Assembly: GCF_036321535.1 (NCBI RefSeq)
Contig: NC_087444.1
Span: forward strand, 65,224,001 to 65,288,000
Reading direction: 5' to 3'
Length of the DNA stretch: 64,000 nt
From: Camelus dromedarius
Lineage: Eukaryota
Below the pieces are notes generated by a model that made no database searches, had not been told where the DNA came from, and worked only from the letters and a program-made list of their open reading frames with translations. Below, piece by piece: positions 1 through 64,000 of this stretch. The position numbers and the translations under genes are program-made. How positions within the stretch are numbered: position 1 is the first letter of the stretch; every line of letters begins with the position of its first letter.

Positions 1-51
1 CCACATCCTCATTCTTGGACTTCCCTTCCCACACCCCTTCCAGCCTTCCAG

Positions 52-3000
52 GGCAAGGATTCAGCTGCTTTCTCACACCTGGACGACCCCCGTCAGTGTG
101 CACTCTGCCTCAAATATGGGGATGCAGATTCTAAGGTGAGGGCTACTGCATGAAGCCCCAGGTTGTGGGGTCTGGTCTGTGGAGCCTCCCCTCAGGTCAC
201 TCCTCCTCTGCCCCCAGGAGGCAGGGCGGCTCCTGTACATCGGGCAGAACGAGTGGACACACGTCAACTGTGCCATTTGGTCAGCCGAAGTGTTTGAAGA
301 AAATGATGGCTCCCTCAAGAACGTACACGCTGCTGTGGCTCGAGGAAGGCAAATGGTGAGGGCACGGGCGTGGAGAGGTGGGCAGCCCTCAGGGCCCTAG
401 ATGGGGCCCCTCTTCCAGTGGAGACAGTCACAAGACTCTCTACCACGGCTTGTCCTTTCACTGCTGGTCCCAAGTACCCTTTTTATTTGTCCCAAGATCC
501 TAGTGCTGCAGTGGCAGCCATTCTTTTCCTGTTTGTGCTCCCGGACATAATATGGGCCTAAAGCCTGCGAGACTAAAAGTTAGATGACTTCCTGTCGATT
601 AAATCTCTGCTAGATGTTTTCTATATCGTATAGCATTTAGCTCTTACTGTATCCCTGTGAGGTGAGGTGTTGCCTGGGTTAGAATCCCCCCTCAACCAGT
701 GTGGGACCTGAGCGGCTACTGTAGAATGCCTCTAGCTCACCATCAGGAAGTAGGACAGTGGGGATACCTACACAGGGGGCAGGTTGAAGATCAGATGAAA
801 TAGTACAGATTCCACATTAGAAGAGGTGAGGAAGATGGTAAGCGCCGGTCAGCCTTAGCTCTTGTTATTTTGATTCCTACTGCAACTCTCTTTAAAAGCT
901 CTGAGACAGTTTTGATGTGCGCTTGGCTCTGGATGCAGCTAGGGGAGGGCTTATGTTTGGTGAGTGCCTTTGCTGTTTGAGGTGCTGCGCTAAATGGGCC
1001 CAAGCAGAGTCTCAAGGACAATGGTGCTGAGTGTCAGACCCTGGCCCCAGTCACTGGCTTCCCCCCTTAGTAGCCCCTTCCACCTGCAGCGCTGTGAGCT
1101 CTGCCTGAAGCCTGGAGCCACGGTGGGCTGCTGCCTTTCCTCCTGCCTCAGCAACTTCCACTTTATGTGTGCCCGGGCCAGCTACTGCATCTTCCAGGAT
1201 GACAAGAAAGTTTTCTGCCAGAAGCACACAGACCTGCTGGATGGCAAGGTGGGCCCGCACCTTGGGGGAGGAGCTCCTCACTGCTCTTACTCCCTCCTCC
1301 ACTCAGGAACCCCTGCAGCCCCTCCGACCTGGTGCCAGCTGCCTCAGTGTCTCCTCCTTGTTCCCTTAGCCCCTTCCCCAGTCCTTTAGCCAAGCCCCTG
1401 ACTTTGCAGTGTCTGCCTCCAGAGCCTTCCCTCGCTTCCCCCTCACCCCTCACAAATCCAGCAGCCACATTTGCCACCCACCTCCCAGGAGATCGTGACC
1501 CCTGATGGTTTTGATGTTCTCCGCCGAGTCTATGTGGACTTTGAGGGCATCAACTTCAAGCGAAAGTTCTTGACGGGACTTGAACCTGATGCCATCAATG
1601 TGCTTATTGGTAAGCAACTTGCTCTCTACCCTGATCTTCCTCACCCTGCCTGGGCCCACCCTCCTGACCTCTTCTCTGCACCGTAGGCTCCATCCGAATC
1701 GACTCCTTGGGCACTCTGTCTGATCTCTCTGACTGCGAGGGACGCCTCTTCCCCGTTGGCTACCAGTGAGCTGTCCAGGGGGCCTAGGTGGGGTTGGGGG
1801 CCTCCAGGACTGGATCTTGTTTCTAAAGTTGTCCTGACTTTCTTGTCACACTTGTCCACCCCACAGGTGCTCCCGTTTGTACTGGAGCACGGTAGATGCT
1901 CGGCGGCGCTGCTGGTATCGGTGCCGAATTCTGGAATATCGGCCATGGGGGCCAAGGGAAGAGCCGGTTCACCTGGAGGCAGCAGAGGAGAACCAGACCA
2001 TTGTGCACAGCCCCGCCCCTTCCTCAGGTACAGCCTTGGAACTCCCTTGTTTACTTCCCTGAAGGCTGTTCTCCCCAGATGGTTTCCTACCAACTCTTAC
2101 TCTCGTGTCCCCTAAAGCAACTCTAGGATGCCTGACGTTCTTCCATTTGTTGTAACGGCAGTAACTTAAGATAACTTAATGTCTACGCACAGTGTGCTGG
2201 GGGTGTGCTCAGGATTTCAGTAGAAGTGAGAGGAGATGAGGGGAGAATACCATGCTACCTGCTTGTTGAGGGTGGCAACTTCTGGACAAATGGAGGGAGT
2301 GTTTATGGCCACCTGACCTGGGGCTACCTGCTTGTGTAATGCTCCCCACAGCCCTTTGAGGAAGGTATAAGCTTGGCTTTGCAGCTTAAAAAGGGCAGTC
2401 ACTCCACAATGACAGTGGTAGAGCTAGGATTCCAGCCTAGATCTACTGAATTCCCAAACTGGCACCCTCACATCCATGCTATCACTGAGGGATGTAGCTG
2501 AGGGCCGGAGGGCGCAGAGCAAAGAACGGGCTTGGAGATAGGTAAAGGGAGTGGTAGTTGTGGGCTGAGTGGGAGGAGGAAGAGATTTGGATTATGTGCT
2601 CGCAGGTAAGGTGTTTGTTCTGGGTTGGAGCATGACATGGAGTAGAGAGGAGAGTAGGATACAGCATCCTGGCTGGAAACAAGGGAGTATTGGGAGGAGG
2701 CGGCAGAGATCAGCTTGCACAGATTGGGTGGAGCCAGGTAATGGGGAGCTGCAAGCGCCAAGATGGGGTGGGTGCGTTTGATGTGGCAGGGATGTGTGGA
2801 GCAGGTAAGAGAGTGGTAGGACCTGCCGTGCTGGAGAGAGGGCAGTGCCCTGCGTGGGGCCTGAATCAGAGAGCAGTAGGCAGCTAGGAAATGGGGAGAT
2901 GGCAAAGGATGGGTGAAGAGGGATCACAAAGGAACTCCAACCCCAGTGTGGATGTTTTGCAGAAGCCTTAGAGGGGTCTGAGATCTGGATAATGACTGGG

Positions 3001-6000
3001 AACCCATGCATCTTGTGCCCAGGTCAGGAGCCAGGAGGAGAAGGCACAGTTGGCTCAAAAGAAGGGAGGGAATGTGAAGAGAGGCTTTCACAAAGAGCCC
3101 CTGCCACCAGTGATGTCGTTCTCTTGCCTCTCTAGAGCCCCCAGATCATGTGGACCCCCCACCAGATACAGATGCCCTTATCCCTAGAGCTCCTGAGCAC
3201 CACTCACCCGTTCAGAGCCTGGACCCCACACTTCGGCCGGATCCAAGCAGCGCCCCTCCTCCAGCCCCTCGCTCCTTTTCGGGGGCTCGAATCAAAGTGC
3301 CCAACTACTCACCATCCCGGAGGCCCTTGGGGGGTGTCTCCTTTGGACCCCTGCCCTCCCCTGGTGTGTACCTGGGAGTGTCCGGGAGAAGGGTGGGGCC
3401 GGGTGAGGCAGGAGCTCCTCTGAATGAGGAGGCTGACACTGACCCTTCCCCCCACAGGAAGTCCATCTTCTCTGACCCACCACATCCCTACAGTGGGAGA
3501 CCTGGACTTCCCAGCTCCCCCCAGACGCTCCCGTCGTCCCAGCCCCCTGGCCCCTAGGCTGCCACCATCACGGCGGGCCTCTCCCCCTCTCAGAACCTCT
3601 CCTCAGCTCAGGGTGCCCCCTCCTACCTCAGTTGTTAGAGCGCTCACACCTACCTCAGGGGAGCTGGCTCCCCCTGGCCGGGCCCNNNNNNNNNNNNNNN
3701 NNNNNNNNNNNNNNNNNNNNNNNNNNNNNNNNNNNNNNNNNNNNNNNNNNNNNNNNNNNNNNNNNNNNNNNNNNNNNNNNNNNNNNNNNNNNNNNNNNNN
3801 NNNNNNNNNNNNNNNNNNNNNNNNNGGGGCAGTGGGGAGCAGCCACGGGGGCCCAGGAGACAGCTCAGAGGAGGAGGCCAGCCCCACCCCCCGCTATGTC
3901 CACTTCCCTGTGACTGTGGTGTCCGGCCCTGCGCTGGCTCCTGGAGCCCTCCCTGGAGCCCCCCGCATTGAACAGCTGGATGGAGTGGATGACGGCACAG
4001 ACAGCGAGGCTGAGGCAGTCCAGCAGCCTCGGGGCCAGGGAACTCCTCCTTCAGGGCCAGGAGCCGGCCGGGCTGGGGTCATTGGGGCTGCAGGGGACAG
4101 AGCCCGACCTCCTGAGGACTTGCCATCAGAAATTGTGGATTTTGTGTTGAAGAACCTAGGGGGGCCTGGGGAGGGGGGTGCTGGGCCCAGAGAGGAGCCA
4201 CTCCCCCCAGCACCTCCCCTGGCCAATGGCAGCCAGCCCCCTCAGGGCCTGCCCCCTAGCCCAGCTGACCCCACCCGGACGTTTGCCTGGCTCCCTGGGG
4301 CTCCAGGGGTCCGGGTATTGAGCCTGGGCCCTGCCCCTGAGCCCCCTAAACCCGCGACATCCAAGATCATCCTTGTCAACAAGCTGGGGCAAGTGTTTGT
4401 GAAGATGGCTGGGGAGGGTGAACCTGTCTCACCCCCAGTGAAGCAACCACCTCTGCCCCCTGCCATCCCCCCCACCGCCCCTGCATCCTGGACTCTGCCC
4501 CCAGGACCCCTGCTGGGGGTGTTGCCAGTGGTAGGGGTGGTCCGTCCTGCCCCGCCCCCACCCCCACCTCCATTGACGCTGGTGTTGAGCAGTGGGCCCC
4601 CCAGCCCACCCCGGCAGGCCATCCGCGTCAAAAGGGTGTCCACCTTCTCTGGCCGTTCCCCACCAGCGCCTCCCCCAAGCAAGACTCCCCGGCTGGAGGA
4701 AGATGGAGATTCCTTGGAGGACCACCCCCAGGGTCCAGGGCTTTGTGGCATTGGGTAAGTAAGTGTGCCTAGGCTGCAGAGCGGGAGAGAGGTGGGCAGG
4801 AGAAAGCAACTGAGCCTTCTCACGGTTCCCCCCACCGCCAGGTCTAGCCGAGTGAGGATGAAAACGCCCACTGTGCGTGGAGTTCTCGACCTGGATGATC
4901 CTGGGGAGCCCGCTGTGGGGGAAAGCCCACGGTGAGTGGCCAGCATCCTTTCCCTGAAGGCTCCAAGACCTCTGTCCCCTCCTCCTTCTGACAGGTCTCT
5001 CTTCACAGGCCCCTCCAGGACCGGTCCCCTCTGCTGCCACTCCCAGAAATTGGTCCTCCCCGGGCCCCCGATGGTCCTCCCGACCTGCTGCTTGAGTCCC
5101 AGTGGCACCACTACTCAGGTAGGGACCAGCCTTTCCCTCTCAACTGCCTCCTTCCCTGTGCTTGCCTCAGTTGAGTAACTGACATACAGAATTGATCCAT
5201 TTTAAAAAAAAAACATCCACTGGTTGTTGCATGCTGGGTATGAGCCTGAGACCGGGTGCTAGAGTTAGAGACACCCTTGGGAGCTTATGGCTTGTGGCAG
5301 AAACAGACACAAAGATGAAGTTTCAGCTTGATGTGAGAGGTCCTCTGAAAGTGCCTGTCCAGTGTGCCCAAGAGTCCAGGAAGGGGCTTCAGAGGCTAGT
5401 GTACCAGGGTCAGAGGGTTAGGTACCTAGTAAAGCCAAAGATGAAGTTCTGGGGATCATCCAGTGAGGATGGAGCCCACTTAGGACCCAGAGGAGGGATA
5501 GGAACAGTAGGAAGGAGATAGAGGAGAGTAGTGTCCCAGAGGCTCAGGGAAGCAAGTAGTCAGTGATTCTAGCTGCCACAGAGGACACCAGGCACGTGGG
5601 GTCTAGGAGTGGTGTACTGTCCAGGCAGGAGGCACAGGGTGGGGAGGATGTGTTAAGAGTTCAGAACTGAAGACAGTGGTTGATGAAGCCAGAACAACAC
5701 CCAGGTACCTTGCCAAAAAGCTCAGCTAAGAGTCGGGGGGAGGAGGTGGGGCAGAAGCTTAGAGAGGTTTGGTGTGAGGGCTGAGAAAGCAAAGTCAAGG
5801 ATGAGGGCAAAGGGGACTCATGGATGGAAAAGGAGATGGGAGGAGGCATGGCGGTCAGGTTTGAATAGGAGACTCCTGAGATGGAGGAAAGGAGGTGAGG
5901 AAGGTGTACGGACATAACTCGCTTTATCTCATTTTTCACAAATTGAAGGTTTGTGGGAACCCTGCATTGAGCAAGTCTTATCTGTCATTTTTTAGCAATA

Positions 6001-9000
6001 TTTGCTCACTTCATGTCTCTGAATCATGCTTTGGTAATTTTCATGATATTTCAGAGTTTTTCATTATTTGTTATAGTGATCTGTGATTTTTGATGTTACT
6101 ATTGCAAAAAAAAGATTACAACTCACTGAAGTCTCACATGATGGTTAGCATTTTTTAGCAATTAAATATTTTTTTAATTAAGGTATATANNNNNNNNNNN
6201 NNNNNNNNNNNNNNNNNNNNNNNNNNNNNNNNNNNNNNNNNNNNNNNNNNNNNNNNNNNNNNNNNNNNNNNNNNNNNNNNNNNNNNNNNNNNNNNNNNNN
6301 NNNNNNNNNNNNNNNNNNNNNNNNNNNNNNNNNNNNNNNAGTATCTCCGAGTTATGCCTCTACTTGGAGAGGTATGAGACATCAGTATGCAGGTTGGGAG
6401 CACTTGGAGCAGTTTTGGCTGATAGACTCAGTGAAACTGGAAGGGCAGTTCTCTGTTGGTCATGGAGGGAAGTGGGAGAGGGGGTGGGCTACAGCCAAGT
6501 AAGCTGGTAATTGCGTAGTCTGAAGCTTGGGATTTCTTGTGACCTCAGTCCTGTCTAGATGTGTAGATTTTCTCATTATGGAGAGCTCAGCTGCTGAGTA
6601 TGGAAGTGGAATGAAATAGACTGAGGCTGTTTAACTGAAAGGCTGCTTACAGGGGTCAGAGATGGCATGAGGATATGGCAATGATCAGGACAGGCAGGTC
6701 CCTGCCCTTAGGGACTAGGCTACATTTTGCTAGAGAAAACAGACACGTGCATTAGCAAGTGCACTCTCACTTAAGAGTGAGCACTGTGAGAAAGAAGACA
6801 GTGAGTGTGCCTGGGCGAGGCCTCCCTAGTCTGTCCTGTTGTGTTCGAGGAACAGAATGGAAGTGAGGATGGGGAAAGGTAGAAGTCAGAGGTGGACCTC
6901 GGGGCAGTGTGAGATCTGGAGATGATGTGGGTCCCACAGTAAGAGGTTTAGACTCTTGCTTAGGGCCGTGAAGGCACATGGACAGGTTGGCCCAGACAAG
7001 TGATGTGGGGATAAAGTATGGCCACATGAGTCTTGCCTCTCCTAAAGTGTGCTCCACTCAAATATTTGCCCCTTGCCCCCCTCAACTCAGGTATAGTGGT
7101 CAGCCCTCAGTCCACATCCTACTTGAGCCAGCAGCAGCATTTGGTGCACTGATCCCTCCCTCCATAAAGCCCACCTCCCTCCTCATTTCTGGTTATGCCT
7201 CCTCTTTGCCGCAACCTGTGGTGTGTTCCAGGGCCCTGGCCTTGACTTCTCTGTCTTCACTCACTCCCAGGTGCTCCTGTCTGGCTTCTTGGCTCTAAAT
7301 CCCATCTCAGTTCTGAGAGCCCCCAGATCACTAGCCAGGCTGCTATATCCTGCTGCCTGCTCGCCATCTCCACCAGCAAGTTGAAACGGGAGGCTTTCTA
7401 AGGGGAATCTCAGACTCAACATGTCCCAAACTGAGTTCTCGACCTTCACCCCAAGCTCATTCTTCCCTCACCCTCACCATCTCAGTCAGTGGCAGTTTCA
7501 TACTTCCAGTTGTTCAGGGTCCACACTTCAGAGTTGTCCTTGACCCCGCCACCACTGCCACCTTCTCTCATAGCTACATCAACTATGTCAGCTAGTCATG
7601 TCAGTTCTAGCTTTAAAATTTTTAGCCCTTGAGAAATCCCTCATTGTGTACATACACTTGATTCTCTGAGTATAGGTCTTTATAATAATATGTTGGTAAT
7701 GTCTACAGAAATGTACTGCACTCAAAAAAATGCATGTGCAAAATATAATAATTCTCCAGTATTTTATGTTTTGTGTGACATAGAGAAGAAAGAGGGGTAG
7801 ATGGACATTTATGGTGATTGCGTTTGGGTAAGCCATTAAGTGTGTCCTGCAGAAAAGGGACTGCAAGCCCTTTAGAAAAAATAATGTCCCTTCTGTAGGG
7901 TTCACTGGGCAAATACTGTAGGAGGAGGGCCATCAGACCCACTGTCTGTGCGTATAAGCACAGGGAGGAAGGGAAGGCAGAGGGGGAACCAGGGACTTTT
8001 GTGTCCAGGAGGGGTGATCCTCACCAACTCTGACCTGCTCCTTGGGACCAGGTGAGGCTTCAAGCTCTGAAGAAGAGCCTCCGTCCCCAGAAGACAAAGA
8101 GAACCAGGCTCCTAAACGAGCTGGCCCACATCTCCGTTTCGAGATCAGCAGTGAGGATGGGTTCAGCGTGGAGGCAGAGAGCTTGGAGGGTGAGTTGGGA
8201 GTAGCAGTGACAGGGAGGGAAGGTTCCCATAGAACACCATCCTGACTGCTCTGGCCCTGCCCTCTCCCCAGGGGCGTGGAGAACTCTGATTGAGAAGGTG
8301 CAAGAGGCCCGAGGACATGCCCGGCTCAGACATCTCTCCTTTAGTGGTACCTGAGGGCGTCCACAGGGATGCTGGGGGCTGGGACGACTCCTGGATGACA
8401 AGATGGGCCTCCAGCATGACTTGTGTGTCCTCACCTTTGACTCTTATTAGGAATGAGTGGGGCAAGGCTCCTGGGCATCCACCACGATGCTGTCATCTTC
8501 CTGGCAGAGCAACTGCCTGGAGCCCAGCGCTGTCAGCACTATAAGTTCCGCTACCACCAGCAGGGAGAGGGCCAGGAGGAGCCACCCCTGAATCCCCATG
8601 GGGCTGCCCGCGCTGAGGTCTATCTCCGGTAAGAGGTCTGGGGTGTGGTGCCTGGGTTGGGGTAGCCCTGTAGGAGTTCTCAAGGATGGGAATTAAGTCT
8701 GTACGGATTGGAAACTGAAGTCTGAGGAGAAGACACTGGACTACTCCAGAAAGTATTTCTGGAGTTCGCATCAGCAGAATGAACCTCATCTGCCCATTTT
8801 GCTGTCTTCAATAGTAGCAGTATTCCTCCTACCCTACCAGCAGTGGACTCAGGCCAAAGAATAGATAGGGGTAGCATTTTCTTGAAAGAATGGCCGTGAA
8901 CCTCCCTCCTNNNNNNNNNNNNNNNNNNNNNNNNNNNNNNNNNNNNNNNNNNNNNNNNNNNNNNNNNNNNNNNNNNNNNNNNNNNNNNNNNNNNNNNNNN

Positions 9001-9843
9001 NNNNNNNNNNNNNNNNNNNNNNNNNNNNNNNNNNNNNNNNNNNNNNNNNNNNNNNNNNTGCTGAGGGTGGTCTGGAAGGGTCCTAAAGAGGGTGACCAGG
9101 GCAAGAGAGAGTTCATTCCTGGTGTGACACTGCCATCCCCCACCAGACGCGCCACGAGTCTGGAGCTGCCCATGGCCATGCGCTTTCGCCACCTCAAGAA
9201 GACATCCAAAGAGGCTGTGGGTGTCTACAGGTTAGTGGGGTTGGGGGGAGGATGCCCCTTGGGTGGATGGACAGGTGCCCTAGCGTGGGCTGCCTTGATT
9301 CTGTCCCCCTGCCCCCTGAGCTCCCCCTTGCCCGTCCTACCCTGCAGATCTGCCATCCATGGGAGGGGACTGTTCTGTAAGCGCAACATTGACGCTGGCG
9401 AGATGGTCATTGAGTACTCTGGTATTGTCATTCGCTCTGTGCTGACTGACAAGCGGGAGAAGTTCTATGATGGGAAGGTAAGCTCTGTGAGGCCATGGGA
9501 ATAAGGCGGGTGAAACAGGGTGGTCCATGGGAACAGAGCCCTTGACTGTCCCACCCTGTCCCTGTAGGGCATTGGATGCTACATGTTCCGCATGGATGAC
9601 TTTGACGTGGTGGATGCCACCATGCATGGCAATGCCGCCCGCTTCATCAACCACTCCTGTGAGCCCAACTGCTTCTCTCGAGTCATCCACGTGGAGGGCC
9701 ANNNNNNNNNNNNNNNNNNNNNNNNNNNNNNNNNNNNNNNNNNNNNNNNNNNNNNNNNNNNNNNNNNNNNNNNNNNNNNNNNNNNNNNNNNNNNNNNNNN
9801 NNNNNNNNNNNNNNNNNNNNNNNNNNNNNNNNNNNNNNNNNNN
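52..9843 (+). CDS. KMT2B: Histone-lysine N-methyltransferase 2B, 3' portion (extended PHD, FYRN, FYRC, SET); 5' part outside the window
   Basis: Phase-consistent GT-AG exons: 52-135, 218-355, 1090-1248, 1489-1609, 1687-1765, 1867-2027, 3136-3363, 3458-4754, 4842-4931, 5009-5118, 8052-8189, 8272-8346, 8451-8628, [one exon inferred inside N-run 8911-9058], 9147-9230, 9348-9477, 9568 onward. Diagnostic peptides: [58 protein letters not shown]. The stop codon lies inside N-run 9702-9856, so the end coordinate is inferred from the expected length. AATAAA at 10124-10129. Confidence 0.97.
5909..6360 (+). mobile_element. Internally deleted Tigger1-type DNA transposon (non-autonomous, about 450 bp)
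   Basis: TA target duplication at 5907-5908 and 6361-6362. Terminal inverted repeats CGGACATAACTCG and CGAGTTATGCCTC. Interior resembles the Tigger1 5' end (ACAAATTGAAGGTTTGTGG) and 3' end; part is hidden by Ns. Confidence 0.8.
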
Positions 9844-10603
9844 NNNNNNNNNNNNNNGCCACGCCCCCTGCTGCCATCTTGCCCCTAGCCTGGGGGCTCC
9901 CTCGTCCCTCCCAGAGCATCTCACCCCCACTCTCATGTTCAGGGTGGATGTGGGCATGCAGGTGGCAAGGGCCCTGCCTCCATCCTTCCAGCCCACCCAG
10001 CAATCGCCCCCTTCCTGTCCTGGGGGTCCAGGATGTAGATATTGTACAAAGGTTTCTAAATCCCTTCTTTTCTATGCACTTTTTTATTTAAGAGGGTGGG
10101 AATCCCAGGTGGGAACCCCCCACAATAAAGTCTGTCAATGTTTGGAGAGGTGGTCTTCCTGTTTGTATGGTGCTGGGGGCAGGTAACAGCTCATTTCTCT
10201 GTGCCCCATACTCATCCCAAGCCAGGGTAGCCCATCAGCCTGAACAGGTCGGTGAGAAGCCATCTTTCAGAATTAGAAGCAACTTGTGGGGTCTTTTACA
10301 GCTCAGAGTATAAATGTAATACCTGTTCTAAGTTAGAACCCCGCTGAGTGCGTGTAGATGAGCTCTCCCAGGGATAGCAGGGCTGTTTCTCAGATGGGAA
10401 TCTGGTTGCCCAGAGGCAACCCACATCTGGTCTTGTGTATATAGTGGAATTGGCCCATTCCCTGCGGGGCAGGGGACTGAGGATGTCTGTTGGTTTTGGC
10501 CCAATTAAGACTATTTTAAGAGGACCCCTTAATAAGGCCCAGGGACAGCAGGCACTTATTTCAAGGGAAACTTTATTGAGTACTGGGCCAGGCAAGCCCC
10601 AGA

Positions 10604-12559
10604 TCAGCCAAGTTTGGACAGCACTTGCAGTGCATCTGCCCGCCCTATCTGGGCCAGATGTGTGCCAAGCTGGCCCAGAGAGGCAGAGGGCTCCCTTGCC
10701 ACCATCATCTCGATCAGGGCTCGCAGAGGTGAGCGGCTGGGCCGCAGTGAGTAGGCAAAGGTGGACCAGGCTGAAGGCAATCCATATCTTGCAGCCAGGT
10801 GTCGGGTGGTACCACAGGCCATCCTTCCACCTGGCCCAGGCTCAGGATCCAGCAGGACGATCAGCTCCTCCAGCACCTCCAGCTCATCCAGGAGGCGAGA
10901 CAGGGGCAGCGATTCCAGACTCTGCAGCTCTGGGAAACAGAGGAGGAGGGGTGGAGGGGAGGAAGTACAAGCTTCCAGTCCACCTTCCCCCTCCTTGGTG
11001 TATCTTTGACTAACCCTTGCCTAGGAGCAGAGGCAGAGAGACCTCCTTCCATGAGTCCCCTGCCTCTGAATCCTCCAGGGAGCCTGGAGAGGACGAGTGC
11101 AAGAAAAGGGTGTGGGTGTTGTCGCTGCAAACCAAGCCAGGATTGGGGTGTTGGACAGCTTTCCCCTGGTGGCGGCGACTGCGGTGCCTTTGCAGGGCGA
11201 GGAGGAGGATCATGGCTGAAGTCACGATCAGAACCAGCACCAGGGACAGGGCAAAACTCAGAATTGGCCAGGCCTGCTGAGGGACTTTTTGCTCAGTTGT
11301 CCACAAAAGCCTGGGAATCGCCGATGAGCCGGGCTCCTGGGAGCCAAGGATGCTTGGTTTTCCAGGCGTCAGGGGGCAGGGCTCCTTGTTAGGGACAGGC
11401 TTCTGGAAATAAGGGGAGTAAAGTGGGAGGCACGCCCTACTCTTGGCCCCTCAGCGAAAACCTCCCAACCTTATAACCCGCAATGGGGCACATCCCACCT
11501 GACCCAGTCCCTTCATCCCCCTCTCGGACTTCCTTAACCCAGGCAGGTCACCTGATACTGCTATGCCCGCATCCCTAGCGTCTTCCCTTGGCTACACCCC
11601 TTCCTTTGATACAGACCTCGCCCACCCGACCCCAAGCCACGCTTCCAGTCCCGTCCCCACTCCACACCCCCAACTTTCTGCAAGCTACACCCTTGCCCCG
11701 CTCTCCGGAGTCCCAGTAGCACCTCTCTGCAGCGCCGCCGGTTTCCATTGTGACTCCCCGCTGGAGTGGGGGCCGTTATTCCGCCGCCACAAGGGCTACA
11801 TAGCTCCGCGCTTTTGGGGTTGCACTGCCCAGGAGGACACTCTTTGAAGGGGTGCGTTACGTGATCGCCAGCGTCATTGAGCCCGCAGTTTTCCGAAAAC
11901 TCGTAGTCTAATGGGAGACAGAGTCTAACGTTCGGCCGCCAAGCCCGCCTCCTTAGTACTAGCGACGCCCTTTCCCGTCTGTCCAATCCCAACAGGCCCC
12001 GCCCGTTATGCTCTACTCACCCAACCTATCAGCGGACGCGCCCCACACTCTTTCTCCATCCGCGCCACACTAGCCTGCCAGTCTCCCAGCCTTCTCTACA
12101 CAGGCCCCGCCCCCTATTCTCTGCCCGCCCCTTCCATTCCCCGCCCACCTGTTCCTCACCGCCCGGATTCCGCCTCTCTAACCCGCCACACCCCTTAACA
12201 ACGACCCTCTCTTAACTCACACCGTCCCGTTCTTCGCAAGCTCAGCACACCCCCATCCCCGCCTTGTCTACCTAAGGCACAGCGCCCCTACCCCGAAGAA
12301 AGCCTCACCAGCCGTATCCCACGGACCTCGCCCCTTTCCTCGCTCCCTATCACCCCCTACCTCCGCCCGAACATATGCAAAAGCCCAGTCCCTGCTCCTC
12401 ACCCGAGCAAGGGGGCGGCCCAAAGCGCTGCAGGCAGCTACCACAGCACAGGTTGTCAGGGTTCCAGTACTCAAGGCGACTGCAGTGCTGGGAGGCTTCC
12501 CGGGGCACCGCCAGGGCCAGGAGCAGCGCAGTAGTCAGTAGGAGGCGTGGGGGCCCCAT
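10604..12559 (-). CDS. IGFLR1: IGF-like family receptor 1 (TNFR-like type I membrane protein, 351 aa)
   Basis: Exons 12559-12403, 11907-11723, 11402-11015, 10929-10604 sum to 1056 nt. Signal peptide MGPPRLLLTTALLLALA, Cys-rich LEYWNPDNLCCGSCLQRFG, TM segment ILSFALSLVLVLIVTSAMILLLAL, C-terminal LEELIVLLDPEPGPGG...LSKLG. Minus-strand AATAAA at 10577-10572. Confidence 0.95.
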
Positions 12560-12774
12560 CTGAGCAGAACCTGTATTCTGGGGGGCCATGACCACAGGAC
12601 TTCCTGCCACAGCGCCTCTGCCGCACTTGCCAGGAAACCAGGGCAGAAGAAGGAAGCAGTGGAGGTAGGGGCATAGGATCCTCTGGCCCCTTCGGAAGCC
12701 AGGAATCTACCCACCTCCAACCCTCAGTCCAGCTTCTGGCCCCTTATTAGAGAAGCCACAAGGCCTCAAGATGG

Positions 12775-12930
12775 CTAGAGTGAGGATTCTAGAACCAGAC
12801 TGCATGGATTCATATCCCACCTCTGCCATCTTTTCCCATCTGTAAAATGGGATAATCATAATACCGGTCTCATAGAGTTATTGTGGAGAAGTAAAGCATT
12901 TACAACAACATAGAGTAAGCATAAGTATTA
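12775..12930 (+). mobile_element. MIR SINE fragment
   Basis: MIR core CCCATCTGTAAAATGGATAATCATAATACC...CATAGAGTTATTGTG. Confidence 0.7.
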
Positions 12931-13503
12931 GGAACTACCTATTCCCATTTCAGGGCAGCAGATATGGAGGACCTGGCCCTCACCCACCGGACACTCCCTC
13001 TCAACTCCCAGCAATCTTACCTTAGCTCCTAATCCCAATCTCCTCCAGACTGGGAACCCTCCAATCTGCCACAACCAAGAGTCACCCCCTTGAGGAGCCT
13101 CAGATGGATGTGCTTGTTTCCAGCACAAAAGCAGCCCCACCTAACCACCCTCACTTGGGGATTTCTAGGACCTGAACTCACTGCTTTGCCACCTGTTGTT
13201 ACAAGTTCCTTGGCTGAGGTTGTGGCCAGAGCTCAGCCCCGCTTCCCCTTCTCATCATGAGGTGTGGGGGTGGAAGGAAACCAGCTCACAGCTAGGCTCA
13301 AGCTAACAAAAAAGATCTAAATCCTCAATACAGAATTTTATTAGTGGAGGGGCAGCAAGAGAAGGTCCCTGTGTTGAATCTATTACATCATGGAGACCTG
13401 TAGCCTGGAGAAGATGGCACTGGGGAGTTAGGGAGCTTTGAGGAGGGGTCTTGGCCAGGAACATCTGTGCCTGCCAGAGGTGGAGGGCAAGGGGGTCAGG
13501 GTC

Positions 13504-15497
13504 TTAGAAACGGCCATGCCGATGGTCTGGGGACCGTCGTCGGTTTCTTTCTCTGGGACGGTGGCCGGTATGGGACCTTGGGGGTGACCTGGGGACAGGA
13601 GAGAGGAGGGTTATAGCTGTGGGGAGGGGTGTGCAGACCCCCCAGGTCTGCCTCTTTGCTCTAGAATAAAGCAGGGCAGTTGATGAAGTAACTAGAGTTT
13701 CTGGGGATGGTCTCAGGATAGGTGCATAAGGGCTGATGTCAGGATTGGAGATCCAGGATGGTCTTGGGTTGAGGTTCAGGCTGGTTTTGGGTTTGGGACT
13801 TAGGTACTGGTCTTGGGATGGGGATCAGGGCTAGTCTTAGGGTATAAGAGGCTTGTGACACTGTTATTAGGGCATAGGATCAGATTCATCTCAGGGGGTA
13901 TAGGGAACTTGGGGTAAGAGGAAGTCTTAGAAGGCTGGTCCTGCGGTACCTGCGCCTGGGTCCTCGCCCGTAGAGCTGCCGCCTGAGGTTGCGGGAGATG
14001 GGCCGCAAGTGCATGAAGTTGCAGAAACCACCGCGAGTACATTCCCTGGGTAGAGGATGAATAGATGGAGGAGGGCACTATCACTGACAGCCACCCTAAC
14101 ACACACACACAGAAGTCCGGGACTCCAGGTGCCCATCTCACCCCTGTACTACCATACCCCATCTCATACTGTCGACAGCATGACTCCCGGAAGTCAGTCA
14201 CAGGAGACAGCTCGGCATGCACTGCCTGCCCGTTGAACCAGCGGTTATTGAGTTCAGCCACTGCTCGCTCTGCATCCTCCTCCCGCCGAAACTGAAGGGA
14301 AAGTCGGTCAGGGTCAGCAATCAAACTCAGAAATCTTCAGGGGATTAGCTAGCAGCTCAGGGGCTGGACTGGATTTAGTGATGGATCTCAAGCTGCGAGG
14401 CTTCAGTGGTGGCTGTTAGGTATTGAAATGCCTCCACCTCTGGACTCTAATGGGGTAACAGCAGGCACCTTGACATAAACATTGCCCACGAGGTGATCCC
14501 CCAGGTTGTCGCACACATTCATCTCTTCAATCTCCCCGTACTTCTCCTGCAGTTCCGTGAACACTTCCTGCGGAAGACCAGGAGGAACTCAGCTGAGCTC
14601 CTGGCCCACAGGAAACTCAAGCCACCCCTGCAAACCCTCACCTCAAAGAAGTTATCATAGTGTTCTTGCACCTCCACGTCGCTCACGTGACCTGGAGGAG
14701 GGGGCAGGTTGGAATTAGGGAGTGGCCTGCGGGAGGGCTGTCCGCCCTGCCCCCAAGACCTGTCCCTCACTCACAGTGCGATCCGTCTGCGGTTTGGGCG
14801 GTGTTCTGTGGATTCCGGTACAGGTTGAGCAGCACTATGGTCTGAACAGAATTTAAAGGGAGCGGGGCCTGAGCTCAGAGGGCACGGCTACATGCAAAGA
14901 GGTCGGCTATGACGGTTGGGGGTGGAACTTGCACCAGAGAAGAAGCATAAATATCTTGAGTGCCTCAGAAAACCAGAAGAGGGGATATCTGGCAGTGAGG
15001 GACAGCCCAAGGGTGCAGTCTGTACGTACAGGGGCGTGGCCAAGTTCTTGGGAGAAGGGCCTGAAGGTTGGGGGAGGAACCTGCAGAAGTCCAACAAGAA
15101 AAAAGCCGGGCAGTGGGGAGGGCCTTAGAAATCCGGAAAAGGCGGGACCTCGTGATGATGGACAACAGAAGGGGAATGGAGGGGAGGCGTTAACCCCCAA
15201 GGCTCCCTGCCGGGTCTCACCTGGCTGAAAGTCGGTTTGTTGTGAAGCCGGGAGCACCGGTCCCCGTGCCGGCAGGCCCCGATCTTAAAGTAAAAAGAGC
15301 AGTTAACCCTGGAAGAGGTGCAAAGACAGAGGTGAACCGAGGGCCGGGGAGCCGGACACCCCAGAAACACCGCCCCACGCCGCCCAGCCACCAGGAAACC
15401 AAGTGCCCTGTCCCCAGCACCCCCGAGGGACCACTCCCTGCGCCCGTTCTCACTTGTCCTTCTCTGTCCCGAATATCGAAGCTAAATATTCAGCCAT
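13504..15497 (-). CDS. U2AF1L4: U2 snRNP auxiliary factor 1-like 4 (U2AF26, 220 aa)
   Basis: Exons 15497-15454, 15308-15221, 14841-14775, 14691-14642, 14567-14469, 14291-14158, 14045-13950, 13588-13504 (44/88/67/50/99/134/96/85 = 663 nt). [33 protein letters not shown], two CCCH fingers and a UHM. Minus-strand AATAAA at 13342-13337. Confidence 0.97.
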
Positions 15498-15793
15498 TTT
15501 TACCCGAACCCTCCAACTCTGTCTGCTATTTACGTCACTTTCCGTTGCTTAAGAGCATTGGGAAACGTAGTTCGTTGCTGCCTCCGGACACTCAGAAACT
15601 CCCTAGTGCGCTTGCGTGTTGGAGGCCTGCGCCCTCCTGGACTCACCCACTGGAGTTGCCTGAAGACGCATGCGTGCAGGGTTGCCTCACCAAAAAAGAC
15701 TACAAACTCCAGAGACACTTGCGGCATCTCGCGCAAAAGTCCGTAGTTGAAACTGGCAAAGGGGTTCAAACCGGAGGAAGTAAGACTCCACCG
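15498..15793. promoter_or_regulatory. Bidirectional CpG promoter shared by U2AF1L4 and PSENEN, with the non-coding PSENEN exon 1 (donor after 15793)
   Basis: Head-to-head genes with CpG-rich spacer. Motifs: TTACGTCA (CRE-like), ACGCATGCGT (NRF1-like), ACTACAAACTCCAGAG (ZNF143/SBS-like, 15699-15714), CCGGAGGAAGT (ETS), and a CCG|GTGAGT donor. Confidence 0.75.
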
Positions 15794-16023
15794 GTGAGTT
15801 GGGGGTCGTTTCGCGCACCCCAATAAACATAAAGAGCATCTCAACTTAGTCAGCTTGCCTAGTAGGGGCGGGGTTGCCCTTCTTTCAGAAAACCCATCCT
15901 TCACTTTCTCTCCCTTTTGTCATAATAAGGGCGTGGTTGTTTGCGGTCCTTTCATCTATCACTTAGGGTCAGGGCTTGGGTCTTGCCCCGCAGACCCTCG
16001 GAAGACCCGGCCCCAGCGCAACT

Positions 16024-16927
16024 ATGAACTTGGAGCGGGTGTCCAACGAGGAGAAGTTGAACCTCTGCCGGAAGTACTACCTGGGTAAGGGCCGGTATCC
16101 CAGGGTCCCTAGAGAAGAGAGGGGACTGGAGTAGAGTGCCTGAGGGAAGAGGCCTAGATTCTTGGGTCTAGAGGATGAAGTGGCTGGGGACGCCGACTAC
16201 TGGGTCCCAAGAGAGGAAGGGGCCTGAGTCCTGAGGATGGAGGAGACTGGGCCTTCAATTTCTAGGTACCAAGAGAGGAAGGGAGTTGGGGGGCTGGACT
16301 CCTGATTCTTCCAAAGAAGTGGTTGAGGACTCGGATTCCTGGATCCCAGGAAGGAGCCAGGATTCCTGAGTCCCTGATAGCGAGATCTCCATTTGAATTT
16401 AGGTATGGGAGAGGACCTTCCAAACTGTTCATCTAGGTGGGCACTGGGGAGGACTTTTCATTGCCTTATGTCCCAGTTTGTTTTTCACTCTTTAGGTGGG
16501 TTTGCTTTCCTGCCTTTTCTCTGGCTGGTCAACATTTTCTGGTTCTTCCGAGAGGCCTTCCTTGTCCCGGCATACACAGAACAGAGCCAAATCAAAGGCT
16601 GTGAGTCTAGGGCACAGATTAAGGGAAGCCATCATGTGTGGGGAGGGGGACTGGGGGAGCCTTGGTGGGAGGAGATGATGGAGGTTCCAGAATTTTGGGA
16701 CTCTACGGAAGAGAAGAGGGGGTTGGTCTCAGGGAGACCAGAGAGCAGATAGAGGCCAACCTTCCCCCTTCCTGTTCCCTCTGACAGATGTCTGGCGCTC
16801 AGCTGTGGGCTTCCTCTTCTGGGTAATTGTACTCACCACCTGGATCACTATCTTCCAGATCTACCGGCCACGTTGGGGCGCCCTTGGGGACTACCTCTCC
16901 TTCACCATACCCCTGGGTACCCCCTGA
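16024..16927 (+). CDS. PSENEN: Gamma-secretase subunit PEN-2 (101 aa)
   Basis: Exons 16024-16084, 16496-16600, 16788-16927 = 306 nt. [30 protein letters not shown]...[18 protein letters not shown] at 17040-17045. Confidence 0.98.
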
Positions 16928-17899
16928 TAACATCTTCTGCGCAGGTCTGAGGACCAGGATGGGCTCCTCTCTACTCCAAGCCCACTCTCAAGCCCCTCTG
17001 ACTTGTTCCTATCTCCTGTGTTCTCTGCTGACATCCCCCAATAAAGGACCCTAATTCTCAGTGTTGACTTACTGCAGTCTTTTGGAGGTTGAAGCATAAA
17101 ATGATTATTAATATTCAGAAACATTTACTGATTGCTTACTTTGTGCCAGGCTTAGTGCTTCGTACTATTTCACTGTACACTACTCATAATCCTCAAAAAT
17201 AGGAACTTTCTTTCCTGGGAACACTAATTTACAGCTTTGGAACCAAGAAAGGAATAATACTTCTATTACTAGGGGCTGCTATCCTGTACTGGTAGTGTGT
17301 GAATTGAAAACATTACTTTCCCACTTGGCCTCACTATTACCATCAAAAATGTAGATCATAATGCTACCCCTTGGAATTTATCTGGGCCAAGGCACATGTG
17401 GTAAATGGAAGTTCCCTATCTTCTAAAGGAGATTGTCTGCAGCAATAAGACATGTATTCAAGAGCTTTATTAGAGAAGGCTTTCCTCACCATCCTATTTA
17501 AAATTTCAATCCCCACCTTGATACTCCCTATGTTCCTTTCAGCTCTATGTTCTTTCTCCTATTACATTTAGTTTAAAATGTTCAACTTGTTTATCTTCCA
17601 TCTTCTAAAATAAAGCTCATTAGGGCAAGGGTTTTTGTTTGTTTTGTCCACCTGGGTGTTCAGGTACCTAGGAGAGTACTTGGAACACTAATATTTGCCA
17701 AGTGAATGAGTCGCATATGAAAAGAGATTAACAGGTAGCTGGCACTTAGCGAGTGCTCAGTAAGAGGCAACCCAGCCTAACTCCAGGCTTGTTTTCCTCT
17801 TGGGGATCAACAGGCACTCCCAAGGTTAAGTAACTCCTGTCATTAGCTAAATTGGTGTTACTCAAAGCTTCTAACACTAAGTTCCAGGAAGCCTCGCGA

Positions 17900-18354
17900 C
17901 GCTCCGATCCCTCGTCTCCCACCGTGCCTCGCGCGGCGCAGGCGCCGTTACTCCGGCTGAGTCTCGGGAGCTAGAACTACACCTCCCAGAAAGCGCTCTG
18001 GGATGTCGTTAGTTTGTTTCCGGAAACGGGGCCCCAGAAAGGTGGGACTTAGAACTGGGAGCCGACAGCGACAGTTGTCAATTGGTCAGGATGCGAGATC
18101 GACGGTTCCCCTGACTAATGGAAACAAGCGGCTGCCGAAGGGGCCCGCCCACAGAAGGGGAACTGGAGGAGGTGGCGGCATCCGCAGCGGTCGCGGCATC
18201 GGCGGCGGTCGCCGCCCTACACAGCTCAGGGTGGAGGACTGGCCACACAAGAAGCTTACATTTGACCTCTCCCCGTCTGCCTCCGGCCTGGACTTGTGAC
18301 TCTAGGCTCTTTTGGGCTCCTCTGACCCAGCTAGCCAGACCCCAGCCCCAAACC
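17900..18354 (+). promoter_or_regulatory. LIN37 CpG-island promoter and 5'UTR
   Basis: CpG-rich. ACTACACCTCCCAGAAAGC (ZNF143/SBS-like, 17976-17994), TTCCGGAA (ETS) and ATTGG (CCAAT box) lie upstream of the LIN37 ATG. Confidence 0.7.
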
Positions 18355-21300
18355 ATGTTCCCGGTGAAGGTGAAAGTGGAGAAATCAGGTGAGGACCCCG
18401 AGGTCGGGGGCCTGTAGGGGAGCACCGGACTGATCAGGGTATGGGAGTCCTGATAGACAGGATTATCGCGATAAGGCGGGCTACGCGACTGCTCCCTGCA
18501 GCCCATCTGACGATCACTATCAGGCATCAAGCGATTCCTGCCACCTGTATACCCTGCCGGTCTATGCTCAGGATAGTTTTGAGATTGAATGGTGGTGGTT
18601 CAGGCAGTGTGGTGCGGTAAGACATGGGGATCCCTAGCCTTGTGAGTCTGAGAAGGACTCTTTTCTTGGCTCTGCCTCCTTGTCGCCATTTCTAGCAGAA
18701 GTTATGGGTCAGACACTGTGCTGAGCACCTGAAGTACCGGGAAGCTTTTAATCCTGGCAGTCACTGTATCCCAATAATGGGTTGGAGTCAAGCTGATGGG
18801 AACACAGGACTGGCATGTTAAGGGCGGTGGGAGAGGCACGGAATCCAGACCAAATAAAAAAAGTAAAATGATGTAGTGTGTTAAATGGTGTAAGTGGTAA
18901 TAAAATGAAACTGGAGAAGGTAAGGAGATCAGGAGTGAGGCAAGATAAGGGAGAGAGCCATGAGGAACTTAAGGGAACAGGGGACCTGACAAAGGAAATA
19001 GCTTTGAGGCTGTGAGGTGGAAGCCTTGTATGGCATGTTCAAGGACCAGTAGGTAGGCCAGTGAGGCTGGAGCCGAGCCAGTGAGGTTGAAAGTGTGAGG
19101 AGATGGGGGCAAAAGCGCAGGGGTGGGGGGTGTCAGATCTTGTGAGCCCAGGTTATGACTCTGGCTTTTGCTCCGAGGGAAATGGGGAACAAAGGGAGGG
19201 TTCTGAACCAAGTAGGGAGTTTTACGGGATGTCCCCCAAATGCCAACAAAATTGTGAGTGGAAAAGTGAAGGGGGCCTGACCACAAAATGGTAGTGAGGA
19301 AAGGGTAGGCAGGGTCATGGAGGCCTGTGAACACCTGGCTGAAGAGCTCAGACTCTGTCTCTGGCAGGGGCAAGGGGGCAAGGGGGTGGGCACTGCAGAG
19401 TCATGGAGGGTTCTAAGCAGGGGATAGTCAGGGTTAGGTTTGGTTTTAGGACGATTCCCCTGGCCAACTTGTGGAGGGTGGATCAGAAGGGGAGACTGAG
19501 ACGAGGAGCCCAGGGGGAGGAAGGGAAAAGACCTGGGTGGCCAGGCTAGGAAGTGGGTATGTGGGAGACACTCAGGCATGCCATGGGGTGAGTGGGGGAG
19601 GGATAGAGGTGACCATGTTGAGGCTCAGGGAGGGACTAAGGGACAGTGGGGCTACCCTTGAGATGTGGCTCCAGGAAAAGGGGTAAATTTAGAGAGACAC
19701 TGAGGCCACTGTGGGCCCAGTAGGTGGAAGGAGACTGGGGGGATGTCCAGGGGAGGTGTCCAGGAGTCCCTGGAATCCCAACATCTGAGGTTCAAGAGAG
19801 AGGCAGGACTAGGGAAAGAGATGTGGACATGAGCCGTACCTTGGCTCTTACCCAAGGCACTTTGCTAGAATCTCAGCTGCCCCCAACCCCTCATCCCCAC
19901 CCTGTCTCTCCTCTGAGTAACATCTCCTGGTCTCTTCTGGAAGTCTCAGGGCTGGCAAAGCATGACTTCAGGTGTCCTTCCAGGCCCTGAGCACTGGTCA
20001 GAGCTCCTAGCAGTTGGAAGAGGAGTATGAACACTCCCACAAGTGAGAGGAGAATATTTATAACATCATCACTTCCATAAGTTCTGTGATGAAAAGAGGC
20101 AAACACACAGGCAAACAGGGCTAGGCAGGGCCTGTGACGTGCAGGAAGAGGGGCCCAGATCTCCATTTCTTGGTCGGGGGGGATGCCCAAAATGGGTATT
20201 TTCGATGAAATCTCTCAATTATTATATGTAGTCATCTCATTCAGATTTAACTCAGATTTAAAATAACACCACTACCTCAGCCAAACAAAGCACTTCTGGG
20301 GGCTGGATTCTGCACCCAGTTTGAGCCCCTACCTTATAACTTCAGTTGTGGAGCCAGATGACCTGGGTGCAGGTCAGGGCAAGTAGCCTAACATATCTGT
20401 GCCTCAGTTTCATAATCTGTAAAATGGGGATAAAAATCATATCTTCCTGCCAGGGTTATTGCAAAAACTCAATGGGTTGATATATGTGACATGCTCGGAA
20501 CAGTGCCTGACACATAAGAAGCACTCTGCATGTGTTACTGCATCCTGCTAAGACAGTCATAGACAACATAAGTTTGTTTGAACCTCAAAACAGTTGTGGT
20601 AGGTAGGTATGATTCAGAGACCCATTTTCAAGATGAGGAAACAGGCTGAGTGAGGTAAGGTTACTTACTTTAGGTCACACATGAGCAGGTAGGTCAGCCA
20701 TGGAACCCAGAGCTCCTGCTCATCACTTCAGTAGTCTCTGCCCACTGGACCCTCCCAGCACACCTGGGCCTGGCCGAAGGATGGGATATGCATGTCCTTC
20801 CCTGGCCCTGTTGGCTGCCCACCTGCCTTTGGCCTGGGAAGTGACTCCTGCTCGGTACCCTCTTCCCTAGAGCTGGAGATGGCCAAGGCCCGGAACCAAC
20901 TGGATGCTGTTCTGCAGTGTTTGCTGGAGAAGAGTCACATGGACAGGTTGGGATCTGGCCCAGCAGGGGGTCATGGGGGATGGGGAGCCCTGTCAGGTTG
21001 GATCCTCTGGCCCTGGGTGGGACCCCAGACACTGGCTTAGGGAGGAAGGGGCCCAATGTGAGGCTACTGGGTGCCTTCTCACTCTTGGGCCCTTGGAACC
21101 TTGAGCCCACAGTTCTTTTCTGCTACCAGGGAACGTCTGGATGAGGAACCTGGGAGGACCCCCTCAGACACCCACAACAAGTAAGTTTTGTTGATGGGAT
21201 CTGTATCCGAGGGTTTATGGTGGCTAACTTCTTTCCTCATCAGATCCCTGACCACTGTGACCCATACTTTCTCCACCATAGTCCTAACCACTCTACCTGT

Positions 21301-22939
21301 ACAAAGGCCCTGGGGCAGCAAAAGCTTAGGTGCCTTCATGATGGCATCCTGAGCCCCAGGGGGTGGGACACAAGACCTAAGGAGTCAAGGGGTCCTTGTG
21401 AGCTTGATCACAGCACCTCCAGGGTTCCTTTTGGGGGGTTTTGAGCAGGCATTGGTTGTTCAAGGGTGAGCCTGCTGACGCCTGGTCTCTCCCCACAGGG
21501 ATTGCTCCATCGCGGCCACTGGCAAACGGTAAGGTGGCAGGGGCCCCAGCCAACTGAAGAGAGATCCCAAGTTTCCGCCCCAGTCCTGATGTTCTCCCTC
21601 CCCGCACAGGCCATCTGCCCGATTCCCCCACCAGCGGAGGAAGAAGAGGAGAGAGATGGATGACGGGCTTGCCGAGGGAGGGCCACAACGATCCAGTGAG
21701 TAGGCAGTGGCCCTAGAGGGCGGGCAACTGTATAGGGCTATGTGAGGATGTTCACATCCCTCCCACTCTCACCACCCTAGACACATACGTGATCAAGCTG
21801 TTTGACCGGAGCGTGGACTTGGCTCAGTTCAGTGAGAACACACCACTGTACCCGATCTGCCGAGCCTGGATGCGCAACAGCCCCACAGTGCGCGAACGGG
21901 AATGCTCACCCAGCTCACCGCTGCCCCCACTGCCTGAGGATGAGGAGGTGGGATTGGGGGGACAGTGGGTAGACAGTCACAAGGTACCCTCCCCTCAAGC
22001 TAATGGGATAGACAGGGACAGGGCTCTGAGTCCCTCAAGCGACTCCTGGATCCAGTGAGGCACACGTTTAGGAACCCTTAGGCCAAGAGAATGGTTGGAG
22101 CGCCCTAAAGCAGACAGACATGGCTATCTGGTCTGGAAGGGAGAGGGGACATGGTTCCCCCGGCAGATAGAGGTGACCTCCAAAATCAGGGTCCCCAAGA
22201 GCTGGGGGAGTGGGGAAGGTACAGGTGTAGTCACCTGGCATAGGGGAGCAGGTGGGGACCCCTTGGGCTGGGAAGGGTAGGTGGAGGTCTCTATGCTGAG
22301 CAGGGGTAACCGGGGGTCCCTGGGTTGCGACAGGAGAAAACAGAGATCCTTGGAGCAGACAGACATGACTCCTCACCATAGGTCCCTGGTGTAGGTCCCA
22401 TAGGTCTCTTTTGTCACAGGTACCCCTGGCCCTCCTCTCTGATTCTCTGGTTGGGGCCCTTGTATCCCCAGGGTTCAGAGGTCACCAATAACAAGAGTCG
22501 TGATGTGTACAAGCTGCCTCCACCCACAGCCCCTGGGCCACCTGGAGATGCCTATAGATCCCGAATTCCATCCCCACTGCAGCCTGAGACCCAGGGTACC
22601 CCCGATGACGAGGTGGGTTTGCAAGGCTGGGCTGGGGTGATGAGCATATGTTGTGGGGCTTGGGCATGGCCACTCAGCCTGACCTCTCTATCTCTGCAGC
22701 CCTCTGAGCCTGAGCCCTCACCCTCCACACTCATCTACCGAAACATGCAGCGCTGGAAACGCATCCGGCAGAGGTGAGCATCCACCATCCTGCTTGTTCC
22801 CCATGGCCTCTGCTCCAACTACTGAGTCTTCCCTCTGCCTTCCCACCCCCACTGCAGGTGGAAGGAGGCATCTCATCGGAACCAGCTTCGTTACTCAGAA
22901 AGCATGAAGATCCTACGGGAAATGTACGAGCGACAGTGA
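18355..22939 (+). CDS. LIN37: Lin-37 DREAM/MuvB core complex component (246 aa)
   Basis: Exons 18355-18388, 20871-20946, 21130-21180, 21499-21528, 21610-21695, 21781-21947, 22472-22612, 22700-22773, 22858-22939 = 741 nt. [56 protein letters not shown] at 22960-22965. Confidence 0.97.
20340..20700. mobile_element. Two MIR fragments in opposite orientation (LIN37 intron 1)
   Basis: GCCTCAGTTTCATAATCTGTAAAATGGGGATAA on the plus strand; CCCATTTTCAAGATGAGGAAACAGGCT as the minus-strand copy. Confidence 0.7.
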
Positions 22940-23979
22940 TGTTCCCCTGTCCCCCGCCAAATAAACATTCCGCTCCTCCACACTTGCTCCAGCCCATCCT
23001 TCCTGGCCTAGACATAAAGCCATTGGCACAGCTCTAGTACATTTATTAGGAGAGTGGGCCTAGGTGAGGGGATGGGGCAGTTAGGAATGAGGAGGGAGAA
23101 AGATTGCAGGGAATCAAAGAAAGTGGCTGCTTGATTGAGAAGAAGGGGAGTGGTGTGGAAGGTGGATTGCCTGGGAGATGTGGTTGGAGACTTGGGGGTC
23201 AAGAGAAAGTGACTGGAGAGGTTCTGGTTAGAGCTGGGGATGGGGGCCTGGGATATCCGTGCAGTCTGGGAGATGGGGTGGGTATCTGTACAGTTTGAGG
23301 TTGAGGGTGCTGGTTGGTCTAGGTCTACAAGGGTGAGGGTCAGAAAAGGGGTTCAGGAGTCTGGGGATGTCTGGCTGGGGTTTTAAGTCAGAAGATAGGG
23401 TTGGGGGAAGTGAAGTGTGGGGTTGGAATGAGGGGAAGGATGCCGAGTCTTCGGGACCAGGCCAGGGTGGTACAGGATAGGAGGTCTGTGCAGAGTCTGG
23501 GACATTTGAGGGAAAGGTTGGGTGCAAGGGCGGGTGGGTTATACTTAACTGGCCTAGGCCTAGGGTAGGGGGCAGGGCTGTCTACACTATGTGCTGGTGC
23601 AGGAGGGAAGACTGAAACGGGATGTGGAGATCTTTTTGCAGAGGAGTCAGAAGGAAAAAGGGAGTTTGGAGTGGGGTTATATGCCAAGTGAGATCCGTGG
23701 GGATGAGACACTGTAGGCTGAGGGATTGTGCTTGTAGGGTCTGGAAGTTAGAGGGGTGAGGGGGGTCTGAAAGCTGGAGAGGGTGTGAGAGCGAGAGTTT
23801 CAGTGGAAAGGTCTAGGTTTTCAGGGCTGAGTCTAGGTTGGAAGGGTCAAGGCGGATCCCAGATTGGGTTGGCGGGTAGTCTTGGCGCGCTCTCCGGGAC
23901 ATCTGGCTGGGTGGAGTCAGGTCGGCTTTAAAACTCGGGGCCTGAGGGGGCTCCCGGGATTCAGGCAAGGCCTGGACCT

Positions 23980-25585
23980 CTACTTGGCAGCAGCCGGCGG
24001 CGACGGAAGTGGGGCCTGGGCCGGCGCAGGTGCGGCCTGGATGGACAGGACGCCCTCAGGGGACAGCGCGGACGTCACGGCAGCAGGGTCCACGCCAGGC
24101 GGCAAGCGGTAGCGGCGGTGGAACTCGCGCGCGACGTATCCGTGCTCATCCTGGAGGGAAAGAGGCTTGAGCGGCTCTGTCAGTTCCCAGTAGATGCCCC
24201 GCCCCTCCGGCCTGCGGGTCCCGCCTACGTGTTCTGGTCCCGCCCCTCCAGCGGGCTCACCGGGCGCTCCTCGTGGCGCGCATGCACCTCCACGTGGTCA
24301 CCAACCACCTTGACGGCGATTTCCTCTGGCGAGAAGTGCTTCACATCGAGCAGCACCGAGAAATGCCCTGGGTCGGTCGGCACCTGCGCACGGCCCGATT
24401 GTCATCGGAAGGGACGAGTCTCTAGGGACCCAGCAAGACCCTTCCCCCGTCGGTTCCCCGTCCATTCTGGTGCTGCAGCTGATCCTGGCCTCCGTAACTG
24501 GATGTCCCCTTTCCTACTCGCAGCCACCGAGAATCTCTTCACCCAGAATAAATGGGATCATCCATCCCCTTGTAATCACTGGGATTCCCCTCTCACCCAG
24601 AGTGATGAGGCCCCCTTCCCCTGCAAGGTCAGGGACCTCCACCCTCACAGGGTAAGGCCTGCCCTCTCCAGCAGTGTCAACAGCCCCGTAGTCAGCCCGT
24701 CCTTCTGGACACTGACTCCTCAGCTCCCTTCCCCTCAGACCCCCTGGGGCCCTTACTGCTCCACCCCTGCCAGAAATCACCAAGATGCCTCCTCCCCCAG
24801 TCTCCGGAGTCCCCTTTCTACCCTCCCACTCGAGTCACGGGATTGCTTGAGCCCTCAGCATTTACTAGTACAACTCCCCCACTTCCGACTGGCCAGACCC
24901 TCCTTTCTCAAGTCGCAGGACCCTCCCTCCTCTCTACCTCTCCAAAAGACAGTCTCCAAACTCTCCCTCAAGAATAACAAAACATTCCGAACCCTCGGGA
25001 GTCACCGGGAGCCCTCCGCCTTTCAGAATGACTGGGCTCCCCTTTCCCCCAAATTCCCTGGGTCATCAGCCTCCCGCGGAGTTACCAAGACTCCCCTCAG
25101 AGTAACCGCCCCCACCTTATTAGTGACCCAGCCCTTCCACTCCTCTCGGAGCTGAGACCCTCCTCAGATCCACGGGGACCTCCCACCGCTTTCAGTAATC
25201 AGGTCTTCGAGAATCCATACGCAGGGAACTCCGGAAGCCCCTCTGAGTGGCCGGATTCTCCACCCCGTTCAAAGTCAAGGGACATTCCTTTACCCACCCC
25301 CGCCCACCCCCCCCGCCCCTCTCAGGAAGACCAGGGACCCCAGCCTCGGAAGTGGTCGGGTTACCGCTCCTCCCCCAGGCCTGGCACCTGGGCGGTAGGC
25401 AGCGCCACGCTGGGTGCGCGCAGGTAGTAGGGGGCCAGCGCGGCCGGGCAGAGCGCAGCCAGCTCCGCCTCCAGCAGCCCCTCTCCAAAGCGCTGGTCGA
25501 ACAGGCGCCCGGGAGCCGAAACCCCGGGCAACGGGGCCGAGACGCGGCGCAACCAAGAAGGCTGCACAGGCACCGGGATCTCCAT
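23980..25585 (-). CDS. HSPB6: Small heat shock protein beta-6 (HSP20, 163 aa)
   Basis: Exons 25585-25388, 24383-24261, 24150-23980 = 492 nt. [20 protein letters not shown], alpha-crystallin domain [15 protein letters not shown]...EFHRRYRLP. Minus-strand AATAAA at 23047-23042. Confidence 0.97.
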
Positions 25586-25591
25586 CCTGCT

Positions 25592-25760
25592 CCGCCGCCG
25601 CCGCCGCCGCCGCCGCCCTAGGCTCCGCAGTGCCCCCGCTAGCGCCGCCGCTGCTTTATAGTAACGCCCTGCGTCCGCCCCTCGGCGGGCCGCCCGGGGA
25701 CATTGGGACCGCGGCCAGAGCCGGCCATTAATAGAGCCTTATTTAGAAAGCCCAACAATG
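25592..25760 (-). promoter_or_regulatory. HSPB6 core promoter: TATA box, GC boxes, tandem MADS-box-like sites, (GGC)n tract in the 5'UTR
   Basis: TATAAA on the minus strand at 25660-25655; CCATTAATAG at 25725-25734 and CCTTATTTAG at 25737-25746; about 8 CCG units at 25592-25617. Confidence 0.7.
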
Positions 25761-26791
25761 ACTTGGCCATTTATTAAGCGCCTGCTGGATGCCAGAGAGG
25801 TATCATCCTCCAAATTTCCGCAGAGGAAATTAAGGCAGAGGAGGCGGAGCCTTGCCAGAGTGGGGAGCACAACGTGGCGTTTGGGACCCACGGCCTGAGA
25901 AGCCCACCGAAGAATTCCCAGTCCCTTTAATCTACCCCCGCCCCGAAGGCGCTCTGAGGATGACGCAGATGGCGGTCTTAGGAACAGATCCCTGGGTACA
26001 GGGAATGCGGTAGCCGGGCCAGGCTGTCAGGAGGACACAGAACAGACCCTATTCCCATCTCAGCAGGGCCCTGGGCCCAGCCCCCCAGCAAGCCGGGCCT
26101 AATTCTGTGCCTCTGACTCAGCCTCGGGTGTGTAGGGCAGCGGGGTCTGCCAGGTGAGCAGCAGCCAGTGGGCGAAGGCACGAAGAGTCCAGGCTGGCCC
26201 CCCGGGGGCCGCGAGCAGGGGACCGAAATAGCTCATTTTGATCCTGCCACCTCGGCCAGGAGCCCAGGCCTGGCACTTGGAGCAACCAGCTGCTCATGGA
26301 GCAAGACGGAAGGGGTTAGATGATCGGGTGGGATTTGTAGGCTAGCTGGACTGATGGAGAGACGGCGATAGAGAGGGGCTAGATTATCTGATTGCCCCTG
26401 CAACGGGAAAAACCATCATTAGACTGGAGTCTGGTTGAGATTTATGCGGCAAGAAGGGGAGTGGTTAGAATACACGACTACAGAAAAGTGAGAGTACATT
26501 GGAACCCCGCCTACCTGTGAGATCCTTTCCATTGGTCCACTGGCTTGCCAATTACTGCAGCGCCCTACGATTCTCCAGTCAAACATGCTTTCTCATTCAC
26601 GTTACAGCCAATTGTGAGAAATTACTTTTATTTTCCTTTCTATCATTGGTCACCTTGGAGGCCGCTCTCTTCCCGCGCGGGCACTCTCAGAGAGGGGAGG
26701 GACTGATAGGGCATTGCTAAGCGACAGAGATGCGCTCCGGTTGAGTCCGGTGACCCAGCGGAGTAAGCGGAATCGCCGAGGTAGCTGCGGG

Positions 26792-37290
<10,499 letters not shown>

Positions 37291-37486
37291 TCTCCTCTAG
37301 ACAGGTCGCCTCCTGGATCCCCAAGGATGCGGCTGCAGAGGGAGAGAGACTCTTTTGAGGCCAGACGACTTTGAATTGCACAAATTCTGTTTTTCCTAAT
37401 AAATTTTTTTTTCAGGTTACTGGTTGTTTTTGAGAGTTATTCTGGAAAGGCCAAGGGTCATGCTAATTTAGGGAAATGGCTCCCAA

Positions 37487-37487
<1 letters not shown>

Positions 37488-37561
<74 letters not shown>
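37488..37561. repeat. (CA)37 microsatellite between PROSER3 and ARHGAP33
   Basis: Perfect dinucleotide run read directly from the sequence. Confidence 0.97.
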
Positions 37562-37564
<3 letters not shown>

Positions 37565-37762
37565 CGTGGCTCTGCCTTGCCCCACCTCATCCTAGTTTCT
37601 GACCATTGAAGCAAAATCTCTTGGTTTCATCCTCTTTGAGGGCAGGAGAGGGTTTTGAGCAAGACGTTGGGCAAGACTAGGACTCACCTTATCTGACTCT
37701 CAACTCAGGAGTGGATCCTCACCATTCACTTTCCCCAATCTCTGTTTAATAAAAAAAAAAAG

Positions 37763-37847
37763 TTTTTTAATAGAGGTACTGGGGATTGAACCCAGGACCT
37801 CATGCATTCTAAGCATGCACTCTACCACTGAGCTATACCCACCACCC
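37763..37847 (-). mobile_element. tRNA-Ala(AGC)-derived SINE (camelid vic-1-like)
   Basis: Reverse complement reads GGGTATAGCTCAGTGGTAGAGTGCATGCTTAGAATGCATGAGGTCCTGGGTTCAATCCCCAGTACCTCTATTAAAAAA. Flanking AAAGTTTTTT duplication. Confidence 0.88.
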
Positions 37848-38619
37848 TAAAGTTTTTTTTTTTAATTTTCTGCTTAATTTTTACCCATAGAACGTAATCA
37901 CCTTCTAATATTCTATATTTTAAAACATTTATTTTGTTCATTGTCTTCTCCCACTAACTTTTGAGCTCCATGTGGGCGGGGTATATTTCCCCCTGTTTTG
38001 GTTACTGATATATCCACAAATTAAGTGATCAGAGTTTTTGAATGAATGAAGGAATGGATCAAGTGTGTACCTTCTGAGGTGAGGGCTTTGTTGAGGACAT
38101 GACCAATGGAAGGTCCTCTTGGAGAAAGAGTTGGTACAGAGTATTTTCTGAGCGGCAGTCAACAGCAGGAACGATTGGGATTGGCATTATGGGAGGAGTG
38201 ATCGCATCCTGGCATCAGATCTAAATTTATTCCTAGGAAAAAGGAGTCAAGGCTGGAGGCCAGCCTGTAAGAAGCAGTAGAGGAAGAGACTAAAGGAAGA
38301 AGCAAGGAAAATGCCCAGGGGGTACGGGGAGGCCAAGTCGCAGAGTGCCTAGGGTTATGTCCCAGGCAGGGCATCTGAGTCTGAAAAACATCCATGGGCA
38401 AACAGTATTCTGTGGGCCGGGGCGGGGCAGAAGTGACAGAGTGGGGCTAGAGGACTGAGACTTTTGAAGAGATACTTAGGGGATGGAGAAAAGCCCTGAG
38501 GCCATGGGATAATCAAATTAAGAGTGTCAGAAGAGCGGTCACTGACAGCGAACTATGGGGATGGCCCACTGCTTAGTGATAGAAATGTTGAAAGCAAAGC
38601 ATAAAGAACCTGGGGGTGT

Positions 38620-38990
38620 GTCTCAGGAGGGGAATGACAGCCAATGAAAAGCAGACATGGGCGTGGTGCTGTCAAACTTCGCGGGGCGGGAACGGAAGAG
38701 ACAGACCCAGGGAGGGGACCCAAGCCGAAGCCAATGAAAAGCCTCCAGGTGGGCGGGGCGTAGTCCTAAGGCCAACGGTGGAGCCAATGAGAAGCGGCGC
38801 CGAGTCCCCACTGCTCCCGCCCCCGTGGTGCGCGCGCGCCAGAGCCATGGGCAGCCGTTAGGGGCGGGGCCTGCAGCCGCCCGCGCGCGGCTCGCGCCCT
38901 CCCCTTTGTGTCGCCATGGCGGCGGCATCGGCGACGAGGACGACGAGCGAGGGGTCCAGCGCGGCCGGCGCCTGAGGAGGCTACGCGACC
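38620..38990 (+). promoter_or_regulatory. ARHGAP33 CpG promoter with three CCAAT boxes and GC boxes
   Basis: CCAAT at 38641, 38731 and 38784; GGGCGGGG boxes; CpG-rich up to the ATG at 38991. Confidence 0.7.
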
Positions 38991-41900
38991 ATGGTGGTGA
39001 GGGGCCCACGTGGCCGTCAGTCTGTCGGCGAGTCAGTCTGTCTGCGAGTCAGTCTGTCTGCGCGGGGCCACGCCCCGCGCGCCCCGCCCCCGGCCCCGCC
39101 CGAGCCTGCGGCCTGCGCCCTGCGCCCTGCGCCGCCCCTCACCCCTCATCGCTGTCCCTCTAGACCCCCGGCCTGGTCTTGGGCCCGAGTCCTTATCCCG
39201 GCCCCGCCCCCTCTGCGCGCATCCCCCTTCCACGCCCTGGATGGGGGTGACTGTTTCTGAAGCCCCAGACTTGGGAGGAAAAAGGGCTGGTTCAGGGAAG
39301 GATCCCTCATCCTTCCAAGTGGCCCCAGCAGGGGCCCGCTGAGGCTCTCTGGGTCCTTCACCAGCCCCTATCCCAGAGCCATCCTCGGCTTCCTCATCCC
39401 AACCTCCACCCTTCCCTGGCCTAGCCCCCTTCTCCTCATACCTCCAGCCCTTTTCTCATCCTTGAGCCCCACCCCCACCAGGCTCCATCCTCAGCCTGAC
39501 CCTTTTCTTCTTCTCATCTTTCTCACCCCATCCCAGTCCCTGTCAACCAACCCTCCCCTCCCCTCCATCAGCCTAAACCTTTACTTCAGCCTCTCCAGCT
39601 GCTCCCCTCCTCCTTTCTCCACCCCAATCCCAAGCCTGCATTGTACCCCCAATGTGATCCTTAGGGGCCTCTCCATTTTCTTACCCTCATCTACCCTCCC
39701 CGGCTGTCTCCCTCTCTCACCATGCTGCTCCTGCTTATTCAACCATTCCCTCTCTCATTCGCTCACTTCACTATCACTGAGACCTCTGTGTAGCCCCTTT
39801 GCTCCAGGCACAGAAAGAGTCAGATCCCATCCTGCCTTGGGGAAGGAACTTCATGGGCTGGAGGAGGGCAGACCCAAGGGTGAGACCCAAAGGATGAAGT
39901 CAGGGTCATAGGGATATGAAGGAGGGAGAGGCTAGAGCCCAGTCTGGAGAATCCTCATCTGGCAGATGGTTAATTTATTCATCAGATTTTACCCAGCCCC
40001 TCCTGTTCGACCGAACTGGCACTGGACCCTGGGACTCAGAGTGGAATCAGACACAACCCTACCTGTAAGGCACATCAGTTCTGTGCCCAGCTGTGTGCTG
40101 GGCAATGCTGGGGAACTAGGAACTCAGCCCCAGTCCAGTGGGGGAAGATGGACTTGTCACCAGACGGTGACATCTCAGTGCTCAGGGCTGCGATGAGGGA
40201 AGCTCAGGCAGCATCCTCAAGCCTTGGATGGGGGAGGTTCAGGGGATGCAGGGGTCCAGAAGAGGGGCCTGACACTGTCTGAAAGGTCAGGAAGAACTTC
40301 AAAGTGGAGGGAACAGGAAAGTTGAGACCTAAGGGATGAGGAGGTGTGAACCTAGTGAAAGGATAGGGAAGAGTGTCCCATGCAGTGGAAACAGCTTTTG
40401 CAAAGGCCTGGAAGGAAATGAGAAGATGGTGCTTTTGTTGGACTCTCAGAAGTTTGAGAGCTCTGGAAGTGGAGGCAATGTGAAGAGATGAGGCTGGAGA
40501 GGTAAACAGACCAGAGAATTTAGACTTCATCTTAAAAGACAACAGGGAGCCATTGAAGAGCCATAATCTGTGGAGAGACAGAGGCAGATTTGTGTTTCGT
40601 GAAAGTTATACTGGCTCTTGCTGCGAAGAAGCTGGCAGGAAGGGAGAGTGGAGGCAGGAAGACTGATAAGATGGGAGCTGTGATTGTCCTGACATCAGTG
40701 AAAGGCATGCAGAGGCGCATATGGGAGACTGTGCTCTGCAGGGGCTACGGAAGGGTTTTAAACAGGGAGAGGTGGTACCAGATTGCTCTTTCCCTGACTC
40801 ACCCTTGGTCCCTGCTCTTCCAGCCCCCCACCGCAGGCCACACACGAAGAAGCAGCCCTTCCCTCAGCCCCGCCTTCACCTTCCCCTGACCTACCCTTCT
40901 ACTCCATGCTTAGGGCAGTGTGTAGAGCAATTCGGGCCTGCGGGCCCAGGCTGACAGATAACAATGCGCCCGTTGTCTCTCTGCTCCCATCTCTGGGGGC
41001 CTCTGATTCTTCTTTCTACTCTCCAGGCTCGCAGCACTGACAGCCTGGATGGCCCTGGGGAGGGCTCCGTGCAGCCCCTGCCTCCCACTGGCGGGCCCAG
41101 TGTGAAGGGGAAACCTGGGAAGAGGTGAGAGGTGAGGGAGAGGCTCAGCTTCGGAGGGAGGCGCCAGGCACAGGAGCCACTGCTCATCTATCACCTGTCC
41201 CCCAGGCTCTCGGCTCCTCGGGGTCCTTTCCCCCGACTGGCAGACTGTGCCCATTTTCACTACGAGAACGTTGATTTTGGCCACATTCAGGTATGGGGTC
41301 TGTACCCAGGTGGGAAGGTCAGATCCCACCCAACCCAGCACTATCAGCCACTTTACCCCTGAAACCGATCCCTGGGACAGGCTGCTCCTGGGCAAGAGCC
41401 GCAGGGCAGAAGGGGAGAGCTGTTCATTCATTCATTCATTTCTTCCTTTATCAGTTCAATGACAACTTTTTGTTAGGTGTGTGTTCTGTCCCAGGACCCT
41501 GTACTCTGACTGATACATCACCAGGCCCTGTCTTTGGGGAGGCCCAGGAGGGGGACACAGACCCATCCCTAGATAATACCAATCTGGAGAGGTTGGAACT
41601 GGGACCAGAGTGAGGCCCTCGCCTGGGCCTTTGTATCCCTCTACAGCTCCTGCTGTCTCCAGAGCGTGAAGGCCCCAGTTTCTCTGGAGAGAATGAGCTG
41701 GTGTTTGGGGTACAGGTGACCTGTCAGGTGAGCCCAGCCACCCCTGCCCCTCATTTAGCCTGGCAGACTGGTTGCCATGGTCTTCAGCTCAGTGTAGTGG
41801 AACCACTGCTCCCTTCTGTCCTTCCCTACACCCACAGGGCCGTTCCTGGCCAGTTCTCCGCAGTTATGATGACTTCCGTTCCCTGGACGCCCACCTCCAC

Positions 41901-44900
41901 CGGTGCATATTTGACCGGAGGTTTTCCTGCCTCCCAGAGCTTCCTCCACCCCCGGAGGGTGCCAGGGCTGCCCAGGTAAACTGCTTTTTGTCCCAGCCCT
42001 ACCTCAGCCATGGTGTGTTCTCATTGGCGATGTATGAAACCATCAAGACAGGAGGATAGATAAATATTTAAACACTGGTATGGCCCGAGTCCCAACTAAT
42101 CAGAGGTCTTACAACTGCAGCAGGGTTCTGGAGACTCCCTCTGGTTTTAGGATCATGGAGAGTTCCAGGGTGTTCCATGGGAGGGTCAGCAGGGCCAGAC
42201 CAGTGGGGGCACACAGGGGCTTGGCATAGCCTAATTAGCAACTGATATGACCACATTTCAGGACTTAACAGCAAGCGACACCCATGCATTCAAGTTGAAT
42301 TTCAGCCCTGCCAGGGGCAAGCCTGGGTGGTATAGGAGGGCAGTGGGCTTTCCTAGGGTCTCCTCACAAAGCCCACCTTGACAACCTGCCCCCAGATGCT
42401 GGTGCCACTGCTGCTACAGTACCTGGAGACCCTGTCAGGACTGGTGGACAGTAACCTCAACTGTGGGCCTGTGCTCACCTGGATGGAGGTGGGTCCGGCA
42501 GGGGGCTTGGAGCTGGGAGTGCATGAGGCATGTCTGAGGAGCAAGAACCAGGTTGGGAGGGTGTGTGGGCAGAGGAAAGAAATGAGCCGGAGTGGAGGAG
42601 GCAGTGGTATTTCAGTGTCTGCGTGGGCGCATGCCTGTGAAAGAGAATGCGCGCGCGCGTGTGTGTGTGTGTGTGTGTGCATGTGCACATGCAGATATTG
42701 GGTTATGGGGATGTAAGAATTCCAAAGTATATCAATTAAAAATAAAAATAGGTTTGGCTCTAACGCACAAAATGCCAGGCTAAGAGTGACTTAAAGCAGC
42801 AGGTTTTTGGAGAGCAGATGTGCAGTGTCAGCTATGGAGGGTGAGGGTGCAGGGGTGTATCAGGAAGACTTCAGGCAGGGGAGTCCTGGGACCAGAAGGG
42901 GCTTTGTTTTGCAAGATGCACGACTGGAGGTGTTTGATCAATAGCTCTCAGTGACAGGGGCTTTTAGGTGGGGGACAGGTGGTGACCTCCACTTGGCCGA
43001 GAGGAACCTTCTCTGTCTTTATTACCGCCTTCCTCTGGCCTCTTCCTGCCACATTCCCCCTCTATCTCAGCTGGACAACCACGGCCGGCGGCTGCTCCTC
43101 AGCGAGGAGGCCTCACTCAATATCCCCGCGGTGGCCGCTGCCCATGTGGTAAAACGGTACACAGCTCAGGCACCGGACGAGCTGTCCTTTGAGGTGAGGC
43201 TGTAGGGGAGCAGACCCCAGCGAGGCTCCCCACTTGCCCTGCCCTCTCTGACCCTCCCTCCTCGCACCTGCCCACTCCCAGGTGGGAGACATCGTCTCAG
43301 TGATTGACATGCCGCCCACGGAGGATCGGAGCTGGTGGCGGGGCAAGCGGGGCTTCCAGGTGAGCCTGGCATGGGGTGGACAGGCAGGGTCAGGGCATTT
43401 GCCAGCTCAGGTGGCCCAGTCACTGACCCTGAACCCTCCTCAGGTCGGTTTCTTCCCCAGTGAATGTGTGGAGCTGTTCACAGAGAGGCCCAGTCCAGGA
43501 CTGAAGGGTGGTGAGTGCCCTGGGCAAAGCGGGGAGGCCCTTCTGCATCCTTTGTCTGCCAGCTATCCTTTCTACCCATGGTTCACCCCACAGATGCTGA
43601 CGGTCCCCCAGGTGGTGTCCCGGCTCCCCAGGGTATCTCTTCTCTGACCTCAGGTAATGCAAACTACGGGCCAGGCCCCTGCCCTCCCCTTCAACCAGAC
43701 TGGTGGCTGCCCTGACCCTGTGTGTCCTGCCTTTACCCCCACAGCTGTGCCCCGGCCGCGTGGGAAGCTGGCCGGCCTCCTCCGCACTTTCATGCGCTCC
43801 CGCCCTTCTCGGCAGCGGCTGCGGCAGCGGGGCATCCTGCGGCAGAGGGTGTTTGGCTGCGACCTAGGAGAGCATCTCAGCAACTCAGGCCAGGACGGTG
43901 AGGCTGGGCCCACCTTCCCTGCCCACCTCTCCCATCCATGATGCGACCTGCCCAGCCCTGACCCCGCTGCTTTCTCCCAGTGCCCCAGGTCCTTCGCTGC
44001 TGCTCTGAGTTTATTGAGGCCCACGGGGTGGTGGATGGAATCTACCGGCTCTCCGGCGTGTCGTCCAACATCCAGAGGCTACGGTGAGGGCCCTGCACCA
44101 ACCTTGTCCCCCCACAAACATTTACTGAGCATCAACTCTGTTCCAGGCGCTGTGCCATGTGCTGGGGACACAGAGGTATCAGGAGTTAGGAGGGCATAGG
44201 GCGGGGTTGGAGCGGGGTGGGGGCAGGGAGGGCTTCCTTGAGGAAGTGACACCACAGCTGAGGTCTGAAAGGTGAGCATAGAATGAGCATTCGAAGCGGA
44301 GGGGTCAGCCTTCACTGAGCACCTGCCACACGCCAGGCATTAGGCACTGGGGGTGCAGTGGTGAAGGAGACAGCCAGAGACTCCTGCCCTCGTGGGGTCC
44401 GCGTGCTGGAGGGAGAGACAAGGAAATGAGAGAGTTTACAATAGGTGCAAGTGGTACGGAGCAAAGAAGACCAGGGTGAGGAAGATCATAATAGGAAATC
44501 AGGGAAAGGTATTGTGGTTTTAAATAGGGTGGGCACAGAGGGCCTGCTGGAGGAGACCTCACGTGGAGGAAGTGAGGGCGCGAGTCACATGGGTACCCGC
44601 GGTGGATGGAACAGCCAGCACAAGGGGAAGCAGCAGGAGATGATGTCTGAAAAGCAGCTAGTGGCAGAGCATGCAGGGCTTTTTGGATGGCTGCTAGGAT
44701 TCTGGCTTTTCCCAGGAGTGAGGAGGGAACCACAGGAGGGGTTCTGAGCTGAGGTGGGGCAGTGTGCATGACAGTCTTCGAGGTGGGAAGCAGTGAGGCA
44801 GGGTGAAGGGTCTGACAGGTGAGAGCCCAGAGCCTGGGGCAGTGAGAGATGAGGCAGAAGTCACATGCAGAGCTCTGACCTGGGAGGGTGGGACACCCCA

Positions 44901-47900
44901 CAGAATTGTGAGCAGGGCCCGCTGGGATTTCAGCTGCATTTTCCAGTGACTTCTTGGGGCCAGGAAAATGGCACAATTTGGTGGAAGGAGCACAGTCACG
45001 CTCTGCAGGCAGAGAGCCTTGGGTGGCTACAAGCAGAGGCATCTCCCACCTGAGCCTCAGCGTCCTCCTCTGTAAAATGGGGTGCCCTTGTCTTTGGCAC
45101 ACAGGGTTGTTGGTGGGGAGGGGGTTCAGTAAGTTTCTGCTTCTGAAGAGCCCAGCACAGGAAGAGGGTGGCACCCACCTGTAGACACTGTGAGAGGAGG
45201 GGAAGGACACCGCCAGGTGGGCCAGCTCTGACCCGAATCTTCCCCTCCTTGACCTGGTGGCCTCAGGCATGAGTTTGACAGTGAAAGGATCCCGGAACTG
45301 TCCGGCCCCGCCTTCCTGCAGGACATCCACAGTGTATCCTCCCTCTGCAAGCTCTACTTCCGAGAGCTGCCCAACCCCTTGCTCACGTACCAGCTCTACG
45401 GCAAGTTCAGCGTGAGTAAGGGAGCTGGCAAGGGGGGAGGGCGCTGGGCTGCGAACAGCCTGGACCCCATCACACCCATGCACAATCTCAGGAAGCCATG
45501 TCAGTGCCCGGGGAGGAGGAACGCCTGGTGCGGGTCCACGACGTCATCCAGCAGCTGCCCCCGCCGCACTACAGGTAAACCAGAAGGGTCAGGGAAGGGC
45601 TATGGTGGGTTCCCAAGGGAGCTGAGGCTCAGGTGGCCCCTTCTGCACCCACCCCCAGGACCCTGGAATACCTGCTGAGGCACCTGGCCCGCATGGCGAG
45701 ACACAGTGCCAACACCAGCATGCATGCCCGCAACCTGGCCATCGTTTGGGCACCCAACCTGCTACGGTAAGCTGGAAGCTCACCAGCCTCCCCCATCGCC
45801 TCTCTGCCATAGGCTGGGCCTCCAGTCTCCCCCTACCCTTACCCCACACCAGAAAACCACCCAGCTTTTGTTCTCTTGCTCATTTCACCCAACACATACT
45901 TATTAAACACTTCCTATATGCCAGCCCCGTTCTCAGCACTGGGGACACAGTGGTGAGCAGGAACCTGTGCTCTGGGCTCGCATTCTCATGCAGAAGATGA
46001 CAGTGAACTGTTAAGAGAGAAAGGCAGTATACTGTCTGATGGTGACGAGTGGCAAGGAGAAAGATTACAAAGCAGGGACGGGAGATGTTGCAGGATTATG
46101 GCATTTGAAGTGTTTAGATAGAGTGGTAGGGAAGGCTTCAGTAAGAAGTCTTCTGTGGCCAGCAGCAGGGTAAGCCCCAAAGGATTTGATGGTGACCAAC
46201 ACAGGCAAGCTGTCTGTTCTGGAGGAGTTCAGTTCTTCCCGGGAAACAAATAAGTAAATAAATAAAATAGGTGGTACATCAGATGGTAGGTATAAGAACT
46301 AAGGGGAAAAATAAAGATAGACATAGAATGTAGAGGCTTAGAATTTTAAATAAAGTGTATGGGGAAGATGCTATTGAGAAGGTAACATTTGAGTTAATAC
46401 CTGCAGAAGGTGAAGGAGGGACATGTGGATATCTGAGGAGGAGCAAACCAGGCAGAGGGAATAGCAAGTGCAAAGGTCCTGGGGCTGGGTCAAGGCCTAG
46501 TATATTGGAGGAACAGCAGGGAGGCTAGTGTGGCTGGAGCTGAGTGAGTGAGGGGTTGAGGGGGAGGAGATGATGAGGTCAGAGAGGTGACGGGGGACCA
46601 GATAGGGGAGTGACTTACAGGTCGTGGGTCCTGGTGAGGACTTTGGCTTTTCTCAGGAGTGAGGTGTGGCCGGGGGATGGCTCTGAGCTAGGAGGGCCCT
46701 GAGCTGACTTAAGGGTTCACAGGATCCCTCTGGCTGTGCGTGGGGAGCAGGCTGCAGGGGCCAGGATGGGAGCAGTGAGGAGGCTGTATGATGGTCCAGG
46801 AGGGAGAGGATGGAGGCTAGTCTGCGGTGGGGGCAGTAGGAGAGCAGCGTTTAGATTCTGGATAGATTTTGTGGATGGAGCCCATAGGGTCTGCTAAGAT
46901 TGGATGTGGGTGTAAGGGAAAGGGGGGTTGAGGACAATTCCAAGGTGCTTGGCCTGAGCCACTAGAAGAACTACACTGACTGAGATGGGATAGGCAGAGA
47001 GGGAGCAGGTTTGGGGAAAGCTTGAGAATCCAGTTCTAGGTGTGATCAATTTGATAAGGTCAGAGACATTGAATGACAGTCATTGCTCCCATGGCTCCCC
47101 ACCTTGCCTGGCCAGAACCCACCAGCTGGGGCTCAAGGCACCCGGCCACCCTCCCCCTCCTCCCATTCAGGTCCATGGAGCTGGAGTCAGTGGGGCTGGG
47201 GGGGGCAGCAGCCTTCCGGGAGGTGCGGGTGCAGTCAGTGGTGGTGGAATTCCTGCTCACCCACGTGGACGTCCTGTTCAGTGACACCTTCACCTCCGCT
47301 GGCCTTGACCCTGCAGGTATGCCCATCCCAGCCCTGATGTCCTGGCTACTGGCCCCTCATTGTCAGGGCTGCAGAGGGAGGGCAGGTGGGCTCCCAGCCC
47401 CATCCCTATCCCACTGAAGCAAGACCTCCACCCTGGCTCCTTGAGGACCCCGCCCCGGCCTCTCCCTCCCCTCCCCACCCTTCTCATTTCAGCTCCTACG
47501 CTCAGGATCCCCACTTCTTGGNNNNNNNNNNNNNNNNNNNNNNNNNNNNNNNNNNNNNNNNNNNNNNNNNNNNNNNNNNNNNNNNNNNNNNNNNNNNNNN
47601 NNNNNNNNNNNNNNNNNNNNNNNNNNNNNNNNNNNNNNNNNNNNNNNNNNNNNNNNNNNNNNNNNNNNNNNNNNNNNNNNNNNNNGAGGGCCCACTGGGC
47701 CGAGGTAACTGAAGCCAGAGCCGCTGCCCTCGCTGGCTGCTGGGAGCTGCCTCCTCATCAGCTCGTTTCTGCCTCACTCCTCCTCCTCACCTGCCTGCTG
47801 CCCACCCGTTCCCGCCTGATCCGTCCCGGCCCCCTGCCTTGCCAGCCCGGGTGGGCACGCTGCGGGCCGGGGCTTGGGCTGTAGCGCTTGGCTTTGCCTG

Positions 47901-50900
47901 TGACCTTGAATGGCCCTGGGGCTGATAGCTGCCCCCTTTCCCGACTCCCCAGGCCGCTGCCTCCTCCCCAGGCCCAAGTCTCTTGCGGGCAGTGGCCCCT
48001 CCACTCGCCTGCTGACACTGGAGGAAGCCCAGGCTCGTACCCAGGGCCGGCTGGGGACACCCACCGAGCCCACAACACCCAAGACCCCAGCTTCACCTGT
48101 GGAAAGGTGAGTGGGATGCCCTGGATGGAAAGGGCCAGCCTGGAGGTCCCAGCTCCTCAGCCTGCTTCCTGTGTCTCACTCAAACCCCAGGAGGAAAGGG
48201 GAGAGAGGCGAGAAACAGCGGAAGCCTGGGGGTAGCAGCTGGAAGACCTTCTTTGCATTGGGCCGGGGCCCCAGCATCCCCCGAAAGAAGCCTCTGCCCT
48301 GGCTAGGGGGCACCCGTGCCCGACCGCAGCCTTCAGGTCAGAGGTGGAGCAGTTGGGGTGGTTGGGGAGGCGCTCTGGAGGCCCCTGTGACCTTTCTACT
48401 CTCTGCAGGCAACCGACCTGACACAGTCACACTGAGATCCGCCAAGAGTGAGGAGTCTCTGTCATCACAGGCCAGCGGGGCTGGTGAGCACTGGGTGGAC
48501 CATGCCTGTGCCCAGGTGGTGCTGGGAAGGACTGGGGCCCCAAGCTGGCCTCCAAATGATGTATTCAGAAACAGGGATCTTGAGGGTTTTTTCATTTTTA
48601 ATCTGGACCGTACATACAATGAGTTGGATAAAGCTTCACCCTTGGTCCAGGCAAAGTCCCTTCAGTCTTTTAATCATTCCTTTTGAAAAACAATTTAAAT
48701 AATATAATGAACATCCATGAACCAGAACTAAAAGAGCCCCACTACCTCACCTGTGAGCTCATCCCCCTCCCACCTGCTGCCTCTCTACCAGAAGCATCCC
48801 CTAGATTTGATGTCTTCATCCCCTTGCTTTCCGGGTTTTATCACGTACAGGTGTAGAAGTGTAGGCACCAATAACACTGTGATGTCCTAGTTGTTTTGAA
48901 ACTTTAATTGAAAGATATCATTAAAAAGGGTATTGTGCTGTAAGTGGATTCACTCACCACTACGTTACAGGCTGCCGCCCGCACTGCTGAGTGTAGCTCA
49001 GGCTGCTTCCTCTGCATCACTCTCTAGTGTTCCAGGTGTGGGGATCCCCTTGGGAGTTGCTTGTCCTTCCTCCTCCCGATGCATCTGGGGGCTCTGAGGA
49101 GCACACCCAGGAGTGGAGGTGCATACTGTACGGTATGCTCACATCCAACTCTACAAAACAAGGCCCAAGAGTTTCCCAGTGGTGGTGGCCCCAGACTGTC
49201 CTCCAGCTTCTGGGTACAAGATCCTGCTGGTCTCATGCTCACAGCCCATGGGGTTGTCACACTTCCTTCTTGTCTTTGCGTCTGGAATGCTTCTTTTCAT
49301 GGACTTGCCATTCATTTCCTTTATCACCCGTGAGTCTGAACAGCTGTCCCTGGATTCCCAGCCATTGTGACACTATCTGGGGGCGCCGGGGACGTGCCTC
49401 TTCCTGTTATTCCCCCAACTTACTGAGGGGTGCCCTGTTCTCACTGCTGTATAGGGGTATGTAACGTTCTGTCCCCTGACCCCTAACTGCCCCCCACACT
49501 GCCCTTCCAGGCCTCCAGAGGCTGCACAGGCTGCGGCGACCCCACTCCAGCAGTGATGCTTTCCCTGTGGGCCCAGCACCAGCTGGCTCCTGCGAGAGCC
49601 TGTCGTCATCTGAGTCCTCCTCTTCCTCTGCCTCCTCCTCCTCCTCGTCCTCCTCGTCCTCAGCAGCTGGGCTGGGGGCACTCTCCGGTTCCCCCTCACA
49701 CCGAACTTCAGCCTGGCTAGATGATGGTGATGAGCTGGACTTCAGCCCACCCCGCTGCCTGGAGGGGCTCCGGGGGCTTGACTTCGATCCCCTTACCTTT
49801 CGCTGCAGCAGCCCCACCCCAGGGGACCCTGCACCTCCCGCCAGCCCGGCCCCCCCGGCCCCCGCCTCTGCCTTCCCACCCAGGGCAACCCCCCAGGCTC
49901 TGTCACCCCGTGGGCCCACCAGCCCTGCCTCACCCACTGCCCTGGACATCTCAGAGCCCCTGGCTGTATCGGTGCCACCCGCTGTCTTGGAGCTGCTGGG
50001 GGCTGGGGGAACACCCGCCTCGGCCACCCCAACGCCAGCCCTCAGCCCCAGCCCAGGCCTGCGCCCCCGTCTCATCCCCCTGCTGCTACGTGGAGCTGAG
50101 GCCCAGCTGAGTGACACCTGCCAACAGGAGATTTGCAGCAAGCTGGCACTACCTGGTCCCCGTGGAGCACCAGGCCAGCAAGGTAAGTCCTGTCCAGCCC
50201 ACACCCTTACAGACCCTGAGGCTATGCCCAAGACCCCGCTGACTCCTCTTCCCATTCCTCTCCTAGGTCCTGGTATGGAGTCACCGCTGCTGCCCCCACC
50301 CCTGTCCCTCCTGCGCCCTGGGGGGGCCCCGCCCCCACCCCCCAAGAACCCAGCACGCCTCATGGCCCTGGCCCTGGCTGAGCGGGCTCAGCAGGTGGCC
50401 CAGAGACAGAGCCAACAGGAACAGGAGAGCACCCCATCTGCTCCCCACTCCCCTTTCCACCGCTCCCTGTCCCTGGAGGTGGGCACTGAACCACCTGGGA
50501 CCTCAGGGAGTGGGCTGCCTCCCCAGTCCTTAGCCCACCCAGGTGCCTGGGCTCCAGGACCCCCACCCTCCCTTCCAAGGAAACCAAGTGATGGGAGCCT
50601 GGTCAGGAGCCAGCGGCCCATGGGAACCTCAAGGAGGGGACCCAGAGGCCCTGCCCAGGTCAGTGCCCAGCTCAGGAGGGGTTGGGGGTACAGGGATGCA
50701 CCAGAGACAGCAGCCCAGTTCCTGTTTTCTGTCCCCCAACAGGTTCCTACCCCTGGCTTCTTCTCAGCCCCTCGGGAGTGCCTGCCGCCCTTCCTTGGGG
50801 TCCGCAAACCAGGCTTGTACCCCCTCAGCTCCCCATCCTTCCAGCCCAGCTCCCCAGCCCCAGTCTGGAGGAGTCCTCTAGGTCCTCCTGCACCACTTGA

Positions 50901-51525
50901 CAGGGGAGAGAACCTGTACTATGAGATTGAGGCGGGCGAGGGGTCCTTCTACTCTGGCCCCAGCCGGTCCTGGAGTCCCTTGCGCTCCATGCCCCCAGAC
51001 AGGCTCAATGCCTCCTATGGCATGCTTGGCCAATCACCGCCACTCCACAGGTCCCCCGACTTCCTGTTCAGCTACCCACCACCGCCTTCCTGCTTTCCCC
51101 ATGACCCCCTTGGCTACTCAGCCCCCCAGCACCCTGCCCGGCGCCCCACCAGACCTGAACCCCTCTATGTCAACCTAGCCCTAGGGCCCAGGGGTCCCTC
51201 ACCTGCCTCTTCCAGCTCCTCCTCCCCTCCGGCCCACCCCCGAAGCCGCTCTGATCCTGGTCCCCCAGCACCCCGCCTCCCCCAGAAACAGCGGGCCCCC
51301 TGGGGCCACCACGCCCCTCATAGGGTGCCTGGGCCCTGGGGCCTTCCGGAGCCTCTCCTGCTCTACAGGGCAGCCCCACCAGCCTATGGGAGGGGGGCTG
51401 AGCACCACCGAGGGTCCTTGTACAGGAATGGGGGGCAAGTAAGGGAGGGGGCTGGTCCCCCACCCCCCTACCCCACTCCCAGCTGGTCCCTCCACTCTGA
51501 GGGCCAGACCCGAAGCTACTGCTGA
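38991..51525 (+). CDS. ARHGAP33: Rho GTPase-activating protein 33 (PX-SH3-RhoGAP plus Pro-rich tail, 1290 aa)
   Basis: Exons 38991-38996, 41027-41124, 41206-41290, 41647-41727, 41838-41975, 42396-42488, 43071-43193, 43282-43359, 43444-43510, 43594-43653, 43745-43897, 43981-44083, 45267-45411, 45492-45574, 45659-45766, 47171-47316, 47953-48106, 48191-48336, 48409-48483, 49511-50182, 50267-51525 = 3873 nt. GIYRLSGVSSNIQRL (arginine finger), NLAIVWAPNLL, C-terminus EGQTRSYC. AATAAA at 51889-51894 and 51943-51948. Confidence 0.97.
39016..39063 (+). repeat. 3 x 16-bp tandem repeat GTCAGTCTGTCTGCGA just after the ARHGAP33 exon 1 donor
   Basis: Units at 39016-39031, 39032-39047 and 39048-39063, with one mismatch each at most. 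Confidence 0.85.
42647..42693. repeat. Compound (GC)n(GT)n alternating purine-pyrimidine tract
   Basis: 47 bp of uninterrupted RY alternation in ARHGAP33 intron 6. Confidence 0.9.
44110..44950. mobile_element. L2 LINE remnants in ARHGAP33 intron 12 (similar remnants at about 18800-19700, 33200-34100, 34850-35420, 40040-40800, 45890-47060)
   Basis: AAACATTTACTGAGC...CCAGGC...TGCTGGGGACACAG L2 3'-end signature and purine-rich L2 body. Boundaries approximate. Confidence 0.55.
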
Positions 51526-51974
51526 GCCAGAGCTGGGAGAGACCTTCTTTCTCTTCCCCCTCACTGACCTTGGCCCAACCCAGTCCCTTGTTTTGTATTC
51601 TTGAGATCCTGACCTCTACCCCAGGTTTCTAACTTTGTAACTTGCCTCTGATGTGGGTCCCTAACCTGTGACCATAGCTTCCCTACCCTTGGCTGACGGG
51701 CTCGCCCATCCTCCCACCATCCTCCATCCTGGGGGCTCTCGCACAAATCTGAGGACTAGGCTGACTCCCTGTCCTCCCTCTCCTTCCAGGAGCCCTCAGC
51801 ATGTCCTGACCTGTGCACAGGGGGTGGGGGGACAGCTCCTGCCCATCTCCCCTCACATACCCCACTAAACCATCTGACAAAATTAATGAATAAAAATGGT
51901 GAAAACGTGGCTGCTAGTGTCATGCTGGGGCCAGGCTCAGTGAATAAAGAGGCAGTGACAGGTGGGTCACTTTA

Positions 51975-54900
51975 TCATTTTATCATTTCAGCAGGTGCCA
52001 AGTGCGGAGTCCCTCCTGGGAGGCTCTGAGGAGCGATATCTGCCGAGGCGGGGCCATGGATGCCCTGACAATTTGTGTCAGGAGTGGGATTGAGCTTGGG
52101 TCTGTCTTCAAGTTGGTATCCACCTTTCATCTCTGCTATGATCTCCTCCAGCAGATCCATCCTGGGGGTGGGGAGACAGTTGGGTAGGGGTGGACTGAGG
52201 GTTACCTCAGGGATAAAGAAGGGGCCTGGGACCCTCCCACCAGGGCCCCATTTCTCACTTCTGCAGGCTGGAGAAGAGACTTCCTCTGATTAGCTCAGAG
52301 CTGGGATCCTGCAGGAGAAGAAGACTGGAGCTGCCACCAGGTGGCCACAGAGCTCAGGATGGGCCTAGGGGGTGGGGGCAGGGCCTGGGCTCAGGGTCTT
52401 CTGCTTCACCTGCCCTCGTGGCTTTCCCTGCCAGCAGCCTCTAGGATGTGGGAAGCCTCCCTGTAGGTCAGTAGACAGGGGGTGGGCTCATGGGGCTGGG
52501 GGGTCCAGCAGGGTGGCCCTGTGTGTGTGCTGCCTCAGCCCCTGCAGGGCTTGGATCTTGGCTGAGAACTTCCTCTCAAACTGCTCCTCAGAACTCAGAA
52601 GGCTGAGTCCTGAAGGCTGGAGTGCAGGGCAGGGCCCTGGGGGAAGCAGGGTCAGTCGGGGGTCACAGATCAGTGAGGGGACAGTTGGGGATGACAGGGG
52701 CTCCCTGGTCAGAGAAGAGGTAGCCAGGGAAATTGGGGTTGGTGACGACTAGGGAGAGGGGTCACAGGTAAGTGAATGGACAGTCATGCGGGGCTCAGGG
52801 TATCCATACTGTGGATCTGGGCTCCAGGCAGCGGTGCAGGCTGACCCTGGCCGTGGGGCTGTGGCCTGGGCAGAGGCTAGGGTTGGGACTTGGGCTGCTG
52901 CCTAGAGTCAGGCTGCTGCCCGAATTCCAGGCTGCACCACTCTGGACTCTGCTGTGGCCCATGACCTGCAAAGAGCAATGACAGAGAGCTGGCGTGGGTG
53001 GCCCAGGTGCCCTGCAGCTCCCTTGATCCTCCACATGCCTGTCCTGGCTCCTACCTGGGGTGGGGAGGGGCCTAGGGACATCACGGGGGGCACAGGCCTG
53101 GGTGTAGTGTTGGCTCTGGGAGCCACATCAGGGTACAGTGTCTCTGGGGGGGACAGACCAGTTGGTTGGAATGGGGCAGGGGCACAGCTGAGCTGTGCTC
53201 AGCACCTGCTACCATCCCCCCTTGCCCTCTAACCTGGTGGGAAACCCTGGCGTGAAGGGCACAGTGTGGTCCAGTCCACCGGGGAGCTCACCTCGGGAGC
53301 CGAGTCCTGTGGGGAGGAGACTGGGTGTGGGACGTGGGCCTGCCTGACGTTCCATGGCTGCCACCCTCCTCTGCCTGCCAGTCCCATACCTGGGCCATGG
53401 CCTCCCGCAGCAGGTATCGTGTACTCTGCAGGCTGCCCCGGCGGTCAGCAGGCCCTAGGCCCAGCCCAGCCCGAACCAGGGCCTGGTAGGGGGCTGGCAC
53501 CAGCGGGTCCAGGGCCGGGCTCTCACCTGCCTCCAGTTTGGCCTTCACCTCAGGCCCCTCTCGTCCAGCCCAGGGCAGCTCTCCTGTAAGGAAGCATGAC
53601 TGGAGGACCGAAACGGGTGGGGGCTGCAGTGGGGTGGGGAGCAGGGTCACTCACTGACCAGTGAAGACCTCCTGGGCCAGGATGCAGAAGCTGTAGAGGT
53701 CTGAGGTGGCGGCAGGCATGTCACCACAGATGAGCTCAAGTGGCAGCCATGGATACAGTTCGGGAGGTGGGGGCAGTCCTGGGCCTGGGCCTCCCCAGGG
53801 GTAGCCCTGCTGTGGCCTGTGGAGGCCGAGGCACCTGGTGAGCCAGTGGCCTCTGGGCAGGGACACAGGCAGGCAAGTGAGGCAGGCACTCACCTGGGCC
53901 TCAGCCAGCGTTGATGCAGCGGGCGCCCGTGTTCCAGGCTGCCTACCTTGGCCAGGCCTGGCCGCACCAGCTGCACGGCGTGGGAGCTGAGGCCGCCGTG
54001 AGCACGCCAGCGGGCCTGCAGGAACAGCAGGGCCTCCAGCACCTGCAGCAGCAGGCGGCCGGGCAGCAGGCCTGGCACAGGGCGGGGCCCCCCACGGGGC
54101 CTCACCTCTCTAGGTCCCTGTGGGTGCAGCACCACATGCAGGGAGCCCAGCCACACGGGTTCGAAGAGAAGGCACAGCCCTGACAGGTCCGCCGAGGGGC
54201 TCAATGCCATCAGCAGCAACAGGCTGGGGTGGTGCAGGGTGCTGGGCAGGAGGAGAGCAGGCCACTCACGAGGGGGCCCTAACCCACACGGGGTGGGGGC
54301 TGCTCTTGGGCAGAGACTGACGCCAGGGACTGACGATCCGCCTCAGCCACGAGACAGAAGAGAAACCGAGACCCAGGCTCACACAGCCTGGCGGTGGCAG
54401 AGGCAGCAACCAGTTTACACCCTGTCCCTGGTACCCCTCCCTACACCCACTTCCTCTCTGAGGCCTACAAGGCCGCACACTGAACTGGGTGCCCACCTTC
54501 CAGCGGTGGGGTAGTCACTCCAGTAGGAGGGCTCCATGCCAAGTACTGGCCCACAGGGGAAGCCTGTAAACAAGGCCACTGCCACAGTCCCTGGTCTTCT
54601 GTTTATGACACACTTGAGTCAGGAGGGCAGGCAGGAGACTGGCCTGTGGGCCTGGGCTGGCCCAGAGGGAAGGCTTGGGGGGACATACCTGCAGTGCTGA
54701 AGGTCAGCCAGCAGCACGTCAGGCTGGGTTCCAGGTGCCTTCAGCTGCCGCACGGTCACAGGGTGGCCCCTCCACAGGAGGCTGGAAAAATTGGGAGGGG
54801 GAGTGTAGGTCTGAGCCAGGGGGTGTCCCTGTGAGGGGAGCAGGAGAGCTGGACTCTCCCCAGAGCTCTGCTGGACAGCCAGGCAGGGGTGTGGGAGGGG

Positions 54901-57900
54901 GCAATCTCTCACTTGGCCATGAGGGTGTGGGAGCTGCTCTCATAGGTGCGGTCGGGCTCGCCCTGGGCTGGCAGTAGCTCCTTGGGATCTGCGAGGGGTA
55001 TGCCTGTTACCAGCCCCAGTGGCCACAGGCTGCTCAGCTGGGGATGGGGAGCGAGACCATGAGGCACAAAGAGGACAGGTGGTCCTTGCTCCCCTCAACA
55101 TCCCCCTCTTACCTGGCCGAACCCTGAGGCTGGAATTTGGGGGGATCTCCTGATCTGCTCCGGCCATGGTGCCCTGGGGTAAAGGGCAGTCCGAGAGTAA
55201 GTCCAGAGTAGCTGGGAGCAGTGGGTGGGCAGGCTTCAGGGTGTGGACTGTTACCTGTCCGCTTGCACCAGCCGCAGAAAGAACAGGGAACCACCACACA
55301 GGCTGTGTCCAGAGCCGGCCTGCAACTGGTCCACGGATGCAGTGGGTGCCAACTCACTGCCGTGTACTAGTGCTGATATGTTGGCCCGGCAGAGCTGTAA
55401 CAGCTCCCGCATCTGGATGGGGTGCGTGTGGGGTGAGGCAGGGTGGGAGCGCTAGCCCTGATACCCTCACCCCACCCTGGCTGTGGCTCACCTCACAGCT
55501 CTGCTTGGCACCACCCTGCTCTGCCCAGTCCCATGGGGTGTGACCCTGCTGGTCATGCAGACGCAGGTCGCCCCCTGCCTGCAGCAGGTGCAGCATAACC
55601 AGGCTGCGGCCGGAGAAGGCACCCGCATGCACGGGTGTGCTGCCATCGAGGCAGCGGCTACAACAGAACAATGAGAGCAGGAATGGACTAGGAAGGGGAC
55701 AGGACGGGGGACAAGAGGTGGCAGGATGGGAGCACTGAGGGATAAAGGGGTCACCATGATCATGGGAGGTGGATATCAGGATGGGGGTCACTTGGGGACA
55801 CAGTGGAGTCTTTGAGAGGATGAGAGATCGCTGGGAGCATGGGGCACCGGAAGAATGGGAATAGACACTGGAGGACAAGAAGGGGTTAACTGAGTGAACA
55901 AAGTGGGGGGTGGTCACAGGGATGGGAGGGGCATCAGGGGATGGAAGGGGGTCTGAGGAAATGAGGCCTCTGGGGAAGACAGCCCTGGCTCTCAGGCTCT
56001 CTGGGGCTCAGACTCAGGGCCCTGGGAGTGTGGGGGCATCACCACCTGTCCACTCACTGGTTGGGGTTGGCACCAAAGGCCAGCAGGAGCCGCACGGCAG
56101 AGCTGTGGCCCAGCAGCGCAGAGAGGAAGAGCGCCGTCTGCCCAGCAGAGTTCTCACCATCTACCTGGACAACTGAGGGGCAGCGAGGCTTAGGATTGTC
56201 TCTGCCCCTTACTCTGGGGGCAGAGGTCCTGGAAACACCTTTCCCAGTTCCCAGCCCCCACAGTCCCTGCTTGACTGGGTGATCCTTGACACCAGGTTCC
56301 GTCTCTATGTCCTAAAACCCCCGCCTTCCAGTTTCAGCCTCAGAATCCATCTCAACACAGTGCCCACCACTAAGTCCACAGAACTGGAACAAGGTGACAT
56401 CCACCTGCTTTGCCAATATCTATCCCCGATCCCAGAGCTGTCAAAGTCACACGAAGGTACCCAGGGGCCAGGAGGAAGTGAACTTCATGGGCACTTGGGC
56501 TTACAGGAGCCTCGTGCACTGTCTAGGGCAGGCAGGCCCCACCCAGCTCTAATTCAGTGTACGTACAGGTCCCATGTGGCTAGCATCAAATTCAAGATCA
56601 GCAAACTCTCTGAATTTTTTTTTAATGGAGGTACTGGGGATTGAATCCAGGACTTTGTGCATGCTAGGCATGCGCTCTACCACTGAGCCATACTAACCCC
56701 TCCACCAAACTCTGGATTTTATCAGGAAATCTCTCAAGTTTATTTCTGAACACTGCACAAGGCAGTAAACTCCTCTGGATTCAGCCTCCATGCCCTTGCC
56801 AATCCCCTTGCCTCCATCATCCTGCTCAGATCCCCCCTCCCAATCCCTCATCTCCACAATCATCATGCCCCAAGTCCTGTTTCTTTGCATCCGTCATCCC
56901 TGAGTTCTTATTTCAGACCAGATCCCATATACCCAGGGAGGGCAAGTGCATGGTGTCTTTGTCCTTGCATTCCTATGTAATTGGGAGACACAGCTAATCA
57001 GTCATGCACTTGGACCAACCCAGCTTGGTCTCTGCCATAAACATCCCTCCAAATACAGTACTTCAGGAACCTCTGAAAATCACATTTACTATATCCTATT
57101 TTACTCAGTAGCCTACCATCTTTTGCAATGGCATCCTAACTGGTTTTCTACATTTGTCTTACCCTGCAGAGGGAGCATCTTAAAATACAAATCATTTCAG
57201 GATATAGACAATCTTTACAATAATCACTTCATTTCATGTATAGATAATCGTATACAAGTTATTCCAAAAAAGAAAAATAGAAAAAGAGGGCAAGGCTCAT
57301 TTTATGAGGCTAGTGTGACCTTAACTCCAAAACCAGATGAGAGTTTTCAGAATGAGAAGTGAAATTATACATCAATTCCGTTTATGATCATATATGCAAA
57401 GCCCCTAAAAAGAAAAGCAGTAACCCAACTGATTTATTCCCAGATTGCAAGGATGATTTAACAAAAGAAAATCTGTCAACATAACAAAACACATTCAAGG
57501 ATTAAAGGATAAAAATCATGTTTAATTAAGTAGATACAGAAAAGGCATTTGATAAAATTCAATACCTACTTACGATAAAAAAAAAAACCCTCAGAAAACT
57601 AAGAATAAATGGGAACTTCCTTACTTCATAAAAATTATAAACCAATACCCAAGAGCAAGCATAGTACCTAATGCAGAAACACAGACTCATCTCTCTAATA
57701 ACAACAACAAAGAAAGAAATGTCCATTGACAACTAAGTTTGGGAGTTCTGGCCAACAACTTATGACAGGAAAAAGCAATTAGAATTTAAAGACTGAATAG
57801 CTGAGACCAAACTGTCACCATCTGCTGATAACAAAAAAGTGAAAGGATCAACATACAATTACAACTGTTAAGCAAGTTCAGAAAGTGACCAGATACACAA

Positions 57901-58595
57901 CCAACTTACATAAATCAATGAAAAACAGAAATTGTAAACTGGATAGTGTTAATTTCCTGCCCACAACTCCAATGGTCTCCAATTACACACAGAACAAAAT
58001 CCAACAAAATGCACACCCCTTCCAAAACCGTCAGCTTCAGTTCTCTCCCCAAGTCCCTTGCTCCCTGCTGTTACATATACCCAGTTTGTTTTGACTTCAA
58101 GGCCTTTGTGATGGTTATTCCATCTTTCTGAAGTGCGCTTCCCCTAGGTTTTTGCATGACTGGCTCTTAAACTGTTGGACTCAAATATCACCTTATCCAA
58201 AAAGCTATCCTTTCCAGTGTATCTACCTCATCTTAAATTCCCATAATAGATTACATTCACAATGACCCAGAAGGTCATGTTCACCCGTAAATCCCCATCA
58301 CAAACAACAGAGCCTTAGCACACACACCTATTGTGTCAACACAGTTTTGTCAACACAACTGTTGACTGGCTAACTGAAGTCCCACCCTCCATACCGCCCC
58401 TTGATCTTGCCGCCCCCCACCCCGAACCCCTTGCCCGGTAGTTCCAGTAGCCAGACTCTCACCTCTCTGCAGAAGCCGGGTGAGACCCCAGCTTGGGCCC
58501 CCAGCCACAGCAAGGCGATGCAGACGGCCCACCTGGCCTTCTGGATTCCTAACGGAGCCCAGCTCCACGGGTAAGTGAGAACGCAGCGAAGACAT
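51975..58595 (-). CDS. Unnamed TEX14-like ankyrin-repeat pseudokinase (802 codons end to end; one in-frame TGA at codon 698)
   Basis: Phase-consistent GT-AG exons: 58595-58463, 56172-56058, 55657-55492, 55412-55255, 55173-55113, 55037-54913, 54781-54689, 54241-53894, 53816-53659, 53583-53390, 53306-53234, 53143-53055, 52965-52846, 52748-52410, 52308-52259, 52161-51975. Ankyrin peptides [29 protein letters not shown] and [16 protein letters not shown]...GGDLRLHD. Kinase-fold remnants [33 protein letters not shown]. These align with TEX14 peptides as I recall them. The five most C-terminal exons are less certain. Confidence 0.85.
56615..56703 (-). mobile_element. tRNA-Ala-derived SINE (camelid vic-1-like) in an intron of the TEX14-like gene
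   Basis: Same tRNA-like body (GGCTCAGTGGTAGAGCGCATGCCTAGCATGCAC...GGATTCAATCCCCAGTACCTCC) plus A tail; degenerate CAAACTCT duplication on both sides. Confidence 0.85.
57230..57910 (+). mobile_element. Old degraded LINE-1 ORF2 (reverse transcriptase) fragment
   Basis: A-rich sequence with a [10 protein letters not shown]-like RT motif at about 57533-57562 and many stops and indels. Confidence 0.75.
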
Positions 58596-59447
58596 CTGTG
58601 GGCTCCAGATTCAGTCAGCTTCTGGCCAGGGATCAGCTAGGGGTTCTCATGAGGGCAGGAGGAAGTGATGGACTAGGTCTCTGGGGACAATAAAGACAGA
58701 CTGGTGGGGAGTCCTGGGGGACAGTCTGAGAAAGGAAGGTGATTCAGGAGGGGTCTTATTTGGAGAGAAACGTCTGAATGAGAAAAAAAGGTGGGCTCTG
58801 AGAGAGCTACAAGGTCAGGGATCTAAGGGAGTCTGAGAATGAAGAGGATCTAAGGAAATCTGAGGGCTAGGTGCTCTATCTGGGAGATGGGGTCTGTGTA
58901 AGGGCTAAAGGGACAGGATTTGGGCCAAGGAAAGGAGTCTGAGGCCTTAGGAAGAGGGTCTGAAGACTACCTAGTGGCTGGAGGAAGAGGGGCCTGAGGG
59001 TTAGGACCAGAGAGGGTGTGGGGTCTACGGGCTGTGAGAGGGAAGTGTCCAAGGGAGGACGACAGTCTGAGGGCAGGGTCTTCCGGCTGCTGCGGAAAGA
59101 GCCCGGGGGAGGGATCTGAGGGCAGTGGCTGGGGTCTGTGAGCTGGGAGAGGGTAGGAGGGTTGGGGGCGTGGGCTGAGGTTTAGGGAAGCATCTATGTG
59201 CTGCGGAGGGGTCTACGGGCTAGGAGAGGGGACAGAAGTAAGGAAGGGGTCTGAGGGCTGTACCTGTGGGCAGCAGAGAGGGCGAGCTGAATGTTGACAG
59301 GGCCTGATAAACACGTGGGTTCTGAGGGCCCAGGAGCCGAAGGAAGGGAGGAGTATGAGGGAGGAGGCGCCTGAAGGCGGGGTCTTCGCGCTGGGGAAGG
59401 GGTCTGGTGGAGAGCTGAGGGCCCAGTCCACACGGCTTTACACCTAC

Positions 59448-59640
59448 CGTTGGCCTCCTACAGTGATCACCACGTGACCACTACATGACGCCACGCACTA
59501 CTTCTGGCGGTTTGGGCGGGAATCCTTAGCGCATGCGCATCAGTGGTCACCTGCCACCTTTGCACTTGCGCAGTAACCTTTTTCCGTGAGCGCTGCTCTT
59601 CCGGTCTCGAGGTGATCCGGTAGAAGAGACAGCAACGTCC
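59448..59640 (-). promoter_or_regulatory. Putative promoter and non-coding first exon of the TEX14-like gene
   Basis: Small CpG cluster with GCGCATGCGCA (NRF1 consensus, 59529-59539), CACGTG (59471-59476), a GC box and CTTCCGG (ETS). Minus-strand donor ACG|GTAGGT after 59448 would splice to CACAG|ATG at 58595. Confidence 0.6.
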
Positions 59641-61071
59641 ACTGCAGAACTGTTGGCTGCACCCTGCATGTTACCACCTTCTTGTTTGGGATGGTGGGTC
59701 CTTCCTGATCCCTGTCCTTGGCGTCTTCCCACGCTCCTCACCCACCCACACGGGCTTTCTCTCCCTTTTTCCCTGCCCCAGGCTCTCTTCTTTGCCCCAC
59801 ATCTGTGGCCTCACAGTGCCCTGGACACCCCCCCTTGGATGTTCCCTGGGAGCCTCACACCCACCAGGTCCCACACGAGCCTTAGAATCTCCCCCAAACT
59901 GCATTTCCCCCCAGAACCCCATCTCAGAGTTGTCCCCACTGCCCCCTCTTTAAGCCAGAGCCCTGACCTTGCCCTGAATGTCTCCCTCAAATCCAGCCTG
60001 TCGGCTCCATGGCCCTTCCACTCAGCCTCCTGATTGTTCTTTCCACCAGCCCCCTCCTCCCTTCCCCACAGCCTGCCCAGCTCCACCCAGCTGCCAGGAT
60101 TCCCTACCGAAGCTTCCTCTGGGCTCTCACACAGAGAGCTCAGGGTCCATCCCCCACATGGCAGCCAGCGGACTCTTCCTAAAGTGCAACCTGACTCTGT
60201 CCCTCCTCCACTTCAAACTCTCCTGGCACCCCAGTGCCCTTGGGACAGAGTCCAGGCTCTGCAGTGTGGCATCTAAGACGACATCATCTGCCCCTGCTAC
60301 CCTCCATCCTTGTCTCCCCACTCCGCAGTCTGTTTTCTGCTTCTCTGTTTATACACATGCCCTTCCCTTTGAATGCTCTTTTCAGTATTCACTTGGTTCT
60401 TCTTATGAATTCTCTGGGAAGCCCTCTTGGTCACCAGGTGTCTCCTCTGGCCTCCCACAGCCTCCAGGCTTTCCCCAACATTGCCCTGATATTCCACGTG
60501 GGCTCCCCCCATCACAGCCCTGTCCACCCTGGCTGTCACCGTCTGAAAATGGGCCTGTCTCCCCCTACTGGACCAAGAGCCCTATGAGTCTGGGCCTGGG
60601 GTTGTCTTTACCTCTGCTGTGTCCTCAGCATTGTTCACCTTAAAAGGGGCTTCAGTAAATGCTTATTAAATAATAAAGTGGTTTGGCTCTTCTCTCTGTC
60701 CCTCCCTGGAGGTGTGACCTTAGCCTTGCCTCTTGACTTCAGTGCCTCAGTGTCTGCTCTTTAATAAACTATGCTCTTCACATGGAGTGAAAGAAGTTCT
60801 CACATCAGCCACTAACTGGCTGAACAGAGCTGACCACGGGCCCTTCTCAGGACAGGCTACCTCAGGGCTCAGGGGGAGGCTTCACTAGTCTTTGATTAAC
60901 ACCCTTGCCATCTTCTAGGGTCAGCTAAAGCTCTCTCTTGAGCTGCAGAGCCCCCTAGCTTGGGCTGGCCAAGGTGGAGGTTAGCCCTTCCCCACGAAGA
61001 TGGCTTCGGTGCAAGACAGCCCCCTGGGCAGCAACTCAGGACCTTTATTGACCATGTGATCCCTGGGGGTG

Positions 61072-62793
61072 CTAATGGGATGCCCTCAGGCCCCGCCCCA
61101 GCAGCCTCCGCCGAAGTTCTTGGCTGAGCAGCTCCTGTTCCCTGCGGGCACCCTGCAGCACACTTCGGTTCTCCTGGGCCCTCCGGATCAGGTAAGGGAT
61201 CACCTCCTCCAGGGAGCCATAGGGGATGGACTTGTACACGGCATAGCCGGCCTGCCCTGGAGGGAGAGTATTGGCAGGGTGAGGGCTCATGTTTGAGGAG
61301 AGGCGCCCCCAGGCCCTACATGGAACAAAGACTTCCATTTCTGAGAAAATGGCAGACTAGATGTATTGGACAAAATTTCCCACTGAAAAAAAACTAAAAA
61401 TCTTGGAGTAGACATTTTTAAAAATCTTCTCCAAGTTATTAAAATGCTGCCAAGTGAATAAGGAATTTACTAATCCAAGAATTAAGAGAAAATGGGGACC
61501 GAGAGAAGGAAGGGATACACTAGAGTCATTTCTACCCTGAAGATAAAATTGAGCTGCTATTCGATGACTTCAAAGTTGAGGGGGTACAGGAATGAAGGCC
61601 CAAAGCCTGACCAGAGTGAGAATTATAAAGGAGAATTTCCCCAAATTAAGTTGGAACCCAAACATCAAGACCTTCAGAGTAAGAGTTAACAAGAAGTCAA
61701 CACTCCCACCTTCCCCTACTCCCAGAGAATGGCCTTGACCGTAAGTAGAGCAAGGAAGAAAACAGAAAAATCCATCTCTGAGAGCCTGTGGCCATGGGTT
61801 AGTCCCCTAACACATTTGCAGCCCAAATTTGCATCTCTGGGGTGTCTCAAGAAACCTCAAGCAGTGAATTTAGGGTGCAATGGTTTTGTACCCCTTAGCA
61901 CCTGGCAGAAGGAAACATACATCTTCTGGTCTCAGGCCCCGAGGAGCAAGATAGTAAAGATCTCACAGGAAACAAGATACCATGACCAAAGACCGACAAA
62001 AACAACAAACTGCAGACACAGAGATACAGGCCTGCAAGGCCTTCAGATATGGGACAGATCTATCTGGAAGGGTCTGGCAGCTGGGCCGGCTGCAGTCTCT
62101 GCATGGGAGCCTGGCCAGGCGTTGTCTGGGAATGGGAGAGAGGGTCTGGCTGGGAGAGAGTGAGGCCTGGGGCTGGGGGTGGGGGTGGGGGGGATGGATC
62201 ATTCACATACCTAGTGCCAAGGAGACGTGGTCACACATCCCCAGAAGTTGTCCAAAACAAACGGGCCCATCCAGAGGAATGCCAAGCTCCCATATGCTAC
62301 AGAAAAAGCCACATCATCAATCCAGACAGTGACCGGATCTGGAGCTGGAAATCAGCCACTTTGTACTCACATGGCTGTTCCAGGCATTCAAATACTGACA
62401 TACTTCCAAACTCACTGATAATAACCACTGCCCTGGGCCCCCTGAAAGCTCCCCAGTGAGTCTCAGCTCCCTCCCTGGAAGCCTCAGACCTCCCAGGCCC
62501 CAGCAAATAAGGAGAAATGCCTTGTTCAGCTGGGGCCTATGGGACCTACAGGTGTAGCAGGGGTTAAGTAATTTGAATATTCTCCCAAGGTCCCCTTTGA
62601 ACCTACCGGCCCACACTGCTCCTCCCTTTGTTCCACGTCCACTACGCTTTGGGCACCTATTTCCCATTCCCCCACTTCATACCGCTTGGTTGCCTGGCGA
62701 ACAGATTCCTCATTGTGGGAGGCCACCATGAGGTGGCACGTGGGGCCACGATGGGACACATGGGTCAGCATCAGCTCCAGACAGCGGCTGTAA
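61072..62793 (-). CDS. PRODH2: Hydroxyproline dehydrogenase (proline dehydrogenase 2), last three exons; 5' part outside the window
   Basis: Exons 62793-62683, 62296-62211, 61256-61072. YSRCLELML...HLMVASHNEES, VCFGQLLGMCDHVS, VYKSIPYGSLEEVIPYLIRRAQEN. Minus-strand AATAAA at 61049-61044. Confidence 0.95.
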
Positions 62794-62979
62794 CTGGAGG
62801 GAGATGTTCCATTCAGCTTATAGCACCTGGCACGTGAGGGTTAGGCACCAAGGACCAGGAGTTTCTGTCCTTGGGAAGTGGGGTGCCTAAGAGCAGGGAC
62901 CCTAGAGTCAGGAAGTGCTGGCACCCCACCTTCCTCAGCTGTGAGGGACATCCCCCCTCTGGGCCTTTTTCTTCTCTCT

Positions 62980-63471
62980 CTTTTTTTTTTTAACTTTTTA
63001 AAAAATTGAAATATATTCAATTTACAATGTTATGTCAGTTTCTGGTGTACAGCATAATGTTTCAGTCATACATATACATACATATATTTCTTTTCATATT
63101 CTTTTTCATTATAGGTTACAACAGGATACTGAATATAGTTCCCTGTGCTATACAGTAGAAACTTGTTGTTTATCTATTTTATATATAGTAGTTAGTATCT
63201 GCAAATCTCGAACTCCCAATTTACCCCTTCCCACCTCCTTTCCCAGCTGATAACCGTAAGTTTGTTTTCTATACGTGGAGAACTACAAAACATTGATTAA
63301 GGAAAGTAAAGATGATTTAAAGAAATGGAAAGATATCCCACGCTCTTGGATCGGAAGAATTAAGAGTGTTAACATGGCCATATTATCCAAAGCAATCTAC
63401 AGATTTCATGTGATCCCTATCAAGTTACCCAGGACATTTTTCATAGGACTAGAACAAATAACCCTATAATG
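62980..63471 (-). mobile_element. 5'-inverted LINE-1 insertion in a PRODH2 intron
   Basis: Poly-T plus L1 3'UTR on the minus strand (about 62980-63276) is joined to a plus-strand ORF2 piece [27 protein letters not shown]...LEQ (63278-63470). TTTCTTCTCT occurs on both flanks. Confidence 0.8.
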
Positions 63472-64000
63472 TTTCTTCTCTTTAACAGCGCAAGTTCATC
63501 TAACAGTGTTGTTGTGAGGATGGAGTGAGATGAGAGTGGACAGATAGCCTTTGGCACCAGTCTCACAGCAAAGGGCCCCATCACTCGGGATGACGTTTAC
63601 CTGAGGTCATTCACTGCAGCATTGTCTACAGAACAGGGTTGGCAACAACCCAGATGACTGACAGTGGGGGACTGGCTAAACGAACACCCAGAGGATAGTG
63701 GCGTGCACGCAGCTGTAAAGGAACAAGGGCACTCGGGACACTGATGTGGAAACATAGAAAGACCGGCAAAGGCTTTCTGAGCTTGCTGTAGGCCAGGTGC
63801 CACCTCCAGACTTCACGTACTGCACTGGTTCCTTCCACTGCCCTCGAGATGGGTGCTCCGCCTGTCTCTGCCCCTGAGGAAGCTGGCTTTTATGTCCTGC
63901 ATCACCGCATCACCCATGGAGTCATGGCAGGAGATCAGGAGGTGGGAGGCGAGAGAACTCGAGTATTTCACCCCTAAGCCCCCTCCCTGGCCCACCCTCA

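What the first reader, a model, noticed from the sequence alone, without database searches (positions are those of the whole stretch)
51975..58595. Unnamed TEX14 paralogue: a second ankyrin-pseudokinase gene between ARHGAP33 and PRODH2
Seen: 16 minus-strand GT-AG exons join in frame into ANK repeats ([12 protein letters not shown]...[22 protein letters not shown]...GGDLRLHD), a linker ([22 protein letters not shown]), a kinase fold, a Pro/Ser-rich tail and a short helical end ([13 protein letters not shown]). Established, recalled from memory: TEX14 reads [61 protein letters not shown]14 has its ATG at the start of coding exon 1 and 115- and 166-nt ANK exons; the same lengths and phases (1,2,0,2,0,2,2) occur here. 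This points to an ancient genomic duplication and not a retrocopy. TEX14 is usually treated as the single factor that stabilises germ-cell intercellular bridges. As I recall, the syntenic human interval holds only the lncRNA LINC01529, so this may be a germline gene lost in humans. Inference: an uncharacterised partner or modulator of germ-cell bridge or midbody biology. It may already have an automated 'TEX14-like' label in some genomes.
Basis: partly seen in the sequence, partly recalled or inferred. Interest (0 to 1): 0.92.

Follow-up and report, generated by a model that had tools for sequence, protein, structure and literature searches.

The report
Camel TEX14-like pseudokinase gene (Arhgap33os)
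This is a real, intact gene for an ankyrin-repeat 'dead kinase', an ancient sister of the germ-cell bridge protein TEX14; genome databases already list it (as 'TEX14-like', mouse Arhgap33os), its function has never been studied, and it lacks the motif by which TEX14 works.

Summary
On the minus strand, 15 constitutive AG/GT exons (58595 to 51975) join in frame into a 701-aa protein. It has three ankyrin repeats, a disordered linker, a kinase fold lacking all three catalytic residues, a Pro/Ser-rich tail and a short C-terminal helix.

The gene lies between PRODH2 and ARHGAP33. It is 99% identical to alpaca 'inactive serine/threonine-protein kinase TEX14-like isoform X1', so the window is camelid.

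The gene is not unnamed. NCBI labels it 'TEX14-like' in dozens of mammals, marsupials, turtles, squamates, a newt, a caecilian, a lungfish and a ray. Its mouse symbol is Arhgap33os (formerly Gm1082).

A rooted tree and 9 to 11 shared intron positions out of 12 show a genomic duplication older than the shark/bony-vertebrate split. It is not a retrocopy.

dN/dS is about 0.3 overall and 0.14 to 0.27 in the kinase domain, so the gene is under purifying selection.

None of 84 TEX14L-type proteins has TEX14's CEP55-binding GPPX3Y motif, against 119 of 163 TEX14-type proteins. The proposed bridge or midbody role is therefore unsupported.

No catarrhine protein was found, which is consistent with loss in humans but does not prove it.

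Verdict: already annotated, functionally uncharacterised, moderately interesting.

The parts
58463..58595 (-). Coding exon 1 (133 nt, ATG at 58595, phase 1 after)
   Evidence: Same length as in wombat, hyena and deer mouse.
56058..56172 (-). Exon 2 (115 nt), ANK repeat; same length as TEX14 exon 2
   Evidence: Pfam Ank E=9.8e-6 on the exon alone. 115 nt in ostrich TEX14 and in turtle TEX14L.
55492..55657 (-). Exon 3 (166 nt), ANK repeat; same length as TEX14 exon 3
55255..55412 (-). Exon 4 (158 nt), end of the ANK cap helix and disordered linker
   Evidence: pLDDT below 50 for residues 156-223
55113..55173 (-). Exon 5 (61 nt), linker ending in the GFGQ remnant of the glycine loop
54913..55037 (-). 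Exon 6 (125 nt), start of the kinase N-lobe
54689..54781 (-). Exon 7 (93 nt), beta3 strand VTVRQL (Arg in place of the catalytic Lys)
53894..54241 (-). Exon 8 (348 nt), kinase core: hinge, HGG in place of HRD, GSLE in place of DFG. It is a fusion of two ancestral exons (intron lost in placentals).
53659..53816 (-). Exon 9 (158 nt), activation segment, PLE and SDLYSF
   Evidence: Pfam PK_Tyr_Ser-Thr E=0.015 on the exon alone
53390..53583 (-). Exon 10 (194 nt), kinase C-lobe (ELPWAG to the end of the domain)
   Evidence: pLDDT 88-96
53234..53306 (-). Exon 11 (73 nt), start of the disordered tail
53055..53143 (-). Exon 12 (89 nt), tail; with exon 11 it encodes the placental motif G-[SFP]-PPETLY
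52810..52965 (-). Exon 13 (156 nt), Ser/Pro-rich tail
52488..52616 (-). Alternative terminal exon encoding [18 protein letters not shown], then a stop codon. It is ancestral coding sequence, part of the main ORF in wombat, turtle and ray TEX14L.
   Evidence: (dromedary model P0213)
52410..52460 (-).
   Evidence: Present in alpaca isoform X4, P0202; AG/GT flanks
52259..52308 (-). Exon 14 (50 nt)
   Evidence: tblastn with carnivore C-termini
51975..52161 (-). Exon 15, coding part (187 nt including the stop). It carries the conserved C-terminal helix [16 protein letters not shown].
   Evidence: (helix 643-652)
49567..51525 (+). Neighbour: last coding exon of ARHGAP33, convergent; its stop lies 450 bp from the TEX14L stop
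   Evidence: RhoGAP/SH3 gene in the same position in wombat and loris.
62212..62795 (-). Neighbour: 3' exons of PRODH2, upstream on the same strand
   Evidence: tblastn with PRODH2-TEX14L fusion models P0175 and P0183. A Pro_dh gene lies upstream in wombat, hyena, loris and deer mouse.

Best explanation
The locus is the Camelus orthologue of a gene already annotated as 'inactive serine/threonine-protein kinase TEX14-like' (mouse Arhgap33os, formerly Gm1082). It is one of two gnathostome daughters of a single ancestral ANK-pseudokinase gene; the other daughter is TEX14. It encodes a 701-aa non-catalytic protein with three ankyrin repeats plus a cap, a disordered linker, a kinase fold, a disordered Pro/Ser-rich tail and a conserved C-terminal amphipathic helix. 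The kinase fold has lost the beta3 Lys (now Arg), the HRD Asp (HGG) and the DFG Asp (GSLE). Shown here: gene structure, orthology, paralogy, age, purifying selection, the dead catalytic site, and the absence of TEX14's CEP55-binding motif. Inferred: it acts as a scaffold. The ANK plus pseudokinase module is the most constrained part and the part shared with TEX14, so it would bind a partner of the kind TEX14's N-terminal module binds. The lineage-specific C-terminal helix would dock a different partner. It would not block abscission by competing for CEP55 as TEX14 does.
For: - Gene model: 15 AG/GT exons give a 701-aa ORF.
- Orthology: 99% identity to alpaca XP 'TEX14-like isoform X1' (P0154), and the N-terminus is identical to Camelus ferus P0219. 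Named orthologues exist across mammals, marsupials, reptiles, amphibians, lungfish and ray, including 'Rho GTPase activating protein 33, opposite strand' and 'gene model 1082-like'.
- Synteny: the order PRODH2, TEX14L, then convergent ARHGAP33 holds in wombat, hyena, loris, deer mouse and the window.
- Tree: in the careful IQ-TREE rooted on molluscs, lamprey falls outside, the TEX14 clade has support 99/97 and the TEX14L clade 91/92. The ray Mobula has one gene in each clade.
- Introns: of the 12 N-terminal introns of ostrich TEX14, 9 fall in the same alignment column (within one) with the same phase as in the window. Two more have the same phase within 8 columns of gap-rich sequence. The twelfth is present in turtle and wombat TEX14L and lost in placentals.
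- Selection: NG86 dN/dS is 0.29-0.36 over the whole gene among placentals, 0.14-0.27 in the kinase domain and 0.19-0.30 in the ANK domain.
- Domains: Pfam Ank_2 at 34.6 bits and PK_Tyr_Ser-Thr at 31.9 bits, both above the curated cut-offs.
- Structure: AF2 gives confident ANK and kinase domains, a disordered linker and tail, and a helix at 643-652. Foldseek gives TM-scores of 0.74-0.81, normalised to the target, to SYK and ACK1 kinase domains.
- Catalytic motifs were read from the alignment.
- GPPX3Y: 0 of 84 Arg-type proteins have it, against 119 of 163 Lys-type proteins.
- The C-terminal helix motif is not found in any TEX14.
Against: Nothing contradicts the identity. The functional part is inference only: I had no expression, localisation or interaction data. 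The mammalian kinase domain is strongly diverged. Pfam scores 32 bits for alpaca, 73 for turtle and ray TEX14L, and 91 for camel TEX14, and the mammalian stem branch is long at 0.88. The partner of the mammalian protein may therefore have changed. The TEX14L clade has support 91/92, short of the 95 threshold. Tail dN/dS is 0.4-0.85, so much of the tail is weakly constrained.
Confidence: 0.85

Rival explanations
1. One reading: a germline partner or modulator of TEX14 at intercellular bridges or midbodies, lost in humans.
For: It is the closest paralogue of TEX14 and shares the ANK plus pseudokinase module. No catarrhine orthologue is annotated, whereas lemurs, loris and New World monkeys have models. 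A 2026 review of intercellular bridges mentions no paralogue, so the question is open. Placentals have a PPExLY motif just after the kinase domain that loosely resembles GPPX3Y.
Against: No TEX14L sequence has GPPX3Y. The placental PPExLY motif has an extra residue between G and PP, is changed in mouse (SLPEHLY), and is absent in squirrel, hedgehog, marsupials and reptiles. The protein lacks the roughly 900-residue C-terminal half of TEX14. No germline expression evidence was found. The mouse gene appears only in differential-expression lists from brain, brain microvessels, colon and muscle. Gnomon builds PRODH2-TEX14L read-through models in several species. From general knowledge, PRODH2 is a liver and kidney gene, so these models hint at somatic transcription.
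Confidence: 0.2
2. A decaying gene or non-coding 'opposite strand' transcript whose ORF survives by chance in this species.
For: The mouse name ends in 'os', and one paper lists the gene among non-coding transcripts. Many truncated or frame-shifted isoform models exist, for example in cattle. The kinase domain is degenerate.
Against: The same 15-exon ORF is intact in camel, hyena and deer mouse, and a related structure is intact in wombat and turtle. dN/dS is well below 1, especially in the folded domains. The folded domains are predicted with confidence.
Confidence: 0.05
3. A retrocopy of TEX14, or a member of another ANK-kinase family (ANKK1, RIPK4, ILK).
For: None found.
Against: It has fifteen exons with introns at TEX14 positions. 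All 109 hits of the kinase-core exon are TEX14L, TEX14 or invertebrate TEX14-like proteins wherever names were available. The ANK repeats are N-terminal to the kinase, as in TEX14.
Confidence: 0.01

Closest known systems
Mouse Arhgap33os (formerly Gm1082); NCBI 'inactive serine/threonine-protein kinase TEX14-like' (e.g. alpaca P0154, 701 aa)
   Same: Same gene (orthologue). It has the same position between PRODH2 and ARHGAP33, the same 15-exon structure in deer mouse and hyena, and 99% (alpaca) to about 70% (mouse) protein identity.
   Different: Nothing essential. The camel copy differs only by ordinary substitutions. The gene has no experimental characterisation under any of these names.
TEX14 (testis-expressed 14, intercellular bridge forming factor)
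   Same: Same architecture: N-terminal ankyrin repeats followed by a kinase-like domain. Both lack the HRD and DFG aspartates. Residues 9-549 are about 34% identical. Exons 2 and 3 have identical lengths (115 and 166 nt), and 9 to 11 of 12 intron positions and phases are shared. The two form sister clades in the tree.
   Different: TEX14 is about 1,450-1,500 aa, while TEX14L is about 650-750 aa in mammals. TEX14 keeps the beta3 Lys (VTVK), while TEX14L has Arg (VTVR). TEX14 carries the CEP55-binding GPPX3Y near residues 790-810; TEX14L does not. TEX14 lies next to a Rad51-family gene, whereas TEX14L lies between PRODH2 and ARHGAP33. TEX14L has its own C-terminal helix motif.
SgK424, the second member of the NKF5 kinase family alongside SgK307/TEX14 in the 2002 human kinome catalogue (recalled from memory, not verified)
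   Same: If my recollection is right, this is the human remnant of the same gene, which would mean the paralogy was recognised two decades ago.
   Different: I could not confirm it. Full-text searches for SgK424 and for NKF5 with TEX14 found nothing. Treat it as a lead only.
ANKK1 / RIPK4 (ankyrin-repeat kinases)
   Same: They combine ankyrin repeats and a kinase domain.
   Different: In those proteins the ANK repeats are C-terminal and the kinase is catalytically competent (general knowledge). None appeared among the 109 hits of the kinase-core exon wherever names were obtained.

Membership tests
TEX14 / TEX14-like ANK-pseudokinase family | N-terminal ankyrin repeats | tested here: met
   Pfam Ank_2 at 34.6 bits (cut-off 27.3) on alpaca P0154. 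Ank E=9.8e-6 on window exon 2 alone. AF2 shows helix pairs at 21-45, 53-76 and 91-109 plus a cap at 124-154.
TEX14 / TEX14-like ANK-pseudokinase family | Kinase fold following the repeats | tested here: met
   Pfam PK_Tyr_Ser-Thr at 31.9 bits (cut-off 23.1). Foldseek TM-scores of 0.74-0.81 to SYK and ACK1 kinase domains.
TEX14 / TEX14-like ANK-pseudokinase family | Groups with family members in a tree, to the exclusion of other kinases | tested here: met
   All named hits of the kinase-core exon belong to TEX14L, TEX14 or invertebrate TEX14-like proteins. The window sits inside the mammalian TEX14L clade with support 100/100.
TEX14 / TEX14-like ANK-pseudokinase family | Shared exon-intron structure | tested here: met
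   Phases are 1,2,0,2,0,2,2 then 2,1,0,1. The 115- and 166-nt exons are identical in length to those of ostrich TEX14.
TEX14 proper (orthologue of the bridge-forming factor) | GPPX3Y motif that binds the CEP55 EABR domain | tested here: not met
   0 of 84 Arg-type (TEX14L-type) proteins have GPPxxxY, against 119 of 163 Lys-type (TEX14) proteins. The window protein has only GFPPETLY. The motif's role is taken from PMC13216642.
TEX14 proper (orthologue of the bridge-forming factor) | Falls in the TEX14 clade and has TEX14 synteny | tested here: not met
   It falls in the sister clade. Its neighbours are PRODH2 and ARHGAP33, not the Rad51-family gene seen beside ostrich TEX14.
TEX14 proper (orthologue of the bridge-forming factor) | Localises to germ-cell intercellular bridges and is required for them | not testable with these tools
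   No expression or localisation data were available.
Catalytically active protein kinase | beta3 Lys, HRD Asp, DFG Asp | tested here: not met
   The window protein reads VTVR, AHGG and KVGSLE at the aligned positions. The Arg is found throughout the TEX14L clade.
Processed retrocopy | Intronless copy of the parent mRNA | tested here: not met
   15 exons with canonical splice sites at the parental positions.

The most novel reading that the evidence does not exclude
TEX14L is a functional counterpart of TEX14. It would use the shared ANK-pseudokinase module to reach the same bridge, midbody or kinetochore partners but, lacking the CEP55 clamp, would tune or oppose bridge stabilisation. Under this reading, its apparent absence from catarrhines, birds, frogs and teleosts would mark lineages in which germ-cell cyst dynamics rely on TEX14 alone.
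Probability: 0.1. Interest if true: 0.7.

Novelty: already known. Interest (0 to 1): 0.3.

Why it matters
As a discovery it is not new. The gene is in RefSeq for camelids and many other vertebrates, and it has a mouse symbol.

What this analysis adds:
- The gene is one of a pair of gnathostome paralogues older than the shark/bony-vertebrate split.
- It is under purifying selection in mammals.
- It has lost all three catalytic residues.
- It lacks the CEP55-binding motif that defines TEX14's mechanism.
- It has its own conserved C-terminal helix.
- It lost one intron in placentals.

The gene is misleadingly named in mouse. The 'opposite strand' name makes it look like a lncRNA, and some papers treat it as one.

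Current reviews of germ-cell bridges do not mention any TEX14 paralogue. The gene would therefore be a reasonable, cheap knockout target in mouse. If it really is absent in humans and other catarrhines, that would limit its medical relevance but make it an interesting case of lineage-specific loss.

Tried and rejected
- Pfam on single exons gave only weak ANK and kinase signals, and nothing for the 115-aa kinase-core exon. Full-length orthologues were needed.
- Literature searches for 'TEX14-like', 'SgK424', 'NKF5' with 'TEX14', and 'TEX14L' found nothing. The 'Gm1082' word-start hits were other gene models (Gm10823, Gm10824), and the whole-word hits were unrelated. The 'Arhgap33os' hits are gene lists only.
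- The PDB sequence search with the full-length protein was swamped by designed ankyrin proteins and said nothing about the kinase part. The fold search did.
- The look-up of encoding contigs had no record for camel TEX14, lion TEX14L or Eulemur TEX14L. I used ostrich TEX14 and hyena, loris, deer mouse, wombat and turtle TEX14L instead.
- The first exon of the deer-mouse model could not be mapped from its annotated N-terminal extension, so I mapped from the homologous Met.
- Classifying proteins by BLAST score against camel references put non-mammalian TEX14L with TEX14. I replaced this with classification by the beta3 residue.
- I considered and rejected a functional CEP55 motif in G-[SFP]-PPETLY, because it is not conserved outside some placentals.
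Full report
**Observation.**
I read the minus strand of 51500-59200 and defined exons by eye and by frame. Thirteen exons from the ATG at 58595 down to 52810 all have AG/GT boundaries. They join in frame to 623 codons.

Carnivore orthologue C-termini placed two more exons, at 52308-52259 and 52161-51975.

Exon lengths are 133,115,166,158,61,125,93,348,158,194,73,89,156,50,187.

The extra one is an optional in-frame 51-nt exon at 52460-52410, which alpaca isoform X4 uses. No assembly gap lies in the gene.

**Neighbours.**
A 652-codon + strand ORF ending at 51525 is the proline-rich last exon of ARHGAP33. An SH3/RhoGAP gene occupies the same convergent position in wombat and loris.

PRODH2 3' exons lie on the minus strand at 62795-62212. 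A Pro_dh gene lies upstream of the orthologue in wombat, hyena, loris and deer mouse.

**Identity.**
I searched 1.84 billion representative proteins with the kinase-core exon (115 aa). This gave 109 hits. The best hits carry the NCBI name 'inactive serine/threonine-protein kinase TEX14-like' in cattle, banteng, hyena, meerkat, snow leopard, wombat, sea turtles and rattlesnake.

A full-length search with the meerkat protein listed the same name in about a hundred more mammals, marsupials and reptiles. It also listed 'Rho GTPase activating protein 33, opposite strand' (Mus spicilegus) and 'gene model 1082 (NCBI)-like' (Bos taurus). These correspond to the mouse symbols Arhgap33os and Gm1082.

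The stitched window protein has the same length (701 aa) as alpaca isoform X1. It is 99% identical to it over the N-terminal 537 aligned columns. Its N-terminus is identical to a Camelus ferus model. The window is therefore from a camel, and the gene is already annotated in camelids.

In the searchable literature the gene appears only in differential-expression lists, once among non-coding RNAs. No paper uses 'TEX14-like', 'TEX14L' or 'SgK424'. A 2026 review of male germline bridges mentions no TEX14 paralogue.

**Paralogy and age.**
I built a careful maximum-likelihood tree of the ANK plus kinase region.
- Lamprey falls outside the two gnathostome clades.
- The TEX14 clade has support 99/97.
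- The TEX14L clade has support 91/92 (the quick 85-row tree agrees).

The devil ray Mobula hypostoma has one gene in each clade. A newt, a caecilian and a lungfish have TEX14L as well. The duplication therefore predates the split of cartilaginous and bony vertebrates.

I saw no bird, frog, crocodilian or ray-finned fish in the TEX14L clade. My sampling was not exhaustive.

**Gene structure.**
I mapped ostrich TEX14 exactly onto its locus. Its first twelve exons are 136,115,166,137,82,131,114,124,179,152,191,151 nt, with phases 1,2,0,2,0,2,2,0,2,1,0,1.

Comparing these introns with the window's in a protein alignment:
- Nine of the twelve introns fall in the same column (within one) and phase as the window's.
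- Two more have the same phase within 7-8 columns of gap-rich sequence.
- The twelfth is absent from the window, splitting what is one 348-nt exon here.

That twelfth intron is present in turtle TEX14L (124 and 182 nt) and in wombat TEX14L (127 and 194 nt). It is absent in camel, hyena, loris and deer mouse. It was therefore lost in the placental lineage, at least in Boreoeutheria.

This rules out a retrocopy.

**Selection.**
I extracted the exact CDS of hyena, loris, deer mouse and wombat and aligned the codons with the window. Nei-Gojobori dN/dS values are:

| Region | dN/dS |
|---|---|
| Whole gene, among placentals | 0.29-0.36 |
| Whole gene, camel vs wombat | 0.24 |
| Kinase domain | 0.14-0.27 |
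| ANK domain | 0.17-0.30 |
| Linker | 0.23-0.51 |
| Tail, exons 11-13 | 0.38-0.68 |
| Last two exons | 0.7-0.85 in the full-length placental comparisons |

The folded domains are clearly under purifying selection. The tail is only weakly constrained.

**Protein.**
Pfam finds Ank_2 and PK_Tyr_Ser-Thr above the curated thresholds in the alpaca orthologue. The kinase score of 32 bits is far below that of turtle or ray TEX14L (73 bits) and camel TEX14 (91 bits). The mammalian stem branch is long, at 0.88.

AlphaFold2, run with a 50-sequence alignment, gave:
- a confident ANK domain (residues 10-155);
- a disordered linker (156-223);
- a kinase fold (224-522) whose C-lobe has pLDDT above 90;
- a disordered tail with one short helix at 643-652.

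Foldseek matched the kinase part to SYK, ACK1, EGFR and JAK1 kinase domains, with TM-scores of 0.65-0.81 normalised to the target.

In the alignment the motifs read as follows:

| Motif | Window / placental TEX14L | Turtle TEX14L | TEX14 |
|---|---|---|---|
| Glycine loop | GFGQ | – | – |
| beta3 Lys | Arg in every TEX14L | Arg | Lys |
| HRD | HGG | HRA | HRS |
| DFG | GSLE | – | CNLE or TNLE |

The PLE and SDLYSF motifs are kept. This is a pseudokinase, more degenerate than TEX14.

**Comparison with TEX14's mechanism.**
TEX14 stabilises bridges by binding CEP55 through a GPPX3Y motif, outcompeting ALIX and TSG101 (PMC13216642).

In my sequence set, 119 of 163 Lys-type (TEX14) proteins of at least 600 aa contain GPPxxxY. 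It typically lies at residues 790-810. None of the 84 Arg-type proteins contains it; these are TEX14L, lamprey and some unnamed sequences.

Some placentals have G-[SFP]-PPETLY just after the kinase domain. This has an extra residue in the motif, differs in mouse, and is absent in squirrel, hedgehog, marsupials and reptiles.

TEX14L instead has a conserved C-terminal motif, LQ-x-[ML]-DLL-[EQ]-E-I-I-x-E-L-x-G, found from squamates and turtles to mammals. A profile of this motif finds nothing in TEX14.

I conclude that the protein most likely acts as a non-catalytic scaffold through its ANK-pseudokinase module and C-terminal helix. It does not act as a CEP55 competitor. The scaffold mechanism is inference and nothing here tests it.

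**Human loss.**
A search seeded with the squirrel-monkey protein returned lemur, loris and New World monkey models, but no catarrhine protein. The TEX14 search returned chimpanzee, gorilla, orangutan, gibbon and baboon TEX14.

The squirrel-monkey models together cover camel residues 46-534 at 77-82% identity.

This is consistent with loss or non-annotation in catarrhines. I could not examine those genomes. The literature only confirms that LINC01529 is regarded as non-coding.

**Verdict.**
The evolutionary interpretation is supported. 'Unnamed' is wrong, and the functional inference is unsupported. The gene is already known to databases and unknown to experiment.

Noticed in passing
window 52488-52616 (minus): An alternative terminal exon encodes [18 protein letters not shown] followed by a stop. 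The same segment (SLE-x-LE-x-RF-xx-GIQALQ) is part of the main ORF in wombat, turtle and ray TEX14L, and aligns with a helical segment of TEX14. In placentals it is used only in some models (dromedary P0213, rabbit P0186, loris P0172). It is partly degraded in hyena and not detectable in deer mouse.
   Followed up: partly
window 53894-54241 (exon 8) versus L002 12556-13346 and L003 15165-15745: One intron in the kinase core was lost in placentals. It is present in ostrich TEX14, turtle TEX14L and wombat TEX14L, and absent in camel, hyena, loris and deer mouse.
   Followed up: yes
window 56626-56697 (minus), intron 1: Rfam reports a tRNA match (35.1 bits) followed by an A-run. It looks like a tRNA-derived SINE inside the 2.3-kb first intron, not a tRNA gene.
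   Followed up: partly
window 58464-62795 (minus), and proteins P0170, P0175, P0183, P0187, P0203, P0214, P0383: NCBI models named 'hydroxyproline dehydrogenase / proline dehydrogenase 2' fuse PRODH2 exons to TEX14L exons. This occurs in pig, bear, mouse lemur, gerbil, fruit bat, squirrel monkey and desman. The pig model joins the PRODH2 exon ending at 62212 to TEX14L exon 2. This suggests read-through transcription from PRODH2.
   Followed up: partly
window 51525-51975: The stop codons of the convergent genes ARHGAP33 (+) and TEX14L (-) are only 450 bp apart, so their 3' UTRs probably overlap. This probably explains the mouse name 'Arhgap33 opposite strand'. I saw no canonical AATAAA just downstream of the TEX14L stop.
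   Followed up: no
L003 (green turtle TEX14L locus): The turtle TEX14L does not sit between PRODH2 and ARHGAP33. Within 10 kb its neighbours are a V-set Ig gene and an ADP-ribosylglycohydrolase gene, and an EF-hand gene is called inside the gene's range. The PRODH2/ARHGAP33 synteny is therefore documented only in therian mammals.
   Followed up: no
proteins P0075, P0398, P0399, P0401 (lamprey) and the P0048 cluster: Lamprey 'TEX14' and some unnamed long homologues have Arg, not Lys, at the beta3 position and no GPPxxxY. The Lys and the CEP55 motif may be innovations of the gnathostome TEX14 clade, not losses in TEX14L.
   Followed up: no
window 18000-24000: This stretch has strong positive GC skew (0.24) in two 2-kb bins. 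It lies outside the finding and was not examined.
   Followed up: no
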